Shown here piece after piece: positions 1 through 64,000 of a DNA stretch of 64,000 bases. Position 1 is the stretch's first letter. The number at the start of each line of letters is the position of its first letter. The notes under the pieces were generated by a model. That model saw only the letters and a program-made list of their open reading frames with translations, was not told the origin of the DNA and made no database searches. The stretch covers positions 132,293 through 196,292 of the forward strand of contig CAZDDW010000001.1 in NCBI GenBank assembly GCA_964504365.1, in the 5' to 3' direction. A program made the translations under genes and the position numbers. This stretch comes from an uncultured Gammaproteobacteria bacterium (GTDB taxonomy: Bacteria; Patescibacteriota; Patescibacteriia; UBA9934; CAZDDW01).

Positions 1-1
1 T

Positions 2-886
2 TATATTGATAAGTTGATTCGCCTGGCTGATTTGCCTTCGTTGAAAGGTTTAAAGATAGTGTTAGATACAGGTAATGGAATGAGCGGACTGGTTTTGCCA
101 AAACTTTTTAAACGACTTGATTGCGAGATCGTGCCAATGTATTTCGAGCTGGATGGAAATTTTCCAAATCACGAGTCCAATCCCACCAAAGAAGAAACTT
201 TAACCGATTTAAAGAACAGGATTATTGAGGTGGGAGCTAATTTCGGGGCTGGGTTTGATGGTGATGGTGACCGTGTTTGTTTTGTTGATGAAAAAGGACA
301 GTATATTCGCAGTGACCTTGCGTTGGCTGCATTGGCTGAAGAGTATTTGAAAAAACGGCCTGGTGGTAAGATTGTAATAAGTCCAAGCATGAGTTGGGTT
401 ACCAAAGAAGCAATTGAATCTGCTGGTGGTGAGGCGGTTCTAGAAAAAGTTGGTTATACTTATATAATAAAAAAATTGCGTGAAATTAAAGGTGTGATGA
501 GCGGGGAGGTTGCTGGTCATTTTTATTTCGACGACTTTGATGATTTGGATTCAAGTGAATTTGCCCTACTCTTGTTGATCAAGAAGCTGGTCCAGGAGGC
601 AAGGCCGTTATCAGAAATAATGGCTCCATACCATAAGTATCACAATCTAAAGGAAACGAATTTTGAAGTAGCTGATCAGCAGGCGGTGATAAAAAAAATA
701 GAAGAAGAATATCGACCAAAAGCAAAAGAGTTTAGTGATTATGATGGTATTCGGGCGGACTTTGATGATTGGTGGTTCAATATTCGTTTGTCCAATACAG
801 AGCCAGTGGTTCGATTAAATATGGAAGCAAAAACTCCAGAACTACTTGAAGAAAAGAAACAGGAAATAATAAGCATGATTAAATAA
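2..886 (+). CDS. alpha-D-phosphohexomutase (phosphoglucosamine/phosphomannomutase family), C-terminal part; 5' end outside window
   Basis: ORF in frame from window edge; GFDGDGDR metal-binding loop and C-terminal phosphohexomutase domain motifs in translation. Confidence 0.7.
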   Translation, partial: YIDKLIRLADLPSLKGLKIVLDTGNGMSGLVLPKLFKRLDCEIVPMYFELDGNFPNHESNPTKEETLTDLKNRIIEVGANFGAGFDGDGDRVCFVDEKGQYIRSDLALAALAEEYLKKRPGGKIVISPSMSWVTKEAIESAGGEAVLEKVGYTYIIKKLREIKGVMSGEVAGHFYFDDFDDLDSSEFALLLLIKKLVQEARPLSEIMAPYHKYHNLKETNFEVADQQAVIKKIEEEYRPKAKEFSDYDGIRADFDDWWFNIRLSNTEPVVRLNMEAKTPELLEEKKQEIISMIK

Positions 887-887
887 T

Positions 888-2015
888 ATGTTTGGATTTT
901 GGACATTAATAATTTTTCTAGCCGTTTTATCAATCTTGGTCTTGGTGCATGAGATTGGGCACTTTGTTGCTGCGCGACGTCTGGGCTGTAAGGTTGAGGA
1001 ATTTGGACTTGGTTTCCCGCCGCGTTTGTTTGCTTGGAAACGTAAGAAAGACGGGATTGAATATTCATTGAACTGGATTCCGCTTGGTGGTTTTGTTCGT
1101 ATCAAAGGAGAGTCAGGGCAGCACAAGGGTGATAACGACAGTTTTGCTTCAAAATCAGCTTGGAAACGATTTATTATTTTAGTTGCTGGTGTGGCCATGA
1201 ACTTTGTCTTGGCTGCGGTTCTGTTGTCGTTCGGATTCATGACAGGATTGCCAACTGCTGTTGATGAAGGATTGCCAGACGGGGCACGAGTATCTGATGC
1301 AGCTATTCGTGTCACAGCCGTGCTAGAAGATACACCAGCGGAAGCTGTTGGGTTTGAGTTGGGCGACGAGATCTTGTCGATCAATGGTCAGGCATTTGCT
1401 GAAGCAGAAGAGGCCCGAGCATTTATTCGCGATAATGCTGATCAGGAATTATCATTCTTGGTCGGTCGAGCTGATTCTGAGTTCGCGGTTCAGGTCACTC
1501 CGGAATATATCGAAGAGCTGGAAAAAGTAGGTATTGGTACTGGATTGATCACCACTGGCTTTGTTTCGTTCCCAATTCATTTAGCTGTTTGGTACGGGAT
1601 CACGACCACATATAAGTATACGATTTTGATCGTGGTCGCTTTGTACACGATTTTGAAGAGTCTGATAATGGGCCAAGGTGTTGGTTTGGACCTTTCTGGA
1701 CCAGTTGGTATTGCTGTTATGACCGGTCAAGCCGCTCGTTTAGGTCTGGCTTACCTGATCCAGTTTACAGCTATCCTATCCATAAATTTGGCTGTAATTA
1801 ACGTTTTACCCTTGCCAGCATTGGACGGAGGACGTATCCTATTCTTATTGATAGAAAAAATTCGCCGTCAACCGATTAATGAGAGAATTGAGGCGGTTGT
1901 GCACAATACTGGCTTTTTGATCTTAATTGGTTTAATTATATTGATTACATATCGTGATCTATTGCGCTACAGTGAACAGATTTTAGGCGGGATTAAAGGA
2001 TTAATTGGAATGTAA
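888..2015 (+). CDS. rseP: RIP metalloprotease RseP (site-2 protease) with PDZ domain
   Basis: HEIGH zinc motif in first TM helix, PDZ-like middle region, C-terminal LDGG motif; multi-TM. Confidence 0.8.
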   Translation: MFGFWTLIIFLAVLSILVLVHEIGHFVAARRLGCKVEEFGLGFPPRLFAWKRKKDGIEYSLNWIPLGGFVRIKGESGQHKGDNDSFASKSAWKRFIILVAGVAMNFVLAAVLLSFGFMTGLPTAVDEGLPDGARVSDAAIRVTAVLEDTPAEAVGFELGDEILSINGQAFAEAEEARAFIRDNADQELSFLVGRADSEFAVQVTPEYIEELEKVGIGTGLITTGFVSFPIHLAVWYGITTTYKYTILIVVALYTILKSLIMGQGVGLDLSGPVGIAVMTGQAARLGLAYLIQFTAILSINLAVINVLPLPALDGGRILFLLIEKIRRQPINERIEAVVHNTGFLILIGLIILITYRDLLRYSEQILGGIKGLIGM

Positions 2016-2016
2016 T

Positions 2017-2556
2017 ATGGATGGAGAAAGTGCAGCAGAAGCACAGGCTCGACGCGAAGCTTATCGTCAGAGCAAGTTAGAAACGTTGTCTGAGGATACG
2101 CTTAGGGTCTTTGAAGTTTTTCCTGATCTTAAGGCACACTATTTAGGTTTACAGGTTAGTGTTATGGGTTCAGGTAGTGGTGATAATTATATTTCCTTGT
2201 TTAAGAAATTGTTTGCTGAATTACCAGATGATTTTGGTACCTCTGAGCAAGCCGTGGCCATATTGAACGATATGGTTCGTCGTTTGGAAGAGTTGTCTGA
2301 TGAACAGTGGGAAGATGAAGATATTGCTGGAGAAAAGGAGACCCGGATTTCGAAAATGAGTCCAGGGGCACAAAAGGCCGTTAAAGAAAATCCGTTGTTG
2401 ATGCGAGAAATATTTACTGATCCGGATATGAGTAGCTTGCGTGAAGAGGCTGAGTGGCTGGCAGCACAAGGAGGATTCGTTGAGAAATATGGTGGATCTG
2501 ATAAATGGAAAAAGATAATTAGCGAGATTGAAAAAAACGTAGGAGAGCTTGAATAA
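2017..2556 (+). CDS. hypothetical acidic protein
   Basis: ORF; ATG at 2017 just after rseP stop; native low-GC composition. Confidence 0.45.
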   Translation: MDGESAAEAQARREAYRQSKLETLSEDTLRVFEVFPDLKAHYLGLQVSVMGSGSGDNYISLFKKLFAELPDDFGTSEQAVAILNDMVRRLEELSDEQWEDEDIAGEKETRISKMSPGAQKAVKENPLLMREIFTDPDMSSLREEAEWLAAQGGFVEKYGGSDKWKKIISEIEKNVGELE

Positions 2557-2562
2557 AAATAT

Positions 2563-3606
2563 ATGAAAGATGATTTAAACAAAATAAAACAAGAATTCTC
2601 TGACGCTATTGCTAGGGTTAAGGACTCGGACGGTTTGGAAGCCGTGCGGGTTGAGTTTTTAGGGCGCAAGGGAAAGCTGGGTGAATTGCTTAAAGGTCTT
2701 AAGGATATGAGTGATGCTGATCGTAAAAAGTTTGGTCAGTTGTCTAATCAGGTTAAGGGCGAGATCGAAAGTGCGTTCGCAGCCAAAGAATCTGAAATTG
2801 CCGCAGCGCGTGCTGGTGAGGTTGAGAAAGAAGAGTGGATCGATATTACGGTTCCTGGTTTGCAATGTCGCGAGGGCCATCTGCATCCAACAACTCAAGC
2901 GATCGAAGAGATTGAAGACATCTTTTCACACATTGGTTTCACCCGTTTCTCAGTACCAGACATTGATTGGGACTACTATTCGTTTGAATCATTAAACATG
3001 CCCAAAGGTCATCCTGCACGAGACGATTGGGAGACATTTTTTATCGACGCACCAGAAGGCAAGAAGGGAAAGATGGTGGCTACACCACACATTTCCAATG
3101 CACAGGTGCGCATCATGGAAAAGATAAAGCCGCCATTTAGAAAATTATATATAGGAAAGGCTTATCGTCGACAAAGTGATACTTCTCATTTACCGATTCA
3201 CAACCAGTTTGAGATTTTGATGGTTGATAAAGGTTTGTCTGTAGTTAATCTGAAGGGTGTGATTGAACATTTCGTCCACTCTTATTTTGGGCCAGACGTG
3301 AAAGTTCGTTTGCGTCCGCATCACTTTAGATTCACGGAGCCAAGCTTCGAAGTTGATATTAGCTGTGATCTTTGTAAGGGCGAAGGCGGTGCCTGTCGAA
3401 TGTGTAAAGGCGGCTGGCTCGAACTGGCTGGTGCTGGCATGACTCATCCGAATGTTTTGAAGGCGGGTGGTGTTGATCCAAAAGAATACTCAGCCATTGC
3501 TTTTGCCTTCGGAATTGAGCGCACCTTGATGATGCGTGCTGGTATTTCTATCCCTGACATCCGTTTGATGTACAAAAATGATTTAAGATTTGTGAACCAA
3601 TTTTAA
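2563..3606 (+). CDS. pheS: phenylalanine--tRNA ligase alpha subunit
   Basis: class II aaRS motifs (FRxE, GIERTLMM...) in translation; followed by pheT. Confidence 0.9.
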   Translation: MKDDLNKIKQEFSDAIARVKDSDGLEAVRVEFLGRKGKLGELLKGLKDMSDADRKKFGQLSNQVKGEIESAFAAKESEIAAARAGEVEKEEWIDITVPGLQCREGHLHPTTQAIEEIEDIFSHIGFTRFSVPDIDWDYYSFESLNMPKGHPARDDWETFFIDAPEGKKGKMVATPHISNAQVRIMEKIKPPFRKLYIGKAYRRQSDTSHLPIHNQFEILMVDKGLSVVNLKGVIEHFVHSYFGPDVKVRLRPHHFRFTEPSFEVDISCDLCKGEGGACRMCKGGWLELAGAGMTHPNVLKAGGVDPKEYSAIAFAFGIERTLMMRAGISIPDIRLMYKNDLRFVNQF

Positions 3607-3607
3607 T

Positions 3608-6022
3608 ATGAATATTTTAGCTTCTTACAATTGGGTCAAAGATTATCTTAATACAAAGGATACGATTGCTCAGTTTGATAAAAAAATGAGTTTAACTGGT
3701 TCTAGTGTTGAATATATTCATCGCGGGAAAGATCAGTTTGAAAAAATGGTTGTTGGACTGGTTAAAGAACTTAAGGACCACCCAGATGCCAATGCTCTTA
3801 AGGTTTGTGTGACTGATATCGGAAAAGAAGAGGTTGAGATTGTTTGTGGTGGTACGAATTTACGCGAAGGCATGAAAGTGTTTGTGGCTTTGCCAGGGTC
3901 TAAGGTCCGTTGGCACGGTGAAGGTGATTTAGTTGAGCTTGGAAAAACTAAGGTTCGCGGCGTGGAAAGTCATGGAATGATATGTGCGCCAAGTGAAGTT
4001 GGTTTTATTAAATTACAACAAGGTGAGAAAGATATTTGGGATTTGAGCGAACTGACTAAAGCCAAGTCAGGCACGTCTGTGGTCACTGCTTTGGATCTGA
4101 ACGATACAATTTTTGATATCGAGGCAACAACCAATCGTCCTGATCAGATGAGTATTATTGGTCTGGCTCGTGAAGGTGGTGCTGTTGGTTTGGGTGAATT
4201 TAAGTGGAATCGTGGTGCGGCTAAGAAACGAGTTGGTAGTAAGCTCGAGGTTGCTGGCGAAGAGTTGCCACTTAAGGTTTCAGTCAAGGACAAAGATTTG
4301 TGTCGACGATATCAAGCGATTGTTATCGATGGTGTTAAGGTTGGTCCATCACCTTGGTGGTTGCAGAAACGATTGCTTCAGGCCGGACATCGTCCGTACA
4401 ATAATATTGTTGACATTACTAACTACGTGTTACATGAGCATGGTCAACCAATGCATACTTTTGATTATGAGAAACTTGAAGGTGGTGAGATTGTTGTACG
4501 CAAAGCCAAGAAGGGCGAGAAGTTTTTAGCACTTGATGAGAGCGAGCATAAGTTGAGCGATAAGCATTTGGTTATTGCTGATAGTTCTCGACCAGTGGCT
4601 GTGGCCGGTGTCATGGGTGGAATGGAAACAGGGACAACTGATAAGACAACAACGATCGTATTTGAGTGCGCTAGTTTTGAGCCAGTTAATGTTCGTCGTA
4701 CTGCCCGTGATTTAAATCTGTATTCCGACTCGCAGCTTTTATTTGAAAAAGGATTGTCAACCGAAGCAACTGAGCCAGCATTAATGCGAGCGATTGAATT
4801 GACTTTGGAGATTGCGGGCGGTCGAGTTGCTTCTCAAGTGTTTGACGAGCGTTCGTCTGAGTACAAGCCATTGCAATTTCCATTTGATCCAAAGAAGGCT
4901 TCGGAGTTAATCGGAGTTGGTATCCCAGAAGTCCAGCAAATGTCAATTTTGGGGAACCTTGGTTTTACTGCCAAGAAAACCGGTGATCATTATATGGTTA
5001 CTGTGCCTTATTGGCGTGATCATGATGTTGAAGCTTCGGTTGATTTTACTGAGGAGATAGCTCGTGTGTACGGATATCACAATATGCCTTCGAAGCTGCC
5101 AAGCGGAGAACTGCCAACCGAAGCTTGGTTGCCAGAATTTGTTTGGGATCGTCGAGTGAAACAGGTTTTGGCCGGCGCTGGTGCAACAGAGACTTTTAGT
5201 GAGACCTTTGTTTCTGAGGATGATCTTGCACGCTATGGTCTGTCAGCAAGCAATGCTTTGCATCTGAAGAATCCACTCTCTAGTGATCTGGAATATTTGC
5301 GACCAAACTTGATTATTTCCATGCTGCGTTCAATCGAAGCTAACCAGCGTGAATTTTCTGAAGCGACTCTATTCGAGTTGGCTCGAACCTTTGTTCCAAA
5401 GAAAGGGAAGTTACCAGACGAAGCGCCGCGATTGTTGCTTGCGGCTTACGGACCTGACGGTGAGCAATCTTTCTTGCGAGTCAAGGGTCTGGTAGAGCGC
5501 TTGTTCCGCGAGGCTGGAGTTCATGGTCAATCTTTAGATAGGGGAACAGAAGATTCGCGTTGGCACACAACTCGCTCAGCCACGATTTCGATTAATGAAA
5601 AACCGATCGGTGTGATCGGGGAGATTTCTCGTGCCACAGCTGAGGTATTTGGTCTTGAAGCAAAGGTTGCTTTGGTTGATTTGGATTTTGCAGCTCTGTT
5701 GCCACATCTGTCGATCAATAAGCAGTACACCGCAACTCCAGATTTTCCAGCAGTCAAACGTGACCTGGCTTTTGTTCTCGATAATTCAGTTGAATATTAT
5801 CAGGTCGAGTCAGTAATTCACGAGATCGATCCTATGATTCGTCGAGTTGAGTTGTTTGATGTTTACTCAGGTAAAGGAGTTGAAGAAGGGAAAAAGAGCT
5901 TGGCTGTGCACTTAGAATTCCGAGCAGATGATCGGACCTTGAAGTCAGAGGAGGTTGATAAAGCAGTGGATGAGATTATCCAGATGCTAAAGAAGCAATT
6001 TTCTGCTACAATAAGAGGGTAA
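3608..6022 (+). CDS. pheT: phenylalanine--tRNA ligase beta subunit
   Basis: 804 aa; tRNA-binding N-term, B3/4, B5, FDX-ACB domains recognisable; adjacent to pheS. Confidence 0.9.
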   Translation: MNILASYNWVKDYLNTKDTIAQFDKKMSLTGSSVEYIHRGKDQFEKMVVGLVKELKDHPDANALKVCVTDIGKEEVEIVCGGTNLREGMKVFVALPGSKVRWHGEGDLVELGKTKVRGVESHGMICAPSEVGFIKLQQGEKDIWDLSELTKAKSGTSVVTALDLNDTIFDIEATTNRPDQMSIIGLAREGGAVGLGEFKWNRGAAKKRVGSKLEVAGEELPLKVSVKDKDLCRRYQAIVIDGVKVGPSPWWLQKRLLQAGHRPYNNIVDITNYVLHEHGQPMHTFDYEKLEGGEIVVRKAKKGEKFLALDESEHKLSDKHLVIADSSRPVAVAGVMGGMETGTTDKTTTIVFECASFEPVNVRRTARDLNLYSDSQLLFEKGLSTEATEPALMRAIELTLEIAGGRVASQVFDERSSEYKPLQFPFDPKKASELIGVGIPEVQQMSILGNLGFTAKKTGDHYMVTVPYWRDHDVEASVDFTEEIARVYGYHNMPSKLPSGELPTEAWLPEFVWDRRVKQVLAGAGATETFSETFVSEDDLARYGLSASNALHLKNPLSSDLEYLRPNLIISMLRSIEANQREFSEATLFELARTFVPKKGKLPDEAPRLLLAAYGPDGEQSFLRVKGLVERLFREAGVHGQSLDRGTEDSRWHTTRSATISINEKPIGVIGEISRATAEVFGLEAKVALVDLDFAALLPHLSINKQYTATPDFPAVKRDLAFVLDNSVEYYQVESVIHEIDPMIRRVELFDVYSGKGVEEGKKSLAVHLEFRADDRTLKSEEVDKAVDEIIQMLKKQFSATIRG

Positions 6023-6023
6023 G

Positions 6024-6103
6024 AAGTTGTCTAGTATACTGGTTATTTAGTTATCTAGTTTTCGCAACCAGACAACCAGACAACTAGTTAACTAGAAAAC
6101 AAT
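6024..6103. repeat. palindromic element with aaccagacaaccagacaac units after pheT
   Basis: ttgtctagtatactggttatttagttatctagtt ... aaccagacaaccagacaactagttaactag. Confidence 0.55.
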
Positions 6104-6397
6104 ATGATCGACGCAATAGATATTTTATACATAGTCCTTGCTTTCTCAGTTCTCTGGTTCACAGCTTTCGTTTGTTGGCTCATTTGGCAAGTTGCCATGA
6201 TTCTCAAGAATGTGAATGACACTATGACTGAGGCGCGGGAAAAGATCGCCAAGATCGAACTGGCTTTGACAGCCATGAAAGATCGTTTTGAACATGCGAC
6301 AACCAGTCTTGGTCTGCTGGTTGACGGCGGTAAACGTGTGATTGACTACGTCATTGATAAGAAGACCAAGAAAAAGAAAGAAAAAGATGAGGAATAG
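6104..6397 (+). CDS. small membrane protein, Lys/Glu-rich C-terminus
   Basis: N-terminal TM helix; followed by GNRA-loop hairpin terminator 6405-6427. Confidence 0.45.
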   Translation: MIDAIDILYIVLAFSVLWFTAFVCWLIWQVAMILKNVNDTMTEAREKIAKIELALTAMKDRFEHATTSLGLLVDGGKRVIDYVIDKKTKKKKEKDEE

Positions 6398-6404
6398 AAT
6401 AAAG

Positions 6405-6427
6405 ACCGTCCGCAAGGGCGGTTTTAA
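6405..6427 (+). terminator. intrinsic terminator
   Basis: accgtcc-gcaa-gggcggt hairpin followed by TTTT. Confidence 0.5.
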
Positions 6428-6460
6428 AATTTATTTGGATTGTGGTAAAGTGAGGCCGAT

Positions 6461-9400
6461 ATGAGCTCAGAATTTGTCCATCTACATAATCACAGTCACT
6501 ACTCATTGCTTGGTGCGCTCCCGAAAATCGGGCAGATTTTAGATCAGGTCAAAGAACAGGGTGGTGATGCTGTGGCTTTGACAGACAACGGGGCCATGTA
6601 CGGAATTATTGAATTTTACAAAAAAGCCAAGAAAATGGATATCAAGCCGATTGTTGGTATGGATGCCTACATCGCTCCACATGGTCGGCTTCAGAAACGG
6701 GCCAAGGTGGATGCCAAACCATATCGATTGGTTTTGCTTGCTGAGAATAATATTGGATACAAAAATTTGTTAAAGCTCTCAAGTATTGGATTTCTTGAGG
6801 GTTTTTATTATAGACCACGAATTGATAAGGAGATTTTGAAAGAACACTCGGAAGGGCTAATTGCTTTGTCTGCCGGAGCTTTTGGCGAGATTCCTTCATT
6901 GGTTCGTGATTATGGTAAGGATAAGGCACGTGAAGCATTGGACGAGTATCTAGAGATTTTTGATCGTGATCATTTTTATATTGAACTGGTTGATCGTCCT
7001 GAGATTCCAGAACAAGAATCAACCAATGCTATTTTGATCGAACTAGCTAAAGAAACCAACACACAACTTGTTGCTTGTAAGGATTCGTTTTATTTGCACC
7101 CTGAAGATTCTCAGGCTTGGAAGATTTTACAGTGTGTGCGTGGCGGCAAGACATTAGAAGACCATGAGCGCATGAATCAGTTTGATTACGATGCATCACT
7201 GGTTGCTCCAGAAACCATGATCGAGCGTTTCAAGGATGTGCCCGAGGCGATTGCTAACACTCGCAAGATTGCTGATCGCTGCAACGTTGAGATCGAGCTT
7301 GGGGTCTGGCACTTTCCGCCAGTTGATATTCCTGAAGGCGAAACCGCAGACTCGTTGTTGCGTAAGCAGACTTATGAGTTGGCTGGTGAGAAATATGATG
7401 AACCCTTGTCGGATGTGGTTAAAGAACGCATCGATTATGAGTTGGATATTATTAAGTTGAAAGAATACTCGGGTTATTTTATTTCTGTTGCTGATTACAC
7501 AAAGTGGGCGCGTGATAATGCGGTTGTTACCACGACCCGAGGTTCAGCTGCTGGTTCGATCGTTTCATATATTATTGGTATTTCTTCGATCGACCCATTG
7601 GAATATCAGCTACCGTTTGAGCGTTTCTTAAACCCGGAACGTCCTTCAGCGCCTGATGTTGATGCTGACTTTGCTGATAACCAACGCGACCGAGTTTTGA
7701 AATATGTGTCTGAGAAGTACGGTCAGGATCGAGTGGCTCAGATCTGCACCTTTGGAACCATGCTTGCCAGAGGTTCGGTTCGTGATGTTGGTAGAGCATT
7801 GGGTTTTGAATACAGTTTTATTGACCAGATCGCCAAAGAGATTCCAATGGGAGCTCAAGGTATGCCAATGACTTTGAAGCGAGCTTTGGATGAAAATCCG
7901 GATTTGAAAAAAATGTATGACGGTGATGGTCGTGTGCGTCAAGTGATTGATACAGCTATGCAGATCGAAGGTTGTGCTCGCCACGTTTCGGTTCATGCTG
8001 CTGGGGTGGTTATTTCTCCAGGGCCTTTAACAGACTACACTCCGCTTCAGATTGATACCCGCGAGGGTAAGGTGATTACTCAATATGAGATGCACGCAGT
8101 AGAAGATGCTGGGTTAGTTAAGATGGACTTTTTAGGAATTCGTAATTTGTCGATTCTTGGAGATGCAATCAAGATCGTTAGTAAAACAAAAGGTGTAGAT
8201 GTGGATATAGAAAATATTCCAGTTGATGATAAAACAACCTTTGATCTTTTAGCCAAGGGGCACACCATGGGCGTGTTCCAACTCTCTGGTGATGGTATGA
8301 CCAAGTATCTAGTCGAGCTCAAGCCAACTCGAGTAGAGGACATTATGGCTATGGTGGCTTTGTATCGCCCAGGTCCTATCGAGTTCATTCCTGAATATAT
8401 CAAGCGCAAACATAATCCAGAACTAATCGATTATCCGCACGAGCTGCTTGAAGATATTTTGAAAAAATCACTTGGTCTTTTGATCTATCAAGATGACGTC
8501 ATGCTTACTGCGATCAAACTAGCTGGATATTCTTGGCTTGAAGCGGATTTATTTAGAAAGGCCATGGGAAAGAAAATTCCGGAGTTGATGCTTGAACAAG
8601 AAAAGAAGTTCAAGGATGGTTGTGTTGCAAAAAATATTCCCAAGGCCTTGGCTAATGATCTTTGGGAGCGGATTAAACCGTTTGCTATGTATGCCTTCAA
8701 CAAGTCGCACGCTTCTTCGTACGGAATGGTTGCTTACCAGACTGCGTATATGAAGGCCAATTATCCGGCCGAATACATGGCTTCGTTGATGACAGCCGAG
8801 TCTGCGGATCTGGAAAAGGTGGCTGCAGCTGTGCACGAGTGTGGGCGCATGGGGATCAAGGTCTTGCCGCCGGACATTAATGAGTCATTGAAGACCTTTA
8901 CTTATATTGATGATCAGACAATTCGCTTTGGATTATTAGTGATTAAGAATTTGGGTTCTGAAGTGATTGAATCAATGATCGAGGAACGTAAGGTTAATGG
9001 ACCTTTTGTTGATCTGGCTGACTTTGCTGGACGTATTTCACACAGAGCGTTTAACAAGAAGTCTTTAGAAGCAATGATCAAGGCAGGGGCTTTGGATCGT
9101 TTTGGAAACCGGAACATGTTGCTTCAGAACGCTGATCAGATTTTAAATTATAATCGTGAAACGATTCGTGAAAAAGAACAGAACCAGACTTCATTGTTTG
9201 ATTTGGCTCCTGACTTAGAGCAGAGCAAGCTGCGTTTGAAAGAATATCCGCGCGCACCAAAGCAGGAGTATCTTGGTTGGGAAAAAGAGTTTCTTGGATT
9301 GTATATTACGAATCACCCATATGCAGATCAGGCCAAGGTTCTTGAGGGGCATGTGATAACTTGCGATCAGGTCGAGGATCAGAAAGTGAACAAATTTGTC

Positions 9401-9997
9401 CGCGTTGCCGGGATGATTGCCACGGCCAAGAAGATTGTTACTAAGAAGGGTGATGACATGGCCTTTGTTACATTGCAGGACATGGTTGAGTCAACTGAAC
9501 TAATAATCTTCCCACGGACTTTTAAAGAGTTCGAGCACTTGCTTGAAGATGGGAATACGATATTGGTATCAGCAAAAGTAAATGAGCGTGAAGGTGAAAA
9601 GAGCTTGATTGCTAATAGTGTTATTCAGTTGACTGATGAGGGGATAGAGGATGTGGCCGAGATGCTCAAGAGCGGTCTTTGGATAACTGATGATAAGCCA
9701 GCGGGATCACCCCCTTCATCCTCGTCACCTCCGACACCTTCGCAACCATCGCCACCCCCTGAACCAACTACAACCGGCGGCATTTCAGTAAGACTTCGCG
9801 GAAAGCCCTCGCAAGAGATGGTCGCTGAGCTGCGTGATATATTTCAGTCCTGTCCAGGCAGAGAGCGAGTTTACTTCCTGATTGAATCTGGTGGCAACTT
9901 TCGTAAAATAGAAACTGACTATATGGTCGACAAGACCCCGAATTTGATAGGGGCCTTACGCAACATCGTCGGCCGCGAGAATGTGGAGGTTAATTAG
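6461..9997 (+). CDS. dnaE: DNA polymerase III alpha subunit
   Basis: 1178 aa; PHP domain N-term (HLHNHSHYSLL), polymerase core, OB fold; Pro/Ser-rich linker near C-terminus. Confidence 0.9.
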   Translation: MSSEFVHLHNHSHYSLLGALPKIGQILDQVKEQGGDAVALTDNGAMYGIIEFYKKAKKMDIKPIVGMDAYIAPHGRLQKRAKVDAKPYRLVLLAENNIGYKNLLKLSSIGFLEGFYYRPRIDKEILKEHSEGLIALSAGAFGEIPSLVRDYGKDKAREALDEYLEIFDRDHFYIELVDRPEIPEQESTNAILIELAKETNTQLVACKDSFYLHPEDSQAWKILQCVRGGKTLEDHERMNQFDYDASLVAPETMIERFKDVPEAIANTRKIADRCNVEIELGVWHFPPVDIPEGETADSLLRKQTYELAGEKYDEPLSDVVKERIDYELDIIKLKEYSGYFISVADYTKWARDNAVVTTTRGSAAGSIVSYIIGISSIDPLEYQLPFERFLNPERPSAPDVDADFADNQRDRVLKYVSEKYGQDRVAQICTFGTMLARGSVRDVGRALGFEYSFIDQIAKEIPMGAQGMPMTLKRALDENPDLKKMYDGDGRVRQVIDTAMQIEGCARHVSVHAAGVVISPGPLTDYTPLQIDTREGKVITQYEMHAVEDAGLVKMDFLGIRNLSILGDAIKIVSKTKGVDVDIENIPVDDKTTFDLLAKGHTMGVFQLSGDGMTKYLVELKPTRVEDIMAMVALYRPGPIEFIPEYIKRKHNPELIDYPHELLEDILKKSLGLLIYQDDVMLTAIKLAGYSWLEADLFRKAMGKKIPELMLEQEKKFKDGCVAKNIPKALANDLWERIKPFAMYAFNKSHASSYGMVAYQTAYMKANYPAEYMASLMTAESADLEKVAAAVHECGRMGIKVLPPDINESLKTFTYIDDQTIRFGLLVIKNLGSEVIESMIEERKVNGPFVDLADFAGRISHRAFNKKSLEAMIKAGALDRFGNRNMLLQNADQILNYNRETIREKEQNQTSLFDLAPDLEQSKLRLKEYPRAPKQEYLGWEKEFLGLYITNHPYADQAKVLEGHVITCDQVEDQKVNKFVRVAGMIATAKKIVTKKGDDMAFVTLQDMVESTELIIFPRTFKEFEHLLEDGNTILVSAKVNEREGEKSLIANSVIQLTDEGIEDVAEMLKSGLWITDDKPAGSPPSSSSPPTPSQPSPPPEPTTTGGISVRLRGKPSQEMVAELRDIFQSCPGRERVYFLIESGGNFRKIETDYMVDKTPNLIGALRNIVGRENVEVN

Positions 9998-10067
9998 ACT
10001 CCCCCTCCTTTCAAAGGAGGGGTTAGGGGTGGTTCTGATTACAAAGTAGTTTCGATACAATTATACC

Positions 10068-10115
10068 CAGAACCCCCCTTAAGTCCCCCCTTGGAGAAGG
10101 GGGGAGAGCAAAATT
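10068..10115. repeat. 48-bp conserved element CAGAACCCCCCTT-N5-CCCCCCTTGGAGAAGGGGGGAGAG-CAAAATT (copy 1 of 2)
   Basis: about 43/48 identical to 31715-31761; C6-loop-G6 hairpin; upstream GGGGTGGTTCTG (10026-10037) complementary to CAGAACCCCCC. Confidence 0.7.
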
Positions 10116-10143
10116 AACCCGTTTAAATAAGCTTATCGTCTCT

Positions 10144-10172
10144 TGACAGATAAGCTTATTTGTGTTAATCTG
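10144..10172 (+). promoter_or_regulatory. sigma70-like promoter TTGACA-17-TAATCT flanked by a perfect 13-bp inverted repeat (AAATAAGCTTATC/GATAAGCTTATTT, 10130-10167)
   Basis: consensus -35, 17-nt spacer, -10; AGGAGG RBS 10188-10193 and ATG 10200 downstream. Confidence 0.55.
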
Positions 10173-10199
10173 CCAAGTCTTATTCAAGGAGGAGAGACG

Positions 10200-10649
10200 A
10201 TGTCCGAAAGCATTCCCAGTCCGGATTCGGGAAAGTCGAAAAAGGGCATGTCCCCGCTTTGGCACCTGGTATACATTCTGTTGTTGATCGTCGGCTTTGT
10301 GGTTCTGATGAAAACCAGCTTTCAGTCAAGGGCCCGAGTCGTGGATCTACAGCAGCAGGTCGATGCCTACAAGGCGATGGTCAATACGACTACCGCCCGT
10401 GCCATGATTCTCGGATGCGATCCGTATCAGGCTCAGAACAAGGACCAGAACTGGTGCGGCGCCAAGCTGGCCAACGGTCGTGACAACAAGACCTTTCACA
10501 TCTACGATGAAGACGGGGTGACCCACTTCTTCCGGCTCTACCTGGTCGATCAGCCGATCACTGGTCAGCTGGAAGGAACGGAGGGTACCAAGATCATGCT
10601 CGGTCATGTCGAGATCCGGTACATCCAGTCTGACTACCCCGATTCCTAG
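10200..10649 (+). CDS. membrane-anchored hypothetical protein (NWCG-motif family, paralog 1); GC-rich
   Basis: start at ATG 10200 after AGGAGG; N-terminal TM; shares GCD...NWCG core with next gene. Confidence 0.5.
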   Translation: MSESIPSPDSGKSKKGMSPLWHLVYILLLIVGFVVLMKTSFQSRARVVDLQQQVDAYKAMVNTTTARAMILGCDPYQAQNKDQNWCGAKLANGRDNKTFHIYDEDGVTHFFRLYLVDQPITGQLEGTEGTKIMLGHVEIRYIQSDYPDS

Positions 10650-10672
10650 CCGGAACGCTCGGCTGGTCGTTG

Positions 10673-10704
10673 CTCTGGAACACGTGTTCCAGAGTTTTTT
10701 CTTT
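10673..10704 (+). terminator. intrinsic terminator
   Basis: ctctggaacacgtgttccagag hairpin plus T6. Confidence 0.6.
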
Positions 10705-10708
10705 TGGC

Positions 10709-10737
10709 TTGACGAAATGGTATCAGTGTCGTAAGTT
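10709..10737 (+). promoter_or_regulatory. promoter TTGACG-17-TAAGTT
   Basis: spacing and hexamers; GGAG RBS then ATG 10775. Confidence 0.45.
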
Positions 10738-10774
10738 GTCGTTAGTTGATACATGTCAACAGACTGGAGCAAAG

Positions 10775-11173
10775 ATGCGCAGGACATTGATTATCTGTCT
10801 GGGAATTGGTATGGTCGCAGTCATCTGTTTGACTTTGCTGGCAATGCGTTGTGTCCACCTGAACGGACAGGTCGCACAGCTGCAGGACAAGGTCGAAGTG
10901 CAGGATCTTTACCTGGAGCAGATCGTTCGCATCGTTGCTGTCGAAGGATGTGATTCGATCGATCGTTCTTACAAGCAGCACAACTGGTGCGGTGATCTGA
11001 TCGTCTGGAACGAAGGCGATGACACCCGCATCACCCTGACTCGACGGGCTGACAATCGCGGTTACTACATGAACTTGCACTGGAACAATTACCCGATCAT
11101 CAACGACGCCAACGGCAGTCAGCACATCACTGGCGAAGCACACGACTACTCGCTCAAGCACGTGGACGAGTGA
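10775..11173 (+). CDS. membrane-anchored hypothetical protein (NWCG-motif family, paralog 2); GC-rich
   Basis: ATG at 10775 preceded by GGAG; TM then coiled-coil then KQHNWCGD motif aligning with paralog 1. Confidence 0.5.
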   Translation: MRRTLIICLGIGMVAVICLTLLAMRCVHLNGQVAQLQDKVEVQDLYLEQIVRIVAVEGCDSIDRSYKQHNWCGDLIVWNEGDDTRITLTRRADNRGYYMNLHWNNYPIINDANGSQHITGEAHDYSLKHVDE

Positions 11174-11183
11174 CAAACTTCTA

Positions 11184-11212
11184 CTGGGGAACACGTCCCC
11201 AGCTTTTTTATT
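11184..11212 (+). terminator. intrinsic terminator
   Basis: ctggggaacacgtccccag hairpin plus T-run; loop sequence related to terminator at 10673. Confidence 0.6.
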
Positions 11213-11273
11213 CCACAGTGCACAAATAAGCATATTTATGGTATTATATTAGAGATATAATAAGGAGGAATAT

Positions 11274-12656
11274 ATGACGCCAACAGCTAAAAAATCGACG
11301 TCAAAAAAGAAGCCTGCTGCTAAACAGCCACCAAAGAGGAAAACTCCGGCTAAGAAAAAAGCACCAGCCAAAAAGGTTGCTCCGAAAAAGAAGCCTGCGC
11401 CAAAGAAAAAAACACAGGCTGCAAAGGATGCAGAGATTCTTGAGGTATTGGAGGAGATTTATGAAGAGCCGGAAGAGGAACCAAAGAACAAAAAAACCAA
11501 AAAACTAAAGAACAAGGCACCGGTTTCACCATCAATGAAGATGTATCGCAGGATTGCTATTGGGTTTATCGCTGTGACTTTGTTTTTGTTAGCCACGGTA
11601 ATTATTTTGTCGACCATTCGGGCCACGGTTACTGTTTATTCGTCGGTCACAACAATGAACACAGAATTTATTGCAGATGTGGTTGCTGAAACACAAATGG
11701 AAGGTGAGATTCCAGGGCGAGTGATTGATACAACGATTGATGAGACACGAGAGTTTGTTGTTGATGAAGAAGGGGCAAGCGCGGTTCCAGCCAAAGCCGG
11801 AGGCTTGGTAACCATTTATAATACTTCGAATCGATCTCAACCATTGGTCGCTACAACACGACTTATGACCCCGGACGGGATTTTGTTTCGTATCGATTCT
11901 GGTGTGACTGTACCAGCCCAAGGAACTGTAGAAACTATGGCTCATGCTGATGAAGAGGGTGCGGCTGGTGAGATTGAACCAACAACGTTTAGTATTCCAG
12001 GTTTGAACTCGACTAGGCAAAAGGAAGTTTACGCCGAGAGCTTTGAGCCAATGACTGGTGGGGTTGAGTATCACAAGATTGTTACAGAAGAAGATTTGCA
12101 AGCGGCACGTAATCAGTTAAGTATGGATTTGTTGGCCGTGGCTGAGGAAGATTTACGAGCCGAGGTTCCAGACACTTATACAGGTGAAACATTTTTTGAA
12201 GAGGTCATTGGTGAAGTGGTTAGTGTTAGCGCTGGAGATGAGGCTGATAGTTATAGTATTTCAATGAGTGTGCATGTGATCGGAGTATTTTATGACCAAG
12301 CTCCGTTGTTAACTATTGCTGAAGCTAAATTATACGAAGGTTTGGAAAAGGGTTATCAGTTGTTCATGGTTGATCGAGAGGGTATGGCGGTTGAGGTTGA
12401 ACGGTATGATTTGGAGCATGAGATTGCCAATGTGCGCGTCGTTCTTGAAGGGCTCACAATGGTTTCGCCAACTAACGCGTTGCTTGATAAAACAAATTTG
12501 GTTGGATTACCAGCACAAGATTTAAAGGACATGCTGATCGATGCTGGAATAGCGGTTGGGGTTGATGTTGAGTTTTTCCCATTCTGGATACGAAAAGTAC
12601 CTAAGCTGCGTGATCACGTTGAGATCAAGATTCAAACACCTGATCCAGCACTATAG
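11274..12656 (+). CDS. membrane protein with histone-H1-like Lys/Ala/Pro-rich N-terminal tail and large extracytoplasmic domain
   Basis: KKPAAKQPPKRK... repeats, single TM at about aa 95-115; AAGGAGG RBS; TATTAT -10 upstream. Confidence 0.55.
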   Translation: MTPTAKKSTSKKKPAAKQPPKRKTPAKKKAPAKKVAPKKKPAPKKKTQAAKDAEILEVLEEIYEEPEEEPKNKKTKKLKNKAPVSPSMKMYRRIAIGFIAVTLFLLATVIILSTIRATVTVYSSVTTMNTEFIADVVAETQMEGEIPGRVIDTTIDETREFVVDEEGASAVPAKAGGLVTIYNTSNRSQPLVATTRLMTPDGILFRIDSGVTVPAQGTVETMAHADEEGAAGEIEPTTFSIPGLNSTRQKEVYAESFEPMTGGVEYHKIVTEEDLQAARNQLSMDLLAVAEEDLRAEVPDTYTGETFFEEVIGEVVSVSAGDEADSYSISMSVHVIGVFYDQAPLLTIAEAKLYEGLEKGYQLFMVDREGMAVEVERYDLEHEIANVRVVLEGLTMVSPTNALLDKTNLVGLPAQDLKDMLIDAGIAVGVDVEFFPFWIRKVPKLRDHVEIKIQTPDPAL

Positions 12657-12677
12657 GGGACATAAATTTTATGCAGG

Positions 12678-12705
12678 GGCGGACTCACATGTCCGCCTTT
12701 TTGAT
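12678..12705 (+). terminator. intrinsic terminator
   Basis: ggcggactcacatgtccgcc hairpin plus TTTTT. Confidence 0.6.
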
Positions 12706-12720
12706 TTGACCGGCCTGTGC

Positions 12721-13136
12721 TTGACATGGGTCTGATACGTGATATCATATTTGTACCTGCAGTGACAGGGAACACGTCTGTTTGAGACGAACTTATAGAG
12801 ACTTTGAACCATGGCTGAGAGTTCAGAGAGTGACGTCAAACAAGATACCACCCCTGGGGGCACTGCTACACAATACCGTATTTGGTCTAAATCCCAGAAA
12901 TTCGGTCTATTCCTTCAAAAATTTTTTCGTCAATGCTACGGCATTGCCTTAAAAATTGTTTGAATGAATATCCTCGAATTTCAGGTGTTTATCCTCAAAA
13001 GAGTATTGTGGAGCAGCGCCAAGAGCAGCGTTTGGTCGAGCGTGATCGGCTGTAAGTAAGAGGTTCGCTTTGGAGACAACTAGGCGAACAATTCGGGTGG
13101 AACCGTCGAGCTTAGCTCGATCCCGAAACTTCACCA
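12721..13136 (+). promoter_or_regulatory. thrS leader with TTGACA promoter and T-box-like riboswitch (candidate Thr ACC specifier)
   Basis: AATTCGGGTGGAACCGTCG at about 13078-13096 matches the T-box consensus AAUUAGGGUGGNACCGCG; AGAGAG/UGA motifs and an ACC-A candidate specifier upstream; 480-nt untranslated gap before thrS. Confidence 0.5.
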
Positions 13137-14945
13137 ATGAGTGAAGTTTTTTGTTTAATAACAGAACCTATGTCTAAAGATGAGAATAATAAATTAGAAG
13201 CCATGCGTCATTCCTGTGAGCATGTGCTAACTATGGCCATGTTGCGTTTGTGGCCGGGAAAAGTAAAGGCAGCCATGGGACCGGCCACAGAGGAAGGTTT
13301 TTATTTTGATTTTGACTCAGATGAAAAAATTTCTGAGGATGATTTTGAAACAATTGAAAAAGAAATGGCCAAAATAATAAAAGAGGATTTGCCAATTATT
13401 AAAGATGAGATGACTGTGCAAGAGGCTCGAGATTTTTTTAATAGCAATACTTATAAAGGAAATGAATATAAACACGAGTGGATTGATGATATCGAGGCTC
13501 GTGGTGACAAGGTTGCGGTTTATTGGATGGGAGAAAAGGGTAAGGACATCCCCGAGACTTTTGTGGACATTTGTTCTGGTCCACACGTGGATTCAACCGG
13601 GCAGATCGGACCATTCAAGTTATTAAACATTGCGGGGGCCTATTGGCATGGTGATGAAAAAAACAAAATGTTAACCCGTATTTATGGTACAACTTTTGAG
13701 ACCCAACAGGAACTAGATGAATATTTGAAGATGTTAGAGGAGGCCAGGAAACGCGATCACCGTAAGATCGGTAAGGAATTGGACCTGTTTTGTTTTTCTG
13801 ATTTAGTTGGTCCAGGTTTACCCCTGTTTACCCCAAAAGGAACCGCAGTTCGTAATGCTATTGCTGATTTATTGAATCGCCTAAAAGAAGAAAAGGGATA
13901 TGAACAGGTTGATATTCCACATTTGGCTAAATGTGATTTGTATAAAACATCAGGGCATTGGGACAAGTTTAAAGATGATATCTTTCATGTAAAAGGTAAG
14001 TCTGAAGAGTTTGTCTTGAAACCAATGAACTGTCCACATCATACTCAGATCTATGCTTGCCAGCCGCGTAGCTATCGAGATTTGCCATTAAGATACGCTG
14101 AGATCACTAAGCAGTATCGTGATGAGCAAACCGGAGAACTGCACGGTCTTTCACGTGTCCGCTCGATCAGTATTGATGATACTCATGTCTTTTGTCGCCC
14201 AGATCAAATACTTGAAGAAGCCAAAGGTGCTTACGATATTATTTTTTCGTTTTACAAGGTATTTGGCATGGAATTGGAAGTCCACTTGTCAGTTCGTGAC
14301 TCAAAAGATCATTCAAAGTATCTTGGAACTGATGAGATTTGGGACAAAGCTGAAGAGAATTTAAAACAGTTATTAAAGCAAGAAAAATGTGAGTATGAAT
14401 TGGATGAGGGGGAAGCGGCTTTTTACGGTCCAAAACTTGATTTCGTTGGACGAGATTCGATTGGACGAACTTGGCAGCTAGCAACGATTCAGTTAGATTT
14501 CAACATGCCAGATCGTTTTGGTCTTGAGTATGCTGATGCAGAAGGTGGTCAGGCCCAGCCTGTAATGTTGCATATAGCGATTGCTGGATCATTGGAACGG
14601 TTTTTGTCAGTTATCCTGGAACATTTTGCAGGGGTGCTCCCGCTGTGGTTGGCGCCAGTGCAGTTGCGATTAATCAGCGTCGGAGAGGGTCATGTTGGGT
14701 TTGCTAATGAGTTGGCTGGCGAGCTGAAAGTAGCTGGTGTTCGAGCCGAGGTTGATTCAAGTGACGAAACAGTGGGGAATAAGATTCGCAAGAGTGCTAA
14801 GGACAAGATACCGTGGACAATCGTTCTTGGTGATAAAGAAGTCTCTGGTGAACCGTTTAAGATACGGGTGTTTGGACAAGAAGATGAATTAGTTCTGAAA
14901 CGGGATGAGCTGGCAGATAAGATAAAAGAACAAGAGGTGGTTTGA
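13137..14945 (+). CDS. thrS: threonine--tRNA ligase
   Basis: 602 aa; class II core and anticodon-binding domain; HxxxH editing-domain remnants. Confidence 0.9.
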   Translation: MSEVFCLITEPMSKDENNKLEAMRHSCEHVLTMAMLRLWPGKVKAAMGPATEEGFYFDFDSDEKISEDDFETIEKEMAKIIKEDLPIIKDEMTVQEARDFFNSNTYKGNEYKHEWIDDIEARGDKVAVYWMGEKGKDIPETFVDICSGPHVDSTGQIGPFKLLNIAGAYWHGDEKNKMLTRIYGTTFETQQELDEYLKMLEEARKRDHRKIGKELDLFCFSDLVGPGLPLFTPKGTAVRNAIADLLNRLKEEKGYEQVDIPHLAKCDLYKTSGHWDKFKDDIFHVKGKSEEFVLKPMNCPHHTQIYACQPRSYRDLPLRYAEITKQYRDEQTGELHGLSRVRSISIDDTHVFCRPDQILEEAKGAYDIIFSFYKVFGMELEVHLSVRDSKDHSKYLGTDEIWDKAEENLKQLLKQEKCEYELDEGEAAFYGPKLDFVGRDSIGRTWQLATIQLDFNMPDRFGLEYADAEGGQAQPVMLHIAIAGSLERFLSVILEHFAGVLPLWLAPVQLRLISVGEGHVGFANELAGELKVAGVRAEVDSSDETVGNKIRKSAKDKIPWTIVLGDKEVSGEPFKIRVFGQEDELVLKRDELADKIKEQEVV

Positions 14946-16291
14946 TTATGACCAAAGGAAAGTTTCACATTATCACTTTTGGCTGCCAGATGAATAAGAA
15001 CGATTCTGAGCGAATTGCTGGGTTGCTTGAGCAAGTTGGTATGGTCTCGACTGATCAGGTTGAGGAGGCTGATTTGGTGCTCCTGAACAGCTGTAGTGTG
15101 CGCCAGACAGCTGAAGATCGGATTTTTGGTAGAGTTAAGCAGTTGGCCAAGTTGCGTCGCAAGCGACCAAATTTGATTATTGGTGTGACTGGCTGCATGG
15201 CTGGGCGAGACAAGGACGGTTCACTAAAACGCAAGTTGCCTGACGTTGATTTATTTTTTCCAACCATCGAGGCGACACAGTTGCCACGTTGGGTTGCTGA
15301 GTTGAATCCAGACCTTATTCATGATCCAGAGTGTGACAATGAGTTTTTTGATATCCAGCCGATTCACAACTCTGACTTTCAGGCTTTTGTTCCGATTCAG
15401 ACTGGGTGCAACAATTTTTGTTCTTACTGTGTTGTGCCGTATGCGCGTGGGCTGCAGAAGAATCGTCCAGCAAAGCAGATCTTAGATGAGGTACGCAAGT
15501 TGGCTGAGAAGGGGTGTGTAGAAATTAGTTTGCTTGGGCAGGCAGTGAATACGTTTGAAGCTTCAGATTCGGAAGTGTTTAGCAAAGACAATCCGTATAA
15601 AGATCACTTTGCAGCTTTGCTTTGGGAAATCAACCAGATCGATGGGGTAGAGCGAATTTTTTATACTGCACCGTATCCAAAGGATATGACTGATGATGTT
15701 ATTGATGCGCTAGCTCTTCCGAAAATGTTTAACTACCTTCATATCCCAGTTCAGTCAGGTGACAATGAGGTGTTGCGTCGGATGAATCGCAAGTACGATC
15801 GTGAAGAGTATTTAGAAATTATCGATCGGATCAAGAAGCGGGTTCCTGAGATTGCTTTGGGAACAGACATTATCGTTGGTTTTTGCGGTGAGACTGAAGA
15901 GGAGTTTCAGAATACAGTGGATTTGTATCGCCAAGTGGAGTTTGATATTTCATACACGGCCATGTATTCAACCAGATCTGGGACTGTGGCTGCGAAGAAG
16001 TTTAAGGACAATGTCTCACGGGAAGAAAAAAAGCGCCGTTGGCGCATTTTGCATGAGCTGATGGAAGAGATTGTTTTGAAGAAGAATCAGAAGTTTGTTG
16101 GGCAAAAGGTTTCAGTCTTAGTTGAAAAATGTGAGCATGGTGTTTGTACAGGGAATTCACGAGAAATGAAAGTAGTTCAGTTTAAGGGTGATTCGAAGTT
16201 TGTTGGGCAGATTGTAGAAGTCGAAATTGAGCGAGCACAGGAATGGGTGCTGTTTGGTAAAGAAAATCCCTCGCCGCTCCTGCGGAGCTAA
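14942..16291 (+). CDS. miaB: tRNA-i6A37 methylthiotransferase
   Basis: MTTase N-domain Cys triad, radical-SAM CxxxCxxC (CSYCVVPY), TRAM domain. Confidence 0.85.
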   Translation: MIMTKGKFHIITFGCQMNKNDSERIAGLLEQVGMVSTDQVEEADLVLLNSCSVRQTAEDRIFGRVKQLAKLRRKRPNLIIGVTGCMAGRDKDGSLKRKLPDVDLFFPTIEATQLPRWVAELNPDLIHDPECDNEFFDIQPIHNSDFQAFVPIQTGCNNFCSYCVVPYARGLQKNRPAKQILDEVRKLAEKGCVEISLLGQAVNTFEASDSEVFSKDNPYKDHFAALLWEINQIDGVERIFYTAPYPKDMTDDVIDALALPKMFNYLHIPVQSGDNEVLRRMNRKYDREEYLEIIDRIKKRVPEIALGTDIIVGFCGETEEEFQNTVDLYRQVEFDISYTAMYSTRSGTVAAKKFKDNVSREEKKRRWRILHELMEEIVLKKNQKFVGQKVSVLVEKCEHGVCTGNSREMKVVQFKGDSKFVGQIVEVEIERAQEWVLFGKENPSPLLRS

Positions 16292-16310
16292 GAGGGACAG
16301 GTCCGACCGG

Positions 16311-17078
16311 TTAGTCCGGTCGGTGGAGCTCGGAGCGCATCATCCGGAAGCCAGTGTGAGTGGCTGTGTCTAGTCGGTAGGAGCGAGTGACATGAAGTCG
16401 CTCGCTAACGCTGGAAACGGGCCGTCTTGAGCCTTGACGACGACGGGAATGGTCGCTGTGTGCGTTGCGCATATGGTCCTCGACCACACGAGCACGCCAG
16501 GCCGTGGCCACACGCATGCAGGTTTCCATGTCGATATCGTCTTCGCGGTACATCAGTTCTGCCAACGGACCACCGTTGTGCAGATTGGTGATCAGCCACT
16601 CGAAGCAGGCTGGGTCGTGCAGATAGCGGCGATTGCGTTCTTCGAGAATGATCCCGATTGCTTCAGCAATCTCTGGGTGTATCTGCTTGCGACGGAAGGT
16701 GCCTTCCTTGAAGCGATAGCTCAGGCGATCCATCTTGATACGGATTGCCCGCATCACTCGCTTGTGGTGAGTATCCTGAACTCGCTGTCGAAGACCAAGC
16801 ATGGTAGCTTCGACTTGCGAGTCACGCGGCGTGTGGATGTTCAGCCAGTCGCTGTGGCGGTATTTCCGCCGCAGATCACCGGAGCGCCCTCGTTTTGACA
16901 CCCACAGGGTGCGTACGGTTCGCTCTTCTGTCAGCGGTAGTTTGCCCAGCGTCTGAGCCAGGGCAGCTGGATCTGCTTCTCGGACAAAGTCCAGGGAAAG
17001 AACTGGGAAGGTTTGTTCCGCGACCCGCACCTCGTGGCGCGGACCGAGATCGGCCAGTGCCTCGATTGCGGGACTCAT
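16311..17078 (-). CDS. hypothetical basic protein; GC-rich insert
   Basis: ORF track 16311-17228; probable start ATG 17078 after AAGGAGG; Arg-rich; overlapped by many spurious opposite-frame ORFs typical of high GC. Confidence 0.4.
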   Translation of the reverse strand: MSPAIEALADLGPRHEVRVAEQTFPVLSLDFVREADPAALAQTLGKLPLTEERTVRTLWVSKRGRSGDLRRKYRHSDWLNIHTPRDSQVEATMLGLRQRVQDTHHKRVMRAIRIKMDRLSYRFKEGTFRRKQIHPEIAEAIGIILEERNRRYLHDPACFEWLITNLHNGGPLAELMYREDDIDMETCMRVATAWRARVVEDHMRNAHSDHSRRRQGSRRPVSSVSERLHVTRSYRLDTATHTGFRMMRSELHRPD

Positions 17079-17153
17079 CACTACCTCCTTGATTTGCATC
17101 TTATCGGTTCCACGCCAGCAAGGGAAGTGGATAACTAGGAATTTTTTAAAACT

Positions 17154-18122
17154 ATGAAACCAAAAGTAATTGTCATTCTTGGTCCGACTGCGTCGGGCAA
17201 GACTTCCTTGAGTATCAAACTTGCTCAAGAGTTTTCTGGTGAAGTGATCAGTGTTGATTCACGACAGATTTATCGGGACATGAACATCGGAACCGCAAAG
17301 GAGCCCCAAGACCAGACAACCAGACAACCAGACAACCAGACAGCTGGCGAGTATCTGATCCAAGGCATCCCACATCACGGAATCGATATCCGGAATCCAA
17401 ATGAAGAGATGTCTGCAGCTGAGTTCAAGGAGTATGCAGAACAGAAAATCAAGGAAATTGTGGATCGTGGGAAAGTGCCAATTTTGGCTGGTGGTACAGG
17501 ATTTTGGATCCAGGCAATCATAGATAACCTTAAAATTCCGGCTGTTGCTCCTGATCCGACCCTGCGTCAAGTGCTTGATGGCAAGAGTACAGAGCAGTTA
17601 TTTGAGATGTATAAAGAAAAAGACCCTCAAGGAGCCAAGACGATTGATAAGGACAATCGGTTGCGCTTGATACGAGCCGTAGAGGTTTGTATCAAGTCTG
17701 GTCAGCCATTTTCTGAACAGCAGCAAAAAGGTGAACCAAAGTATGATGTATTGCAGATTGGGATTGATGTAGATCGCAAAGAGTTGTACAACAGAATTGA
17801 TCAACGCGTAGGTCAGATGATCGAGCAGGGTCTTGTTGAAGAGGTAAAACAGATTCGAGAAAAGTATGGTTGTGTCTCACTAGCTCTGACCGGAATCGGC
17901 TACCGTCAGATTTGCGAGTATCTGGACCAGGTTCAGGAACCCTCCTTCGCCAAGGCTTCGGAGGGTGACCTTCTCGCGCAAGCCGTGGAGAAGGTCAAAA
18001 AAGACACACGACATTATGCCAAGCGTCAGTTGAGTTGGTTTCGCCGTGATAAACGGATCAAGTGGGTCAAGGGGTATGAGGAAGCAGAGGATTTGGTTAG
18101 GCGATTCTTGAATGACCAATGA
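17154..18122 (+). CDS. miaA: tRNA dimethylallyltransferase
   Basis: GPTASGKT P-loop; contains in-frame (ACCAGACA)x4 repeat expansion at 17318-17345 encoding QTTRQPDNQT; last codons and stop lie in a palindromic repeat element. Confidence 0.85.
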   Translation: MKPKVIVILGPTASGKTSLSIKLAQEFSGEVISVDSRQIYRDMNIGTAKEPQDQTTRQPDNQTAGEYLIQGIPHHGIDIRNPNEEMSAAEFKEYAEQKIKEIVDRGKVPILAGGTGFWIQAIIDNLKIPAVAPDPTLRQVLDGKSTEQLFEMYKEKDPQGAKTIDKDNRLRLIRAVEVCIKSGQPFSEQQQKGEPKYDVLQIGIDVDRKELYNRIDQRVGQMIEQGLVEEVKQIREKYGCVSLALTGIGYRQICEYLDQVQEPSFAKASEGDLLAQAVEKVKKDTRHYAKRQLSWFRRDKRIKWVKGYEEAEDLVRRFLNDQ

Positions 18123-18235
18123 TCAATAACCAATGAACAAGATAATAATCAATAACCGAATAACCTAATTCGATTATTAGATTATTCTATCATTATTTCG
18201 ATCATTGGAATTTGGTTATTGGTTATTTTTGTATT
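18115..18235. repeat. palindromic AATAACC-unit intergenic element (MITE/REP-like), homolog of 58448-58560
   Basis: left arm (g)atcaataaccaatgaacaagataat..., right arm ...gatcattggaatttggttattggttatt; shares caagataat, gatcattgg and aataacc blocks with the eno-gpmI element. Confidence 0.6.
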
Positions 18236-18264
18236 GAAAAAGCCCCGGACCAGATGGTCCGGGG
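18233..18264 (-). terminator. intrinsic terminator (minus strand)
   Basis: ccccggaccagatggtccgggg hairpin with T-run on the minus strand. Confidence 0.55.
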
Positions 18265-18284
18265 ACTTGCGTTCTAGGGAAAGG

Positions 18285-18932
18285 TCAGATATCCAGGGCC
18301 CTGAGGTTGGTCTCGATCAGACGTCGGATATCGTGGTAAGTTTCCAGATCGTACTCAACCTGGAGGGCTGGGAAGAACATATCCGGACGCAGATGGTGCA
18401 GCAGCTGCTTGACGATCTGGTCCGGGGGTAGGGTCTTGTTGACCTTTTGACACCCCTCGAGTCCGAGACCAGAGTGGCCGCGGCCGAGCAGGATGTGGAA
18501 GCTGTCCAGGGCAGTGCCACTGACGTTGTTGGCCACGAAAACACGCGGCAGCTGGTGTCGCTTGCTGGGCAGATCAGCCCCATGCAGATCACAGCCAAGG
18601 ATGTGGACTGTATCGACCCTTCCATGGTAGCAGAAGCCTCTGGCCTGACTGATCCGAACATCCCCCATCAAGCAGCCAATGAACTCGGCCTCCTCGATGT
18701 CGCTCTGGCTCAGATCCATGCCCCGGAGGTCACAGGCAAAGAAGCTGCCGCTCAGCTTGACACCACGCAGATCGAATCCACGTAGATCCTGCCCACCGAA
18801 ATATTGGACCGCTGCCAACCGAGGATGGCCGCATTCCTGGCAGACCGGATCTTCGGTCCCGTCCACGAAGAGCTGCAGACGTCGGCAGCGCTCGTTCTGA
18901 CAAACCACGAACCAACTATTATACTCGCTCAA
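18285..18932 (-). CDS. pentapeptide-repeat protein with N-terminal CxxC...CxxC zinc ribbon; GC-rich insert
   Basis: DLRGFDLRGVKLSG...DLRGMDLSQSDI pentapeptide repeats. Confidence 0.5.
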   Translation of the reverse strand: MSEYNSWFVVCQNERCRRLQLFVDGTEDPVCQECGHPRLAAVQYFGGQDLRGFDLRGVKLSGSFFACDLRGMDLSQSDIEEAEFIGCLMGDVRISQARGFCYHGRVDTVHILGCDLHGADLPSKRHQLPRVFVANNVSGTALDSFHILLGRGHSGLGLEGCQKVNKTLPPDQIVKQLLHHLRPDMFFPALQVEYDLETYHDIRRLIETNLRALDI

Positions 18933-19073
18933 AACACCGCTCCTCTCAAAAGAGGTAAAGAACTAAGAGCAGGGGAATTCCTGCTCACCCTTGAAAACAA
19001 GAGCTTAATATAGCATAAAAATAAGGATCCGTCAACCCCTAAAGTGAGTTATTTGACTAAAAAAGCACCATTT

Positions 19074-19586
19074 TCAGGTGCTTTCGTGTGTTGAGCTTGG
19101 GAGGTGCTCGCGAAGGCGTTCGACCAGCTCGCGACAGTGATTGACAGCTGTTTCTAGCTGAGTGCTGTATGGCTGGGTTTCACGTTGACGCTCGAACTGT
19201 AGTAGGCAACATTCGAAGCTGTATAGGTACATGGCCACAGCTTCATCGTGCGAGATTGGCTCTTCCACCCGGCGTGGTTTGAGACGGGCCAAGCGCAGCG
19301 GGATTCGGACCAGTAGGCGATGGGATCGATATCGCCGCATGCGACGCTTGCTCGTCCGATGGTCTTGTAAGCTTGATTGGTGGATGTCTTGCACCGCACG
19401 CAAAACAATGGTTTCCAGTTGTTCGACTGGGAAGCGCCACTGCCCAGCAATCCGGTGTGGATTGAGCAGATCAGCTACTTCCTGTCTGGGTGTCAGAGTC
19501 GGCGGCGATGAGCTACCGAGCTCGGAATGCCCACCAGCCAGGCGCCCAGCCAATCCTCCGAGTGCAGATGTTGCGCGGAAAATCAT
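19074..19586 (-). CDS. hypothetical protein; GC-rich insert
   Basis: ORF with minus-strand terminator 19056-19083 downstream. Confidence 0.35.
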   Translation of the reverse strand: MIFRATSALGGLAGRLAGGHSELGSSSPPTLTPRQEVADLLNPHRIAGQWRFPVEQLETIVLRAVQDIHQSSLQDHRTSKRRMRRYRSHRLLVRIPLRLARLKPRRVEEPISHDEAVAMYLYSFECCLLQFERQRETQPYSTQLETAVNHCRELVERLREHLPSSTHEST

Positions 19587-19655
19587 ATGCCTCTCCTGTT
19601 TGGGTTGAAGGATCGAGGAAGTAGGTTAGCATGGACCAGGCTTGTTGTCAACCTA

Positions 19656-19690
19656 AAAGACGCCCTTTCGGGCGCCCCTTTCTTTTTTTA
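19656..19690. terminator. bidirectional hairpin terminator after gatB
   Basis: gacgccctttcgggcgcc hairpin flanked by A-run and T-run. Confidence 0.55.
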
Positions 19691-21199
19691 TTTTAGCTTG
19701 ACCCCTAAAATGTTTTTTACCACCCCGGGATCGGCGTTGCCTTCGGTTTCTTTGATTACCATACCGATGAAGAATTTGAGTAGTTGCTCTTCACCGGCTT
19801 TGAAGCGAGCTGCTTCATCTGGGTGATTAGCTATTACTCGATCAACCGCGTCAGCGATAACAGATTCATCCTCAAGTCGTCCCAGTTTTTTATCTTCCAT
19901 AACATGCGATGGATCGATTCCACTGTTAACCATTTCCTCAAGTACAGTCATACCATTCTTGCTCGATAATTTGCCAGTGGCTAATAAAGTGATCAGTTCA
20001 GCAAAGTTCTCAGGAGTGATTTTTAAGATTCGGATGTCAATTGCTTGAGCCTTCATGATTCCACCCAGCTTTGACAACAACCAACCACCAACCAGCTTAG
20101 CAATTTTCAATCGATCTTTCTCGCTCGGTTCCTCAGCATCAGGCTGAGAGCGCAACCAGGCATCCAGCTCAGAAAACACATGTTCAGTATAATCAGCCAA
20201 AGCAGGGTCATCACAGATCTGTTTGGCATCGGCTTGGCTTAATAAATACTCATCAACAAAACGACGACGGCGTGATTCTGGTAGCTCAGGAATTCGACCC
20301 TTGGCTTCTTCAGTAATCTCAGTCAGGTCAAGCATCGGAATATCAGGCTCAGGGAAGTAGCGATAGTCAGCCGCACCTTCTTTGGTCCGTTGCAGCTCTG
20401 TTACCTGCTTGCTTTCGTTCCAACCACGTGTCTCCTCAACCTTTGGTGGTTCACCTGCCTCCCATAATTTAGTCTGCCGCTGAATCTCGTGTTCCAAAGC
20501 TCGTTCAACAGCTTTGAACGAGTTTAAGTTCTTGACTTCAATTTTTGTATTCAGCTCTTTGCTCTTTGGTCTGCCTTCGTCATCCAGTTCACGCAGACTA
20601 ATGTTTGCATCACAGCGCAAGTGGCCTTTTTCCATGTCCGCGTCAGAAATCTCTAAGTAACGAGCAATTAAACGCAGTTCCTGCAAAAAAGCCTTGGCCT
20701 CACCTGGTGTACGAATATCTGGTTCAGAAACAATTTCAGCCAGCGGTGTGCCACCACGATTATAATCAACATAGGTCTTGCCAGAAGGGTCGTGAATATT
20801 CTTGGCAGCATCTTCTTCAAGGTGTAAGCGGGTAATTCCAACGCGCACACTCTGCCGTGGTGCGTTTGGAATATGTATATCCAAGTAGCCATCCTGCATA
20901 ACCGGCATATCAAACTGTGAGATCTGATATCCTTTTGGCAGGTCAGGGTAGAAGTAGTTTTTACGATCAAATTTTGAAGCCGTGGCGATTGTTCCGTTCA
21001 AAGCCAGTCCGGCCAGAACACCCCAACTAACAGCCTGTTCGTTGGGTACAGGCAAGGTTCCGGGGTGACCCAAACAAACCGGACACACATTAGTGTTCGG
21101 TGCTTTGGCACTGTTGTGTGTGGCACAGCCACAAAACATTTTGGATTTGGTTTTCAATTGGACATGTATTTCAAGTCCGATGATCGGTTCTAGATTCAT
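19688..21199 (-). CDS. gatB: Asp-tRNA(Asn)/Glu-tRNA(Gln) amidotransferase subunit B
   Basis: 503 aa; GatB N-terminal catalytic and C-terminal YqeY-like domain motifs. Confidence 0.9.
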   Translation of the reverse strand: MNLEPIIGLEIHVQLKTKSKMFCGCATHNSAKAPNTNVCPVCLGHPGTLPVPNEQAVSWGVLAGLALNGTIATASKFDRKNYFYPDLPKGYQISQFDMPVMQDGYLDIHIPNAPRQSVRVGITRLHLEEDAAKNIHDPSGKTYVDYNRGGTPLAEIVSEPDIRTPGEAKAFLQELRLIARYLEISDADMEKGHLRCDANISLRELDDEGRPKSKELNTKIEVKNLNSFKAVERALEHEIQRQTKLWEAGEPPKVEETRGWNESKQVTELQRTKEGAADYRYFPEPDIPMLDLTEITEEAKGRIPELPESRRRRFVDEYLLSQADAKQICDDPALADYTEHVFSELDAWLRSQPDAEEPSEKDRLKIAKLVGGWLLSKLGGIMKAQAIDIRILKITPENFAELITLLATGKLSSKNGMTVLEEMVNSGIDPSHVMEDKKLGRLEDESVIADAVDRVIANHPDEAARFKAGEEQLLKFFIGMVIKETEGNADPGVVKNILGVKLK

Positions 21200-21954
21200 A
21201 CTAGGGTTTCTTTAACATTTCGATACAAAATTGTCCAGTAAATAATATAAAGTGGCAGGAAGAATATATTTATCACATTTTCGACTATTTCTGGCCATAC
21301 AGGGATTTGATCAGTTCCAATTACAGCAGGATCAAGACCAGTGATTAACATACCTAGGCCGATGAGGAGAGAGAGGGCAACTAGGTAAATAAAGACCAGG
21401 ATTAGTGGTCCAAAAATTATTCGACGGACCATAGACCAGAAGCGTCCAGTAACCAGAGATCGACTATAGCTCAAGGCTTCTACCCCTCGTTTATTATCAA
21501 GAACTACCGCAGTTTGCGCAAAAACAAACCATATACTAAAGATAATTCCAGGGATGATGAGTAGAAGAAAACCGCCAAGTACCGCCAAGGTGCTTATCAG
21601 GGCTACCAAAAGTACAGGAATAATCACTTGCCAACTAAGTCGATTAACTAATGCGGGATCTATCTTTTTCCTACTCAGCGTTTCATTAACTATGATCATG
21701 ATTGCGTTGCTGGCCCAGATGGTGATGATTCCTTGGCTAAAAATGATCCCGATATACAGCGGTAACCATGGTCCAAAGATCTGATCCACGTCAGGAACTA
21801 AAAGGTAAAAGACAACTAAAGCCAAGTAGGGAACTAAGATCCATGCTGCGTATCCTATTAGGGTAGCAAAGTTAGAACGATAAAACTGCCAGCTACTGGC
21901 AAGTAGTGGCAGCACTCGAATCATCTTTTGTTTTTTATTTACTGGCTTTGGCAC
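21196..21954 (-). CDS. polytopic membrane protein, hypothetical
   Basis: 6-8 predicted TM helices; overlaps neighbours by 4 and 20 nt (operon). Confidence 0.5.
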   Translation of the reverse strand: MPKPVNKKQKMIRVLPLLASSWQFYRSNFATLIGYAAWILVPYLALVVFYLLVPDVDQIFGPWLPLYIGIIFSQGIITIWASNAIMIIVNETLSRKKIDPALVNRLSWQVIIPVLLVALISTLAVLGGFLLLIIPGIIFSIWFVFAQTAVVLDNKRGVEALSYSRSLVTGRFWSMVRRIIFGPLILVFIYLVALSLLIGLGMLITGLDPAVIGTDQIPVWPEIVENVINIFFLPLYIIYWTILYRNVKETLV

Positions 21955-22852
21955 TTTGGTAGATTAGGTAGTCGGTAATGAGAATAATTGGATTAATCAC
22001 AACAGTGATAATAATCACGATTAAAGTGTTCAGGATCGAGAATAAACGTTCAGCCAAATCAATATTCAATCCAGCCATGCCCATAACCAAGGCATAGATA
22101 ATGGCTATAACAATAAACTGGACAATAGCAAAGACTAAAAAGTAAAGCACTTTTGGTAGAAGAACACGCCAAAGTATTGGCCAGAAGCGATGGCCAACTG
22201 CTTTACGACTTGCTGTAAAAGCGGCTCGTCCGCGCTGTTTATCTAAAACCAAAGCATAGCCGATAAAGAAATATCGTACAGCCCAGTAAAGGACCAGGAT
22301 GAACATTACTAAAAATCCAAGGATCAGGGCAATCGTGCCGATGCTTCCCAAAAGCGGCATTGTCTTTATCGCTCCAATAGCTATTAAGATAAAACCAGGT
22401 ACTGTAGCTAGGCCAGGTAGGAGTAGAAGTAAGGTGAACAAAATATTAACTAGCACAAATGGCCAAAAGTACTTCCAGCTGCTGCTGGCAACTTCTCGTA
22501 AGTTGCGTCGCTTTCCAGTCGCTTGTAGATCAATAAGACGAACCAGGGCAATGAAAACCCAGAATCCGATAACTGGGGCAACAATAAAACCAGTAAACAT
22601 GGCTAAGTAAATTCCAATGTCTTGGGCCAGAGTTAGTTCCGCATTGAGTGCCAGCTCGACTGATGTTGGGTATAGAGCAAAAGCAATTGCATAAAGAACG
22701 GCCAGAACTAGGAGCCAGGCTGAGACACTAATCAGTTCCACAAAATTTTTGCGGTAATGATCCCAGGCATGGTCAATGATCTGTCCGACAGTAATTAACT
22801 GTTGAGGCATATTTTTTTGTTTTATTTTTTGATTGATGAAATGATTTGCCAA
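21935..22852 (-). CDS. polytopic membrane protein, hypothetical (paralog of preceding gene)
   Basis: similar TM architecture and WxL/YxxA motifs to 21196-21954. Confidence 0.5.
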   Translation of the reverse strand: MANHFINQKIKQKNMPQQLITVGQIIDHAWDHYRKNFVELISVSAWLLVLAVLYAIAFALYPTSVELALNAELTLAQDIGIYLAMFTGFIVAPVIGFWVFIALVRLIDLQATGKRRNLREVASSSWKYFWPFVLVNILFTLLLLLPGLATVPGFILIAIGAIKTMPLLGSIGTIALILGFLVMFILVLYWAVRYFFIGYALVLDKQRGRAAFTASRKAVGHRFWPILWRVLLPKVLYFLVFAIVQFIVIAIIYALVMGMAGLNIDLAERLFSILNTLIVIIITVVINPIILITDYLIYQSAKASK

Positions 22853-23502
22853 ATTTCGTTGTGGATGTCTTCTTTGCTGCGCAGCTCACCTTTGTCGTCG
22901 CAGGAGATTAGGTGACTGTTTGGGTAAACTTGAGCCAGGTGCAGGTAAGCTGCTTCTGCGTCGCGTAGATGTTGCTCATCTGTTTCATGAATATCAGTTT
23001 TCAAGTCGCTTTTCCAGCCACCGCGCCCCTCCTGTAGTTTAAGAGCGGTGTCTGTCGGTACGTGCAAGATAATGCAGATGTCTGGACGGGGGATACCAAA
23101 GACTTCGTGCTCAAGGTGATCATTCCAGTTAAAGAATTTTTCACGTTCAGCATGATCAGTAATCTTGCCGCCTTGGTGGCCCATGTTTGAAGTTACGTAG
23201 CGATCAGTAATCACCGTTTTGCCCTGATCTAGCCAGTCACGAATTTGAAATGATGCGTCAAAGCGGTCAACAGCGTAGAGGATTGAAGAAGCCTTTGGTC
23301 CGACTTCATGGGCTTTACCATACTTTCCAGATAAGTATTCTTCAGTTGGTCCAGCGCTTTTGTTGTTGTATTGCGGGAACGAGATCGTTTCATGCGCTCG
23401 CCCTTCTTTAAGCAGACGATTGAGCAAAAGTTTAGTCTGGGTACCTTTGCCAGTACTATCCGATCCATCGATTACAATAAAGAGGTTATCTGTGTTTTGC
23501 AT
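22822..23502 (-). CDS. tmk: thymidylate kinase
   Basis: IVIDGSDSTGKGTQ P-loop, DRY motif (TDRYVTSN), LID region. Confidence 0.85.
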   Translation of the reverse strand: MQNTDNLFIVIDGSDSTGKGTQTKLLLNRLLKEGRAHETISFPQYNNKSAGPTEEYLSGKYGKAHEVGPKASSILYAVDRFDASFQIRDWLDQGKTVITDRYVTSNMGHQGGKITDHAEREKFFNWNDHLEHEVFGIPRPDICIILHVPTDTALKLQEGRGGWKSDLKTDIHETDEQHLRDAEAAYLHLAQVYPNSHLISCDDKGELRSKEDIHNEIWQIISSIKK

Positions 23503-23537
23503 AAGCTTATTATAGCAGATTCACCGTGATTATAACA

Positions 23538-23567
23538 TAAAATAAAGAAACCGCGGTGAAGCGGTTT
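23538..23567 (-). terminator. intrinsic terminator (minus strand)
   Basis: aaccgcttcaccgcggtt hairpin plus T-run on minus strand. Confidence 0.5.
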
Positions 23568-23572
23568 GGAGT

Positions 23573-23869
23573 TCAGAGTTCCGTGGGGTCTGGTGCGCGC
23601 TGCGTCAGCCAGTTGAACGGAGTGCCAATCAGAGTGAACAGATCCATGGTCTCGGCTCCACAGCGGTTGCAGTGGGCGTGATCACCACCCCGGGTCTCGT
23701 TCATGTCCCAGTGCGGAGTAGCCGGACCGATCAGGTCTGGGAAGGATTCAGCACAGGCTTGGCAAACATCCGGAGCACTCATGGCCAGTCGGCTGCGCAG
23801 CCGATCGCCACACCAGCTACAATGGGCAGCTCCGTCTTCTCGTTGTTCATCACATCGTCCGCAGGCCAT
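23573..23869 (-). CDS. Cys-rich zinc-finger protein; GC-rich insert
   Basis: CGRC...CSWCG...CQAC...CNRCG motifs. Confidence 0.4.
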   Translation of the reverse strand: MACGRCDEQREDGAAHCSWCGDRLRSRLAMSAPDVCQACAESFPDLIGPATPHWDMNETRGGDHAHCNRCGAETMDLFTLIGTPFNWLTQRAPDPTEL

Positions 23870-23884
23870 GGTTACCTCCGAGTA

Positions 23885-24379
23885 TCAGTGGATAACGAAT
23901 TGAAGCATTGTCTTGACCGGTGGCAGTTCAACCACGATCAAGAAGCCGATATCTTTGGATTCACTTTCCGGATCCGGGTACCTGACAATTATGCCCAGTT
24001 CCTGCCCTGGCCAGACCCGCTGCAGCTCATCGGCAATCTCGTGCAGTTTGGCCTCAGAGGTGAAGTTGTGTCTCGCTATGTCTTCTGGGGTGAACGTTCT
24101 TGACCATTGGCCGTGCAAGAGCAGCTGACCAATCACGTCGTAGTGGTGAATGAATTCACGGATATCATCCGTGAGCAGGCTGGAAAGCTCATCTCCGAGA
24201 TCGTCAAAAGCTTGCTTGACACCTCTGCGCTGTTGCTCTGCCTTGATCGCAATCTCCCGGTTGTCGTCGACGCTATCGCCAATGTTGCCGGTCAGGGCAG
24301 CTTCTTTCAGCCACCGATTCAGGTTGTCAGCAACCATCTGCTGCCGACGAACGTGTAATCCTAATGCTCCAGGTTTCAT
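23885..24379 (-). CDS. hypothetical protein; GC-rich insert
   Basis: RBS AGGAAAGGAAG before ATG; promoter TTGACA-17-TAACAT at 24445-24473 (minus). Confidence 0.4.
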   Translation of the reverse strand: MKPGALGLHVRRQQMVADNLNRWLKEAALTGNIGDSVDDNREIAIKAEQQRRGVKQAFDDLGDELSSLLTDDIREFIHHYDVIGQLLLHGQWSRTFTPEDIARHNFTSEAKLHEIADELQRVWPGQELGIIVRYPDPESESKDIGFLIVVELPPVKTMLQFVIH

Positions 24380-24485
24380 TTTCTTCCTTTCCTTGGGTCG
24401 TTGGTTTCCCCTTCCTTGGGGTTGAAAGAGCGAGTAAGAGAAGAATGTTATCTTATTTAGGCTACTTTGTCAAGCCTGTCAAGAT

Positions 24486-24517
24486 TAAATAAAAAACCCT
24501 GTACCAGATTCAGGGTC
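24486..24517 (-). terminator. intrinsic terminator (minus strand)
   Basis: accctgaatctggtacagggt hairpin followed by TTTTTTATTT on minus strand. Confidence 0.6.
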
Positions 24518-24556
24518 CATCGGTGCAGGGCAAGCCGCGATATGCGGTTAAGTGGT

Positions 24557-24985
24557 TTAGGCCTCGCCACCGCCTTCGGCTGGCCGGGCGATGCGAATTG
24601 TATATCTGGCAAAATAAGGACCAGCCTTGAGGTCAGTGGTTATGTTGTTGCCCCAAAGATCATTGAGTGGATTGAGGGTCTCACCAATCATTTCTGGATG
24701 ATCGCTGTCCAATTCGGGGAGTCCCCGACTGATCGGAATGCAGACCTCTCCATCTCTGAGCAATGTGATGATCAGATCGACGCTGACCAACTGAGCCAGT
24801 AGCCCATGCTGTTCCAGCCTGCGGTGCAGTATCTGGGCGCTGACTTTCAGGGCCGTGTCTTGCTCCAGTTTCTTCTGGGCAAGCTCAGCTTCGAGCCGGA
24901 CAATCTCACCCTTTCCGCGAGCATGGTTTGAATTGATTGCAGCCAGGGTTCCAGGTCTTATTTCGCCAGGAATAGGGGCACCCAT
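24557..24985 (-). CDS. hypothetical protein; GC-rich insert
   Basis: GGGAGG RBS; promoter 25017-25046 (minus) overlapping face-to-face with the plus promoter of the ThyX-like gene. Confidence 0.4.
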   Translation of the reverse strand: MGAPIPGEIRPGTLAAINSNHARGKGEIVRLEAELAQKKLEQDTALKVSAQILHRRLEQHGLLAQLVSVDLIITLLRDGEVCIPISRGLPELDSDHPEMIGETLNPLNDLWGNNITTDLKAGPYFARYTIRIARPAEGGGEA

Positions 24986-25039
24986 ATTTACCTCCCTTGA
25001 AGGTCCATTAGGCTAAAACTTATCACCATTTTATCCTTT

Positions 25040-25068
25040 TTGTCAACCGTCCGGACATCTGGTAAGAT
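25040..25068 (+). promoter_or_regulatory. promoter TTGTCA-17-TAAGAT; its -35 shares the hexamer with a divergent minus-strand TTGACA-18-TAAGTT promoter (25017-25046)
   Basis: hexamers and spacing read on both strands. Confidence 0.4.
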
Positions 25069-25089
25069 ACGGACGATAAAAATAAACAT

Positions 25090-26868
25090 GTGGATATGTC
25101 TGATCTTAAACTAATCGAAGCGGAGGACCGGGTGGCTGTTTTTGAGGACCCGGAAACAGGTGAGCGCATGGTCGCTTATGGTGATGGAACGACTTTGCCG
25201 TTCCGTTCTTTTATTACTGAGCAGGTTTTCCGCTTAGCCGAGCGCTTCATGGTTTCGCCAAATAGCACAGTTACCGCATTGAATTCCGAGCTCTTGTCTG
25301 GGCTAATGGGTGCAGCTTTGGCTCGCCAAAGCCGAGCTCCAGGAACAGTAATCGACGTTATTGCCAAAGAGTTCTTGAATGAGAAAGGGGACTTGAAGAA
25401 GAAAAAGTTAGACAAGTTGATCGAACGGGTGCTCATTCAGTACGGCGATGATTCTGTTCAGGAGCTGGAAACTGCGACAGTGTTGTTTAATTCGATCTCG
25501 AACTTGGCTACAAAAGCAATCGAGGATCGTCGTCTTGGAGCATTTATCGAACAGTCCAGCCGTTATGTTATTTACACTGAACGCGATCGAGCTACTGGTA
25601 ACTGGTTGTACTATCGTGAGCCGCGGATTATGGCCAGTTCCTTGGGTGAGGATTATGTAAAGGTTATGGATGGCTGTTTTGAGCTGTATGCTGAGATGGT
25701 TGATAAATTGATTGAGTATTACGGAGAACTTAAGCCAATCGAATCTGTTGAGTACGCTGTGAAACCAAATGATTCTAAGAAATATCGCTTAGATGAGCTG
25801 GATGATGATCGGCAGCGTAAAGAGTTTAAACGAACCTATACTTTTGATCTGCGTACACGTGCTTGCGACACAGGTCGAGTGGTTCTGCCAGCTGCGACTT
25901 TAACTAATATGGCCATGGTGGCTAACGGTCGGGTTTATGAGCATTTGCTAAAGCGCTTGTATTCTGATCCAAAGCCAGAGTTTAAGGATGTGGCTGAGCG
26001 TTTGCATGGCACTTTGAACGAGATTATTCCAAAGTATGTTAAGCGTGCTGATACTGATGGAGTGCCAATGTGGAAGGCGATTGATCAGAAGTTGAGAGGA
26101 TTGTGTCGCGAGATCGAAGAGATTTGGGAGCCGGAGCAGGGGCGGGAAGAAGTTGATTGGGTTGAGTTGCCGCCGCTGGTTGCCGATACTCCAGAGGCGC
26201 GTCGTCATATGTGCGCGGCCATCTTGTATCCGCACGCCCGAGCTTCGTATCGCCGTATCGTTGAAGTTCTTGGCGGTGCGTCTGACGCAACCATTGAGCA
26301 GATTCTGGATGTGGCTATTGGTCAGCGCGAGAATCGACGTGATCGTTCTCCGCGTGGATTTGAGCACGGTTATCCGATTACTGTTGATGTTGTCGGTAAC
26401 TTTGGAATCTTCCGTGATTTGCATCGACATCGTATGTGTACTTTGCAACGACAGGTTCTTAATCCACATGTAGAAATGACTGTACCAGAAGATATTGAAA
26501 AGATTGGGTATGGCGATCAGGTGCGTGGTATGGCGGCTGAGGTGGCCGAGCTGTACGATAAGATCGAAGCTGAGATTGGAACTGATGCAGCAGAGTACGT
26601 TGTCCTTTTTGGTCACCACGTGCGTTTCATGTTTGGAATGAATTTACGCGAGGCCCAGCACTTGCTTGAGATCCGGACTGTGCCGCAGGGACACCCGGAT
26701 TATCGTCGGGTTTGCCAGAAGATTGATCAGGAAATAAAAAATCGCGCCCCATGGATCAATAAGATTGGCGCACTAGACTTTGTCGATCACGAACAGTACC
26801 ACTGGGCTCGAGCAGATGCAGAGGCCAGACAGTCACAGAAAGTCTTAGAGCGGAATTTAGAGAATTAA
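25090..26868 (+). CDS. putative flavin-dependent thymidylate synthase (ThyX-like), tandem-duplicated domain
   Basis: first half DRRLGAFIEQSSRYV aligns to the ThyX RHR...SQRYV signature (RHR lost); second half LHRHRMCTLQRQV has intact RHR but degenerate SQRY; 592 aa is about 2x ThyX length; same neighbourhood as tmk and dCMP deaminase. Confidence 0.45.
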   Translation: MDMSDLKLIEAEDRVAVFEDPETGERMVAYGDGTTLPFRSFITEQVFRLAERFMVSPNSTVTALNSELLSGLMGAALARQSRAPGTVIDVIAKEFLNEKGDLKKKKLDKLIERVLIQYGDDSVQELETATVLFNSISNLATKAIEDRRLGAFIEQSSRYVIYTERDRATGNWLYYREPRIMASSLGEDYVKVMDGCFELYAEMVDKLIEYYGELKPIESVEYAVKPNDSKKYRLDELDDDRQRKEFKRTYTFDLRTRACDTGRVVLPAATLTNMAMVANGRVYEHLLKRLYSDPKPEFKDVAERLHGTLNEIIPKYVKRADTDGVPMWKAIDQKLRGLCREIEEIWEPEQGREEVDWVELPPLVADTPEARRHMCAAILYPHARASYRRIVEVLGGASDATIEQILDVAIGQRENRRDRSPRGFEHGYPITVDVVGNFGIFRDLHRHRMCTLQRQVLNPHVEMTVPEDIEKIGYGDQVRGMAAEVAELYDKIEAEIGTDAAEYVVLFGHHVRFMFGMNLREAQHLLEIRTVPQGHPDYRRVCQKIDQEIKNRAPWINKIGALDFVDHEQYHWARADAEARQSQKVLERNLEN

Positions 26869-27131
26869 CTTGATAGTATTGTTTCTAATTCCTGCTTCTC
26901 TTGTTCTAATATATTGTCCCAGTGTTGGTGGTCAGAATCATCAACACTGGTTTTTTGTTTGATGTTCTTGGCCAGTTTTTCTAACCATTGAGGATGTTTT
27001 TTTGTTAAATCAATCACTGCAGCTAACTCTTGATCATTAACTTTTTTAAAGAAAGACAATAAAAGCTGTTTATCCTGGAACGGTAAAATACTGTTATAAA
27101 TTATTCGATCAAGTTTTATAAAATTTTTCAT
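26865..27131 (-). CDS. small hypothetical protein
   Basis: last ORF of the minus-strand operon 29666-26865; low GC. Confidence 0.35.
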   Translation of the reverse strand: MKNFIKLDRIIYNSILPFQDKQLLLSFFKKVNDQELAAVIDLTKKHPQWLEKLAKNIKQKTSVDDSDHQHWDNILEQEKQELETILSS

Positions 27132-27132
27132 A

Positions 27133-28140
27133 TTATTCTACTAAGGTAACCTGTCCAGTAGAAAGATCAAGAACAATATTGCGAGCAATATCATATCCCA
27201 AGACATCTTCCCCGGTTATTTGAGCACCCAGCCTGTCAATAGCTTGGCGCAGATAGTATATATTCCTCTCAGACATACCACTCCATCCGCCAACCATTTG
27301 AACTTGTAGCCGAGATGAGTCCTCAATGTTTAATTCGCTGATCATGGCGTCCAAGCTCTGATCTGCTTTTTGAACTGGATCAAGATGAAGGACACCTCCA
27401 TGGCGTGATTCCGGGTCAAAGACAGTTATTCCAACACAAGGCCCCAGGCCAAAAGTAGCCAGCAGTTCTCCTTCCTGGCCAACAACAAATGTTCCTTGAC
27501 CAGCTGTTTGGTCTATTTCAAATTCTTCTCTTGGAAGAATTGTTTTTTTGTCCGGTGAGACCGGCTCAATTTGATCTATTTCTTGTGCCAGTTGCGGTTC
27601 GTTGGTCGATGTGTTGTCACGTGTAATAAAGCCTTCTTCGAGCAAGTATTGTATAAAAGGATTTTCCAAATCTGCCGCTTCAAGTCTAACTGCTGTCTGT
27701 TCCGGTCTGTCATAACTTTCTAATTCTCCATCTCTAATAAAGAAACTGACCAACCTGGTGTCATAATCACCATCCCGGACACCTTTTTTGATTACTCTGA
27801 TCAGCCCCTCTTTTGAGTGTTCAACCCTAATAAAAGGTGTGCTGTAAAGAAAATCACCAGTTCGGTGCTTGTATTCTGGGTTTGCCATCATTTGTTCAAG
27901 GGCCTGGATGGTCTCTTTGTTGCTCTCGATAGATTCTAAATGATTCTCATCAGTAGCCTCTTGTGCATGGCTGAATTCTGGTCGAGCAGCGCCAGCAGTA
28001 AAAGCTGTAATTAATAGCATTACTTTAGCAATATCGCGGGTGATTGGATTGTTTAGAAAATCTGCAAGAAAGAGTTTTTCTTTTCCCACACGCTCCTCGG
28101 CTTGTTCTGGCGATCTTAATGTTGTTTCTAAGCCTCTCAT
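27133..28140 (-). CDS. membrane-anchored protein with C-terminal CheD-like (protein glutamine deamidase) domain
   Basis: N-terminal hydrophobic anchor; C-terminal LGPCVGITVFDPESRHGGVLHLDP resembles the CheD catalytic Cys/His region. Confidence 0.45.
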   Translation of the reverse strand: MRGLETTLRSPEQAEERVGKEKLFLADFLNNPITRDIAKVMLLITAFTAGAARPEFSHAQEATDENHLESIESNKETIQALEQMMANPEYKHRTGDFLYSTPFIRVEHSKEGLIRVIKKGVRDGDYDTRLVSFFIRDGELESYDRPEQTAVRLEAADLENPFIQYLLEEGFITRDNTSTNEPQLAQEIDQIEPVSPDKKTILPREEFEIDQTAGQGTFVVGQEGELLATFGLGPCVGITVFDPESRHGGVLHLDPVQKADQSLDAMISELNIEDSSRLQVQMVGGWSGMSERNIYYLRQAIDRLGAQITGEDVLGYDIARNIVLDLSTGQVTLVE

Positions 28141-28715
28141 TATTTTAGGTTTTCTATAAGTTTTGCGATCTTTTCTTGATAATCCTCAAGTGTCCCGTCG
28201 TTGACTATTGTGTAATCAGCCATGGCAATTGGTCCGCCTTTGGCCAGATTCTCCAGCTCAGCGTAGTCACGGCTCTTAGCCTCTTCGCGACTGAACCCAC
28301 GATTGCGCAGATCAGGATCATCTGCACCAGAGCTTCGAGCTTCAAGTCGGGCATAGCGCATTTTTGGTGGGGCATAGATAGCAACTACAATCAGGTTTTC
28401 ACCATATCGTTCTTTAAGCACTTTGTATTCGTCCCAGCTGTACAGCCCGTCACCAACTACATGTCCCTGCTCAAGCAGCTGATCGAACTTTGGAATATTT
28501 AGAATAGCAAACGCAGCCATGCCGTGTTCTTTGCGGAACCCTTCACGAATTTCGCGCTCTAGTTCCTCGCTTGGTTCTTGCCCGCGGCGTTTGACTTCGT
28601 CGAGCGTGATCTGACCAAAACGCAGGAATCCATATCCGCGCTCAACCAAAGCATCGGCCAAGACGCTCTTGCCACTGCCGCACATGCCAACAATGGCTAC
28701 TAATTTATTTGCCAT
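28140..28715 (-). CDS. P-loop nucleoside/nucleotide kinase (dephospho-CoA kinase-like fold)
   Basis: IVGMCGSGKS Walker A; 191 aa. Confidence 0.55.
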   Translation of the reverse strand: MANKLVAIVGMCGSGKSVLADALVERGYGFLRFGQITLDEVKRRGQEPSEELEREIREGFRKEHGMAAFAILNIPKFDQLLEQGHVVGDGLYSWDEYKVLKERYGENLIVVAIYAPPKMRYARLEARSSGADDPDLRNRGFSREEAKSRDYAELENLAKGGPIAMADYTIVNDGTLEDYQEKIAKLIENLK

Positions 28716-28718
28716 ATT

Positions 28719-29666
28719 TCAAATTGCTAATTTAACTTCACCCTCAGGAGCCTTTGTCCCCTCTACGCCGTTAGAAAACATTTTCTGCACTTCTTTATTC
28801 CAGCGAGGATTTTCTTTATGAATATCAACTTCAATTCCGGCTCTCTCTAAATATCTTATCACATCTGTGTTTCGATAGACCCTGCCCATAACCACTCGCT
28901 TGATTCCAGCAGCAACAATGTATTTAGCGCAGTGGATACAAGGGCTGAATTTCGTGTATAGAGTTGCTCCGGCAGTCGTTGCCCCTGGCACAATAGCTGC
29001 TTGCAAAATTGTATTATGCTCACCATGAATCGTACGCACACAATGTCCCTCTTCCATTAGGTGTCCTTCAGCCTCATCACAATGAGGAAGCCCAGGAGGA
29101 GATCCGTTGTATCCGGTCGACATAATTCGATTATCTTTAACTAAAACAGCGCCAGATCGCAGTCGGTCGCAAGTGCTACGAGTTCCAACAATTCTACAGA
29201 TGGCCATGTAATAATCATCCCAGCCTGGTCGAACATATTTTGGTTCAGCCTGTTTTTCAATTGTGGCCCAAAGTTTTTGTTTTAGATCAGCCAGGTCTTT
29301 ATATTTAACAACTGTGATCTCCGGAGTCCCGAGCAGCATGCGAGAAACTTGCTGGTCCTCTCGAACCAGGACGATAATCGGAATCTGTTTTTCATGAGCA
29401 AGCATAATCTCCATGCCATTGCCCGTGCTTGGGTTGGTGCATTCCAGAACAACCAGATCCGATTGTTTAACCGCGTAGTAGTCTTTATGAAAAATCTCCG
29501 CTGGAGTGATATCCGGGGAGTCCAAGTTTTCCTTATTGGTCTCCTTTTCTGCGCAGAATACATTGTATCCTGCCTCCTCGACTACCTTAATCATGGCATC
29601 AACCACACCTTCACCAGGTCGTGTATCAGCCACTGTAATTGGTCCCCCTACATATGCTGTTTTCAT
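28719..29666 (-). CDS. fusion of nucleoside 2-deoxyribosyltransferase-like domain and dCMP deaminase
   Basis: C-terminal HGEHN...PCIHC zinc motif of CDA/dCMP deaminase; N-terminal Rossmann-like PTD/NDT-type domain. Confidence 0.65.
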   Translation of the reverse strand: MKTAYVGGPITVADTRPGEGVVDAMIKVVEEAGYNVFCAEKETNKENLDSPDITPAEIFHKDYYAVKQSDLVVLECTNPSTGNGMEIMLAHEKQIPIIVLVREDQQVSRMLLGTPEITVVKYKDLADLKQKLWATIEKQAEPKYVRPGWDDYYMAICRIVGTRSTCDRLRSGAVLVKDNRIMSTGYNGSPPGLPHCDEAEGHLMEEGHCVRTIHGEHNTILQAAIVPGATTAGATLYTKFSPCIHCAKYIVAAGIKRVVMGRVYRNTDVIRYLERAGIEVDIHKENPRWNKEVQKMFSNGVEGTKAPEGEVKLAI

Positions 29667-29719
29667 ACGGTGTTCCTTTAATTTATATCGAACCCAATTT
29701 ACCAGATTTACTGTGTTCG

Positions 29720-29751
29720 GGCAAACAAAGAACCCACCGGTTGGGGTGGGC
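29720..29751 (-). terminator. intrinsic terminator (minus strand)
   Basis: cccaccccaaccggtggg hairpin plus TTCTTTGTTTG on minus. Confidence 0.5.
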
Positions 29752-29771
29752 GAGTGAGCTGGGGGCTAGAT

Positions 29772-30320
29772 CTATCTATCTTCGAGCATTGCACGAAGTT
29801 CGTGTAGGCGATCCGGGACTTCGCTGAAATGGTCGCGGATGCCATTGCGGTACATGCGTCGTTTGATGGTCAGGTAGATGTTGACCAGGGTAGCGACAAT
29901 GATCGGTCCGAAGACCCAGGGTGTCTGGAACTTGTCTATCCAGAGGATGGTGACGAGTCCTGGGTAGGTGACCAGATTCAGTAGCACGAAGGATACCCTC
30001 GTCTTTTTCAGCTTGGCCACTGTGGCATCCGATGGCCCCTCGGATTGTTTGACAATGGAAGCCAGCTCGTCGCTATCCTTGCCGTCGATATGAGCCTCGA
30101 CCAACAATCTGACCCATTGAGTGAACTTCACATGCGGAGTGCTGTCGCACATCCGAACGATTCGTTCTGGTGTACCTTTAGAGATCAGTTTGGTGTAACC
30201 TTTCACGAATCCGTCGAGGTTACAAGTGAATCGGTGGTATGCCGCCTTCGGGATTTTCTGGTGGTAGTAGAACACTCCCATGGTCACGACTGAGGCGATG
30301 ATACTGATGGTAATGAGCAC
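29772..30320 (-). CDS. membrane protein, hypothetical; GC-rich insert
   Basis: ORF track start 30365 falls inside the -10 of promoter 30356-30384; GTG at 30320 follows CAGGAGGA RBS. Confidence 0.4.
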   Translation of the reverse strand: MLITISIIASVVTMGVFYYHQKIPKAAYHRFTCNLDGFVKGYTKLISKGTPERIVRMCDSTPHVKFTQWVRLLVEAHIDGKDSDELASIVKQSEGPSDATVAKLKKTRVSFVLLNLVTYPGLVTILWIDKFQTPWVFGPIIVATLVNIYLTIKRRMYRNGIRDHFSEVPDRLHELRAMLEDR

Positions 30321-30355
30321 GATGTCCTCCTGTTCCTTGGTTGAATGAACGGGAA

Positions 30356-30384
30356 ATAATAGCACGGATGAGCTTATTTGTCAA
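30356..30384 (-). promoter_or_regulatory. promoter TTGACA-17-TATTAT (minus) with AATAAGCTCAT spacer motif
   Basis: consensus hexamers; spacer motif related to the GATAAGCTTAT promoter at 10144. Confidence 0.5.
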
Positions 30385-30417
30385 CCGAACCAGGCTTATT
30401 TAAGTAAAGCGTGCCCA

Positions 30418-30446
30418 AAAGAAAAATCCCGCCGTGTGGGGCGGGG
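30418..30446 (-). terminator. intrinsic terminator (minus strand)
   Basis: cccgccccacacggcggg hairpin plus T-run on minus. Confidence 0.5.
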
Positions 30447-30448
30447 TG

Positions 30449-30916
30449 CTACACGCCAGTGAGCGTGGCACGGATGCGATAGAGCATGGCGATGAAGGTG
30501 TTTGCTCGCAAAGTGGTTGTTGGCGATTCGGGCCGACCAGTGTTGTGGGTCAAGGTCATGCCACTGGTTTCACGCAAGGCTTGGCCAGACGCTTCATGCT
30601 GAGTGAACTTGGCTGTTAGTGCACGTTCGACTAGGTCGAAGTGTCCTATGGAGCCGAGCTCGATCTCTTGACCTAGCCACCAGAGCCTGCCTTCTCGTAC
30701 GACTTGCTCGTGGACCTCTCCACTACCAGCTCGCTTTGCTTCGATGCCGACCAGTCCGCAGATGCGACGCTGTTCGTCTGGATCCCGGCGCTTCAGCGCT
30801 TGGATGAAACCTTCTGCCGAAGCACAGGTCATACCATCGATCACGAACTCACTGGCTGCGAGGTTCGAGAGTTGGTTGCCCGGCCAGGGCGCGGTGCTGA
30901 ATACGTTGATCGTCAT
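30449..30916 (-). CDS. NADAR-family (YbiA/DUF1768-like) protein; GC-rich insert
   Basis: QLSNLAASEFVIDGMTCASAEGFIQALK matches the NADAR core (SNF...DG...S.EH.FQA.K); start at M19 (30916) removes the overlap with the next gene. Confidence 0.5.
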   Translation of the reverse strand: MTINVFSTAPWPGNQLSNLAASEFVIDGMTCASAEGFIQALKRRDPDEQRRICGLVGIEAKRAGSGEVHEQVVREGRLWWLGQEIELGSIGHFDLVERALTAKFTQHEASGQALRETSGMTLTHNTGRPESPTTTLRANTFIAMLYRIRATLTGV

Positions 30917-30938
30917 CGACTCGATACTCCGTTTCGAC

Positions 30939-31367
30939 TCAGTGGTCGCGTGCGATCTGGACGACCGCATCGGTTAGCGGGTTGTCTTGTTCACTTAAGG
31001 TATGAGGGAAGTAGCGGTCAATAATCGTACGAATCTGCCATGAGAACTCTCTGGCCATTCTCTCACTCGGGGCAACAATGTGCACCAATGCATCCGGTAA
31101 CTGTCCGGTCAGCCAGGTGAACCATTGGTCGCCGCCTGCAGCTGCGCCGCGGCCAAATGCACTGCTTTTTGGATAACCATCTCGACGAAGGATGATTACG
31201 TCGTACGGTGGTTCTGTGATCGGTTTTTGGACCATTACCACCGCGATCTTGGATCCTTCGGGCATGCGTTGAAGCAGTTGCTGAACCATTCCGTCGCCGT
31301 TCAGTCCGAGCTTGCTCATGTGCTGCAAGCCGACCCTCCATCCCACGATGAAGATAATGCGGTTCAT
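30939..31367 (-). CDS. hypothetical protein; GC-rich insert
   Basis: ORF co-directional and nearly abutting the NADAR gene. Confidence 0.35.
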   Translation of the reverse strand: MNRIIFIVGWRVGLQHMSKLGLNGDGMVQQLLQRMPEGSKIAVVMVQKPITEPPYDVIILRRDGYPKSSAFGRGAAAGGDQWFTWLTGQLPDALVHIVAPSERMAREFSWQIRTIIDRYFPHTLSEQDNPLTDAVVQIARDH

Positions 31368-31375
31368 GATTATCC

Positions 31376-31633
31376 CTAGAGCAGATGTTCCAGCCCAGCC
31401 TGGCGGAGCATGGTCACGCTCAGGTCATTGGAACTTGATCCTTCGTGTCCAGTGCTCTTGGCGATCTGCATGACTCGTCTCAGCTGCGATCGACCGAAGC
31501 GCATGGTGAACCGGCCTTTGCAGCCGGTCCAGTGCAACTCGCTCTGCGCTTTCGAGCTCATCTTTGCTCCGCAGTCATCGCAGACAAAGATCGGTTGTTC
31601 ACCGTGGATTGTTTCATCGAATACCAGTTTCAT
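31376..31633 (-). CDS. small zinc-ribbon protein; GC-rich insert
   Basis: CDDCG motif; start ATG 31633 after GGAGG; promoter TTGACA-17-TAACCT at 31668-31696 (minus). Confidence 0.4.
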   Translation of the reverse strand: MKLVFDETIHGEQPIFVCDDCGAKMSSKAQSELHWTGCKGRFTMRFGRSQLRRVMQIAKSTGHEGSSSNDLSVTMLRQAGLEHLL

Positions 31634-31714
31634 CACGCCTCCGAATATGTTCAAGGTGCGAGGAAGAAGGTTATCACTGAGGGACTGTTTTGTCAAACCA
31701 AAAGAGGGTTCACG

Positions 31715-31761
31715 CAGAACCCCCCTTTGATCCCCCCTTGGAAAGGGGGGAGAGTCAAATT
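31715..31761. repeat. conserved element CAGAACCCCCCTT-N5-CCCCCCTTGGAAAGGGGGGAGAG-TCAAATT (copy 2 of 2)
   Basis: near-identical to 10068-10115; preceded by a gggttc-acgca-gaaccc hairpin; lies between rplA 3' end and the promoter of the zinc-ribbon gene. Confidence 0.7.
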
Positions 31762-31770
31762 TTGTTCAAT

Positions 31771-32490
31771 TTATTCCACTTCCACCTTGATACTTGGTCC
31801 CATTGAAGTGGTTAGGTAAGCTCCTTTAAGGAAAATTCCTTTTGAAGAAGCTGGTTTGGCTTTTTTGATCGCTCCTAGGAAAGCTTCGAAATTGGCCTTG
31901 ACCTCAGCCTCAGCCTGAGAAACTTTTCCAATGATTTGGTGCAAGTTACCACCATTGTCATTTCGGAAACTCATCTTTCCAGCCTTTTGCTCTTTAATCA
32001 TTTTAGCTACATCTGTATCAACTGTATCAGTCTTTGGGTTTGGCATTAAACCGCGTGGCCCAAGAACTTTAGCTGCTTTGGCGATTTTAGGCATCATGCT
32101 TGGTGTTGCAACAGCTACATCAAAATCGATTTTACCTTTGTTAACGATTTCGTTAATTAGCTCTTCGCTTCCAATAACATCGGCTCCAGCTGCCTTAGCC
32201 TCGGCTTCTTTGTCAGCATCAACGAAAGCTGCAACGCGTTTTGTTTTACCAGCCATGTGTGGCAGGGAAATGGTCCCACGGACCAACTGATCGGTTTTAC
32301 CTGGATCAATTCCTAGTTTCAGGTGTAGTTCGATTGAAGCATCAAACTTTACTGTTGAAGTTTTTTTAGCAAGTTCGATCGCTTCGTCGATCGGATAGGT
32401 CTTATCAGCTTCGATCTGACCTTTAGCCTCCTGCATTCTCTTTGACATAGATTCGTGGTTCGGACGTCCCGCCGTTGGCGGGACTCCCAC
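31771..32490 (-). CDS. rplA: 50S ribosomal protein L1
   Basis: 239 aa; L1 family sequence; rplK-rplA order. Confidence 0.9.
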   Translation of the reverse strand: MGVPPTAGRPNHESMSKRMQEAKGQIEADKTYPIDEAIELAKKTSTVKFDASIELHLKLGIDPGKTDQLVRGTISLPHMAGKTKRVAAFVDADKEAEAKAAGADVIGSEELINEIVNKGKIDFDVAVATPSMMPKIAKAAKVLGPRGLMPNPKTDTVDTDVAKMIKEQKAGKMSFRNDNGGNLHQIIGKVSQAEAEVKANFEAFLGAIKKAKPASSKGIFLKGAYLTTSMGPSIKVEVE

Positions 32491-32494
32491 TTAA

Positions 32495-32917
32495 TTATTT
32501 AATTTCAACCCCCATCTGTTTTGCAGTTCCTTCAATAATCTTCATTGCCTGCTCTACGTCATCAGTGTTTAGGTCAGGCATCTTTTTCTCAGCGATCTCC
32601 TTGAGCTGAGCTTTGCTGATTGAACCAACTTTTTCAGTTAGCGCCTTGCCAGAACCCTTTTTCAGTTTAGCGGCTTTAAGGATTAATCCGGATGCCGGTG
32701 GAGTCTTGGTTACAAAATCGAATGAACGATCTTCGTAAACAGTGATCACACACGGAATGACGTCCCCCTTCTTGTCTGCTGTGGCTGCATTGAACTGAGT
32801 ACAGAAATCCTGAATGTTCAGTCCGTGCTGCCCAAGCGCAGGCCCTACTGGAGGTGCGGGGTTAGCGCCACCTGCGGGAATCTGCAACTTGATCTGTGTT
32901 AGTACTTTCTTAGCCAT
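32495..32917 (-). CDS. rplK: 50S ribosomal protein L11
   Basis: 140 aa; L11 N-terminal PPVGPALG motif. Confidence 0.9.
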
Positions 32918-32924
32918 ATGATTA

Positions 32925-33470
32925 TTAAATCTTTTTAACTTGCAAGAAATCTAATTCTACAGGTGTTTCGCGCCCAAACATAGACACCAGCACCTTGACT
33001 TTTCCGCGGGCTTCGTCGACTTCATCAACCTTACCTTCGAAGTTTTTAAACGGTCCGTCGCTGATACGAACAGGTGTGCCTGCTTCAATATCAATTTTGT
33101 ACTCTGGTTCATCAACACCCATGCGTTTCTGAAGAGCTTTGATTTCTTCGTCAGCTACTGGGGTTGGGGTAGTGCCGGTTCCAATGAATCCAGTTACGTT
33201 TGGTGTGTTTCGCACCACGTACCATGAATCATCTGTCACAACCATCTCAACCAGAACATATCCAGGGAAAATCTTTTCTTCAACAATTCGCCGTTTCCCG
33301 TTGCGAATTTTAATTTTCTTTTCTTTCGGAACCATGATATCGAAGATCTTGTCTTCCATGTCCATGGAATCGATTCGTTGACGCAAGTTTTGAGCCACGT
33401 TTTCCTCATATCCAGAATAGGTGTGGATGGCGTACCAGCGTCGACCTTGTTGGGCTGTTTGTTTTGCCAT
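32925..33470 (-). CDS. nusG: transcription termination/antitermination protein NusG
   Basis: NGN domain plus KOW; secE-nusG-rplK-rplA order. Confidence 0.85.
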
Positions 33471-33476
33471 AAGGTT

Positions 33477-33665
33477 TTAGAAGTTAATGAGCGTTGAAAG
33501 TCCTTGGGTGAAAAGCTTATCAAGGACGAAAAAGAATACACCGACAGATAAACAGATCCCGATCACGATCAGGCTGTATCTGGTGGTCTCTTTTCTATTT
33601 GGCCAAGTTACTTTGGTAAGCTCTGACTTTGACTCACGTAAGTACTTGAAGAGTTTATTTATCAT
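33477..33665 (-). CDS. secE: preprotein translocase subunit SecE
   Basis: 62 aa, single C-terminal TM; conserved position upstream of nusG. Confidence 0.7.
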   Translation of the reverse strand: MINKLFKYLRESKSELTKVTWPNRKETTRYSLIVIGICLSVGVFFFVLDKLFTQGLSTLINF

Positions 33666-33684
33666 ATTTTAGAGAAATTTGGAT

Positions 33685-33707
33685 CTTAAAACCCCCGTTC
33701 GGGGGTC
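33685..33707 (-). terminator. intrinsic terminator (minus strand)
   Basis: acccccgaacgggggt hairpin plus TTTTAAG on minus. Confidence 0.5.
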
Positions 33708-33753
33708 TTGATGTGGGTATTCTAGCTTAAGCCTGGAATTGTGTCAAGTAAGC

Positions 33754-34590
33754 CTAATCTTCGATATTATTCTCTACTACTGTAACCGTGCCGCAGGAGT
33801 CGTTTATAGGTATGTCGTTATCATAAGCACTACGGCAGGTAAAGTGATAAAAGCCGGGTTCATAGAAATGAGAAATGAAATCACCATCAGCTTCGATTAT
33901 CCCACTACTCCATTCGCCGTTGTTTCCGGTAATAATTACCTCTGGGCTTTCGTCTGTGGAAGTGTTTTCAAAATGAACTACACCATTAACAAATATCGTT
34001 GCTTGTTCATCGCTAACAGTTAGTTCTCGAGAAAATGGATCAGACATGATGCGGACGTACTCCGGTTCAATCAGGCCCTTGTCTTCACTGATGGTTGTTG
34101 CTATATCATTATCAAAATCTAGAGTTGGTTCGAAAATATCAACTGGCATACCTAAGGTGTACCCAGCAAAGACAGTGTCTGGTAGATCTATGATCCGCGA
34201 AGCCCAGTCGGTTCCACCAAGTTCTTCTGCCATTTCTTCACTTGAGATCCAATGCAGAATGCCGCCATTGCTGACTGTGTAGACTTTTGGATCTGACTGA
34301 ATTTTTACCCAAGTATCACCGCCTGGCTTTACTGTGACCAGTCCACCGATGGGTGTGTGGTTCAGAATGTCCTCATCGACTTCAACTACATTATCGAAAT
34401 CATCAAACCAGCTGTCATATGTGGCTGAGTTAGGAAAAATGTATCGGTGCAGATCGTTCCCGAGGTAGAACAGGGAAGAGGAGCTGTCGATTTTATAAAC
34501 CGTGTTTGTTTCCAAAGAGTCATCAAGGGCTGAAACAGAAAATGGAAAAGCGAAAAAGATCACCAGCGTGATCGCAATGAGTCGTGACAT
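33754..34590 (-). CDS. secreted hypothetical protein (signal peptide)
   Basis: start M43 (34590) just after gyrB stop gives MSRLIAITLVIFFAFPFSVSA signal peptide. Confidence 0.5.
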   Translation of the reverse strand: MSRLIAITLVIFFAFPFSVSALDDSLETNTVYKIDSSSSLFYLGNDLHRYIFPNSATYDSWFDDFDNVVEVDEDILNHTPIGGLVTVKPGGDTWVKIQSDPKVYTVSNGGILHWISSEEMAEELGGTDWASRIIDLPDTVFAGYTLGMPVDIFEPTLDFDNDIATTISEDKGLIEPEYVRIMSDPFSRELTVSDEQATIFVNGVVHFENTSTDESPEVIITGNNGEWSSGIIEADGDFISHFYEPGFYHFTCRSAYDNDIPINDSCGTVTVVENNIED

Positions 34591-34600
34591 AGATGTGATA

Positions 34601-36727
<2,127 letters not shown>

Positions 36728-36796
36728 TTAGCACATTTACCCCTAAAATGGAAGGGGCAGCCAGAGTGCATTTTTTTTGCTATAATAAAGAGCGTT

Positions 36797-37699
36797 ATGA
36801 TGGAGGATAATTATATAGCCCCTGAGCTTGCTGCAGAAGAGAAGCGTTTTAAATATTCGCTTATCTGGGTTGAGCACCGGGACTTATTAAGAAAAATTGG
36901 ATTAACGATTTGGGGCGGTGTAGCCGGGCTAATGATTTTGTATTCGCTTTGGGTAATGGTTGATACGTTTTTGATTAGTTATGAAACCGAGCGGGCCTTG
37001 CTAGTTAACACGGGCCTTAATCAATCAACGCGGCACAACGCTGTGCTGGCCAGCGCTCCTGGAGCCCTCAAACTTTCATCAAGCTCAGACATTTTTGCTA
37101 TTGATGATGACCGGTATGATTTTTACACTACCGTTGAAAATGAAAATGAAGATTATTGGGCTGAGTTTGATTATTATTTTAGTTACGGCAGTTCGGTCAC
37201 AGAAACAAAGCATGGGTTTGTATATCCAGTTGAAGAAAAACCATTGGTTTACTTGGCTTGGGAAAGCGACTCACGGCCAAGTAGTGCACAAGTGATTCTC
37301 GAGAATATTCAGTGGCACATGATTGATGGACACACGATTCCAGATTTTGTAACCTATCGTGAAGACATGATTGATTTTGATATTACTGATGCCGATTTTG
37401 AGTCTTCCATTGGCTACGATACTACAATCGGCCGTAGCACATTTACTGTTGAGAATGATTCTGCCTTTGCTTATTGGGAGCCGTTGTTTTATGTGATTTT
37501 GCATCGCGGAGAATCTGTGGCTGGTGTGACAACAACTGTTGCTCCACAATTTGCTCCTGGAGATAAGGATACGATTGAACAGAATTGGTACGGAACCTTG
37601 CCAGCAATAACTGATGTAGAAATTATTCCAGAAGTTGAATTACTTGACGATTCAGTCTTCATGCCGTTAACTGGAGAACTACAGGAGGGTTTACGATAG
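36797..37699 (+). CDS. membrane-anchored hypothetical protein
   Basis: extended -10 TGCTATAAT upstream; single TM then soluble domain. Confidence 0.5.
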   Translation: MMEDNYIAPELAAEEKRFKYSLIWVEHRDLLRKIGLTIWGGVAGLMILYSLWVMVDTFLISYETERALLVNTGLNQSTRHNAVLASAPGALKLSSSSDIFAIDDDRYDFYTTVENENEDYWAEFDYYFSYGSSVTETKHGFVYPVEEKPLVYLAWESDSRPSSAQVILENIQWHMIDGHTIPDFVTYREDMIDFDITDADFESSIGYDTTIGRSTFTVENDSAFAYWEPLFYVILHRGESVAGVTTTVAPQFAPGDKDTIEQNWYGTLPAITDVEIIPEVELLDDSVFMPLTGELQEGLR

Positions 37700-37722
37700 T
37701 TTGTTGAGAGAGAAAATCCTTT

Positions 37723-38826
37723 ATGTTTAGAATTCCAGGTTTTAGTCGACAATTTGATTGGATGTTAGCTGTAGCTGTTTTTGCCTTGGTTTTGCTTGGC
37801 TTGGCAGCAATTTATAGCGTGGCCCTTTCGCAAGAGAGTGCTGATTTTTTATTTGTTAAAAAACAGCTGATCGCGCTGTTAATCGGTGTGGGCTTGTTTG
37901 CTGTATTTGCTTTTACTAATTATCGATTACTTCGAAGCTATAGTGCGATTTTTTATGTTCTTGGTATTTTGCTCTTGGTTCTGGTTTTAATTTTTGGAGT
38001 TACGGTTCGCGGAACCACGGGTTGGTTTTCAATGTTTGGTTTTAGCTTTCAGCCGGTTGAGCTAATGAAGATTATTTTGGTTGTTGTTCTGGCACGCTAC
38101 TTTGCTGATCGAGCTCGGCGGCAGCTGGGTTGGCGGGAGATCCTTGAAAGTGGGGGGCTTGCCGCGATTCCAGTTGGATTGGTCTTGTTGCAGCCTGATC
38201 TGGGTTCTGCTTTGGTTTTGGTTTTTATCTGGGGCTTTGTTTTAATTATGTCTGGACTGAAGAAACGACATGCACTGGCCCTGTTTGCCTCTGGAACGAT
38301 CGTATTTATTTTGTCCTGGTTGTTCTTGTTCGCTGACTATCAGAAAGCTCGCATTCTGACCTTTTTAAATCCAACAGCGGATCCTCTGGGTCAGGGCTAC
38401 AACGTGACACAGGCAATTATTGCTATTGGTTCTGGTCAATGGTTTGGTCGTGGTCTGGGATTTGGGTCGCAGAGCCAACTTAAGTTTTTACCTGAAGCAC
38501 AAACTGACTTTATTTTTGCTGTGATTGCTGAAGAGTTGGGTTTCTTAGGGGTCGCTCTAATATTAACGGCTTTTGCCTTGTTGTTCTTGCGCATCATTCG
38601 TTTAGCCAAGCTATCAACAGATAATTTCACCAGCTATTTATTGCTCGGTATTGGTGGGTCATTGTTTTTCCAGTTTGTAGTCAATGTCGGCATGAACCTG
38701 GGATTATTGCCAGTGACAGGAATTGCTTTGCCCTTTGTTAGTTACGGTGGATCAGCCCTGATCTCGGCTCTACTTATGCTTGGGATCGTGGAAAGTATTG
38801 CCTTGCGCACACAAAGCGTGAGATAA
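37723..38826 (+). CDS. SEDS-family peptidoglycan glycosyltransferase (FtsW/RodA)
   Basis: 10-TM profile, conserved GxxGxSQ.K.LPEAxTDFIF motif. Confidence 0.85.
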   Translation: MFRIPGFSRQFDWMLAVAVFALVLLGLAAIYSVALSQESADFLFVKKQLIALLIGVGLFAVFAFTNYRLLRSYSAIFYVLGILLLVLVLIFGVTVRGTTGWFSMFGFSFQPVELMKIILVVVLARYFADRARRQLGWREILESGGLAAIPVGLVLLQPDLGSALVLVFIWGFVLIMSGLKKRHALALFASGTIVFILSWLFLFADYQKARILTFLNPTADPLGQGYNVTQAIIAIGSGQWFGRGLGFGSQSQLKFLPEAQTDFIFAVIAEELGFLGVALILTAFALLFLRIIRLAKLSTDNFTSYLLLGIGGSLFFQFVVNVGMNLGLLPVTGIALPFVSYGGSALISALLMLGIVESIALRTQSVR

Positions 38827-38836
38827 TACTTATAAT

Positions 38837-39169
38837 ATGTTTCCTTTGCAAAATGCCAATCTTTGGAACGAGAGCTTGAAAGTGGTTTCTCAATGTCCGC
38901 TGTGCCAATCGCGTCAAAATGATATGGAGGCACGTATGCTTGGGCAGGACGGCGAGGCCCGCTTGTTGTACTTGAATTGCCACAAATGTGGAAATTCGTT
39001 ACTAGCTCTTGTTTTAGTTTCGCATGGTGGAGTAAGTTCGATCGGCATGGTCACAGATCTGACTTACGACGATGTCCGGCGGTTTCACCAGGTCGACCAA
39101 GTTTGCACAGATGATGTGCTGGATATACATCAGGCTTTACAGGATCAAGATTTCATGAAAGCAATATAA
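38837..39169 (+). CDS. small zinc-ribbon protein
   Basis: CPLC...CHKC pairs. Confidence 0.4.
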   Translation: MFPLQNANLWNESLKVVSQCPLCQSRQNDMEARMLGQDGEARLLYLNCHKCGNSLLALVLVSHGGVSSIGMVTDLTYDDVRRFHQVDQVCTDDVLDIHQALQDQDFMKAI

Positions 39170-39182
39170 TAAAAAGAAAGCG

Positions 39183-39210
39183 GACCATCCTGGCGGATGG
39201 TCCTTTTTTG
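39183..39210. terminator. bidirectional intrinsic terminator bounding the cassette array
   Basis: ggaccatcc-tggc-ggatggtcc hairpin with A-run before and T6 after. Confidence 0.65.
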
Positions 39211-39224
39211 ATCCCGAGTTACGG

Positions 39225-39770
39225 TTAGGGCAAGAGCTTGGACAGCTCGTTGATGATGCCCGCGTCGTGGTCCGGGTGAAGGGAAGGTTCTCGGTGGCAG
39301 GAGCCGTGGCAGGGGACCAGCTTGACCGAGTGTTCCTGGTGGTGCGGCGAGTTGGGGTCGGCCCAGTGGCTGAAGTCGGTGCGGATGATCAGGTGCTGGT
39401 CGCCAAGGCAATAGTCGATACCGCTGCCGGAGCGCTTGGCGTAGTAACGATCAAAGCGAGCGCCGACGATCGGCTGACCACTGTCGATTAGTTCCTGAAC
39501 TCCATCGCCGAGGGTGATCTGGCTGTGCAGGGTGCGTTTGCCGTCCTGAAGGGTCTTGCTTCGCCAGCGCTTGATCATCTTGGCCAGCTCGATCGCTTTC
39601 ATGCGCTGCTGCACCTGGCAGGAACCGTCACAGGGGCCATGCACATCTTCCAGCCCGGTTTCGCAGTTGTAGGTTACGTGAATCAGGCCATTGACGCACC
39701 AGTACTGGTCATCGATTCCATCGACCGAGTCGGCGTCATAAACCACAACGTGAAGGCGAGGGGAAGTCAT
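39225..39770 (-). CDS. array gene A: Cys/His-rich hypothetical protein
   Basis: ORF track 39225-39830; start ATG 39770 after GGAG, 33 nt downstream of repeat R1; GC-rich. Confidence 0.45.
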   Translation of the reverse strand: MTSPRLHVVVYDADSVDGIDDQYWCVNGLIHVTYNCETGLEDVHGPCDGSCQVQQRMKAIELAKMIKRWRSKTLQDGKRTLHSQITLGDGVQELIDSGQPIVGARFDRYYAKRSGSGIDYCLGDQHLIIRTDFSHWADPNSPHHQEHSVKLVPCHGSCHREPSLHPDHDAGIINELSKLLP

Positions 39771-39803
39771 AAGACATCTCCGTTGATTGTTTGAAAGTAC
39801 GTT

Positions 39804-39843
39804 CCCATCACAGAACACGATCGTGGTCATGTGCTTTGATTGG
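39804..39843. repeat. array palindromic repeat R1 (cccatcacagaacacgat-cgtg-gtcatgtgctttgattgg)
   Basis: imperfect inverted repeat; matches consensus shared by seven copies. Confidence 0.8.
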
Positions 39844-39877
39844 AGCTCGATTTGTAGGCATCGAGCAGGCCTCCTTT

Positions 39878-40177
39878 CTAGGGAAGTAGATGGTTAACAT
39901 CAATGGCATGGCAAATGACGACCTGGTCTCCCGTAACCAGTACGCCGAGTTCGCTATCCACAATTTCCTTGGCTCCGTGCTCCTTGTGTTTGCAACGAAT
40001 GGCCACGCGCACTCGATGCGTTTTTCCGGTCAGATTCAGCTGAGCGTAGACAGTACAGCCGTGTTGGCATTCTGGTTGGATTCGGTGGTCAAGGGTGTCG
40101 AGATGGTGCATGATCAGGTCATCAGCGTCTCCCGTGACCTTCCAGTTGCCATAGTTCGGATAAAAACTCTCGTACAT
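39878..40177 (-). CDS. array gene B: hypothetical protein
   Basis: ORF track 39878-40219 (its first ATG lies inside R2); likely start M15 at 40177 after GGGGA RBS. Confidence 0.4.
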   Translation of the reverse strand: MYESFYPNYGNWKVTGDADDLIMHHLDTLDHRIQPECQHGCTVYAQLNLTGKTHRVRVAIRCKHKEHGAKEIVDSELGVLVTGDQVVICHAIDVNHLLP

Positions 40178-40211
40178 TGTGTCCCCTAAGAATTTAGTGT
40201 TGAAGGATCGA

Positions 40212-40252
40212 TCCATCACAGAACACGATCATGATCATGTGCTCTGATGGGG
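40212..40252. repeat. array palindromic repeat R2
   Basis: tccatcacagaacacgat-catg-atcatgtgctctgatgggg. Confidence 0.8.
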
Positions 40253-40269
40253 TGCCCAAGAAGATTGGG

Positions 40270-40815
40270 CTAGTGAGTGGCCTGCCAAGGCCGTTGATTG
40301 CGGCCTGTGATCCGTTGCAGGACCAAGGTCAGCGAAGGTGGGGCGTGGGGAAGCAGGGCCTCCCGGATCCGGTGGCGACGCTGGTATCTGGCGTCACGGC
40401 GAAGGTGGGGGAAGAGCGGAGCTAGTTCCGGGTCGCTCAGGTTATCGAACACGTGCAGGTACAACAGGCGGAAGTTTTCCTCGGCCGAAGCCGCCTGCTT
40501 GTCGGGCATCTGCTCTCGTGCTCTGGCTGCCGTTGCCCAGAACTGGGATCGGGCTCGCTCGAAGGTTTCCTGCCAGCGCTGTCGTTCGCGTTCCTGTGCT
40601 TGTCGTATGCGCTCACGCTTCTCGGCGTTGGCCAGGGCCACGGCGTGTCGCTGCTGGTCAATGGACCAGTTCATGGCCAGTCGGTGGGCGTAGGCGGTGG
40701 GGTTGTCCGGTTGGGCCTGTTCGACCCGGCCGACCAGCTCGTCGAGCTTGTCGGGGCTGCAGGTTTGACCGTAACGGTCGATCACGTCGGAGATTACAGT
40801 ACGGATGTCAGTCAT
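40270..40815 (-). CDS. array gene C: Arg/Glu-rich coiled-coil hypothetical protein
   Basis: ORF track 40270-40851; start ATG 40815, 28 nt downstream of R3. Confidence 0.45.
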   Translation of the reverse strand: MTDIRTVISDVIDRYGQTCSPDKLDELVGRVEQAQPDNPTAYAHRLAMNWSIDQQRHAVALANAEKRERIRQAQERERQRWQETFERARSQFWATAARAREQMPDKQAASAEENFRLLYLHVFDNLSDPELAPLFPHLRRDARYQRRHRIREALLPHAPPSLTLVLQRITGRNQRPWQATH

Positions 40816-40843
40816 CTGGGGTTCCTTGCGGATAGGGACGATT

Positions 40844-40883
40844 CCCATCACAGAACACGATTTTCATCATGTGCTCTGAAGGG
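40844..40883. repeat. array palindromic repeat R3
   Basis: cccatcacagaacacgat-tttc-atcatgtgctctgaaggg. Confidence 0.8.
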
Positions 40884-41237
40884 TTGCCCGACCAGAACGG
40901 CCGGGCAAGAGGCGCAACTCACTGACAGTGGTATCAGTCAGAGGATGCTGTGACGGTGCGAAAACAACTGCTTGTCCCACCCCATGACAGATCAAGGGGC
41001 CTATTCCTGACCTGCCATGAGTATGACATGGCAACCTAACACCCAAGAGTGCCACTTCGTTAGGTGCTGGTTGACAGCTGCAAACCACCAATCGCTGGGT
41101 TTTTCAGTTCTCCTGCGTATACCAACGCACATGCCTTTAATGGATAAACCCAGAAACCAGAAGTACTACCGGGGAAACATGTAACCCCATGTTATTAGGA
41201 CACTGCCTTGATCCTTTGTTTTCTGTTTTGTGTTATT

Positions 41238-41277
41238 CCCATCACAGAACACGATTTAGATCATGGGCTATGATGGG
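41238..41277. repeat. array palindromic repeat R4 (followed by an empty slot, no convincing ORF to R3)
   Basis: cccatcacagaacacgat-ttag-atcatgggctatgatggg. Confidence 0.8.
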
Positions 41278-41585
41278 TGCCCGAGGATTCGGGCAAGAAG
41301 TATAGGAGGGGGAGACACGATGGAAACGTGTAGCTTTTGTGAGTGCTAAGGGCTAAATCTTCAGCGCTAATGGTTGAGGGCTAAGTCTTTGAATGCTGAA
41401 CCCTGAGGCCATAGCCTTCGCTGTCGATGTCAAGCTCTTAGAGCATCGGCGTAAGCCGAGCACTCCTGGCGTCCTTTCGGACGATCAGTTTGTTACTACA
41501 TATCTCGACCGTGCTCCCCCCACCAAATTGGACTGAACCGTTAGGGCTGGGGGCCCTTGGGAACAGTGTCAATCTAGTGTTTTTC

Positions 41586-42103
41586 CTAATTCGTCGGGAG
41601 GGGGGTGGTGTGGTTGGTGGACTCGAGAAGGTCGTTCAGGGCCTCGATCCGTTCTTGCAGTCGCTCGATACGCTGGACGCGCTCGGGTTCGTGCAGAGCG
41701 GCTTCGTAGGTTACCATCTCGTACTCGGTCTCGTAGGTCCGCGGGTTGGTGCCGGTCTGCTCGCGGCGATCGCCGTAGGTCAGGTTCAGACGCTGCCAGA
41801 AAGCGATCTCGCCAGCCAGCTCGCTCTTCAGGCGAACGGCCAGGGTCAGGCTGATCTGGCGGTCCTCGAACTCGATCGTCGTCGTCGCGTTGGCCTCGGC
41901 GATGCCGGCTCGCAGGCTCATCAGCTCCTCGACCAGCTCCTGGCGCTGGGCGACCAGATCGTCGAAGACGAACTCTGGTTCCAGGTCCTGGCGCCAGCTG
42001 ACGTGGGCCTCGGACGCTGGGTGATGGTACTGATGCGTCCCTCGATTCGGCTGGCGTTGCGCAAGGCCTGGGCGATGGTCAGGGTGGTCTGGGTGGCGGT
42101 CAT
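41586..42103 (-). pseudogene. array gene D: hypothetical protein interrupted by a frameshift near 41921
   Basis: two ORFs (42103-41921, 60 aa; 41921-41586, 111 aa) abut in different frames; first starts 35 nt downstream of R5 after AGGGAG RBS. Confidence 0.4.
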
Positions 42104-42138
42104 GTCAATGTCTCCCTATTGGGTGTTGAAGGTTCGTT

Positions 42139-42178
42139 CCCATCACAGAACACGATTTAGATCATGGGCTATGATGGG
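42139..42178. repeat. array palindromic repeat R5
   Basis: identical to R4 across the element. Confidence 0.8.
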
Positions 42179-42228
42179 TGGCTCTGAGCCGCAGAGCGTG
42201 CCAGCAAGGACTGCTGGACTTTGGTGGG

Positions 42229-42489
42229 CTAAAGGTGGAAGAGGGTTTTCCACTCGCCGTCACACCGTTTCTCGACGTAGTGTGAGGTCTGGACGTGACT
42301 CCCGGTCACCGGGTCCTCGTGGTAGTCGTGAGGAGGAGTGTAGAATCCCGATGTCTCGAAGCGGTCCCTGCCTGGCGTTTTGTCGAATTTTCCGCGCCAC
42401 AGCACTTGGCAAGTCCCTTCTGTACAACCGGAGCCATCTCCTTGGTAAAGGTGGTAGGTGAAAGTTCGGCGGACAATGCGGAACAACAT
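42229..42489 (-). CDS. array gene E: hypothetical protein
   Basis: ORF track 42229-42531; start ATG 42489 after GGAG, 27 nt downstream of R6. Confidence 0.4.
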   Translation of the reverse strand: MLFRIVRRTFTYHLYQGDGSGCTEGTCQVLWRGKFDKTPGRDRFETSGFYTPPHDYHEDPVTGSHVQTSHYVEKRCDGEWKTLFHL

Positions 42490-42516
42490 AGGAGACTCCG
42501 GTGGATAGGGATGATT

Positions 42517-42555
42517 CCCATCACAGAACACGATTTAGATCATGGGCTATGATGG
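42517..42555. repeat. array palindromic repeat R6
   Basis: cccatcacagaacacgat-ttag-atcatgggctatgatgga. Confidence 0.8.
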
Positions 42556-42864
42556 ACACCCGGCACGTATTGCCAGGTGGAAAGAAGTTGGGGAAGACAC
42601 GCTATCAACCCGGAATGGTGATGATCCAGGGTACCCTGGATTTACGAACGCCGACCAAGGCGCCATCACCTTACGTCACTCTGGTGCACCTCTTCCGTCG
42701 AAGAGAGTGCTTATACCCATCAGAGCATGGGGTCCCATCAGCGTGAGCTGCGGGAGAGCAAGAACTCTTTAGACGCTTCGAGTGCTTGCCGGGGTCCGTG
42801 TGTTTGGTCGATGGTGGTCACCTATCTGGCCGACACACCCACACCACCCCTGGATATTTAATGT

Positions 42865-42904
42865 CCCATCACAGAACATGATTTAGATCATGTGCTCTGA
42901 TGGG
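42865..42904. repeat. array palindromic repeat R7 (downstream slot about 310 bp without ORF; contains relic ctgatggg fragments)
   Basis: cccatcacagaacatgat-ttag-atcatgtgctctgatgggg. Confidence 0.8.
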
Positions 42905-42944
42905 GTGCCCAGATAACTGGGCAGAAGTGGAGCGGTGGGTAGGC

Positions 42945-43196
42945 CTAGGCGGCCTGTGGGAGCTCCTGGGGCGGGGTCTCGCGGCGCTCATCGGGCTGAC
43001 CCGGGCGGCGCAAGATACGGACGTAGGGCTGTGCGGGGCTGGGCTGACGCGACTCGGCACGCAGCTGTTGAGGCGAGGTGGTGAACCAGGCTCGAAGTCG
43101 GTGTACGTTTCCGTAGCAGTTGGTGTTGAAGTTGCGCATTTGCTGTCCCCTTTGTGTGTTGAACGAACATTCAGTTTTACCCTGAACGCTGATCAC
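42945..43196 (-). CDS. array-proximal low-complexity ORF (GTG start; alternative ATG 43139)
   Basis: only ORF between R7 and the control region; no repeat upstream; weak. Confidence 0.2.
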   Translation of the reverse strand: MISVQGKTECSFNTQRGQQMRNFNTNCYGNVHRLRAWFTTSPQQLRAESRQPSPAQPYVRILRRPGQPDERRETPPQELPQAA

Positions 43197-43478
43197 CTCC
43201 TGGCCTTCTCTCCAAAGGTCAGTGCTGGTGAGGTGAATCAGTCTTCAAGGTAAAATAAGTTGTAATGTCTTGATTTGCCTTGGCCAGATCGTCGCTGTGT
43301 GTTCGTAAGCTCTGCTCGAGCTTATTACCTCCTGGAATCAGATTGAACCGACTGGCGATAGATCTAGTGGTTCTTATCAAGCATGGAGCTAAGAACCGCT
43401 ACGCATTTAGGCAAAATAAAACGATGCTAGTGAGTATGTGGCTTGCTGGAGCCACAGATCGACCAGCATCGAACAAAG

Positions 43479-43507
43479 CATACTAGCATGGATTTAAAAA
43501 CTTGTCA
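43479..43507 (-). promoter_or_regulatory. promoter TTGACA-17-TAGTAT pointing into the array, followed about 15-65 nt downstream by a hairpin plus U-run (attenuator or short sRNA)
   Basis: hexamers and spacing; minus-strand hairpin gatgctggtcgatctgtggctcc...gccacatactcactagcatc then GTTTTATTTTG at about 43400-43465. Confidence 0.45.
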
Positions 43508-43612
43508 AGCCCTGGTGTACAAACCAGGTTTTTTTGTAGATTATTTCGCTAAATTTAGGTAAGTCAGATAAAAAAATAGGTCCAGGCATGCCGGACAAGG
43601 TCTTGCTTTGGG

Positions 43613-43641
43613 CTTGACAAAATAGCCGTTTTATGCTATAC
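43613..43641 (+). promoter_or_regulatory. promoter TTGACA-17-TATACT (plus), divergent from the array promoter
   Basis: perfect -35, 17-nt spacer, TATACT -10. Confidence 0.55.
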
Positions 43642-43649
43642 TTGCTTGT

Positions 43650-44133
43650 TCCTGTGAAAACCGTTGGATTTTGTTCCGGGATCTATCTCGGCTTAATCTG
43701 CTTTTTTCGACAGGCTACCGTGAGGAGGATATATGAAGATGGGTGATTGATGACCGAGTTTCAGGGTTACAGCTTCACAAGATGGGCTGCGGCTAGATTC
43801 CACAATGGAGAACCAAGGAAAACGATCCTTTTACTGCTACGGGTAGCCCCCGAGTTGACAATGGGACAAGGCTGAGGTTTCCAAGCCGATCTGCCGGAAG
43901 ACGCCGGCGATCAGATCGCGCCAGTTAAGGGCGCAAACGATGACGAACAAAGGAGGGTGCAACGTGCACTCCTAAGTCGCGATAGGCGACATCTTCGACA
44001 CCGAAACCAGCCAAGCTCCGAATGTCAACAGTCCGCCAACGAAAGGAGGCGAACATGGGTGGCTAGCCCTCTTGGACCCGGCTCGGACGCGCACTTCAGC
44101 GCGTCCGGGTCGGGACCAGATACTCAATAAGAA
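43650..44133 (+). ncRNA. candidate about 500-nt noncoding or small-ORF transcript of unknown function
   Basis: bounded by strong promoter and terminator; no ORF >=60 aa; GAGGAGG RBS with 5-codon uORF (MKMGD) overlapping the ATG of a 41-codon ORF; 19-bp-stem hairpin 44066-44109. Confidence 0.3.
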
Positions 44134-44163
44134 AACCTGCCTAATGGCAGGTCTATTTGTTTT
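44134..44163. terminator. bidirectional intrinsic terminator
   Basis: acctgcc-taat-ggcaggt hairpin with T-run after and A-run before. Confidence 0.6.
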
Positions 44164-44168
44164 CAAAA

Positions 44169-44909
44169 TTATTTGTTGTATTTATTCCAAAGCCCTTTTA
44201 GCAAAGCTCGTTGTGTGGCAGCAAAGTCCTTATTCTCAATAACAATCATGTTACCACCCTTTTCAAAACTGACCATAACCACTGTGTCGTCGTATACAGC
44301 AACGTCACCTTTGAATTCGCCAATGTCTTTTTTATCGACCTTGCAATAACTGACCATCTCTCGATTCCTTATTTTATCGCCTGAATGCATGAAGTATACT
44401 CTAACATTCTTTAGTTCCATTCCTTGTCTGGCTTGGTCAACTGTTTCTTTTGTAAAGTGTTTATAGAGTTCATCAACATTTGACAGCTCGTACATTTCCT
44501 TAGGTTTTTTTTTACATACATCATCAAAGAAAGCATAAAACATTTCTGTGCCTTGGAAAAAGCGGACCTTTGGCCGTTCGCCACCCGCCAGTAGTATCAG
44601 GTCATCTAGCTTTTTTTCAATTAAAGATACTTTATTTGAGAATTCAAGTTGCTGTCCTTGCAAGTGTTGAAGAAGTCGATCCGGCTCTTCAGCAACATAG
44701 AGTGTTTTTTTACCACGTTGGTAAGTAGAAAAAAGCTCTTTGCTTTTTAGGTTTTCGATTGCATCATAAGCTGCGGTCCGTGATAACTTGGCTGCTTTGG
44801 CAATGTCTTGAACACTGGCTGCGCCGAGCTTGAGTCCGGCTAGATAAGTTTTGGCTTCAGACTCGGTCATGCCGAGCGCGTGAAGGATTGAAGTAAAGTC
44901 AGTTGGCAT
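44169..44909 (-). CDS. TrmB-family transcriptional regulator
   Basis: N-terminal winged HTH LGMTESEAKTYLAGLKLGAASVQDIAKAAKLSRTAAYDAIENL typical of TrmB; low GC. Confidence 0.6.
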   Translation of the reverse strand: MPTDFTSILHALGMTESEAKTYLAGLKLGAASVQDIAKAAKLSRTAAYDAIENLKSKELFSTYQRGKKTLYVAEEPDRLLQHLQGQQLEFSNKVSLIEKKLDDLILLAGGERPKVRFFQGTEMFYAFFDDVCKKKPKEMYELSNVDELYKHFTKETVDQARQGMELKNVRVYFMHSGDKIRNREMVSYCKVDKKDIGEFKGDVAVYDDTVVMVSFEKGGNMIVIENKDFAATQRALLKGLWNKYNK

Positions 44910-44997
44910 ATATTATTATTTCGATACTTATTTTACCTCATTCTTGACAATTCTGCCATATTCAGGCAAACTACGCCTCGTTAATAAGATTATATTT

Positions 44998-45723
44998 ATG
45001 GATACCATTACATTAAACGCTGAGCCACGTGAGGCTAAGGGTCGAGATACAAATGCTCTACGAGCAGATTCGATTGTGCCTGCTGTGGTTTACGGACCAA
45101 ACTCAGAATCAAGAAGTGTTCAGGTTATTCGAAATGAAGTAATTGCTGCTTTTCGACAGGCTGGACGTAGTTCTTTGGTTGATCTGGTGATTGGAGGAGA
45201 CAAGCCAGTTAAGGTGATTATTCAGGACGTACAACGCGATCCATTGAAAGATGACCTTACTCATATTGATTTTTATGAGGTTGATCTGACCAAGGAAGTT
45301 TCGGCTACTGTAAAGCTCGAGTTCATTGGTACTTCTGCTGCAGTTAAGGAACTGGGTGGAACTTTGGTCAAGGCTCGTGATAGAATAGAAGTGAAAGGTT
45401 TGCCAGACAGGCTGGTTGCTTCTCTCGAGGTTGATATTTCAAAACTAAATACCTTTGACGATGTCTTCCATGTTAAAGATATTGTTTTACCAGAAGGATT
45501 GAGTTTGGATATGGATGAGGAACGCGCGGTTGCCTTAGTTAACCCACCACGAACTCAGGAAGAAATGGAGAAACTGGATGAAGCAATTGAAGAAGAGGTC
45601 ACTGGCGCTGACGAAGATGAAGAGGGTGAAGCCAAGGAAGGTGAGGAAGGCGAGGCTCCTGCTGATGGTGAAGCCAAGGAAGAGGGTGACAAGCCTGCAG
45701 ACGGAGAGTCAAAGGACAAATAA
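44998..45723 (+). CDS. rplY: 50S ribosomal protein L25/general stress protein Ctc with acidic C-terminal tail
   Basis: L25 beta-barrel then CTC domain; start taken at M19 (MDTITLN). Confidence 0.7.
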   Translation: MDTITLNAEPREAKGRDTNALRADSIVPAVVYGPNSESRSVQVIRNEVIAAFRQAGRSSLVDLVIGGDKPVKVIIQDVQRDPLKDDLTHIDFYEVDLTKEVSATVKLEFIGTSAAVKELGGTLVKARDRIEVKGLPDRLVASLEVDISKLNTFDDVFHVKDIVLPEGLSLDMDEERAVALVNPPRTQEEMEKLDEAIEEEVTGADEDEEGEAKEGEEGEAPADGEAKEEGDKPADGESKDK

Positions 45724-45729
45724 ACTTCA

Positions 45730-46806
45730 ATGAAAATTCCAAAGCCGACACAATTGCAGTTGGTAATCATAGGAGCGGTGATGTTAGCAGTCGCCGCTGC
45801 TTTGATTTTAGTATTAATGCGCGAGCAGGTTTTGCCGTACTTTTCAGATCAGGCTGCTCAGTACGTAGAGCCACAGAACGGGACTGAAGTTTTGTTTCGA
45901 CATCCAATAACCGGGGAGCCGGCTTTTGAGGAGGTTGAGCGTCCAAGGTTATATGGGGTGATGGTTGAGAATATGGTTGAAGCGTGGCCATTGTCTGGAA
46001 TTGATCAAGCCTTATTGGTCATTGAGGCGCCAGTTGAAGCTGCAATCCCACGGCTGTTGGCTTTTTATTCTGAAGAGCAAGAAGTTGAGAAGATTGGACC
46101 CGTGCGTTCTGCGCGGCCGTATTACCTAGACTGGAGTGAAGAGCTTGAGGCTATGTATGTTCATGTTGGTGGTAGTCCGGCGGCATTGTCACAGATTGAA
46201 CACGATGACATCTTTGATTTAAATGAGTTTTATCGAGGTTGGTATTTTTGGCGTGGCTCTGATCGTTCAGCCCCTCACAATGTTTACACTTCGACCAAGA
46301 ATTTGGGTGAGGCTTATGAAGGTGAGAGTGCTTGGCGTACAGTTGGTCCGGCTGATTATGGCTTGTGGCAGTTTAAGAATGATGTTTCTGAGGACGAGCG
46401 GCCTGAGTATCAATTTGTGAGCATGAATTTTTCACCGTATTTTGGAGATTTGTATGAAGCGGGCTGGGAGTATGATCCAGAAACGAATGAGTATATTCGC
46501 TATCAAAGTGGATATGAGATGTCTATGTTAGAAGGTGGGCAGATTCGAGCCAATAATATTGCTATCTTAGAAACCGATATTGTTGTTTTGGATGAGATTG
46601 GCCGTCGGCAGATCACTACAGTTGGAGAAGGTCCTGCTATGGTTATTCAAGATGGACAGGTGGTTGTTGGAACCTGGGCCAAGTCTTCTGTGGATGAGCG
46701 ATTACGTTTCTATAATAACGAAACCGGCGCAGAAGTGCAGTTCAACGCCGGGGTAACTTGGATTGAAGTTTTGTCTAGTTTGGAAACCGTAGAGGTGGTC
46801 AATTAG
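45730..46806 (+). CDS. membrane-anchored DUF3048-like (YerB-like) protein
   Basis: N-terminal TM; GVMVEN...RSARPYY family-like motifs. Confidence 0.45.
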   Translation: MKIPKPTQLQLVIIGAVMLAVAAALILVLMREQVLPYFSDQAAQYVEPQNGTEVLFRHPITGEPAFEEVERPRLYGVMVENMVEAWPLSGIDQALLVIEAPVEAAIPRLLAFYSEEQEVEKIGPVRSARPYYLDWSEELEAMYVHVGGSPAALSQIEHDDIFDLNEFYRGWYFWRGSDRSAPHNVYTSTKNLGEAYEGESAWRTVGPADYGLWQFKNDVSEDERPEYQFVSMNFSPYFGDLYEAGWEYDPETNEYIRYQSGYEMSMLEGGQIRANNIAILETDIVVLDEIGRRQITTVGEGPAMVIQDGQVVVGTWAKSSVDERLRFYNNETGAEVQFNAGVTWIEVLSSLETVEVVN

Positions 46807-46809
46807 TAT

Positions 46810-47729
46810 TTAAAATTCACTGGCAATTATTATTCGATCAAGACCAGCCAGGTCTTTTTTTGTTTCTAGCTCTGCTTCAGGGAAATGGTGTTTGATAAGT
46901 TTGTTGGCTGCTGCGGTTTGTGATGGATCAATCTCGATTAAGATAAACAGGTTCTTTGGTAAAAGCGATCGGTGTTGTGCTAACTGTTTAAACAAAACCC
47001 AATAAACATCTAGGCCGTCACTGCCAGCTTCGAGTGCTTGTTTGGGTTCCCAGTCACGTACTTCGGGTTGAGCCTTTCCCATTGTTCAGTTGTCAGGTAG
47101 GGAAGATTGGCACAAAGGATCAGATTTTCTGGAAGCGGTTGTTTGATCTTCTTAAGTTGTCTGAACAGTTTGACGATTGGAACCAGAGTATCACCAGTTT
47201 TAAAATCGACAAGATCCGTGACCTTGTGCTCTTCGGTGTTCTGTCGAGCAATAGCCAGTGCTTCAGGGCTAATATCTGTAGCAATCACCGGAAGCTTGGT
47301 TTCAGCGGCCATAGTTACCGCAATTGCTCCGGATCCAGTTCCGATATCAACAAACCATGTGTCACCAGAATTTTCTTCAGATATCTCAAGAACGTTTTCG
47401 ACCAACACTTCGGTTTCCGGTCGTGGAGTTAGTACAAAACGATTGACAGCGAAATCGCGTTTGAAGAATTCTTTTTTACCAATAATCGTGGCTACTGGCT
47501 CATGCTTTAGCCGGCGTTTGATCATGCGTTGGTATAAATCAGCCTTCTTGGCCGGAACGTCTTCATTTAAGTGGGTGAATAAATAAGATTTGGATTCATC
47601 AAGTACATGCGATAACAAAATTTCAGCATCAAGCATGGGCGAGTCCAGCTTGTCGCCTGTGAAAGCATCAATATCTCGGTGCCCCTTTAATTTGTTGTTG
47701 CCCCATTCAAGGAGTTCTAGGATAGTCAT
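46810..47729 (-). pseudogene. prmC: release factor glutamine methyltransferase PrmC/HemK interrupted by a frameshift (overlap 47010-47082)
   Basis: ORF 47729-47010 carries DIGTGSGAIAV and N(L)PY; ORF 47082-46810 carries VRDWEP...AL.GG.DGLD C-terminal motif in another frame; shift in the gggaaagg run near 47045; adjacent to prfA. Confidence 0.6.
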
Positions 47730-47894
47730 GGCAATATTAAAGCACGATTAGGGAAAAAGAAAAAGGCGCCCGGGAGTTGGGCGCGAAAGGAAGGTGGGCC
47801 ACCAGACAGGGCTTAGGGCAGAGGTCGGAGGCGGGGGTCGATCCGCCCAGGGGCCCTGGCGGCATCTGGTGACCCACCGCAAGTTGTATTGATA

Positions 47895-48449
47895 CTATAT
47901 CGTTGATCCGGAATAGATGTCAATCAGGGCCAGTTCACCTGGTTGAATGACGATTTTTTGTGGATCAGGAGGCACATTTCCGTTGAACAGAATGGTCGGT
48001 CTAGGAGGTGGCTCGGGTTGGTCTGAGATGATGTAGGTCAAGCGACCGGCTTCCATGAAGAATTCGATCTGCTCCCCAGGTCCACATTCCTGTGTACCTT
48101 TAGTCTGAGTGAGTAAGTCAGGCCAGAACAGGAACCGAGGCATGGTTGGATCGTGCCTGATCACACATCGATCGGTCCTTCCAGCGTGTAGCCAATCAGT
48201 TTCGAAACGTATACGGTAAGTACCTGGAGGAATGTTCAGCTGCTGGTCCTTGTCCAGTAACAAGCGGACCCCGTCTCCGAGAAGCCAGTATTTGCCGAGA
48301 ACGTCTTCGAAGATGAAGGTGTCGACATACAGGGTGGCCAACGGCTGTTCGGTTGCGGTTTCATTGGATGGCCCTGTTTGTGCAGAAGCCATGGCAGTGA
48401 TCATGATTGTCAGGAGCAATAAGCTGATTTTGATCAGCGGGCTGTGCAT
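47895..48449 (-). CDS. secreted hypothetical protein; GC-richer
   Basis: signal peptide MHSPLIKISLLLLTIMITAMASA. Confidence 0.4.
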   Translation of the reverse strand: MHSPLIKISLLLLTIMITAMASAQTGPSNETATEQPLATLYVDTFIFEDVLGKYWLLGDGVRLLLDKDQQLNIPPGTYRIRFETDWLHAGRTDRCVIRHDPTMPRFLFWPDLLTQTKGTQECGPGEQIEFFMEAGRLTYIISDQPEPPPRPTILFNGNVPPDPQKIVIQPGELALIDIYSGSTI

Positions 48450-49138
48450 TGTGACCCCTTTGTCGATACGGCTTGTTCAGCTGTTTCTAGTTCTTGTGCT
48501 GTACCGATTGGACACCAAAATGTAGCACGTTCAACATGGGCGGTCAAGTCTTGGGCCATGTCGATTAGGGTGTGTGGAAGGGAATATTCGGTTTTGTTGT
48601 GCACGATAATTTCGTGCAACGGTTGTTCAAAGAAACGCATATCAAGCATGTAGGCGCCAGTGTTTCTGAGGATAGGTTTGTCTGCTGGGAGATTTGTTTC
48701 AATCCCAAGTAAGCCATCTGTTTCATCGACCAGAATCGAGGACGGGGCCGGGCCAGTTGCTTCGGCCACAAGCATGGCCAAGGGGTGTTGGCTTAGTTGT
48801 GTCAGATCTTCTTTCGAATACAGATCGTCACCATTAACGACTAAGAACGGTTCGCTAACGCGTTCTTTGATCAGATGGATCGCTGATCCAGTGCCATTCA
48901 GTGGTGCCTGTTCGATATATTCGATCGGGATCCCGTTCCATGACTCGCCCAGGTATTCGGTGATCTGTTCTTTTAGATATCCAACAACGACCACGATCCG
49001 GTCAACTGAATCTGGTAGTGATTCTAAGATATGAACAATAATCGGCTTTCCACCGACTTTGATCATTGTTTTGGGAGTTGTTTCAGTGTGTGGTCGAAGC
49101 CGAAGGCCCTGACCAGCAGCTAAGATTACTGCGAGCAT
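48434..49138 (-). CDS. sugar-phosphate nucleotidyltransferase
   Basis: LAAGQGLRLRP (GxGxRLxP) motif; start taken at MLAVIL. Confidence 0.6.
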   Translation of the reverse strand: MLAVILAAGQGLRLRPHTETTPKTMIKVGGKPIIVHILESLPDSVDRIVVVVGYLKEQITEYLGESWNGIPIEYIEQAPLNGTGSAIHLIKERVSEPFLVVNGDDLYSKEDLTQLSQHPLAMLVAEATGPAPSSILVDETDGLLGIETNLPADKPILRNTGAYMLDMRFFEQPLHEIIVHNKTEYSLPHTLIDMAQDLTAHVERATFWCPIGTAQELETAEQAVSTKGSQCTAR

Positions 49139-49139
49139 A

Positions 49140-50204
49140 TTAAGCAAGTTTCTGTTCAATCTCAACCTCTTTGAGCTTGTCGATAATCAGGCCGATTTCA
49201 CCGTTCATGATTCCTGGCAAGTTACTCCAATTCTCATTGACTCGGTGATCAGTTACTCGGTCCTGTGGATAGTTGTAGGTTCGGATTTTTTCTGAACGCT
49301 CTCCGGTTCCAATCTGTCCACGCCGCGCTTCTTCTAATTCCTGGCGTCGTTTTTCTTCTTCCATGGCAAAGACACGGGCACGGATGATCGATAAAGCACG
49401 CTCTTTGTTTTGTTTCTGAGAGCGCTCATCCTGACAATAGACCATTAGTCCAGAAGGTAAGTGGGTAATGCGGATCGCTGAGTAAGTTGTGTTCACTGAC
49501 TGTCCACCAGCTCCAGTTGAGGTAGTTGCTTCGATCTTCAGGTCTTTTGGATCAATCTTAACGTCCACCTCTTCGGCCTCTGGCAAAACAGCCACAGTTG
49601 CAGTAGAAGTATGAATTCGTCCCTGTTTCTCAGTTTCAGGAACACGCTGTACTCGGTGCACTCCGGATTCAAACTTTAGTTTTCCATAAACCCCAGAACC
49701 TTCAATCGAAAAAATAACTTCTTTGAATCCACCCAAGTCATTTTGGCTTGAGCTGATTAACTTGCTCTTCCATCCTTGAGTCTCAGCAAAGTGACTGTAC
49801 ATGCGGAACAGGTTTCCTGCGAACAAGGCAGCTTCGTCTCCGCCAGTTCCAGCCCGAATTTCAACGATAATATTTTTCTTGTCTAATGGATCAGGTGGCA
49901 CCAAAGCAACCAACATGTTTTTTTCAAGGCTTTCCAACTGAACGCTCAAGCTTTCAATCTCAGACTCAGCCAATTCTTTCATTTCCGGATCAGTAGCCTC
50001 ACTCAAAGCCTCTTTGGCGCTGGCCAAATCTGACTGCATTTTATCTAGTTGATCTCCCAGTTCAATCACGCCCTTTAGATCGCTGTATTCCTCGTTTACC
50101 TGACGCATCTTTTTTGGATCAGAAGCCACGCTTGGATCAGCCATCTGCTGCTCCAGCTCTTGGAAACGTTCTCGGCGATTGTTTAATTCTTTACTGATGT
50201 CCAT
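49140..50204 (-). CDS. prfA: peptide chain release factor 1
   Basis: PxT tripeptide region, GGQ motif (GAGGQSVNT). Confidence 0.9.
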   Translation of the reverse strand: MDISKELNNRRERFQELEQQMADPSVASDPKKMRQVNEEYSDLKGVIELGDQLDKMQSDLASAKEALSEATDPEMKELAESEIESLSVQLESLEKNMLVALVPPDPLDKKNIIVEIRAGTGGDEAALFAGNLFRMYSHFAETQGWKSKLISSSQNDLGGFKEVIFSIEGSGVYGKLKFESGVHRVQRVPETEKQGRIHTSTATVAVLPEAEEVDVKIDPKDLKIEATTSTGAGGQSVNTTYSAIRITHLPSGLMVYCQDERSQKQNKERALSIIRARVFAMEEEKRRQELEEARRGQIGTGERSEKIRTYNYPQDRVTDHRVNENWSNLPGIMNGEIGLIIDKLKEVEIEQKLA

Positions 50205-50258
50205 ATAATCAAAAAGCGTTCTTCTATTATATTCGAAGAACGCCTTTTATTACAAATG

Positions 50259-50594
50259 TTACTCGTCAGCCTTAACAACTTTCTTTTTAACAGTTGCTGT
50301 TTTTGTGGTCTCAATTTCGTACTTTGGACCTTTGGCATCTCGCTTAGCTCGCTTAGCCGCCTTTTTAGTGGCCTTGTTTTTAGAGTCATCAGTCTTTTTG
50401 GCAGCACGAGCCTGGAATTTTTCAACACGACGGGCAGTGTCGACAATCTTCTGCGTACCAGTATAAAAAGGGTGGCAAGCTGAACAAAGCTCGATCTGAG
50501 TCTCGTCCTGAGTTGAGCCAACTTTATAAGTCGCACCACAAGCACAAGTGATAGTGGCGTCGCTGTTATAAGCTGGGTGAATATCTTTTTTCAT
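50259..50594 (-). CDS. rpmE: 50S ribosomal protein L31 with Lys-rich C-terminal extension
   Basis: MKKDIHP...CxxC...[10 protein letters not shown] zinc ribbon. Confidence 0.85.
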
Positions 50595-50635
50595 ACGGCA
50601 GGAGTGTACCAGGAGAAAAGAAATGTGTCAAGCGA

Positions 50636-50722
50636 GAGTTATCTGGTTTTCTGGTTATCTTGTTGTCTAGTTTCAGGAACCAAATAACCAGAGAACTAGA
50701 CAACCAGACAACTTTTGATATC
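50636..50722. repeat. palindromic element built of ctggtt/gttgtctagtt and aaccagacaac units (same family as 6024-6103)
   Basis: tctggttttctggttatcttgttgtctagtt ... aaccaaataaccagagaactagacaaccagacaac. Confidence 0.6.
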
Positions 50723-50733
50723 ATGTCTTCACT

Positions 50734-51762
50734 ATGTCAACTCCCATATCACAATACGACTACGACTTACCCACTGAATTCATAGCCCAAACACCAGTTG
50801 AGCCGCGGGATCAGTCTCGTTTGTTGGTTTTGAATCGTGACACTGGATCAATTGAGCATAAGCGATTCTATCAGATTGGAGATTTTTTACGTGATGATGA
50901 TGTGTTGGTGTTTAACGATACCAAGGTTTTTAAGGCTCGATTGCGGGGGGAAGTTGGAATACATGAGATCGAGGTTTTTCTGCTCCGCGCTGAGGATCAT
51001 GTTTGGCAGGCCATGGTTCGACCGGGACGGAAGATTGCGATTGGCTCGGAGATCGGGTTTGAAGATGGTCTGAAAGCGCATGTGATTGAAAAGTTGCCAA
51101 ACGGAATAGTTAAGATCGAATTTAGTGTTGGGGTCGACCAGGTGCTTGAATACTGCGATAGGCACGGTGAGATTCCAGTTCCTCCATACGTTAAACAACA
51201 GCCGGATCAGCTTGATACGTATCAAACCGTGTATGCTCGTGAAACTGGTTCTGTGGCCGCACCAACTGCCGGATTCCATTTCACAGATCAATTACTCGAT
51301 GAGCTGCGAGATCGCGGAATCCAAATGGAATACATCACTTTGCACGTTGGAATCGGTACGTTCCAGCCAGTTAAGACCGAGACGCTAGAAGAACACGAGA
51401 TGCATAGCGAGTTTGTGCAGGTTGATCAAGATACAGCCGATCGTATCAATCAGGCCAAAGTTGCTGGCCGCCGGATAGTTGTGGTTGGGACAACTACGAC
51501 TCGTGCACTCGAAGGTGTAGCCAGACAATCTGCTTCAGGCAAACTCGAGGCTTTTGCAAGCGATGTTAATCTGTTTATCACCCCAGGATACGAATTTAAA
51601 GTTGTTGATGCTTTAGTCACCAACTTTCATTTACCAAAATCAACCTTACTCGCCCTGGTCTCAGCCCTGGCCAGCCGTGAGCAAATATTCAAAGCTTACG
51701 AAGAAGCAAAGCAACACGGCTACCGTTTTTACTCCTTCGGTGATGCCATGTTCATTGCTTGA
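50734..51762 (+). CDS. queA: S-adenosylmethionine:tRNA ribosyltransferase-isomerase
   Basis: 342 aa; YDYDLP N-terminus and FHF/PKSTL motifs. Confidence 0.9.
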   Translation: MSTPISQYDYDLPTEFIAQTPVEPRDQSRLLVLNRDTGSIEHKRFYQIGDFLRDDDVLVFNDTKVFKARLRGEVGIHEIEVFLLRAEDHVWQAMVRPGRKIAIGSEIGFEDGLKAHVIEKLPNGIVKIEFSVGVDQVLEYCDRHGEIPVPPYVKQQPDQLDTYQTVYARETGSVAAPTAGFHFTDQLLDELRDRGIQMEYITLHVGIGTFQPVKTETLEEHEMHSEFVQVDQDTADRINQAKVAGRRIVVVGTTTTRALEGVARQSASGKLEAFASDVNLFITPGYEFKVVDALVTNFHLPKSTLLALVSALASREQIFKAYEEAKQHGYRFYSFGDAMFIA

Positions 51763-51787
51763 CAAAAGTCAGCTTATTTGCTAAGCT
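51759..51787 (+). promoter_or_regulatory. promoter TTGACA-17-TAAGCT with AGCTTATTTG spacer and inverted repeat agtcagctta/taagctgact
   Basis: hexamers and spacing; spacer motif shared with promoter at 10144. Confidence 0.5.
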
Positions 51788-51831
51788 GACTCCTTCGTTA
51801 GCTCCTTGAATCTGAACGTTGGGAGAAAAAT

Positions 51832-52329
51832 ATGTTCGTCAAAATCGCTTTGTGGACGATTTTTTGTGCAATCGTGACCGTCATTCTGATCCTGGTCAAG
51901 GTGCCTCACCCGATCTGGATCGGGATCGAAGTCCTGTTCGCCCCGCTCGAGATCTGGGCCGCCTGGATCATCGTCAGCTGGGTCCTCGGCACTCTGTTCG
52001 ATGGCTGGGATACTCACTCCAGAGGGAAGGAGTATCAGGCCACGGCCAACACCTTCGAGGTCATGGTCATTGGAGAAGGGGTCCGTGAAGTACTCGAGGC
52101 CAATGGTGGGTCGATCAGTGACCCGAAAGACGTTCATTGGCTAGGTCGCCATGGTCACCATATGCACTATGTGACCATTCCGTACGATCGTGAACCAGAC
52201 CTGTTCGATGGGGTCACCCTGATGACCTTGCCTGACAGCACGGTCTTGGCGCTCACGCCATGGCAGGATGAACAGACTGGGTGGCCGAAGAAACCATTCG
52301 TTCCTTCTCGCCTGGAACTCAAGAACTGA
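51832..52329 (+). CDS. membrane protein, hypothetical; GC-rich insert
   Basis: two N-terminal TM helices; GGGAGA RBS; terminator 52332-52356. Confidence 0.4.
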   Translation: MFVKIALWTIFCAIVTVILILVKVPHPIWIGIEVLFAPLEIWAAWIIVSWVLGTLFDGWDTHSRGKEYQATANTFEVMVIGEGVREVLEANGGSISDPKDVHWLGRHGHHMHYVTIPYDREPDLFDGVTLMTLPDSTVLALTPWQDEQTGWPKKPFVPSRLELKN

Positions 52330-52331
52330 AC

Positions 52332-52356
52332 ACCGCTCACTGCGAGCGGTCTTTTA
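52332..52356 (+). terminator. intrinsic terminator
   Basis: accgctcac-t-gcgagcggt hairpin plus CTTTT. Confidence 0.55.
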
Positions 52357-52369
52357 ATACCATCTATGC

Positions 52370-52398
52370 TTGACATATTTAAGCCAAGAAGTTATACT
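52370..52398 (+). promoter_or_regulatory. rpsB promoter TTGACA-17-TATACT
   Basis: consensus hexamers; about 105-nt leader to rpsB ATG 52505. Confidence 0.55.
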
Positions 52399-52504
52399 AT
52401 CGCCACTTAATCAATCAGGTGATTTAGCCGAGAAAGGCACGATCGAGCCCTGCTTAAACAATAAGCTCTCGAACGATATCACCGTCGTTAAAAGGAACTA
52501 TAAT

Positions 52505-53356
52505 ATGCCAAATATTCCATCTCTTGAAGAGATGTTGCAGGCCGGAGTTCACTTTGGTCACAAAACATCTCGTTGGCACCCTAAAATGGCGCCGTTTATT
52601 TTCACGGCCCGTGGCGGAGTGCATATCGTTAATTTAGAAGAAACCCAAAAGCAACTTGAAGATACTTTGGGTTATTTGAAAAGCATTGCCGCTCGTGGTG
52701 GTGTTGTTTTGTTTGTTGGGTCTAAAAAGCAGGCTAAAGGCTTTGTAAAACAGTATGCTGATCAGGTTGGTATGCCGTACGTTAATGAGCGTTGGCTTGG
52801 TGGGACTTTGACTAACTTTGGTCAGATCCAGAAACTTGTTAAGCATTATAAAAAGCTTAAAGACCAGCAGGACAAGGGTGAACTTGGAAAGTACACCAAA
52901 AAAGAGCGCTTGATGATTTCACGAGAAATTGCTGACATGGAGCGCAAGATTTTTGGAATCAGTAACATGGACAAGAAGCCAGATGCTTTGTTTATCATCG
53001 ATACCAAAACTGAGAAGACAGCAGTGCAAGAAGCAAATCATCAGAACATTCCAGTCGTTGCTGTTTGTGACACTAACGTTAATCCGGATAAAATGAAGTT
53101 TGTTGTGCCTGCAAATGATGATGCTGTTAAGTCGATTGAAATGATGTTGCGTTTGGCAGCTGAAGCGATTGCTGAAGGAAAAGCTGAGGGAACCAAGGTT
53201 GTAAATGCTGCTGAAAAGCCAGCAGAGAAAAAAGCCCCAGCAGAAGCAGAAGACGTGGCGGTTACAGAGACTTCAAAGAAAGTGGTTGAAGAGCTAGATC
53301 TAAAATTACACGATCAGATCTTGTCTGAGAAACAGGATGAGGAAAAACAAAAGTAA
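52505..53356 (+). CDS. rpsB: 30S ribosomal protein S2 with Ala/Glu/Lys-rich C-terminal extension
   Basis: MPNIPSLEEMLQAGVHFGH start after AAGGA; ORF-track start 52370 is an upstream alternative. Confidence 0.9.
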   Translation: MPNIPSLEEMLQAGVHFGHKTSRWHPKMAPFIFTARGGVHIVNLEETQKQLEDTLGYLKSIAARGGVVLFVGSKKQAKGFVKQYADQVGMPYVNERWLGGTLTNFGQIQKLVKHYKKLKDQQDKGELGKYTKKERLMISREIADMERKIFGISNMDKKPDALFIIDTKTEKTAVQEANHQNIPVVAVCDTNVNPDKMKFVVPANDDAVKSIEMMLRLAAEAIAEGKAEGTKVVNAAEKPAEKKAPAEAEDVAVTETSKKVVEELDLKLHDQILSEKQDEEKQK

Positions 53357-53385
53357 ACAACAAAATAAAATTAACAATCAAAATT

Positions 53386-53976
53386 ATGAGCATTGATGCT
53401 AAAACTGTTGTCGAGCTTCGTAAGATGACTGGAGCCGGCATGATGGATGCTAAAAAAGCTTTAGAAGCCTGTGATGGTGATTTAGAAAAAGCAGCAGAGG
53501 AGCTTCGAAAAAAAGGAGTTGCTAAAGCAGCTAAGCGTGCTGACCGTGAAACTACAGAAGGTCGCGTTTATTCTTACATCCACGCTAATGGAAAAGTTGG
53601 TGCAATGGTTGAGGTTTTGTCTGAAACAGACTTTGTTGCACGCAATGAGGCTTTCACTGAATTCTGTCACGATCTTGCCATGCACATTGTTGCCGCAGAT
53701 CCATTGTATCTAACACGTGAGGATGTTCCTGTTGAAGTGTTGGATAAAGAAAAGGAGTTGTTTGCTGCGGAAATGAAAGAGCAAAACAAACCGGATGATG
53801 TGATCGCCAAGATCGTCGAAGGCAAGATGACCAAGTACTATTCTGAGGTTTGTCTGATGGAGCAGTCATATATTAAGGACGAGGATAAGACCATCGAAGA
53901 TCTGTTGAAAGAGAAGATTGCTTCTATGGGTGAGAACATCCAGATCGGTAGATTTGCAAGATTTAATATTGGATAA
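53386..53976 (+). CDS. tsf: elongation factor Ts (short form)
   Basis: UBA-like N-term LRKMTGAGMMDAKKAL; rpsB-tsf order. Confidence 0.85.
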   Translation: MSIDAKTVVELRKMTGAGMMDAKKALEACDGDLEKAAEELRKKGVAKAAKRADRETTEGRVYSYIHANGKVGAMVEVLSETDFVARNEAFTEFCHDLAMHIVAADPLYLTREDVPVEVLDKEKELFAAEMKEQNKPDDVIAKIVEGKMTKYYSEVCLMEQSYIKDEDKTIEDLLKEKIASMGENIQIGRFARFNIG

Positions 53977-53991
53977 AAGAAATTGTTGTAA

Positions 53992-54018
53992 GGGCACCCC
54001 TTGTGGGTGCCCTTTTGT
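53992..54018 (+). terminator. intrinsic terminator, followed by extended -10 TGTGATATAAT (54017-54029)
   Basis: gggcacccc-ttgt-gggtgccc hairpin plus TTTTG. Confidence 0.6.
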
Positions 54019-54052
54019 GATATAATCAAATAGTTAAAAGTAATCTAAATTT

Positions 54053-55069
54053 ATGATCCGTGTTGCAATTAATGGTTTTGGGCGGATTGGGCGCAATACG
54101 CTCAAGGCTGGCTGGAACAATAAGAATATAAAGTTCGTAGCGATTAACGATTTGACTGAGCCAAAGATCCTGGCCCATTTGTTGAAATACGATTCAGTTT
54201 TTGGTCGTTGGGATAAAAAAGTTAGTGCAGATGCAAATCATTTGATTATTGGTGGTAAGAAGATTCCGGTTAGTTCTGAAAAGGATCCTTCGAAATTGCC
54301 ATGGGGAAAGCACGACGTTAATGTGGTCATCGAGTCAACTGGACGGTTCACAGATCGTAAGTCAGCTGGTGGACATTTGAAAGCTGGAGCCAAGCGTGTG
54401 GTCGTGTCAGCACCAGCAAAGAACACACCAACGTATTTAATGGGAGTAAATCATAAGAAGTGTCGTTTGAACGATAAGATCGTTAACAATGCTTCTTGTA
54501 CAACAAATTCGATTGCGCCTGTGGCAGCGATCATGGCTGAGACCTTTGGGGTAAAGAAAGCCATGATGACCACGATTCATTCAGTCACAGCTGGGCAGAG
54601 TACGGTCGATGGAGTTCCTAAGCCACCAAAGAATGATTTGCGTCGTTCCCGATCTGCATTGGTTAATATGATTCCTACCACAACTGGTGCAGCTGTGGCC
54701 ACTACTCAGGCCATACCACGGTTGAAGAACAAATTCGACGGTGTGGCAGTGCGTGTGCCAACGATTGATGTTTCGCTTTCTGATTTTACTTTCATGCTAC
54801 GCAAGAAAGTAACTGCAGATCAGGTGAATAAGGTATTCAAAAAGGCAGCTCGCAGCGCTCGTTGGAAAGGTGTTCTCGGAGTAACTGACGAACCAGTTGT
54901 ATCTAGTGATTTTATTGGCAGCCCATATTCTTCAGTAGTTGATTTGGGCATGACTCGGGTTGTTGATGGTGACATGGTCAAGGTTATGGCTTGGTACGAT
55001 AATGAGTGGGGATATTCAGTACACCTGCTGGGAATGGTTGAGAACACGGCACGATTTATTCGCAAGTAA
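54053..55069 (+). CDS. gap: glyceraldehyde-3-phosphate dehydrogenase
   Basis: INGFGRIGR NAD-binding motif, ASCTTN catalytic Cys. Confidence 0.9.
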   Translation: MIRVAINGFGRIGRNTLKAGWNNKNIKFVAINDLTEPKILAHLLKYDSVFGRWDKKVSADANHLIIGGKKIPVSSEKDPSKLPWGKHDVNVVIESTGRFTDRKSAGGHLKAGAKRVVVSAPAKNTPTYLMGVNHKKCRLNDKIVNNASCTTNSIAPVAAIMAETFGVKKAMMTTIHSVTAGQSTVDGVPKPPKNDLRRSRSALVNMIPTTTGAAVATTQAIPRLKNKFDGVAVRVPTIDVSLSDFTFMLRKKVTADQVNKVFKKAARSARWKGVLGVTDEPVVSSDFIGSPYSSVVDLGMTRVVDGDMVKVMAWYDNEWGYSVHLLGMVENTARFIRK

Positions 55070-55070
55070 C

Positions 55071-55979
55071 ATGAATTTGTATTTTGATTTAGTGATATTC
55101 TTTTTTCTGATCATGGTTGGAGCCTATTTGGTCGAACTAATGGTTCAGATGAGAGGAGATAAAAGAAAGCGTTTACACACGCTTTTCTTTGTTATTTTAG
55201 GAGCTGCTTGGTTAGTGATTTTTTACGGCAGTATTATCGAACCTCGCTTTATTTCAGTGAACGAATATGAGTTCAGTCTTTCTGATAACGCAAGCTCGAA
55301 CCTTCGTGTGGCAGTTTTGTCGGATTTGCACATGGGGCCATATAAAAAAGCGGGCTGGACTTCGCAGGTAGTTCGTCAAACCAATGAGCTACAGCCAGAC
55401 ATGGTTTGGTTGGTTGGTGATTATATTTTTGATCAGGCAGAGCAAGCAGACATGTTGTCTGCTTTGTCGCAAATTGAAGCGCCTCTTGGTGTGTATGCAG
55501 TGACTGGGAATCATGATTATTATGACGAGAATGTTGATTACGTGATCGCTGAACTCAAGGAGCATGGAATTACAGTGCTTCAAAATGAGTCGCAAGAGAT
55601 TGGGATTGATACAGGGGGCTTTGTTCTTGCTGGGGTCGATGATCTTTGGTACGGCGGCAATCTATCACAAACGCTCCAGGATTTGGGCACAGACGATTCA
55701 GTCGTGCTTTTGTCACATAATCCTGATGCTGTCTTATCTGAGATCGTGATTGAGAAAGCAGATCTGGTTGTTTCAGGTCATACCCACGGTGGGCAGATCC
55801 GTTTGCCTTGGCTTGGCCCGATTTCCGACATTCCAGATCTCTTGGGTCGCGACTACGATCAAGGACTGTTTGAATTTCAAGGAACAAATTTGTTGATCAG
55901 CTCTGGGTTAGGGGAAACCGGACCACGTGCTCGTCTGTTCAACCCACCAGAGATAGTTTTGTTAGAGCTCTGGTTTTAG
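55071..55979 (+). CDS. membrane-anchored metallophosphoesterase (calcineurin-like)
   Basis: GDYIFD, GNHDYY, SGHTHGGQ motifs; start at MNLYFDL. Confidence 0.7.
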   Translation: MNLYFDLVIFFFLIMVGAYLVELMVQMRGDKRKRLHTLFFVILGAAWLVIFYGSIIEPRFISVNEYEFSLSDNASSNLRVAVLSDLHMGPYKKAGWTSQVVRQTNELQPDMVWLVGDYIFDQAEQADMLSALSQIEAPLGVYAVTGNHDYYDENVDYVIAELKEHGITVLQNESQEIGIDTGGFVLAGVDDLWYGGNLSQTLQDLGTDDSVVLLSHNPDAVLSEIVIEKADLVVSGHTHGGQIRLPWLGPISDIPDLLGRDYDQGLFEFQGTNLLISSGLGETGPRARLFNPPEIVLLELWF

Positions 55980-56002
55980 GTGCTGTTTTTTGGTAAAATA
56001 GG

Positions 56003-57190
56003 TTGGCTATGCGATTGAAAACCTTACGTAATACAACCAAGCTTCAAGGGAAGCGTGTTTTAGTTAGAATCGATGCCAACGTTCCAATCAAACGTGGAAA
56101 GGCTGTTGATGGGGAATATGGGCGAATCGCTCGGGCCACTGTTGATTTGGAGTGGTTGCGACAGCGTGGTGCTAAAGTTATTGTTATGACACACTTGGGT
56201 CGGCCAGGTGGAAAGCGGATCGCGGCTTATTCAACATTGCCAGTGATGCGCCGCATTGATGAATTAATTGGTAATCACATCAAACACTGTCGTCAGGTTA
56301 CTGGTCCGTCAGCAGAAAAGATGGTTGCCAAGATGGAGGATGGGGATATATTGGTTCTGGAAAATTTACGTTATGATCCCCGTGAACGTGACAACGCAAA
56401 ATCGTTTGCCTCTACGTTGGCGGCATACGGCGATATTTATATCAATGACGCATTTGCTAATAGTCATCGTGCCCACGCCTCAATGGATGCTATTACAGAT
56501 GAGCTATCCTCTTACGCAGGCCCTTCACTGATTCATGAAGTAGAGGTGCTGGATGGTGTGATGAAAAAAGCTGGGCATCCATTTGTGCTTGCAATGGGCG
56601 GATTGAAAATGGATGATAAGATTGCGGTCATGAAAGAGTTTTTACAAAAAGCAGATACAATTGCTGTTGGTGGGGCTTTGGCCACCGCTTTTTTAGTTGC
56701 TCAAGGAACCAGTGTGGGCAAGTCGGTTTATGATAAAAAAGGTGTGGCTTTGGCTAAGAAGATGCTGCGGCAAGAGCCGGATAAATTTATTTTGCCAACT
56801 GACGTACGGGTAGCCCGTAGTCTGTCTGGTAGTTGGTCAGTGATCAAGCCAGTGGAAGAAATTAAATCGAACGAAATGATTGTTGATCTGGGCAGTAGTT
56901 CAATGCGTGCTATAAGAAAGGAGATCAAGAAAGCCAAGACGATCGTTTGGAACGGCCCATTTGGTTATTGTGAGAATAAACGTTTTTGTGATGGGACTGA
57001 AAGTTTGGCTCGAGCCATTGCACGACGCACTGGTTCAGCAAAGACGATCGTTGGTGGGGGTTACACTTTGCCAGTTGTTGAAGGTTTGCACTTGGCCAAA
57101 CGTTATACTTTATTATCAAGTGGCGGTGGAGCCATGCTCGACTTTCTGGCTGGGAAAAAGCTGCCAGGTTTAGAAGCATTAAAAATGTAG
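56003..57190 (+). CDS. pgk: phosphoglycerate kinase
   Basis: RVDANVP N-term, hinge and C-terminal GGGA motifs. Confidence 0.9.
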   Translation: MAMRLKTLRNTTKLQGKRVLVRIDANVPIKRGKAVDGEYGRIARATVDLEWLRQRGAKVIVMTHLGRPGGKRIAAYSTLPVMRRIDELIGNHIKHCRQVTGPSAEKMVAKMEDGDILVLENLRYDPRERDNAKSFASTLAAYGDIYINDAFANSHRAHASMDAITDELSSYAGPSLIHEVEVLDGVMKKAGHPFVLAMGGLKMDDKIAVMKEFLQKADTIAVGGALATAFLVAQGTSVGKSVYDKKGVALAKKMLRQEPDKFILPTDVRVARSLSGSWSVIKPVEEIKSNEMIVDLGSSSMRAIRKEIKKAKTIVWNGPFGYCENKRFCDGTESLARAIARRTGSAKTIVGGGYTLPVVEGLHLAKRYTLLSSGGGAMLDFLAGKKLPGLEALKM

Positions 57191-57194
57191 AAAT

Positions 57195-58463
57195 ATGTCA
57201 TCTGCAATAGAACACATTCACGCTCATGAGATTCTGGACTCTCGTGGCAACCCAACACTGAACGTCTCGGTGTTATTAAAGAATGGTAAGATCGGTCGAG
57301 CTTCAGTGCCCTCTGGTGCTTCCACTGGAACGCACGAGGCTTTGGAGTTACGCGATGGAGATAAGAAGCGTTATCGCGGTAAAGGTGTTTTGAAAGCTGT
57401 TCGTAATGTTAATGTTAAGATCGCCAAAGAGTTGGTTGGGATGTCTGTTTTGCACCAACGCGAGATCGATCAAAAGATGATCATGCTAGACGGGACGCTG
57501 AATAAAAAGAAGCTGGGAGCAAACGCGATCTTGGGAGTTTCGCTTGCTTGTGCTCATGCTGGAGCGAAGTCAAAGAAGATGCCGTTATACGAATACATCC
57601 GCTGGGCCTATGATTTGCAATACAAGAACTATCGACAACCAACCCCGTTGATGAACGTGTTCAATGGTGGAGCACATGCTGATACGAATCTAGACATGCA
57701 AGAGTTTATAATTATTCCCCATGGTATTAAGACCCAGCATCGACGTGTTCAGGCTGGTGCTGAGATATTTCATGCTCTAGGTGATGTTCTGTCTCGCGCT
57801 GGACTTGATACGGATGTTGGAAATGAGGGTGGCTATGCTCCGGACGTGGGCAAGACTGAACAAGCTCTTGAATACATTATGAAAGCAATCAAGAAGGCTG
57901 GTTACAAGCCTGGCAAACAGATCTCACTTGGGCTTGATGTGGCTGCCTCTGAGTTTTATAACGTAAAAAAGAATCGTTATGACTTAAGTACTGATCGACG
58001 GAAATTATCGGCTGATGGAATGACTGATCTTTATGAAGCCTGGATGAAAAAATATCCGCTGTTGTCTATCGAAGATGGATTGGATCAGGATGCTTGGGAG
58101 GATTGGCAAGAGCAAACAAAACGAATTGGTAAAAAAGTTATTTTGATCGGTGATGATTTGTTTGTTACTCAAAGCGAGCGGTTGCAAAAGGGAATTGATG
58201 AGAAGGTGGCCAATGCTATCTTGATCAAGTTGAACCAGGTCGGCAGCCTTTCAGAAACCATTGACACGATCTTGCTGGCTCAGGCAAATAAGTATAAGAT
58301 CGCTGTATCACATCGCTCTGGTGAAACCTGTGACACAACTATTGCTGATCTGGCTGTGGCTGTAAACGCGGAATACATCAAGACCGGCAGTTTGTCTCGA
58401 TCAGAAAGGTTGGCAAAGTATAATCGATTAATGGAGATCGAAGAAGAGATTAATAACCAATAA
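57195..58463 (+). CDS. eno: enolase; last codons (INNQ) and stop supplied by the repeat element
   Basis: SGETEDTTIADLAV-like motif (SGETCDTTIADLAV), Mg-binding residues. Confidence 0.9.
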   Translation: MSSAIEHIHAHEILDSRGNPTLNVSVLLKNGKIGRASVPSGASTGTHEALELRDGDKKRYRGKGVLKAVRNVNVKIAKELVGMSVLHQREIDQKMIMLDGTLNKKKLGANAILGVSLACAHAGAKSKKMPLYEYIRWAYDLQYKNYRQPTPLMNVFNGGAHADTNLDMQEFIIIPHGIKTQHRRVQAGAEIFHALGDVLSRAGLDTDVGNEGGYAPDVGKTEQALEYIMKAIKKAGYKPGKQISLGLDVAASEFYNVKKNRYDLSTDRRKLSADGMTDLYEAWMKKYPLLSIEDGLDQDAWEDWQEQTKRIGKKVILIGDDLFVTQSERLQKGIDEKVANAILIKLNQVGSLSETIDTILLAQANKYKIAVSHRSGETCDTTIADLAVAVNAEYIKTGSLSRSERLAKYNRLMEIEEEINNQ

Positions 58464-58560
58464 CCAAATAACAATGATCAAGATAATGACCAAATGATCT
58501 AATGTTCGAAAATTTGAACATTGATTATCATCTCGGTCATTGATTATTGATCATTGGTCA
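58448..58560. repeat. palindromic AATAACC-unit element between eno and gpmI (homolog of 18115-18235)
   Basis: aataaccaataaccaaataacaatgatcaagataatgacc ... ggtcattgattattgatcattggtcattt. Confidence 0.6.
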
Positions 58561-58563
58561 TTT

Positions 58564-60141
58564 ATGTCCAGTATTGTTCCAGTAACCCTATGTATTCTTG
58601 ATGGGTTTGGAATTGCTCCGGATTCTGAAGGGAACGCAATTACTCGCGCCAAGACTCCAAATCTAGATCAGTTGTTACAGCGTTATCCAGCCATGGCTTT
58701 GCGTGCTTCTGGTGAGGATGTTGGTTTGAGTTGGGGGGAGATGGGGAATTCTGAAGTTGGACACTTGGCCATTGGTTCTGGTCGAGTTTTTTATCAAATG
58801 CTGCCGCGGATTGATCGTGATATTAAACAGGGTCAATTTTTTAATAATCCAGCTTTGGTAAAGGCAATTGAGCATGCTAAAGAAAATAAAAGCGCTCTGC
58901 ACCTGGTCGGTTTGGTTAGTGAGGGGCTGATTCACTCGTCTGATGCACATGCTCACGCCTTGCTTGATCTAGCCAAAGAACACAAGTTTAAGAACGTGTA
59001 TGTACATGCGATTCTTGATGGGCGAGACACAAACAAAGACGCGGCAATCGATTTTGTGGCCAATTTGCAGGCCAAGATGAAAGATGTAAAGATTGGGAAG
59101 ATCGCAAGTTTATCCGGACGGTTTTACGCCATGGATCGTAACAAGAGCTGGGATCGGACCGAAGCTGCCTTTCGAGCAATGGTTGATGGACAAAGCGCAG
59201 TCACGTTTGACGATCCTGTTGAAGCGATTAAGGCGTCATATGCCAAAGAGGTCTTTGATGAGCAGTTTGTACCAACTGTAATAACACATCGCAAAAAGCC
59301 AGTTGCCAAGATCAAAGATAAGGACGCAGTTATATTTTTTAACTACAGACCGGACCGGGCACGGCAGTTAACCAAATCTTTTGTTTTGCCAGATTTCGAC
59401 AAGTTCCAGCGCAAGTATTTTCCAAATTTGTTTTTTACAACAATGGCTGAGTATGAAGAAGGTTTGCCGGTTGAGGTGGCCTTTCCTCCAGAGGTAATCA
59501 CTAATTCTCTGGGCGAGACCGTGGCCAATGCTGGATTGAAACAATTCCATATTTCTGAGACAGAGAAGTATGCACACGTAACCTTCTTTATAAACGGAAC
59601 ACATGAAGACCCATTTACTGGTGAAGAGCGGGCGATTGTTCACTCACCGCGGGTGGCTTCGTACGATGAAACGCCAGCAATGAGTACTAAGGAGGTGACA
59701 GATCGCGCGGTCAAGGAAATTAAGTCTGGAAAACATGATCTGACAATTATGAATCTGGCTAACCCTGATATGGTCGGACATACTGGAAATTTGAATGCAG
59801 CAATGAAAGCCGTTCAGGCAGCAGATACTTGTGTTGGTCGAATTGTTGAGGCAACTTTAAATCGTGGCGGAGTGACTATTGTTACTGCTGACCACGGGAA
59901 CGCTGAAGAGATGGTTAACCTGGCTACTGGCGAAGTTTCCAAAGTACACTCAACAAATCCAGTGCCATTATATTTGGTTGGTAAACAGTTTGAAGGGCAA
60001 CTGTCACCGTCTGGAGAAATTCCAAGTGGAGATTTGTCTTTGGTGCAACCGATCGGTCTGTTAGCTGATATTGCACCAACAGTTTTGTCTGCTATGGGAA
60101 TTGAAAAACCAGAAGGTATGATTGGCACAAGTTTGTTTTAA
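58564..60141 (+). CDS. gpmI: 2,3-bisphosphoglycerate-independent phosphoglycerate mutase
   Basis: start at MSSIVPVTLCILDGFG (the ORF-track N-terminal extension derives from the repeat); metal-binding motifs. Confidence 0.9.
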   Translation: MSSIVPVTLCILDGFGIAPDSEGNAITRAKTPNLDQLLQRYPAMALRASGEDVGLSWGEMGNSEVGHLAIGSGRVFYQMLPRIDRDIKQGQFFNNPALVKAIEHAKENKSALHLVGLVSEGLIHSSDAHAHALLDLAKEHKFKNVYVHAILDGRDTNKDAAIDFVANLQAKMKDVKIGKIASLSGRFYAMDRNKSWDRTEAAFRAMVDGQSAVTFDDPVEAIKASYAKEVFDEQFVPTVITHRKKPVAKIKDKDAVIFFNYRPDRARQLTKSFVLPDFDKFQRKYFPNLFFTTMAEYEEGLPVEVAFPPEVITNSLGETVANAGLKQFHISETEKYAHVTFFINGTHEDPFTGEERAIVHSPRVASYDETPAMSTKEVTDRAVKEIKSGKHDLTIMNLANPDMVGHTGNLNAAMKAVQAADTCVGRIVEATLNRGGVTIVTADHGNAEEMVNLATGEVSKVHSTNPVPLYLVGKQFEGQLSPSGEIPSGDLSLVQPIGLLADIAPTVLSAMGIEKPEGMIGTSLF

Positions 60142-60145
60142 AAAT

Positions 60146-60604
60146 ATGCCTAGCACAGAACAGAAATTTTACATATTCGGAGCGCGTTGGCTGATTTTTG
60201 TTTTGCTGGCAGCGGCAGTGACTGTTACACCAGAGATGTGGTTTTTTATTGCAGTGGCCGCATTAGGTACCTGGGGAATTACAGCAGTGATTCAACACTT
60301 TATAAATCGTCCACGCCCGTTCACTAAAAACCACCGTAAACCTTTGATTGATCTTTGGATTAAATCAAAGTCTTTTCCATCAGCCCATTCCTCAATTGCT
60401 TTTTCTATTGCAACCATGGTTTGGTTGGCTGAACCTGTTTGGGGAAGTATTTTCTTGATCGTTGCTGCGCTGGTTGGTTGGTCGCGAGTCAAAGTTGGCG
60501 TGCACTATATTTCTGATGTTATAGTTGGGGCCATTCTGGGGGCAGGTATTGCCTTATTGGTCCAACCTGTGTTACTAGTAATTCTGGGAGTGATACTTTT
60601 TTAA
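60146..60604 (+). CDS. PAP2-family phosphatase
   Basis: KX6RP (NRPRPF), PSAHS and SRx5Hx3D (SRVKVGVHYISD) motifs; 4 TM. Confidence 0.7.
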   Translation: MPSTEQKFYIFGARWLIFVLLAAAVTVTPEMWFFIAVAALGTWGITAVIQHFINRPRPFTKNHRKPLIDLWIKSKSFPSAHSSIAFSIATMVWLAEPVWGSIFLIVAALVGWSRVKVGVHYISDVIVGAILGAGIALLVQPVLLVILGVILF

Positions 60605-60607
60605 GCT

Positions 60608-61696
60608 ATGAAAGCAGTTATTTTAGCCGGTGGTGGGGGAACTAGGCTTTGGCCAATGAGTCGTAAAGACAAGCCAAAGCAATTTTTTAATTTGATTTCT
60701 GATGATCCTTTGATTCGCGATACTTATCGACGGTTGTTGCGCATCTTCGCGGTTGAGGATATTTACTTTGCTGTTTCACCACAGATCGTTCCTCTGATTA
60801 AAGAAGCTTTTCCTGAGGTTGAAGACGATCATATTATTGTTGAGCCAGCTAAGCGTGATACTGGTCCGGCCATGGGTTATGCCGCGGCCATCTTGGAACT
60901 ATCTTGTCCGGACGAGTCAATCATGTTCTTTCCATCTGATCATTGGATCAATGATAAGGATCAGGAAACGTATCTGCGCTGTTTCAAAGTAGCTGATCGT
61001 TTGATTCAGGAAACTGGTAAGTTGCTTGACATTGCTATTGCTCCATCGTTTCCGAGTACGGTTCTTGGATATACTCGAGTTGGTGATCAGCATGAAACGA
61101 TCGATGGAATTGAGGTGTACAAGTTTCGTGGCCATACTGAGAAACCGGATTTTGAAACTGCGAAAGGTTTTCTTGAGGAAGGGAGTTATCTTTGGCACGC
61201 TAACTACTACATGTGGACACCACGTAAGTTTGTGGCTGCGTTGGAAAAGCATGCACCGCTGATTGGCCAGGCCTTGCGTCAGATACAAAAGAAGTTGAAA
61301 GCAGGGGATCGCGCGGGGATTGATCAGATTTTTGCTGATGTACCTTCGATCTCAATTGATTATGCCATGACTGAGAAGTTAGACAATGAAGACATGTTGA
61401 TTATAAAGGGTGACTTTGGTTGGTCTGACATCGGGGCTTGGGACACGTTGCATGATCAACGAGTTGATACCGATGATGTTTCAAAGAACGTGACCAAGGG
61501 TCAGGTCATCGCAGTTGATTCAAATGATAATTTATTTTATGCTTCGCATGAGCGCGTGATCGCGGCTGCTGGTGTGTCGAACCTGGTTGTTGTTGATACT
61601 GGCGACGTGGTGCTGGTCTGCGACAAGAATCAGGCTCAACGCGTGAAAGAACTGATTACAGAAATTAAAACACAAGGTTTAGAACATCTTTTATGA
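60608..61696 (+). CDS. mannose-1-phosphate guanylyltransferase-like nucleotidyltransferase
   Basis: AVILAGGGGTRLWPMSR motif. Confidence 0.7.
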   Translation: MKAVILAGGGGTRLWPMSRKDKPKQFFNLISDDPLIRDTYRRLLRIFAVEDIYFAVSPQIVPLIKEAFPEVEDDHIIVEPAKRDTGPAMGYAAAILELSCPDESIMFFPSDHWINDKDQETYLRCFKVADRLIQETGKLLDIAIAPSFPSTVLGYTRVGDQHETIDGIEVYKFRGHTEKPDFETAKGFLEEGSYLWHANYYMWTPRKFVAALEKHAPLIGQALRQIQKKLKAGDRAGIDQIFADVPSISIDYAMTEKLDNEDMLIIKGDFGWSDIGAWDTLHDQRVDTDDVSKNVTKGQVIAVDSNDNLFYASHERVIAAAGVSNLVVVDTGDVVLVCDKNQAQRVKELITEIKTQGLEHLL

Positions 61697-62664
61697 AACA
61701 CAAGTCACGGATATTAGCCACACTTATCACCATATTCTTACTCCTTTTTGCTTTGACTGTTTGGGAACTGTTTTTGCGTCAGCCGGATCAGGAGACTGGT
61801 GTGGTTGAGGTAACGATTGAAAGCGGTTCGACTTTAGGTGAGGTGGCTGATTTGTTAAAAGATAAAAAAGTAATCGCTAGCACTTGGTTATTTGAGTGGT
61901 ATGCGCGAATTCGTGGAGTTGATCGTGATGTGGTTGCTGGTACGTTTTTCTTAAATCCAGAGCAGAGTATTCTTGATGCCATCCGTGCCGTGACTGAACC
62001 GCAATTGGCTGACGAGCGTCAGGTAACAATTCTGGAGGGCTGGAGCCTGCGTGAGATTGGGTCCTATTTAGTTGAGCAGGGTGTGATTGATAATGAAGAT
62101 GAACTTTACACGATTACTGGAAGCCCAGTACAGGCAAATAGTTACGAAGGGTATTTGTTTCCAAATACTTATCGTGTCTTTGCGGATGCAACTGCACAAG
62201 ACGTGGTCGATAAGATGCTGGCTAACTTTGAAGAGCAGGTAACTGATCAAATGCGAGCTGATATTACAGCTCAAGGAAAGACATTGGATCAGGTGATTAT
62301 TATGGCTTCGATTTTGGAGCGTGAGGCGCGTGGGGAAGAGGACATGGGCTTGGTTGCGGATATCTTTTGGCGACGTTGGGAAATCAATTGGGCTTTGCAA
62401 TCCTGTGCTTCTGTAAACTATATTACTGGCAAGAACGATCCAGCGATTACGTACGACGATCAGCAGATCGACTCGCTGTACAACACTTACAAATATCCAG
62501 GCTTGCCACCAGGCCCGATTTCCAATCCTGGCCTGCAAGCGATCGAAGCTGCGATATATCCAACAGCGAACGACTACTGGTACTTCCTGAATGACGAAGA
62601 AGGTACAACCCACTTCGCAACCACGAACGAAGAACACGCTGCGAACAAAACAGAACATCTATAA
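61693..62664 (+). CDS. mltG: endolytic murein transglycosylase MltG (YceG-like)
   Basis: N-terminal TM then YceG domain. Confidence 0.75.
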   Translation: MKHKSRILATLITIFLLLFALTVWELFLRQPDQETGVVEVTIESGSTLGEVADLLKDKKVIASTWLFEWYARIRGVDRDVVAGTFFLNPEQSILDAIRAVTEPQLADERQVTILEGWSLREIGSYLVEQGVIDNEDELYTITGSPVQANSYEGYLFPNTYRVFADATAQDVVDKMLANFEEQVTDQMRADITAQGKTLDQVIIMASILEREARGEEDMGLVADIFWRRWEINWALQSCASVNYITGKNDPAITYDDQQIDSLYNTYKYPGLPPGPISNPGLQAIEAAIYPTANDYWYFLNDEEGTTHFATTNEEHAANKTEHL

Positions 62665-62679
62665 CGAAAAGACAGGGGC

Positions 62680-62708
62680 TTGACCCTGTTTTTTAATTGC
62701 TGTAAGCT
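62680..62708 (+). promoter_or_regulatory. promoter TTGACC-17-TAAGCT overlapping the mltG terminator hairpin (62672-62695)
   Basis: hexamers and spacing; GGAGGG RBS and GTG start at 62742. Confidence 0.45.
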
Positions 62709-62741
62709 AATCAACCACAGCACATTCCAACGGAGGGAATT

Positions 62742-63899
62742 GTGAGAACATATCGAATCGAAGAGCAGACGCTGTTGACCAAGTATGGTGAGCACACGGC
62801 CAAGTATCAGGTCGTGTTGAACAATACGATTTACATCCTGGCCGAAGACTGGTTAGACATCGCCCGTGGCGCAGTGTTCATCTGGAACAAGCGCATGGGG
62901 ATTTACCAGATTTGGCGCGGTGGTTTGTTCGACGCAATTCGAGCCACCAAGCACGTGCAGGCTGGTTACGGTCTGGCTGATGGGCAGCATGACGAGTTCG
63001 GTGAGATCAATCAGCTCACCCTGGCTCGGGTTACTTTGGGTATGCTCCTGCGGCAGATTTGGGACTACGGCAATCTGACTGACCGGCAACGTGCCGAGTA
63101 CGCTGAGGATTGCATTGCTCTGGCTGAGGAGCTGGGGTTGGTTCGTGATGAAGACAAGGCCAAGGCCCGGGACCGTATTGCATTGGCCATCAGTGTGATC
63201 GATTCACTCGGTCGCTACAATCCGCCTTCCCGCGCACCCATGCTTTGGTCTTCGGCTGATCTGCTCAAGTATCGGCAGGAAACGATTCGTTTCATTGCCA
63301 AGTGGGTTGATGTTCGTCAGTTCGCCTTGTTGACCATGCTTGATGAGATTTACGAGACCGTGAATTTCGCCTATCACCAGATCGACAAACTGACTCTGCA
63401 AGATGAACAAGGGCGAGGCGGCAGGCATCAGATCATACAAATCGAAGATCTTGTCGAGCGACTTCAGGTGCCAATAGTTCTACCTTTCCGACATGGCTTT
63501 GCTCGTACGGCCACAGACCTAGATTCGGTGCGTGTATTGCTATCCAGAGAGCAGTTGAGTCCAGCTGAGAACCGGCAGATTGGCCGTCTTTACGACCGAT
63601 CACAGCGGGCCATGGCTTTGTACATGATCCGTCGTGACCTGGAGCCGATCATCTGGGGGTTGACTTCGGAGCTAGCCAGGCGTAAAGCCAATCGGCGTCC
63701 GAAAGTGCTCGACCAGGCCATGCGCGAGCTGGCCGCCTTCACCGACTACATTAGCTCTATTCAGAGCTTTGATCTGGCTTTCCGTAATCCAGTGCTGCCA
63801 CGTATGTACCGCCATCTCAGGGCTGTTACGCACAGCTATACACACGATGACTGGTCTGGTGTGCGCAAACACCTGCGCCGCGCTACAGTCATGTTCTGA
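62742..63899 (+). CDS. hypothetical protein; GC-rich insert
   Basis: 385-aa ORF, higher GC than flanks, own promoter and terminator. Confidence 0.4.
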   Translation: MRTYRIEEQTLLTKYGEHTAKYQVVLNNTIYILAEDWLDIARGAVFIWNKRMGIYQIWRGGLFDAIRATKHVQAGYGLADGQHDEFGEINQLTLARVTLGMLLRQIWDYGNLTDRQRAEYAEDCIALAEELGLVRDEDKAKARDRIALAISVIDSLGRYNPPSRAPMLWSSADLLKYRQETIRFIAKWVDVRQFALLTMLDEIYETVNFAYHQIDKLTLQDEQGRGGRHQIIQIEDLVERLQVPIVLPFRHGFARTATDLDSVRVLLSREQLSPAENRQIGRLYDRSQRAMALYMIRRDLEPIIWGLTSELARRKANRRPKVLDQAMRELAAFTDYISSIQSFDLAFRNPVLPRMYRHLRAVTHSYTHDDWSGVRKHLRRATVMF

Positions 63900-63905
63900 C
63901 TTCTA

Positions 63906-63932
63906 CGCGTCCTGAAACGGACGCTTTTTTAT
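63906..63932 (+). terminator. intrinsic terminator
   Basis: gcgtcc-tgaaac-ggacgc hairpin plus T6. Confidence 0.6.
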
Positions 63933-64000
63933 TTAAGAAAAGAACCCACCGAGTGTTGGTGGGTTAGCGGTTGCGACGGGCAGCGTCGAGTGGGGTGTGG

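What the first reader, a model, noticed from the sequence alone, without database searches (positions are those of the whole stretch)
40884..42864. Signs of cassette decay or turnover inside the array: two empty slots and a frameshifted gene
The R4 slot (40884-41237) and the R7 slot (42556-42864) hold only a dubious 74-aa ORF or nothing of 60 aa or more on the array strand. The R7 slot keeps relic fragments of the repeat arm (ctgatggg, ctctgatgggtat). Gene D is split into 60-aa and 111-aa ORFs abutting at 41921 in different frames. Downstream of gene D there are about 300 bp with tandem gggctaa(a/g)tct motifs and no ORF. This pattern fits slots being gained, lost or decaying independently, rather than an operon under uniform purifying selection.
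Basis: seen in the sequence. Interest (0 to 1): 0.55.

Follow-up and report, generated by a model that had tools for sequence, protein, structure and literature searches.

The report
Swappable small-gene array with hairpin boundaries
A 4-kb row of small unknown genes in an uncultivated bacterium is divided by a highly conserved double hairpin at which whole gene units are gained and lost; the broken gene in it is real, and at least one of the "empty" stretches looks like folded RNA rather than debris.

Summary
Both slots lack credible ORFs. Gene D is frameshifted in four independent assemblies. About 300 bp after D has no ORF.

Corrections:
- The lesion in D lies near 42022-42030, not at 41921.
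- The repeat relic in slot R7 is inverted.
- The gggctaa motif occurs only twice.

- An intact 171-aa homologue of D exists (85% identity, DUF6847).
- A related species carries an array at the same chromosomal site. Its 42-nt palindrome is 85-95% identical, while housekeeping DNA is about 68% identical.
- Only three of the cassettes are shared between the two arrays.
- Two otherwise identical strains differ by exactly one 507-bp unit. The junction lies inside the palindrome.

The "empty" parts are not plain decay.
- They show no codon periodicity.
- The 288 nt after D folds far better than shuffles (z -7.1 sense, -3.3 antisense). Slot R7 is moderate (-3.4) and slot R4 weak (-1.95).

The array is not an integron. 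It has no attC boxes, and no recombinase lies within the 64 kb.

The closest analogue is the PeSL-bounded hyperplastic regions of T4-type phages. The exchange mechanism is inferred, not shown.

The parts
43480..43508 (-). Sigma-70-like promoter candidate that could drive the whole array (TTGACA-17-TAGTAT, with TG)
   Evidence: This is a consensus match only. No promoter-like site recurs inside the repeat units.
42945..43139 (-). P_A, 64-aa ORFan and first gene of the array. It has no palindrome upstream.
   Evidence: the 120-nt windows across the gene read GC1 0.80, GC2 0.55, GC3 0.85 once phased to the corrected ATG at 43139. A 64-aa gene of the same length is called in the relative's contig.
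42864..42923 (-). Boundary unit r42866: variable GC hairpin HP1 followed by the conserved palindrome HP2
   Evidence: sense -35.3 kcal/mol, z -7.4.
42582..42863 (-). Slot R7 core. It is ORF-less, has no codon periodicity, and is moderately structured.
   Evidence: z -3.4 sense, -2.8 antisense. No similarity to the relatives' cassettes.
42713..42741 (+). Inverted relic of the HP2 left arm: CCCATCAGAGCA, and CCCATCAG 18 nt downstream
   Evidence: partial profile hits at 42716-42727 and 42734-42741 on the plus strand.
42516..42579 (-). Boundary unit r42518 (subtype B left arm CATCATAGCCC)
42229..42489 (-). P_B, 86-aa ORFan
   Evidence: No Pfam, PHROG or PADLOC family.
42138..42197 (-). Boundary unit r42140 (subtype B). 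It is 100% identical over 41-44 nt to r41239 and r42518.
41586..42103 (-). Gene D, a frameshifted DUF6847 gene. The lesion lies at about 42022-42030.
   Evidence: Codon periodicity is still strong (GC3 0.86), so the lesion is probably recent.
41298..41585 (-). ORF-less structured tail of the D cassette, a candidate non-coding RNA or structured 3' UTR
   Evidence: z -7.1 sense, -3.3 antisense; coding controls -0.85 to +1.3. No Rfam hit.
41237..41296 (-). Boundary unit r41239 (subtype B)
40908..41236 (-). Slot R4 core. It is ORF-less, has no periodicity, and is only weakly structured.
   Evidence: z -1.95 sense, -0.26 antisense.
40843..40905 (-). Boundary unit r40845
40270..40815 (-). P_E, 181 aa, a member of an unannotated all-helical family
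   Evidence: 64 distant relatives. AlphaFold2 pLDDT 94.8. No significant PDB or viral fold match.
40211..40270 (-). Boundary unit r40213
39878..40177 (-). P_F, 99-aa ORFan with a CxxGC...C.H motif
   Evidence: Orthologue g98 (49% identity) and paralogue g89 in L020.
39803..39868 (-). Boundary unit r39805, the most degenerate copy
   Evidence: z -2.4; lowest score. HP2 is replaced by another hairpin at the same junction in L020.
39225..39770 (-). P_G, 181-aa Cys-rich ORFan and last gene of the array
39182..39203 (.). Bidirectional intrinsic terminator shared with the convergent host 110-aa gene. It marks the end of the array.

Best explanation
The region 39.2-43.2 kb is a hyperplastic array of small ORFan cassettes at a fixed chromosomal site. 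It lies between a TrmB-like regulator gene and ribosomal protein L25 on one side, and a 110-aa zinc-ribbon gene, FtsW and GyrB on the other.

Each junction between units carries a twin hairpin on the coding strand. The first hairpin (HP1) is GC-rich, variable, and travels with the upstream gene. The second (HP2) is a 42-nt asymmetric palindrome that is nearly invariant.

Shown:
- The units are exchangeable. Their content differs between species and between strains.
- A one-unit difference has its junction inside HP2.
- Gene D is a real, recently inactivated gene.
- The ORF-less stretches are non-coding. At least the one after D has strong, sense-biased RNA-like structure.

Inferred:
- The array is read as one transcript from a promoter near 43.5 kb.
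- The twin hairpins act on that RNA as intercistronic punctuation, either as a processing site or as a stabiliser of 3' ends.
- Because HP2 is long and near-identical at every junction, it also serves as a portable patch of homology. Ordinary recombination there deletes, circularises, re-inserts or swaps units. This is the logic proposed for PeSL motifs in T4-type phages.
- Individual units then live and die independently. Hence a fresh frameshift in D, non-coding units, and a decaying HP2 at the oldest fixed junction (P_F|P_G).
For: - Repeat anatomy.
- HP1 differs in sequence at every junction but always forms a hairpin. Its mean free energy is -10.7 kcal/mol against -3.6 +/- 2.6 for 26-nt windows of array coding sequence.
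- HP2 in 12 copies from two species shows 89% column identity and 93.8% paired cells. One pair varies as U-G, C-G and U-A. Two mismatch positions stay unpaired in almost every copy.
- HP2 is 85-95% identical between species whose housekeeping DNA is about 68% identical. It is also present upstream of a P_E-like gene that is only 38% identical, in a third lineage (L024).
- A one-unit 507-bp difference has its junction inside HP2.
- Cassette content differs between species and in the 3300072015 relative.
- The frameshift is reproducible and intact homologues exist.
- GC and GC3 differ widely among cassettes (L020 ranges 0.36-0.57).
- The ORF-less cores are structured and coding controls are not. 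A structured tail also follows the g73 gene in L020 (z -4.3).
- In L020 the P_F'|P_G' junction keeps a twin-hairpin shape with a different second hairpin. This suggests that structure is selected as well as sequence.
- PeSL precedent: PMC2839356, PMC4122927.
Against: - There is no expression data. The single promoter and the RNA role are inferred.
- The sense-strand folding advantage holds in 7 of 7 window copies but in only 3 of 5 copies in L020.
- HP2 is conserved in sequence far more than a mere hairpin needs. The near-constant mismatches and fixed orientation suggest recognition by a specific protein. That protein could be a recombinase encoded elsewhere.
- Covariation statistics are weak because HP2 barely varies.
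- Gain of new units has not been observed, only presence or absence.
- The contigs of the nearest relative (3300072015) have no DNA available, so the ORF-less slots could not be aligned.
Confidence: 0.5

Rival explanations
1. A dedicated cassette-capture system that works like an integron. HP2 would be the recombination site of a site-specific recombinase encoded elsewhere in the genome. Units would be excised as circles and inserted at HP2.
For: - HP2 has extreme sequence conservation, a fixed orientation and near-constant mismatches.
- The one-unit difference has its junction inside HP2, between two copies that share the same loop, CCAA.
- Left-arm variants travel with the upstream gene family. 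The CAATCA variant follows P_F in the window and g89 in L020.
- The array contains non-coding units, as integron arrays also do (my own knowledge, not tested here).
Against: - No tyrosine, serine or HUH recombinase lies anywhere in the 64-kb window.
- There are no attC R''/R' boxes.
- The last gene has no downstream site and the first gene has no upstream site in the window. An integron array would end with a site.
- A 34-nt identity is enough for ordinary homologous recombination.
Confidence: 0.25
2. An ordinary foreign operon with conserved intercistronic regulatory hairpins. These would be RNase sites, operators or roadblock sites. The differences between genomes would be ordinary insertions and deletions, with no special role for the repeat in gene exchange.
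For: - The hairpins always sit 12-50 nt upstream of the next start codon, in one orientation.
- The genes are unidirectional, with one promoter-like site and one terminator.
- P_E, P_F and P_G keep their order in three lineages.
Against: - The one-unit difference ends exactly in two repeats.
- The upstream half of the array is completely different between species, while the repeats are more conserved than housekeeping genes.
- GC3 ranges from 0.36 to 0.86 among cassettes.
Confidence: 0.15
3. HP2 is a small selfish palindromic element of the REP or MITE type that has invaded the intergenic gaps of this island.
For: It is an imperfect palindrome in intergenic positions. An inverted relic lies in slot R7.
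Against: - All seven copies lie in 4 kb and none in the other 60 kb.
- In L020 the copies are likewise confined to the array.
- All copies have one orientation at a fixed distance from start codons.
- No RAYT or IS200-type gene was seen.
- There are no target-site duplications.
Confidence: 0.07
4. The frameshift and the empty slots are assembly or sequencing artefacts, or the high-GC segment is a chimeric join.
For: The lesion sits next to a short C run. Some assemblies break at the identical repeats (L002 and L003 end at 41269).
Against: Four assemblies from two projects give the same sequence across D and both flanks. The related species has the array at the same site.
Confidence: 0.03

Closest known systems
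PeSL motifs (promoter-early stem-loops) in the hyperplastic regions of T4-type phages (Arbiol et al. 2010, PMC2839356; Comeau et al. 2014, PMC4122927)
   Same: Both are short, conserved composite motifs with a stem-loop. Both sit between small non-essential ORFan genes in a variable region. In both, insertions, deletions and replacements between close relatives end in the motifs. Recombination between motifs is the proposed mechanism.
   Different: No sigma-70 promoter is found in the unit and no U-tract follows the hairpins. The motif here is a twin hairpin with a 42-nt asymmetric palindrome. The setting is a bacterial chromosome at a fixed site, not a phage genome. Mini-circles have not been shown.
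Integron cassette arrays and CALINs (clusters of attC sites lacking an integrase)
   Same: Both are unidirectional arrays of mostly promoterless small ORFs, each separated by a folded imperfect palindrome. Both show unit-wise presence or absence, heterogeneous GC, and ORF-less units.
   Different: There is no intI in 64 kb. There are no RYYYAAC/GTTRRRY boxes. The site is 42 nt with symmetric mismatches, not 57-141 nt with extrahelical bases. The palindrome lies strictly between units and not after the last one.
RNase III processing sites between genes of phage T7 polycistronic transcripts (my own knowledge)
   Same: Both are conserved hairpins with internal mismatches, placed between cistrons of a long transcript. 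An adjacent stable hairpin is left at the 3' end of the upstream message.
   Different: Cleavage is untested here. T7 sites are not known as boundaries of gene exchange.
pdif (Xer) modules of Acinetobacter plasmids (my own knowledge)
   Same: Both are discrete gene modules bounded by short imperfect palindromes, recombined by a recombinase that is not encoded in the module.
   Different: dif-like sites are 11-6-11 nt with alternating orientation. HP2 is 18-4-18 nt, always in direct orientation, and has no dif-like sequence.
REP/BIME and Correia-type intergenic palindromes (my own knowledge)
   Same: Both are imperfect palindromes in intergenic gaps of operons that fold in the transcript.
   Different: Those elements are scattered genome-wide. 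HP2 is confined to one array in the sequence available.

Membership tests
Integron | An intI tyrosine recombinase gene next to the array | tested here: not met
   Pfam domains of all larger ORFs in the 64-kb window are housekeeping or unknown. No integrase or recombinase was found.
Integron / CALIN | attC sites with R'' (RYYYAAC) and R' (GTTRRRY) boxes 40-150 nt apart | tested here: not met
   No such pair occurs on either strand of 39100-43300. The IntegronFinder attC covariance model could not be run.
Integron / CALIN | A site 57-141 nt long with extrahelical bases and an unpaired central spacer | tested here: not met
   HP2 is 42 nt, with an 18-bp stem, two symmetric mismatches and a 4-nt loop.
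Integron / CALIN | A unidirectional array whose units vary in presence between relatives | tested here: met
PeSL-bounded hyperplastic region | A composite motif containing a strong sigma-70-type promoter | tested here: not met
   The promoter scan finds no recurring site in the seven units. Other promoter types are not covered by the scan.
PeSL-bounded hyperplastic region | A stem-loop acting as a terminator | tested here: inconclusive
   Stable hairpins are present in all units, but no T-run follows them. Function was not tested.
PeSL-bounded hyperplastic region | Insertions and deletions between close relatives that end in the motifs | tested here: met
   L021 against L020 and L022: a 507-bp unit, with the junction inside the shared 34 nt of HP2.
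REP/BIME | Many copies dispersed over the genome | tested here: not met
   Seven copies lie in 4 kb and none in the other 60 kb. The rest of the genome was not available.
dif/pdif Xer site | An 11-6-11 nt site with a conserved XerD arm (TTATGT...) | tested here: not met
   By inspection of alignment A5. No such arm is present.
Pfam DUF6847 (gene D) | A full-length match to PF20935 above the gathering score of 27 bits | tested here: inconclusive
   Repaired D scores 19.0 bits over profile positions 7-140 of 141. The intact relatives P0001 and P0003 pass, at 27.7 and 28.5 bits.
Known RNA families (Rfam 15) | A covariance-model match for the ORF-less stretches or the repeat | tested here: not met
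   No match at gathering score in the window. Only chance-level hits appear at E up to 10 in 38800-44300.

The most novel reading that the evidence does not exclude
A previously undescribed chromosomal platform for capturing gene cassettes, found in a lineage of uncultivated aquatic bacteria. It would work like an integron but use a different site: a 42-nt asymmetric palindrome paired with a cassette-borne hairpin. Its recombinase would be encoded elsewhere. It would carry structured non-coding RNAs as cargo alongside small fast-evolving proteins.
Probability: 0.25. Interest if true: 0.85.

Novelty: new variant of a known kind. Interest (0 to 1): 0.62.

Why it matters
Cassette arrays bounded by recombination-prone motifs are well documented in integrons and in T4-type phages. 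This array has the same modular behaviour in a bacterial chromosome, with an unrelated boundary element and no linked recombinase.

The boundary element is better conserved than housekeeping genes across lineages whose cargo proteins have diverged to 31-60% identity. That makes it a handle for finding further arrays and their rapidly turning-over cargo in metagenomes.

If a dedicated recombinase exists, this would be a second, independent invention of the integron principle. If not, it shows that a regulatory hairpin alone can make a chromosomal locus modular.

The ORF-less units also raise the possibility of structured RNAs carried as mobile cargo.

Tried and rejected
- **Public collection scans.** Exact-pattern scans for the repeat found nothing in viral contigs or in genome representatives. 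In JGI metagenome contigs the only hit was a chance match inside a coding sequence (L013). That collection evidently lacks the samples that hold this population, so absence there is weak evidence.
- **Search for relatives.** A scan for relatives of the TrmB-like neighbour in genome representatives found none.
- **DNA and protein similarity.** DNA similarity of the whole array to phage and plasmid records gave nothing meaningful. A tblastn of repaired D against phages found nothing. Protein-based scans of viral contigs with D', P_G and P_E found nothing.
- **Concatenated-protein query.** One large protein search was wasted on a concatenated query.
- **Annotation libraries.** Pfam, PHROGs and PADLOC give no function for the cargo proteins. 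The exceptions are DUF6847 for D and a weak tail-fibre PHROG hit (E 7.6e-6).
- **Structure prediction.** The P_E fold is confident but matches nothing significant in the PDB or BFVD libraries. The P_G model was too poor to use (pLDDT 38). The afdb50 library was unavailable.
- **Programmed frameshifting in D.** I considered this and rejected it. No slippery heptamer lies at the homology-defined site, and the close relative encodes the protein in one frame.
- **Slots as decayed copies of relatives' cassettes.** Local alignments of the slots against each other and against the L020 cassettes are at shuffle level.
- **CRISPR, tRNA or tmRNA integration, and known RNA families.** All were excluded.
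- **Strand bias of folding.** It is clear in the window but not in the relative, so I do not use it as proof of an RNA role.
Full report
**What is there**

The window is a low-GC chromosome, about 43% GC, with housekeeping genes throughout. It carries a 4-kb segment of 54-59% GC at about 39.2-43.2 kb.

All credible genes of this segment lie on the minus strand. In reading order they are:
- P_A: 64 aa, 42945-43139
- P_B: 86 aa, 42229-42489
- D: frameshifted, 41586-42103
- P_E: 181 aa, 40270-40815
- P_F: 99 aa, 39878-40177
- P_G: 181 aa, 39225-39770

The segment ends at a bidirectional terminator (39182-39203). This terminator is shared with a convergent 110-aa zinc-ribbon gene, which is followed by FtsW and GyrB. 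On the other side lie a promoter-like site (43508 to 43480, minus strand), an unidentified structured GC-rich stretch, a TrmB-like gene and ribosomal protein L25.

**The boundary element**

Seven copies of a 42-nt imperfect palindrome separate the units. The sense form is ACCCATCAGAGCACATGATCTAAATCGTGTTCTGTGATGGGA.

A profile built from the copies finds only these seven in 64 kb. All are in one orientation: 47.7-54.4 bits, against 15.7-29.1 bits when read in reverse. So the palindrome is asymmetric and oriented.

Each copy (HP2) is directly preceded on the coding strand by a second hairpin (HP1). HP1 differs in sequence at every junction but always forms a GC-rich stem. Its mean free energy is -10.7 kcal/mol, against -3.6 +/- 2.6 for windows of array coding sequence. 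HP2 ends roughly 25-50 nt before the next start codon.

HP2 has an 18-bp stem. Two mismatch positions stay unpaired in almost every copy. One pair varies as U-G, C-G and U-A across copies.

**Checking the finding**

Both slots are ORF-less as stated, and the 74-aa ORF in slot R4 is not credible. Codon-phase GC shows strong three-base periodicity in every gene. It shows none in slot R4, slot R7 or the 300 bp after D.

Gene D is split exactly as described. The downstream frame is open all the way back to about 42105. Alignment to the intact relative places the lesion at about 42022-42030, as a 1- or 4-nt deletion. Position 41921 is only where the ORFs meet.

The same ungapped sequence occurs in four independent assemblies from two projects. 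One of them was also called as 60 + 111 aa. The frameshift is therefore a fixed feature of this population and not an assembly error. D keeps very strong codon bias (GC3 0.86) and has no other stop codon, so the lesion is probably recent.

Repaired D matches Pfam DUF6847 end to end. Its intact relatives are P0001 (171 aa, 85% identity) and P0003 (173 aa, 35% identity), and both pass the Pfam threshold.

The repeat relic in slot R7 is real but lies in inverted orientation, and its statistical support is modest. The gggctaa motif has two copies only.

**Comparative evidence for turnover**

Looking up the genomic context of P_E homologues gave the decisive data.

*A related species.* Contigs L020-L023 come from other samples, one of them a High Arctic meromictic lake according to PMC7887784 and PMC9723730. 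This species has an array at the same site, next to the 110-aa gene, FtsW and GyrB.
- Housekeeping DNA is about 68% identical to the window, but HP2 is 85-95% identical.
- P_E, P_F and P_G are shared in the same order, at 60, 49 and 31% protein identity.
- The upstream half is entirely different. It has genes of 73, 132 and 89 aa where the window has P_A, slot R7, P_B, D and slot R4.

*A strain-level difference.* Within that species, L021 differs from L020 and L022 by exactly one 507-bp unit. The unit consists of a 73-aa membrane peptide gene, its structured tail, HP1 and HP2. The flanks are otherwise 100% identical, and the junction lies inside the 34 nt that the two flanking HP2 copies share.

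*A third lineage.* L024 has a P_E-like protein of only 38% identity. It carries HP1 plus a nearly identical HP2 upstream of the gene.

*A fourth relative.* For JGI 3300072015 only gene tables are available.
- D' is intact at 85% identity, but P_G' is only 58% identical.
- An extra 123-aa gene follows P_G'.
- The spacing between P_A' and D' differs from the window.

*Further signs of separate histories.*
- GC3 ranges from 0.36 to 0.86 among cassettes.
- HP1 and the left-arm variant of HP2 travel with the upstream gene family.
- At the junction between P_F and P_G, the gene pair that stays linked in three lineages, HP2 is the most degenerate copy in the window. In L020 it is replaced by a different hairpin.

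Together these results show that units have separate histories and that exchange happens at HP2.

**Are the empty stretches debris?**

Not obviously. I refolded the cores with HP1 and HP2 removed:

| Segment | z, sense strand | z, antisense strand |
|---|---|---|
| 288 nt after D | -7.1 | -3.3 |
| Slot R7 core | -3.4 | -2.8 |
| Slot R4 core | -1.95 | -0.26 |
| Six coding controls | -0.85 to +1.3 | same range |

- The tail of the g73 cassette in L020 is also structured (z -4.3).
- The 3300072015 relative keeps a gene-free interval of similar size after D' (822 against 771 nt).
- No Rfam family matches.
- The slots resemble neither each other nor the relatives' cassettes.

I read the stretch after D as a probable structured RNA, either a 3' UTR element or a small RNA. 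Slot R7 is possibly one. Slot R4 is undecided and may be a dead unit.

**Mechanism**

Shown:
- Modular units
- A conserved, oriented twin hairpin at each junction
- A one-unit difference with its junction in HP2
- Pseudogenisation of D

Inferred:
- A single promoter and a read-through transcript
- An RNA-level role for the twin hairpin, with a processing site in HP2 and 3'-end protection by HP1
- Recombination between HP2 copies as the means of loss, circularisation, re-insertion and swapping of units

The rival is a dedicated recombinase encoded elsewhere. Several features keep it alive: HP2's extreme sequence conservation, its near-constant mismatches, its fixed orientation, and the identical loops of the two recombined copies. 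However, no recombinase lies in the 64 kb, and the array ends without a terminal site.

The strand bias of folding holds in 7 of 7 window copies but only 3 of 5 in L020. It is therefore not decisive.

**Comparison with known systems**

The array is not an integron or a CALIN. There is no intI, there are no R''/R' boxes, and the site architecture is wrong.

It is not REP-like, because the copies are confined to the array. It is not dif-like.

In behaviour it is closest to the PeSL-bounded hyperplastic regions of T4-type phages (PMC2839356, PMC4122927). It differs from them in three ways: there is no promoter in the motif, the stem-loops are not terminator-type, and the setting is chromosomal. 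In anatomy it also recalls the intercistronic RNase III sites of T7 (my own knowledge). I found no description of such an array in the paper library, but that search was shallow.

**Verdict**

The turnover interpretation is supported by independent comparative evidence. The "empty means decayed" part is only partly right.

The array as a whole is a new variant of a known kind, and it is of real interest. The specific decay signs are a modest but genuine part of that picture.

Noticed in passing
window 43614-44172 (+): A strong sigma-70-like promoter (TTGACA-17-TATACT, 11 of 12 matches) precedes about 480 nt of 54% GC with no ORF longer than 57 aa. An intrinsic terminator follows at 44135-44152. 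The stretch folds with z -5.8 on the plus strand and -4.85 on the minus strand. It has no Rfam or ARAGORN match. It is a candidate unknown structured RNA, lying between the TrmB-like gene and the array's promoter-like site.
   Followed up: partly
L022 66-1504; also L021 1-957: In the related species an ISL3-family transposase with 28-nt terminal inverted repeats sits immediately upstream of the first boundary unit of the array. It hides whatever originally preceded the array.
   Followed up: partly
L026 299-410 and 970-1080: A more distant P_E-family gene is flanked on both sides by a different direct repeat of about 110 nt. This repeat also contains two adjacent hairpins. Twin-hairpin boundaries may therefore be a general architecture with lineage-specific sequences.
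   Followed up: no
window 40270-40815 (P_E): P_E belongs to an unannotated family with 64 cluster representatives at E <= 1e-3. It has a very confident all-helical AlphaFold2 model (pLDDT 94.8, including a 63-residue helix). No significant match was found in the PDB or in viral structure libraries. The best weak hits are sigma factors.
   Followed up: partly
window 38837-39169 (+): A 110-aa zinc-ribbon protein gene (CPLC...CHKC) lies convergent to the last cassette. A 110-aa gene holds this position in all three lineages for which gene tables or DNA are available. It could simply be a neighbour, or it could be linked to the array.
   Followed up: no
L006 1330-1611 (window P_F, 39878-40177): One sample carries a variant of P_F with 93 instead of 99 aa, which implies an in-frame 18-nt deletion. 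This is strain-level length variation in a cassette gene.
   Followed up: no
L014 2832-3353: The distant DUF6847 homologue P0003 sits in a small island of short ORFs next to trigger factor. The gene region is 58% GC against 39-45% in the flanks. That island has its own 32-nt-arm palindrome (2079-2143) but no HP2.
   Followed up: partly
window 41237-41280, 42138-42181, 42516-42557: Three boundary copies of subtype B are 100% identical over 41-44 nt. They follow three consecutive units: slot R7, P_B and D. This suggests joint acquisition or recent gene conversion. Some assemblies break exactly here (L002 and L003 end at 41269).
   Followed up: partly
window 1-64000: No tRNA, tmRNA or Rfam family at gathering score was found in the whole 64 kb.
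   Followed up: no
window 43219-43380 (-): A 53-aa TTG ORF of host-like GC lies between the promoter-like site and P_A. The 3300072015 relative has a gene call on the same strand that ends the same 80 nt before its P_A'. This may be a leader ORF. It shows no codon periodicity.
   Followed up: no

What the first reader, a model, noticed from the sequence alone, without database searches (positions are those of the whole stretch)
43260..43650. Control region at the head of the array: face-to-face consensus promoters, an attenuator-like hairpin and a plus-strand terminator
A minus-strand TTGACA-17-TAGTAT promoter (43479-43507) points into the array. About 15-65 nt downstream (43465-43400 on minus) there is a hairpin followed by GTTTTATTTTG. 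That would give either an about 60-nt sRNA or an attenuator gating read-through into the cassettes. On the plus strand a cctggt-gtacaa-accagg-T7 terminator (43508-43535) and a perfect TTGACA-17-TATACT promoter (43613-43641) face away. This is the kind of divergent regulatory hub seen at the integrase/Pc end of integrons or at a phage or island immunity region, but here there is no protein-coding gene on either side within 500 bp.
Basis: seen in the sequence. Interest (0 to 1): 0.6.

Follow-up and report, generated by a model that had tools for sequence, protein, structure and literature searches.

The report
Conserved two-way promoter hub, hairpin-cassette array
The two back-to-back promoters are real and conserved in related uncultured (CPR, Uhrbacteria-like) bacteria: one drives an unclassified ~510-nt non-coding RNA, the other a structured leader with an early terminator followed by a hairpin-punctuated cassette array, an integron-like layout that has no integrase.

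Summary
Window 43480-43642 holds two divergent TTGACA-17-TGnTAnnnT promoters. The same pair occurs in five related loci from four more lineages, whose neighbouring TrmB-like protein is only 48-67% identical. The -35-to--35 spacing is 106 bp in four lineages. The 163-bp core is as conserved as the flanking genes.

The plus promoter does not face nothing. It drives a ~510-nt RNA ("RNA A", ~43648-44160) with no conserved ORF and no Rfam match. RNA A ends at a terminator shared with a convergent TrmBL2-like regulator gene.

The minus promoter drives a structured leader: a 5' intrinsic terminator (43471-43413, structure kept in three lineages, lost in others), a second hairpin, and a covarying 86-nt junction hairpin (43257-43172). 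Eight cassettes follow, separated by seven copies of a strongly covarying ~42-nt hairpin.

The two terminator-like hairpins between the promoters are not conserved.

No recombinase lies in the window, and the hairpins do not match attC sites. So this is integron-like in layout, not an integron. A cassette-sized indel sits exactly at a hairpin boundary between close relatives.

Transcription, regulation by the TrmBL2-like protein and the gating role of the terminator are inferred, not shown.

The parts
43614..43642 (+). Promoter of RNA A: TTGACA-17-TGcTATACT (extended -10). The predicted start is near 43648.
   Evidence: 11/12, with TG. The same element sits at the equivalent position in L093, L094, L095, L096 and L097. 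A related one is in L098, read from its sequence.
43648..44165 (+). RNA A, a ~510-nt candidate non-coding RNA. It has a conserved 5' hairpin region and two ribosome-binding-site-plus-mini-ORF motifs (43723-43750, MKMGD*; 44044-44066, MGG*). It also has a variable GC-rich centre, a long GC hairpin (44074-44118) and a terminator (44135-44152 plus U-run).
   Evidence: Folds far better than shuffles (z = -5.5). No Rfam family and no tRNA or tmRNA. No ORF is conserved between lineages, but both mini-ORF motifs are conserved in position. The ends are conserved and the 3' hairpin covaries. Terminator.
43509..43613 (.). Spacer between the two -35 hexamers, holding three conserved blocks. These are GCCCTGGTGTACAAA (43509-43523, abutting the array -35), TTCGCTAAATTTAGGTAA (43545-43562; a perfect 20-bp palindrome TTTACCTAAATTTAGGTAAA in L093) and a TGTCCGG block (~43590-43598). 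It also holds two outward-facing terminator-like hairpins (43511-43535 on +, 43596-43571 on -).
   Evidence: Alignment A2. Both motifs are unique in the 64-kb window. The hairpins come, but they are not conserved in L095 and only weakly in L093.
43480..43508 (-). Array promoter: TTGACA-17-TGcTAGTAT (extended -10). The predicted start is near 43474.
   Evidence: 10/12, with TG. Relatives carry TTGACAAAcTTTTnATnTTGTGnTATAGT at the same place. No other strong minus-strand promoter lies within the array.
43413..43474 (-). 5'-proximal intrinsic terminator or attenuator: conserved 5' end GUUCGAUGCUGG, hairpin 43471-43422 and U-tract 43421-43413. Termination here would give a ~60-nt RNA.
   Evidence: window dG -26.5 (z -4.6), L095 -27.3 (z -5.2), L093 -23.8 (z -5.3), each followed by a U-run and each with a different stem sequence. 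It is deleted in L096, absent in L098 and weak in L097.
43369..43397 (-). Leader hairpin 2: GGUUCUUA...UAAGAACC with the conserved loop CCAUGCUUG.
   Evidence: Fold. L095 has GAUCCUUA...UAAGGAUC at the same place, which is a compensatory change. It is absent in L093 and L096.
43172..43257 (-). Junction hairpin at the boundary between the leader and cassette 1 (UUUUAyyCUGAA-ACUGAyy-CACCUC ... GAGGUG-rUCAG-UUCAGrrUAAAA).
   Evidence: Present in all five lineages that carry the leader, with dG -38 to -57 and z -5.7 to -9.7 (L093, with its 166-nt insertion: dG -135, z -18). Of 23 pairs, 100% of cells are paired and 7 pairs carry compensatory changes; 0/500 shuffles reach this.
39204..43171 (-). 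The array: eight cassettes of 310-860 bp at 54-59% GC. Six carry minus-strand ORFs with ribosome-binding sites, one of them frameshifted; two are non-coding. They are separated by seven units, each a variable hairpin followed by a conserved ~42-nt hairpin (CH).
   Evidence: Repeats. CH copies lie at 42907-42861, 42559-42513, 42181-42135, 41280-41234, 40886-40840, 40254-40208 and 39846-39801, and nowhere else in the window. CH covariation: 16 of 18 pairs compensatory, 0/500. GC. ORFs. The ORFs have no Pfam family.
39182..39203 (.). Bidirectional terminator that closes the array and the convergent 110-aa gene.
   Evidence: 9-bp stem with T-runs on both strands.
44169..44909 (-). TrmBL2-like winged-helix DNA-binding protein gene, convergent with RNA A. 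It is the candidate regulator of the hub.
   Evidence: PF01978. Full-length profile match to TrmBL2 (5bpd, E 2e-5). AF2 model with pLDDT 85.6 and best Foldseek hits to TrmBL2 (E 6.5e-13). It stays next to RNA A and the array in two different left-flank contexts, L25 and IleRS.

Best explanation
Window 43480-43642 is the bidirectional promoter core of a conserved chromosomal module found in a group of Uhrbacteria-like CPR bacteria.

Shown by sequence and comparison:
- Two consensus-grade extended -10 promoters fire in opposite directions.
- The rightward one is followed by a ~510-nt region with no conserved ORF, conserved and covarying ends, and a terminator shared with the convergent TrmBL2-like gene. 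This is RNA A.
- The leftward one is followed by a ~300-nt structured leader and then a 4-kb array. The array has eight cassettes punctuated by seven copies of a covarying hairpin and ends at a bidirectional terminator.
- This is the only strong promoter for the array.

Inferred:
1. Both promoters are active. They are probably co-regulated through the three conserved blocks in the 106-bp spacer, most likely by the linked TrmBL2-like DNA-binding protein.
2. The 5'-proximal hairpin plus U-tract is a partial intrinsic terminator. It releases a ~60-nt RNA and sets how much transcription enters the array. Nothing lies upstream of it to form an antiterminator, so any gating would have to come from a trans factor or from ribosomes on the near-leaderless AUG at +6.
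3. The cassette hairpins and the junction hairpin act on the sense strand, most simply as RNA processing or stabilising elements of one long transcript.

The function of RNA A is unknown. Its two conserved SD + AUG-GGU mini-ORF motifs and a CCUCCUU stretch suggest ribosome loading or SD/anti-SD pairing.
For: Promoters:
- Searches show matches well above shuffles.
- The identical architecture is seen in L093/L094, L095, L096 and L097, with related promoters in L098, read from its sequence.
- The core is as conserved as the neighbouring coding sequences.

RNA A:
- z = -5.5.
- No conserved ORF, but conserved mini-ORF motifs.
- Conserved blocks and a covarying 3' hairpin.
- Terminator.

Leader:
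- Terminator structure kept with different stem sequences in three lineages.
- Junction hairpin 100% paired with 7 compensatory pairs.

Array:
- CH hairpin has 16 of 18 pairs compensatory.
- G-T/T-G pairs outnumber A-C/C-A 30 to 9 on the transcribed strand.
- CH occurs only inside the array.
- No internal strong promoter, and a closing terminator.

Regulator:
- The TrmBL2-like gene is linked to the module in two genomic contexts.
- It is a full-length TrmBL2 homologue.
- The spacer motifs are unique in the window.
Against: - There are no expression data of any kind. Start sites, 3' ends and read-through are all predictions.
- The leader terminator is missing in L096 (clean deletion) and L098 and is weak in L097. 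It is therefore dispensable, and no alternative antiterminator fold exists.
- The two terminator-like hairpins between the promoters are not conserved.
- The link to the TrmBL2-like protein rests on synteny alone. The palindrome is perfect only in L093.
- RNAduplex found no RNA A-to-leader pairing better than shuffles.
- The wobble-pair count includes near-identical repeat copies, so it overstates the number of independent events.
- A sense-strand fold is also compatible with top-strand single-stranded DNA.
- The large structured RNA that follows the leader in every relative is absent from this window.
Confidence: 0.6

Rival explanations
1. The region is the platform of a DNA-level cassette-capture system analogous to an integron. 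The minus promoter plays the role of Pc and the junction hairpin acts like attI. The conserved hairpins are folded single-strand recombination sites, and a recombinase encoded elsewhere (or an RNA-A-dependent activity) inserts and excises cassettes.
For: - The layout matches: a divergent hub, one promoter, and same-orientation promoterless cassettes each ending in a structured repeat.
- The repeats are near-identical within one array but diverge between lineages with compensatory changes, as in sedentary chromosomal integrons.
- L093 differs from its close relative L096 by one whole ~400-bp cassette, inserted exactly at a hairpin boundary.
- Homologous cassettes sit at different positions in different arrays: window cassette 2 versus L093 14353-14660, cassette 4 versus L097, and cassette 8 versus L098 and P0019.
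- The cassette proteins are orphans.
- The island is 54-59% GC in a ~44% GC genome.
Against: - No recombinase of any family lies in the 64-kb window or in the relatives' flanks.
- The hairpins lack the attC R''/R' boxes and are shorter than any attC.
- The wobble bias is on the sense strand, whereas integrons use the bottom strand.
- The array is identical in five metagenome samples of the same population.
- A large structured RNA is always the first cassette in the relatives, which looks like a fixed gene rather than a mobile cassette.
Confidence: 0.2
2. The minus promoter mainly makes a ~60-nt terminated small RNA that acts in trans. The array would then be transcribed weakly or from elsewhere.
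For: A strong promoter is followed within 60 nt by a stable hairpin plus U-tract in three lineages.
Against: - The stem and loop sequences are not conserved; only the first ~12 nt and the U-run are, so there is no conserved seed.
- L096 and L098 lack the element yet keep the promoter and the array.
- No other strong promoter serves the array.
- The conserved, covarying leader structures downstream imply read-through transcripts under selection.
Confidence: 0.1
3. This is an immunity or regulatory region of a degraded prophage, satellite or integrated element. The TrmBL2-like protein would be the repressor and the divergent promoters a lysis/lysogeny-type switch.
For: - Divergent strong promoters lie next to a winged-helix DNA-binding protein gene.
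- Some cassette ORFs hit phage protein families: phrog_1491 at 7.6e-6, and the L093 113-aa ORF to phrog_30542 at 4e-26.
- GC content is foreign to the host genome.
Against: - The locus lies at the same place between housekeeping genes in several lineages at ~65-70% nucleotide identity.
- There is no integrase, no att duplication and no structural or replication genes.
- There is no DNA match in 50,697 phage or 72,556 plasmid records, and no viral-contig match to its motifs.
Confidence: 0.07
4. The promoter-like and terminator-like matches are chance features of an unconstrained intergenic stretch.
For: Simple consensus scans find some sites in shuffled sequence too (8 promoter-like sites found versus 4.7 expected).
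Against: - Both promoters are kept hexamer-for-hexamer, with the TG and the 17-bp spacer, in five related loci (four further lineages).
- The 106-bp spacing is kept in four lineages.
- The core is as conserved as the coding sequence.
Confidence: 0.02

Closest known systems
Integron platform (intI, Pc, attI, then cassettes ending in attC) and CALINs (attC clusters lacking an integrase)
   Same: A divergent control region sits at the head of the array. A single promoter reads into same-orientation, mostly promoterless short cassettes. Each cassette ends in an imperfect structured palindrome. The repeats are homogeneous within an array. Cassette genes are orphans, and cassette content differs between relatives.
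   Different: A ~510-nt non-coding RNA gene sits where intI would be. No tyrosine recombinase lies anywhere nearby. The repeats are ~42 nt and lack the RYYYAAC/GTTRRRY boxes. The wobble-pair bias points to the sense strand rather than the bottom strand. Cassettes include large and small structured RNAs. The leader carries a terminator and a long junction hairpin instead of an attI.
5'-leader intrinsic-terminator attenuators and processive-antitermination leaders (EAR RNA, LoaP-dependent leaders, HK022 put); comparison from general knowledge
   Same: A strong promoter is followed by a structured leader holding an intrinsic terminator, ahead of a long operon full of stable hairpins.
   Different: There is no upstream sequence able to form an antiterminator, no recognisable ligand-binding or T-box-like domain, no Rfam match, and no linked NusG paralogue. 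The terminator is dispensable in some lineages.
REP/BIME-type intercistronic palindromes that stabilise upstream mRNA
   Same: Imperfect palindromes between cistrons, folded in the transcript, lacking a U-tract and so not terminators.
   Different: They are confined to one locus: 7 copies, all within the array, in 64 kb. All lie in one orientation, and each is paired with a cassette-specific hairpin. No RAYT transposase is present.
CRISPR leader plus repeat-spacer array
   Same: A promoter-bearing leader precedes direct repeats of CRISPR-like length (36-42 nt) that are palindromic and covarying.
   Different: The 'spacers' are 310-860 bp and carry complete genes with ribosome-binding sites or structured RNAs. 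No cas genes lie in the window.
TrmB/TrmBL2 family regulators (archaeal sugar regulator TrmB; chromatin-like global repressor TrmBL2)
   Same: The linked 246-aa protein has the TrmB winged helix and matches TrmBL2 over its full length, by both sequence profile and predicted fold.
   Different: It is bacterial (CPR) and only 13-16% identical to TrmBL2. Its target and ligand are unknown, and its link to this hub is by synteny only.

Membership tests
Sigma-70 extended -10 promoter | -35 TTGACA, 17-bp spacer, TG at -15/-14, and a -10 TAnnnT | tested here: met
   (10/12 and 11/12, both with TG). (7 such sites in the window versus 0.8 in shuffles).
Sigma-70 extended -10 promoter | Conservation of both hexamers and the spacing in orthologous loci | tested here: met
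   (L093, L094, L095, L096, L097). (alignment). (identity equal to the coding flanks).
Sigma-70 extended -10 promoter | Mapped transcription start | not testable with these tools
   No transcriptome data are available.
Intrinsic terminator / attenuator | GC-rich hairpin immediately followed by a U-tract | tested here: met
   43471-43422 plus UUUUAUUUU, dG -26.5, z -4.6. The equivalent structure is in L095 and L093.
Intrinsic terminator / attenuator | Mutually exclusive antiterminator structure or sensor domain | tested here: not met
   Only ~3 nt precede the hairpin. No Rfam cis-regulatory family matches. There is no better-than-random pairing with RNA A.
Intrinsic terminator / attenuator | Retention across relatives | tested here: inconclusive
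   Present in 3 lineages with compensatory stems, weak in L097, deleted in L096 and absent in L098.
Integron | Adjacent intI tyrosine recombinase | tested here: not met
   No recombinase domain among the Pfam-annotated genes and ORFs of the window (most ORFs of at least 100 aa were covered) or in the relatives' flanks.
Integron | attC sites with R''/R' boxes (RYYYAAC ... GTTRRRY), 57-141 bp, recombined as the folded bottom strand (definition from general knowledge) | tested here: not met
   The repeat is CCCATCAGAGCACATGAT-nnnn-ATCGTGTTCTGTGATGGG, about 42 nt, with no R boxes. G-T pairs favour the sense strand 30 to 9.
Integron | Single upstream promoter, with cassettes that differ between relatives at repeat boundaries | tested here: met
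   (promoter). (L093 versus L096 cassette indel). (shared cassettes at different positions).
CRISPR array | Short spacers (about 26-72 bp) and cas genes | tested here: not met
   Repeat spacing is 348-901 bp, with ORFs between repeats. No cas domains were found.
Any described RNA family (Rfam 15) | Covariance-model match at or near the gathering score for RNA A, the leader or the hairpins | tested here: not met
   Searches gave only sub-threshold chance hits. ARAGORN found nothing.
TrmB/TrmBL2 family (linked protein) | TrmB winged-helix domain plus full-length TrmBL2-like architecture | tested here: met
   PF01978. PDB profile hit to 5bpd over residues 13-246, E 2e-5. Foldseek hit to 5bpd, E 6.5e-13.
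TrmB/TrmBL2 family (linked protein) | Binds the spacer motifs and controls the two promoters | not testable with these tools
   Only synteny in two genomic contexts supports this.

The most novel reading that the evidence does not exclude
The hub heads a previously undescribed cassette system of CPR bacteria that has no integrase and is built around RNA. Its fixed platform is the TrmBL2-like regulator, RNA A, the divergent promoters and the junction hairpin. Behind the platform, hairpin-delimited cassettes carrying small orphan proteins and large structured RNAs are gained, lost and shuffled at hairpin boundaries. The mechanism would not be IntI/attC recombination and might involve RNA A or the sense-strand hairpins themselves.
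Probability: 0.17. Interest if true: 0.88.

Novelty: new variant of a known kind. Interest (0 to 1): 0.62.

Why it matters
CPR/Patescibacteria have tiny genomes and very few characterised regulatory or non-coding elements.

This locus gives a well-defined, conserved promoter pair of near-consensus strength, which could be useful as a CPR expression signal. It also gives an unclassified ~510-nt RNA, a structured leader with an early terminator, and a covarying hairpin that delimits gene-sized and RNA-sized cassettes.

If the cassettes move at the DNA level, this would be a second, integrase-independent route to integron-like gene stockpiling. If the hairpins work in RNA, it is a new type of punctuated polycistron mixing structured RNAs and small proteins. 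Either way, the hub is the place to put probes and reporters.

Tried and rejected
- **Rfam.** Searches at gathering score and at E up to 10 over the window and relatives gave nothing credible. There is no tRNA or tmRNA.
- **Hammerhead-like CUGAUGAGG at the RNA A 5' end of relatives.** No GAAA or stem III follows, and the motif is absent from the window, so this was rejected by inspection.
- **RNA A as a protein gene.** No ORF is conserved, the indels are not in multiples of three, and the centre is unalignable.
- **RNA A pairing with the leader terminator as a trans antiterminator.** RNAduplex energies were no better than for shuffled leaders.
- **Collection scans with the repeat.** The genome collection gave 79 single chance hits and no array. 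The metagenome collection gave one chance hit in eukaryote-like DNA. Viral contigs gave none with three patterns.
- **Strain variants.** Ten contigs carrying the identical TrmB-like protein are all 99.8-100% identical across the array, so they show no population variation.
- **Xer/dif-like reading of the hairpin core.** Only about 6 of 11 positions match per arm, the central 4 nt vary between copies, and all sites are direct repeats, so this was not pursued (by eye, from my recollection of the dif consensus; not a tool result).
- **Dispersed REP element.** The covariance model finds copies only inside the array.
- **Defence-system models.** Only a CARF-associated small protein of unknown function turned up in an L093 cassette, plus generic HTH hits.
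- **Phage and plasmid BLAST of the whole island.** No match.
- **Literature searches** for CPR integrons, CPR structured RNAs or TrmB in CPR found no description of this locus.
Full report
**1. What is in the sequence**

The promoter and terminator scan of 41000-46000 ranks two sites far above the rest.
- Plus strand, 43614-43642: TTGACA-17-TATACT, 11 of 12 consensus positions, with the extended -10 TG.
- Minus strand, 43508-43480: TTGACA-17-TAGTAT, 10 of 12, also with TG.

Over the whole 64-kb window, sites scoring at least 10/12 with a TG number 7, against 0.8 (maximum 4) in composition-preserving shuffles. Several of the others lie directly upstream of genes. This is therefore the organism's real promoter type.

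The same scan confirms the plus-strand hairpin plus T7 at 43511-43535. It adds a mirror-image minus-strand site at 43596-43580 plus T7.

The leader hairpin pairs 43471-43422 and is followed by UUUUAUUUU. Its dG is -26.5 kcal/mol, z = -4.6, and 0 of 200 shuffles fold as well.

**2. Setting**

The window is ordinary chromosome of a ~44% GC CPR bacterium. It carries the DNA polymerase III alpha subunit, tRNA synthetases, GyrB, FtsW/RodA, ribosomal proteins and glycolysis genes. The closest named relatives of the neighbouring protein are Candidatus Uhrbacteria MAGs.

No recombinase, transposase, reverse transcriptase or Cas domain was found in the window.

Positions 39180-44165 form a 54-59% GC island. 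It lies between a 110-aa gene of the FtsW cluster and a 246-aa TrmB-family gene (44169-44909, minus strand).

The island holds seven copies of a ~42-nt imperfect palindrome. Read on the minus strand it is CCCATCAGAGCACATGAT-nnnn-ATCGTGTTCTGTGATGGG. Each copy is preceded by a cassette-specific GC hairpin and the sequence ACCC.

The repeats separate eight cassettes of 310-860 bp.
- Six have minus-strand ORFs with ribosome-binding sites; one of these is frameshifted.
- Two have no ORF.

The array ends at a bidirectional terminator at 39182-39203. It contains no other strong minus-strand promoter.

**3. Relatives**

DNA-pattern scans of the public collections gave only chance hits. Contigs carrying the identical TrmB-like protein are the same strain, 99.8-100% identical.

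Homologues of the TrmB-like protein gave contigs from other lineages.
- 66-67% identity: L093/L094, L095 and L096, plus one contig without DNA.
- 48% identity: L097.
- 37% identity: L098.

All have the same order: TrmB-like gene, shared terminator, ~480-650 nt without genes, divergent promoters, then an array of small same-strand ORFs and non-coding stretches.

The flank on the other side of the TrmB-like gene is L25/DUF3048 in one group and IleRS in L097 and L098. The TrmB-like gene therefore travels with the module rather than with its other neighbours.

**4. The hub is under constraint**

A regular-expression scan finds the promoter pair in every relative with DNA.
- Array side: TTGACAAAcTTTTnATnTTGTGnTATAGT.
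- RNA A side: TTGACAAAAnnnnCnAnnnATGCTATACT.

The distance between the two -35 starts is exactly 106 bp in the window, L093, L095 and L096, and 138 bp in L097. L098 has related TTGAC(A/G)-N17-TGATAG promoters, read from its sequence.

The 163-bp core is 64-73% identical between the window and its relatives. That equals the trmB-like coding sequence (70%) and L25 (65%).

Three spacer blocks are conserved.
- GCCCTGGTGTACAAA, abutting the array -35.
- TTCGCTAAATTTAGGTAA, which is a perfect 20-bp palindrome in L093.
- A TGTCCGG block.

The first two are unique in the window.

The plus-strand 'terminator' hairpin plus T7 is identical only in L096. It is weak in L093 and absent in L095. The minus-strand one is specific to the window. 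I read these as lineage-specific insulators at most. What is conserved there looks like a DNA motif.

**5. The plus promoter drives an RNA gene**

From ~43648 to the terminator at 44135-44152 there is no ORF conserved between lineages. The fold is far better than shuffles, with z = -5.5. No Rfam family matches.

The alignment shows several features.
- A conserved 5' region.
- A poorly alignable centre of variable length.
- A conserved 3' domain: AAGGAGG-N5-AUGGGUGGCUAG, then a long GC hairpin with compensatory changes, then the terminator.
- 13 of the 44 predicted pairs carry compensatory changes.

Two ribosome-binding-site-plus-mini-ORF motifs recur at equivalent positions in all five lineages: MKMGD/MGH/VGE/MGS, and MGG/MGG/MGD/MGG/MGGMG. 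L098 has a GGAGG-AUG-CAC-GGU-UAA version, read from its sequence.

Three relatives also carry CCUCCUU upstream, which RNAalifold pairs with the second AAGGAGG. What these motifs do is unknown.

**6. The minus promoter drives a structured leader**

The first ~12 nt (GUUCGAUGCUGG) are conserved. The terminator hairpin keeps its shape with different stem sequences.
- Window: dG -26.5, z -4.6.
- L095: dG -27.3, z -5.2.
- L093: dG -23.8, z -5.3.

Each is followed by a U-run. L096 has lost the hairpin by a clean deletion, L098 lacks it and L097 has only a weak version.

Only ~3 nt precede the hairpin, so no antiterminator can form in cis. RNA A shows no better-than-random pairing with the leader.

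An AUG at +6 opens a short, non-conserved ORF that runs through the hairpin. Ribosome-dependent read-through is conceivable but weakly supported.

A second hairpin (43397-43369) covaries with L095.

An 86-nt junction hairpin (43257-43172) is present in all five lineages that carry the leader. Its dG ranges from -38 to -57 and z from -5.7 to -9.7; L093, whose loop carries a 166-nt insertion, reaches dG -135 and z -18. In the 23-pair core every cell is paired and 7 pairs show compensatory changes, with 0/500 shuffles reaching this.

That alignment was assembled by hand from the folded arms, which favours the structure somewhat.

**7. The array hairpins**

Twenty copies from five genomes give 16 of 18 pairs with compensatory changes. 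Paired cells are 87% against 74.5% in shuffles, with 0/500 reaching the observed value.

On the transcribed strand, G-T/T-G pairs outnumber A-C/C-A by 30 to 9. The folded strand is therefore the sense strand, either as RNA or as top-strand DNA. This is the opposite of integron attC sites. Many copies are near-identical, so this count overstates the number of independent events.

A covariance model finds the hairpin only inside the arrays.

**8. Are the cassettes modular?**

L093 and L096 are close relatives (L25 91% identical at the DNA level). They share the first element and its variable hairpin. L093 then has one extra ~400-bp non-coding cassette, inserted exactly between that hairpin and the next conserved hairpin. 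After it, both continue with the same small ORF.

Homologous cassettes also occupy different positions in different arrays.
- Window cassette 2 matches L093 14353-14660.
- Cassette 4 matches L097.
- Cassette 8 matches a cassette in L098, and it matches P0019, where a further ORF follows it.

The cassette proteins have no Pfam family. Cassette 8 has a single homologue among 5.8 billion proteins.

This supports cassette-level turnover at hairpin boundaries but does not reveal the mechanism.

**9. The linked protein**

The 246-aa protein matches TrmBL2 over its full length by profile search (5bpd, E 2e-5). Its AlphaFold model (pLDDT 85.6) has TrmBL2 and then TrmB as best structural matches (E 6.5e-13). 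It is a DNA-binding regulator, not a nuclease or recombinase. Its role at the hub is inferred from linkage only.

**10. Verdict**

The control region is real, conserved and correctly placed at the head of the array. It consists of ordinary parts: two extended -10 promoters, conserved spacer motifs and an early intrinsic terminator.

It belongs to a module that fits no described family.
- Integron membership fails on the integrase, the attC boxes and the folded strand.
- CRISPR membership fails on spacer size and cas genes.
- Dispersed REP elements fail on distribution.
- No RNA family matches.

The best-supported reading is a co-regulated bidirectional hub. It produces RNA A on one side. On the other it produces a leader-gated, hairpin-punctuated polycistron. 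A DNA-level, integron-like cassette platform remains a live alternative.

Noticed in passing
L093 11866-12560; L096 ~3181-3940; L097 ~4055-5150 and ~5225-5930; L098 ~9950-10650; L095 from ~4806 to contig end: A large (~700-1100 nt) ORF-free, hairpin-rich 'RNA B' directly follows the leader in every relative, and L097 has two copies. Its shared motifs are GATAAACyCGGGTAACCGGGnTAAAC, TTCATAGyGyCAykC and GGTGAAAGAsTGGTTG. It has no Rfam match and is absent from this window.
   Followed up: partly
window 42860-42560 (minus) and L093 14353-14660: These are homologous non-coding cassettes sharing GACGTAAGGTGATrGyGCCwTGGyCGGCrTTCGTA and a GATyATCACCA block. They sit at different positions in the two arrays and may be a small structured RNA family.
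   Followed up: partly
window 42103-41586 (minus): Cassette 4 looks like one gene split by a frameshift into ORFs of 60 and 111 aa that overlap at ATGA. An intact-looking homologue starts at L097 6048. There is a weak PHROG 'tail fiber' hit.
   Followed up: partly
L093 11651-11816: A 166-nt near-perfect inverted repeat (71-nt arms, MITE-like) is inserted in the apical loop of the junction hairpin. It produces spurious plant-microRNA Rfam hits.
   Followed up: no
L093 15132-16568: An ISL3-family transposase element with 27-bp terminal inverted repeats is inserted at the distal end of that array.
   Followed up: no
L093 13933-14274; L098 12056-12415: Two cassette proteins resemble CRISPR- or CARF-associated small proteins. 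The L093 ORF hits PADLOC Unk_01, 'sometimes fused to CARF' (1.5e-23). The L098 ORF hits Pfam MJ1673 and weakly Csx20. No CRISPR-Cas genes are nearby.
   Followed up: no
L098 11656-11680 versus 9325-9350: The 24-nt motif GAACAGGACGGAGGTGGTA(C/T)ATG from the RNA A 3' domain occurs a second time on the same strand, inside the L098 array region. This hints at a second RNA A-like element there.
   Followed up: no
window 6047-6100, 17291-17352, 50667-50720 (also 11476-11521): Short tandem runs of an 8-nt unit (AACCAGAC) lie in several intergenic regions (family D2). The one at 50667-50720 lies between another divergent pair of extended -10 promoters at 50631 (minus) and 50697 (plus).
   Followed up: no
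window 42900-43253 (+): Public gene callers annotate a 117-aa plus-strand ORF here. It runs antisense across the junction hairpin and the first conserved hairpin, and is probably a spurious call in GC-rich sequence.
   Followed up: no
window 30449-30970 (minus): A 173-aa protein with a phage T4 gp30.3-like domain (PF08010, 3e-28) lies among nucleotide-metabolism genes (dCMP deaminase, ThyX).
   Followed up: no

What the first reader, a model, noticed from the sequence alone, without database searches (positions are those of the whole stretch)
43611..44163. About 500-nt promoter-to-terminator unit with no long ORF: candidate ncRNA or tiny-ORF locus
A strong promoter (43613-43641) and a bidirectional terminator (44134-44163) bracket about 490 nt in which no ORF of 60 aa or more exists on either strand. 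The unit contains a GAGGAGG RBS followed by a 5-codon uORF (MKMGD) whose stop overlaps the ATG of a 41-codon ORF (MTEFQGYSFTRWAAARFHNGEPRKTILLLLRVAPELTMGQG). It also contains a 19-bp-stem hairpin (44066-44109) and several GC-rich helices. I could not match it to RNase P, tmRNA, SRP, 6S or a cobalamin riboswitch by eye. One tag-like string GCAAACGATGACGAA (ANDDE) is present but has no tmRNA-like termini.
Basis: seen in the sequence. Interest (0 to 1): 0.55.

Follow-up and report, generated by a model that had tools for sequence, protein, structure and literature searches.

The report
Conserved twin mini-ORF RNA beside TrmB-like regulator
A roughly 515-nt promoter-to-terminator transcript in a Candidate Phyla Radiation bacterium encodes no real protein but carries two (perhaps three) reading frames of 3-5 codons with the strongest ribosome-binding sites in the window; the same unit sits next to a TrmB-like regulator gene in about 40-50 of 138 related loci, so it is an undescribed, probably ribosome-engaging regulatory RNA.

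Summary
The unit is real. It has a near-consensus promoter (43614-43642), about 515 nt with no conserved long ORF, and a bidirectional terminator (44135-44163). It matches no Rfam family and is not a tmRNA.

Relatives show which parts matter. The 41-codon ORF and the middle of the RNA are not conserved.

In 138 non-redundant loci from Patescibacteria, such mini-ORFs are 28 times enriched just beyond a TrmB/TrmBL2-like gene. Their stops are in frame, all three stop codons are used, and they are Gly-rich with synonymous variation. The reading frame is therefore what is under selection.

The unit always neighbours a second conserved promoter (P2), with an AT-rich palindrome nearby. In the window P2 drives a GC-rich array of small ORFs separated by hairpin repeats.

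Best reading: a stand-alone twin-minigene RNA, probably controlled by the TrmB-like protein, whose function is exerted through ribosome loading. The output is not known.

The parts
43614..43642 (+). Promoter of the unit (TTGACA, 17 nt, TG-n-TATACT). Inferred start of the RNA is near 43649.
   Evidence: 11 of 12 matches. Both hexamers are identical in L011. TTGACA with a 17-nt spacer recurs in about 30 loci.
43722..43750 (+). SD1 (GAGGAGG, 43722-43728) and mini-ORF1 (43733-43750, MKMGD-stop; the inner ATG at 43739 would give MGD-stop).
   Evidence: Counterparts in relatives: MGH (L011), MCG (L013), MGGG, MGNG and others. SD duplex energy -12.2 kcal/mol, against a median of -4.85 for 42 long ORFs.
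43950..43975 (+). Possible third ribosome site: AAGGAGG (43950-43956) plus GTG CAC TCC TAA (43964-43975). The SD can pair with CUCCU in a small hairpin.
   Evidence: -13.1 kcal/mol. Not shown to be conserved; L011 has an SD plus a longer ORF here.
44042..44066 (+). SD2 (AAAGGAGG, 44042-44049) and mini-ORF2 (ATG GGT GGC TAG, 44055-44066, MGG-stop).
   Evidence: 84% identical to L011, while the middle of the RNA is 36%. ATGGGTGGCTAG is also found in L018 and L100. MGG is written ATGGGCGGTTGA in L096 and ATGGGCGGATAA in L095. SD duplex energy -17.3 kcal/mol, stronger than for any of 42 long ORFs.
44073..44118 (+). Long GC-rich hairpin starting 6 nt after the stop of mini-ORF2.
   Evidence: -40.3 kcal/mol, z -7.8. 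A hairpin of -34 to -44 kcal/mol occupies the same place in L011, L013, L018, L100, L096 and L095, with different sequences.
44135..44163 (.). Bidirectional intrinsic terminator shared with the convergent TrmB-like gene.
   Evidence: 79% identical to L011.
44169..44909 (-). TrmB/TrmBL2-like winged-helix regulator gene, convergent with the unit.
   Evidence: Pfam PF01978, E 2.5e-12. AlphaFold2 model with pLDDT 85. Best PDB matches are TrmBL2 5bpd (E 4e-13) and TrmB 3qph. Linked to the unit in three different arrangements.
43549..43558 (.). AT-rich palindrome CTAAATTTAG between the unit promoter and the divergent P2 promoter; candidate operator.
   Evidence: I2. It is ACCTAAATTTAGGT in L011, and there are TAGCTAAATTTAGCTA-like palindromes in other loci. 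Binding was not tested.
43480..43508 (-). Divergent promoter P2 (TTGACA-17-TAGTAT with TG).
   Evidence: 10 of 12 matches. TTGACA-17-TGATAGT-type promoters and similar 5' ends of the transcript (UUCGnUG...) in 16 loci.
39203..43473 (-). Context: the P2 transcript. It is a GC-rich block with 7 hairpin repeats, each followed by a small ORF, and ends at the terminator at 39182-39203.
   Evidence: Remote homologues of four of its ORFs lie in the P2 blocks of L013, L097, L099 and L100.

Best explanation
The unit is a stand-alone small transcript of about 515 nt (about 43649-44160, + strand). It belongs to a previously undescribed family from Candidate Phyla Radiation (Patescibacteria) bacteria, which I call a 'twin-minigene RNA'.

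Shown:
- It has its own near-consensus promoter and terminator.
- Its only conserved internal elements are two near-maximal Shine-Dalgarno sites, each followed by an ATG and a 3-5-codon ORF.
- These ORFs are rich in Gly and often end in Gly. In one clade they end in Trp.
- The second ORF lies just before a long hairpin or terminator.
- The unit is physically linked to a TrmB/TrmBL2-like regulator gene and to a second promoter, P2. An AT-rich palindrome lies between or beside the two promoters.

Inferred mechanism:
- The TrmB-like dimer binds the palindrome and co-regulates the unit and P2.
- The RNA works by being loaded with ribosomes. A ribosome on mini-ORF1 shields the 5' part of the RNA.
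- A ribosome that initiates and then terminates on mini-ORF2 is still tethered by the strong SD and carries a C-terminal Gly. It covers the foot of the adjacent hairpin or terminator.
- The fate of the RNA (3' end formation, processing or half-life) therefore reports how many active ribosomes, Gly-tRNA or release factors are available.
- What the RNA then acts on is unknown. The neighbouring P2 transcript is the obvious candidate.
For: Independent unit:
- Promoter and terminator. Both are conserved in L011 at 79% identity, whereas the 5' leader and the middle are 36-39% identical.
- A TTGACA-17-TAnnnT promoter precedes the mini-ORFs in about 30-50 loci.

The mini-ORFs are the conserved feature:
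- GGAGG plus 3-9 nt plus ATG plus a 2-7-codon ORF occurs 48 times in 95 kb of the 700 nt beyond the TrmB-like gene (41 of 138 loci). The rest of the loci have 37 in 2.06 Mb. That is 0.50 against 0.018 per kb.
- 61% of GGAGG-ATG sites in this zone are mini-ORFs, against 11% elsewhere.

The reading frame is selected, not a fixed sequence:
- The first stop triplet after the ATG is in frame in 45 cases, against 11 and 7 in the other two frames.
- Stops are TAG 18, TGA 16, TAA 14.
- Gly makes up 75 of 140 non-Met residues, using GGC, GGT and GGA.
- MGG is written with three different nucleotide strings.
- One clade has Trp as the last codon in both ORFs.

SD strength: -17.3, -13.1 and -12.2 kcal/mol, against a median of -4.85 and a best of -13.6 for 42 long ORFs.

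Hairpin after mini-ORF2: present in seven loci with different sequences, z -2 to -8.

Linkage to the TrmB-like gene:
- It holds in three orientations: 40 convergent, 11 downstream co-directional, 4 upstream.
- It holds in different genomic neighbourhoods (L25 in the window, IleRS in L013).

Not a known RNA.

Precedents for short translated ORFs that act through ribosome position:
- Sensory uORFs (PMC12121999, PMC9226507).
- A two-codon minigene that stabilises an mRNA in cis (PMC8708949).
- Ribosomes at a strong SD blocking RNase J1 (PMC5737220).
Against: - No expression or ribosome-profiling data, so transcription and translation are inferred from sequence only.
- The census was anchored on the TrmB-like gene. 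Units that occur elsewhere in genomes would not have been seen.
- Only 41-52 of 138 loci scored positive.
- A crude family-wide test did not show a stable hairpin within 20 nt of the stop more often than at random positions (21 of 42 against 156 of 400).
- RNAalifold on the sequence alignment recovered only 8 pairs of the hairpin.
- No alternative antiterminator structure was demonstrated.
- In the window there is no downstream gene on the same strand to regulate, so the output of the proposed sensing is undefined.
- The anti-SD sequence used for the energies is generic, not taken from this genome.
Confidence: 0.4

Rival explanations
1. Classical cis-acting leader-peptide attenuator. Ribosome stalling or release on mini-ORF2 decides whether the terminator forms. 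Read-through then regulates the next gene: antisense transcription into the TrmB-like gene in the window, or sense transcription into P2 or the TrmB-like gene in the other arrangements.
For: - In L015, L016, L017, L099, L101, L103, L104 and L106, mini-ORF2 is followed within 5-17 nt by a hairpin plus U run.
- The architecture resembles short-uORF attenuators (PMC9226507, PMC12121999).
- In four loci the unit lies upstream of the TrmB-like gene on the same strand.
Against: - The element lying beyond the terminator differs among the three arrangements, so there is no single regulated gene.
- In the window clade a long hairpin without a U run and 15-80 further nt separate mini-ORF2 from the terminator.
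- No antiterminator alternative was found.
- This model does not explain why there are two mini-ORFs.
Confidence: 0.17
2. A base-pairing or protein-binding small RNA whose function lies elsewhere. The strong SDs and mini-ORFs only recruit ribosomes as stabilisers against 5' exonuclease or Rho.
For: - Ribosomes at strong SDs stabilise RNAs in Firmicutes (PMC5737220).
- A minigene can stabilise an mRNA in cis (PMC8708949).
- The window's P2 leader also carries two SD-like motifs without start codons (CCAGGAGGTAATAAGC and CCAGGAGGTGATCAGC on the - strand, 43335-43320 and 43203-43188).
- The whole RNA folds better than shuffles.
Against: - Outside the promoter, mini-ORFs and terminator, the RNA is about 36-39% identical between the two closest relatives, so there is no conserved seed.
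- No complementarity to the TrmB-like start region above controls.
- Complementarity to the P2 leader was found in L013 only.
- A pure stabiliser would not need conserved Gly or Trp codons and in-frame stops.
Confidence: 0.15
3. The products matter. The 3-6-residue peptides (fMet-Gly-Gly and the like) are ligands or signals read by the C-terminal domain of the adjacent TrmB-like protein, as in peptide-receptor cassettes.
For: - Tight linkage of tiny ORFs and a regulator, independent of orientation.
- Amino-acid identity is conserved through synonymous changes, and C-terminal residues are clade-specific (Gly against Trp).
- The regulator has a TrmB-type C-terminal domain, which binds small ligands in TrmB.
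Against: - No precedent for directly translated 3-residue ligands.
- The two ORFs of one RNA often encode different peptides (MKMGD and MGG in the window).
- The closest structural match, TrmBL2, is described in its PDB entry as a chromatin protein.
- No export signal.
- Nothing here tests binding.
Confidence: 0.1
4. A bar-like toxic minigene or ribosome sponge. When derepressed, the abundant RNA ties up ribosomes and Gly-tRNA (through peptidyl-tRNA drop-off) and slows growth. This would have a large effect in ultra-small cells with few ribosomes.
For: - SDs stronger than those of any long ORF in the window.
- Near-consensus promoter.
- ORFs of 3-5 codons, as in minigenes (PMC8708949; lambda bar, from my own knowledge).
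Against: - A sponge would not need defined codons.
- There is no evidence of toxicity.
- Wide vertical conservation next to housekeeping genes argues for a routine rather than an emergency role.
Confidence: 0.08
5. Not functional as such: a decayed gene, or the remnant of a leader, that happens to lie between a promoter and a terminator.
For: - The window's GC-rich neighbourhood contains decaying genes, including a frameshifted DUF6847-like ORF at 41586-42103.
- The middle of the unit is unconserved.
Against: - The same promoter, mini-ORF, mini-ORF, terminator architecture is found in dozens of distant lineages.
- 28-fold enrichment and frame bias.
- The long ORFs are not conserved in any frame.
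Confidence: 0.03

Closest known systems
Ribosome-dependent attenuators and sensory uORFs (for example toiL of E. coli topAI, PMC12121999; the vmlR leader of B. subtilis, PMC9226507)
   Same: A short ORF with its own SD whose translation state, not its peptide as a protein, changes the folding of adjacent RNA. It is often placed next to a terminator.
   Different: Those are 5' leaders of a defined downstream gene. Here the unit is a stand-alone transcript with two such ORFs. Nothing lies downstream on its strand in the window. Its genomic partner is a regulator gene found in three different orientations.
Minigenes: lambda bar (own knowledge) and the two-codon mg2 of axe-txe (PMC8708949)
   Same: An SD plus an ORF of 2-3 codons, with effects exerted through ribosome occupancy or peptidyl-tRNA.
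   Different: Those are single minigenes inside phage or toxin-antitoxin transcripts. They are not a conserved pair in a dedicated RNA, and no Gly- or Trp-specific codon conservation has been reported for them.
Ribosome-binding stabilisers (strong SD of B. subtilis hbs, PMC5737220; STAB-SD of cryIIIA, own knowledge)
   Same: Very strong SD near the 5' end of an RNA. A bound ribosome blocks 5'-to-3' decay.
   Different: STAB-SD needs no start codon or ORF. Here ATG, frame and stop are all conserved.
Dual-function small RNAs (review PMC12310071)
   Same: A promoter-to-terminator small transcript that is also translated.
   Different: Their products are small proteins of about 20-50 aa, and the RNA has a conserved base-pairing region. 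Here the ORFs are 3-6 codons and no seed is conserved.
TrmB / TrmBL2 regulators of Thermococcales (PDB 3qph, 5bpd)
   Same: The neighbouring protein has the winged helix, long coiled-coil helix and C-terminal alpha/beta domain of this family.
   Different: It is a bacterial (CPR) member. Sugar binding and the TGM operator (from my own knowledge) were not examined. The candidate operator here is an AT-rich palindrome, TAGCTAAATTTAGCTA-like.

Membership tests
tmRNA | tRNA-like acceptor and T-arm termini, plus an internal tag ORF that starts without SD or ATG and ends in a hydrophobic tag | tested here: not met
   ARAGORN finds no tmRNA in the window. No Rfam tmRNA match even at E<=10. The ORFs here have an SD and an ATG.
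Any Rfam 15 family (RNase P, SRP, 6S, riboswitches, T-box, leaders, ribozymes) | Covariance-model score at or above the family's gathering score | tested here: not met
   0 matches in the window. Only chance-level matches at E 1.6-10 in 39000-45000. Only tRNAs in 14 related loci.
Ribosome-dependent transcription attenuator | Short leader ORF with its own ribosome-binding site | tested here: met
Ribosome-dependent transcription attenuator | Intrinsic terminator directly after the leader ORF, with a mutually exclusive antiterminator | tested here: inconclusive
   A terminator follows within 5-17 nt in eight loci. In the window a non-terminator hairpin comes first. No antiterminator pairing was identified.
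Ribosome-dependent transcription attenuator | A regulated gene downstream on the same strand | tested here: not met
   In the window the terminator abuts the 3' end of the convergent TrmB-like gene. The downstream element differs among arrangements.
bar-type minigene | SD plus an ORF of 2-3 sense codons | tested here: met
   MGG at 44055-44066; 3- and 4-codon ORFs are the most frequent classes.
bar-type minigene | Toxicity through peptidyl-tRNA drop-off when peptidyl-tRNA hydrolase is limiting | not testable with these tools
   Needs genetics.
Small-protein gene (the 41-aa or 57-aa ORF) | ORF preserved in frame in relatives | tested here: not met
   The aligned L011 stretch of the 41-codon ORF has stops in all three frames. 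In L011 the only frame without an internal stop across the 57-codon stretch differs from the window's frame.
TrmB family (for the neighbouring gene) | N-terminal TrmB winged helix-turn-helix and the TrmB/TrmBL2 overall fold | tested here: met
   PF01978, E 2.5e-12. Foldseek match to 5bpd at E 4e-13 and 3qph at E 2e-9.
Integron (for the neighbouring array) | IntI tyrosine recombinase next to the array, and attC sites with RYYYAAC/GTTRRRY cores | tested here: not met
   No recombinase domain in the ten flanking or array ORFs. The repeat has no GTTRRRY core (read). The repeat is a 2-hairpin element best paired as sense-strand RNA.
CRISPR array (for the neighbouring repeats) | Repeats of 23-50 nt separated by spacers of similar length | tested here: not met
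   Repeat spacing is 348-901 nt, with ORFs in between.

The most novel reading that the evidence does not exclude
The unit, the TrmB-like protein and the P2 transcript may form a new kind of circuit in ultra-small CPR cells. In it a dedicated RNA is translated into 3-5-residue peptides. Either the peptides themselves or the ribosome traffic on the RNA is the signal that the adjacent TrmB-like regulator, or the P2 RNA, reads. P2 carries its own conserved structured domain in other lineages. The circuit would be a built-in gauge of translational capacity that controls a block of fast-evolving small genes.
Probability: 0.12. Interest if true: 0.9.

Novelty: new variant of a known kind. Interest (0 to 1): 0.7.

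Why it matters
CPR/Patescibacteria make up a large share of bacterial diversity, are mostly uncultured, and have almost no described regulatory RNAs.

This unit is conserved across several CPR classes. It carries a near-consensus promoter and the strongest ribosome-binding sites in the window. Yet it encodes only peptides such as Met-Gly-Gly. That makes it a candidate for a regulatory device that works through ribosome loading itself, in cells thought to hold only tens of ribosomes.

It comes with a defined partner (a TrmBL2-like DNA-binding protein), a candidate operator and a co-located second transcript. The hypothesis is therefore directly testable with reporters, toeprinting and DNA-binding assays.

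It also gives annotators a recognisable signature for a stretch that gene callers now fill with spurious 40-117-aa 'genes'.

Tried and rejected
1. Exact-pattern scans for the neighbouring repeat in genome, metagenome and viral collections found nothing.
2. Contigs carrying the identical TrmB-like protein (L001-L010) are the same strain at 99.7% identity or more. They were useless for covariation.
3. nhmmer with the unit sequences found only L011/L012 and L018. The family had to be traced by synteny and motif instead.
4. The 'anti-repeat' idea was that ATGGGTG of mini-ORF2 pairs with CACCCAT of the array repeats, in tracrRNA fashion. The L011 repeats read CACCCCTT and do not co-vary. A 24-nt copy search found a second copy only in L013. 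Rejected.
5. The unit shows no pairing with the TrmB-like start region above shuffled controls (z +0.1 to -1.2).
6. Hairpin-after-stop as a family-wide statistic was not better than random positions.
7. RNAalifold on the MAFFT alignment of the 3' module gave only 8 pairs. Single-sequence folds show the hairpin in each locus.
8. tmRNA, T-box (GGGUGG resemblance), RNase P and cobalamin riboswitch: no support.
9. Pseudogene or small-protein readings of the 41-, 57- and 64-aa ORFs: not conserved.
10. Phage or defence origin: the TrmB-like gene is absent from IMG/VR. There were no PADLOC hits and only weak PHROG hits for the array ORFs.
11. Integron or CRISPR reading of the array: defining features not met.
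Full report
**Observation.** On the + strand, 43614-43642 holds TTGACA, 17 nt, then TG-n-TATACT (11 of 12 matches). It was the best of 12 promoter-like sites in 7 kb, where 5.8 are expected by chance. A hairpin at 44135-44152 with a T run scores as a terminator on both strands.

Between them lie GAGGAGG (43722-43728) and ATG AAG ATG GGT GAT TGA (43733-43750). The stop overlaps the ATG of a 41-codon ORF. Three details needed correction:
- A 64-aa TTG-start ORF exists on the - strand at 43972-44166.
- The long hairpin is at 44073-44118.

**Not a known RNA.** Rfam 15 gives no match at gathering score anywhere in the 64-kb window. In 39000-45000 there are only chance-level matches at E of 1.6 or more. 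ARAGORN finds no tRNA or tmRNA.

**Surroundings.**
- The unit is convergent with a 246-aa gene (44169-44909, - strand) that carries a TrmB winged helix (PF01978, E 2.5e-12).
- Its AlphaFold2 model (pLDDT 85) matches TrmBL2 (5bpd, E 4e-13) and TrmB (3qph) over the full length.
- Upstream of the unit, a divergent promoter P2 (43508-43480, TTGACA-17-TAGTAT) points into a GC-rich block (55-66% against about 43%). The block ends at a bidirectional terminator at 39182-39203.
- The block contains seven copies of a hairpin repeat. Each is preceded by a variable GC hairpin and followed about 35 nt later by the SD and ATG of a small ORF.
- Between the two promoters lies the palindrome CTAAATTTAG (43549-43558).

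**Finding relatives.**
- Exact scans for the repeat found nothing.
- Contigs encoding the identical TrmB-like protein are the same strain.
- Homologues of that protein (one is named Candidatus Uhrbacteria) gave two informative loci. L011 has 66% protein identity and the same synteny. L013 has 37% identity and a different upstream gene, IleRS.
- An alignment of the homologues then retrieved 160 further loci. Nearly all are from Patescibacteria MAGs.

**What is conserved.** I compared the window with L011 segment by segment.

| Segment | Identity to L011 |
|---|---|
| Promoter | 79% |
| SD2 plus mini-ORF2 | 84% |
| Terminator | 79% |
| 5' leader | 39% |
| Middle of the RNA | 36% |

- The 41-codon ORF has stops in all three frames in L011. 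The 57-codon ORF is not kept in frame there.
- L013 has no detectable sequence similarity but the same layout. In order, it has a TTGACA-17 promoter, an SD plus ATG TGC GGC TAA, about 380 nt to the second site, an SD plus ATG CAC GGT TAA, a long GC hairpin and a terminator.
- Printing the region beyond the TrmB-like gene in other loci shows the same architecture again and again.

**Statistics.** I used 138 non-redundant loci.
- GGAGG plus 3-9 nt plus ATG followed by a 2-7-codon ORF occurs 48 times in the 95 kb just beyond the TrmB-like gene on the convergent strand (41 loci). The remaining 2.06 Mb has 37. That is 0.50 against 0.018 per kb, a 28-fold enrichment.
- The first stop triplet after the ATG is in frame 45 times, against 11 and 7 in the other two frames.
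- The three stop codons are used about equally (18, 16 and 14).
- Gly makes up 75 of 140 non-Met residues and uses GGC, GGT and GGA.
- MGG is encoded by ATGGGTGGCTAG, ATGGGCGGTTGA and ATGGGCGGATAA in different loci.
- In one clade both ORFs end in Trp: MGGW, MGW, MGGGW, MTSW, MDCW, MEAW.

These patterns point to selection on a translated frame and on the identity of the decoded codons. They do not fit a fixed RNA sequence motif.

With a generic anti-SD, the three SDs of the window unit pair at -17.3, -13.1 and -12.2 kcal/mol. For 42 long ORFs of the window the median is -4.85 and the best is -13.6.

**Structure.**
- The whole unit folds better than shuffles on both strands (z -5.2 and -4.6). 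That alone is weak evidence.
- The hairpin after mini-ORF2 is robust. It scores -34 to -44 kcal/mol with z -2.0 to -8.0 in seven loci, and the sequences differ. Its foot starts only a few nt after the stop (about 3-11 nt in the folds).
- In another clade the hairpin in that position is the terminator itself.
- A crude family-wide test did not separate mini-ORF flanks from random positions.
- RNAalifold on the sequence alignment recovered only 8 pairs.
- I therefore claim the hairpin only for the window clade and the L013 clade.

**Linkage.**
- With a relaxed SD and a required TTGACA promoter, 52 of 138 loci have the unit next to the TrmB-like gene. It is convergent in 40, downstream and co-directional in 11 (a few of these are P2 promoters with incidental ORFs), and upstream and co-directional in 4.
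- In every locus where I located both, the unit is also next to a second promoter of the TTGACA-17-TGATAGT type. The transcripts from that promoter start alike.
- AT-rich palindromes of the TAGCTAAATTTAGCTA type lie close by.
- Linkage that survives inversion argues for a functional module, not for regulation by read-through into one particular neighbour.
- The TrmB-like gene is absent from IMG/VR.

**Mechanism.** The shown facts are these: an independent conserved unit; two very strong ribosome sites with conserved, translated 3-5-codon ORFs; a hairpin or terminator right after the second; and linkage to a TrmBL2-like gene, to P2 and to a palindrome.

My inferred mechanism is as follows.
- The TrmB-like dimer controls both promoters through the palindrome.
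- The RNA acts through ribosome loading.
- Ribosome occupancy near the 5' end and at the foot of the 3' hairpin or terminator sets the RNA's 3' end, processing or half-life. The RNA thus reads out translational capacity (ribosomes, Gly-tRNA, release factor).

Precedents exist for each step:
- Sensory uORFs (PMC12121999, PMC9226507).
- A two-codon minigene that acts in cis, possibly by protecting the mRNA (PMC8708949).
- Ribosomes at a strong SD blocking RNase J1 (PMC5737220).

That C-terminal Gly slows peptide release is my recollection of the literature. I did not test it here. I give this reading 0.4. The rivals are:
- A plain cis attenuator.
- A stabilised base-pairing sRNA.
- Peptides as ligands of the regulator.
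- A bar-like ribosome and tRNA trap.
- A functionless remnant.

**Context worth its own study.**
- The array hairpin is 92.7% paired over 12 copies (window plus L011), against 49% or less for slid controls.
- It has three pairs with compensatory changes. One position is mostly U-G, so it fits sense-strand RNA.
- In L104 the equivalent repeat pairs CUCCCC with the GGGGAGG SD of the next ORF.
- Four window ORFs have remote homologues in the P2 blocks of L013, L097, L099 and L100. One is DUF6847-like and frameshifted in the window.
- One array ORF that I searched has a single other homologue among 5.8 billion proteins.
- In six other loci the P2 transcript carries a 260-nt domain with 47 predicted pairs, 27 of them with compensatory changes. 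It has no Rfam match at E<=1 and is not detectable in the window.

**Verdict.** The finding is real. The kind of element (a short translated ORF acting through the ribosome) is known. This stand-alone, paired, regulator-linked form is not. The function remains inferred.

Noticed in passing
window 39203-43473 (- strand); repeats start at 39805, 40213, 40845, 41239, 42140, 42518, 42866 (+ strand coordinates): A GC-rich block (55-66% against about 43%) with seven copies of an 18-bp hairpin repeat. Each copy is preceded by a variable GC hairpin and followed by a small ORF. It looks like a cassette array but has no integrase, no attC core and no CRISPR spacing. The hairpin fits sense-strand RNA (U-G pairs), so it may be a processing site or a translational operator.
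   Followed up: partly
L011 12192-12440, L103 7736-8000, L013 12290-12535, L104 5344-5597, L015 7761-8026, L029 6894-7126: A roughly 260-nt structured domain in the P2 transcript of six loci. RNAalifold predicts 47 pairs, 27 with compensatory changes. There is no Rfam match. It is not detectable in the window. It is a candidate new structured RNA upstream of the small-ORF blocks.
   Followed up: partly
window 41586-42103 (- strand): A DUF6847-like gene appears split by a frameshift into 60-aa and 111-aa ORFs. It has intact-looking homologues in L097 and L099. It is either a pseudogene or a sequencing or assembly error.
   Followed up: partly
window 43188-43203 and 43320-43335: On the - strand the P2 leader has two copies of CCAGGAGGT(G/A)AT(C/A)AGC. 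These are near-perfect complements of a 16S 3' tail, but no start codon lies at initiation distance. They resemble STAB-SD-type ribosome-binding stabilisers.
   Followed up: no
L013 11078-11143 and 18775-18840: A 66-nt direct repeat (85% identical) of the unit's terminator hairpin flanks the unit plus the whole P2 block (7.7 kb). This is what the ends of an inserted element would look like. No such repeat flanks the block in the window.
   Followed up: no
L104 6776-6821 and 7312-7357: The hairpin repeat CTCCCCAGTGCCGACGAG...GTGGGGAGGTTCAAATG pairs the SD of the following ORF with CUCCCC. Each ORF of that array is therefore predicted to be translationally masked.
   Followed up: no
L095 about 7550-6760 (- strand): Two units appear to lie in tandem. 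Two mini-ORFs with clear SDs (both MNG) are separated by a terminator, and a third (MGG) follows with a weaker SD.
   Followed up: no
window 44910-44943 and the TrmB-like starts of L011, L013, L018, L099, L100: The TrmB-like genes have no recognisable SD upstream of their ATG. This contrasts with the maximal SDs of the adjacent mini-ORFs.
   Followed up: no
window 1-64000: No tRNA gene in the whole 64-kb window (Rfam and ARAGORN).
   Followed up: no
L001-L005 gene calls (same strain as the window): Public gene callers place differing 43-316-aa 'genes' on both strands across the unit and the GC-rich block. These are probably spurious calls in non-coding or small-ORF sequence.
   Followed up: no
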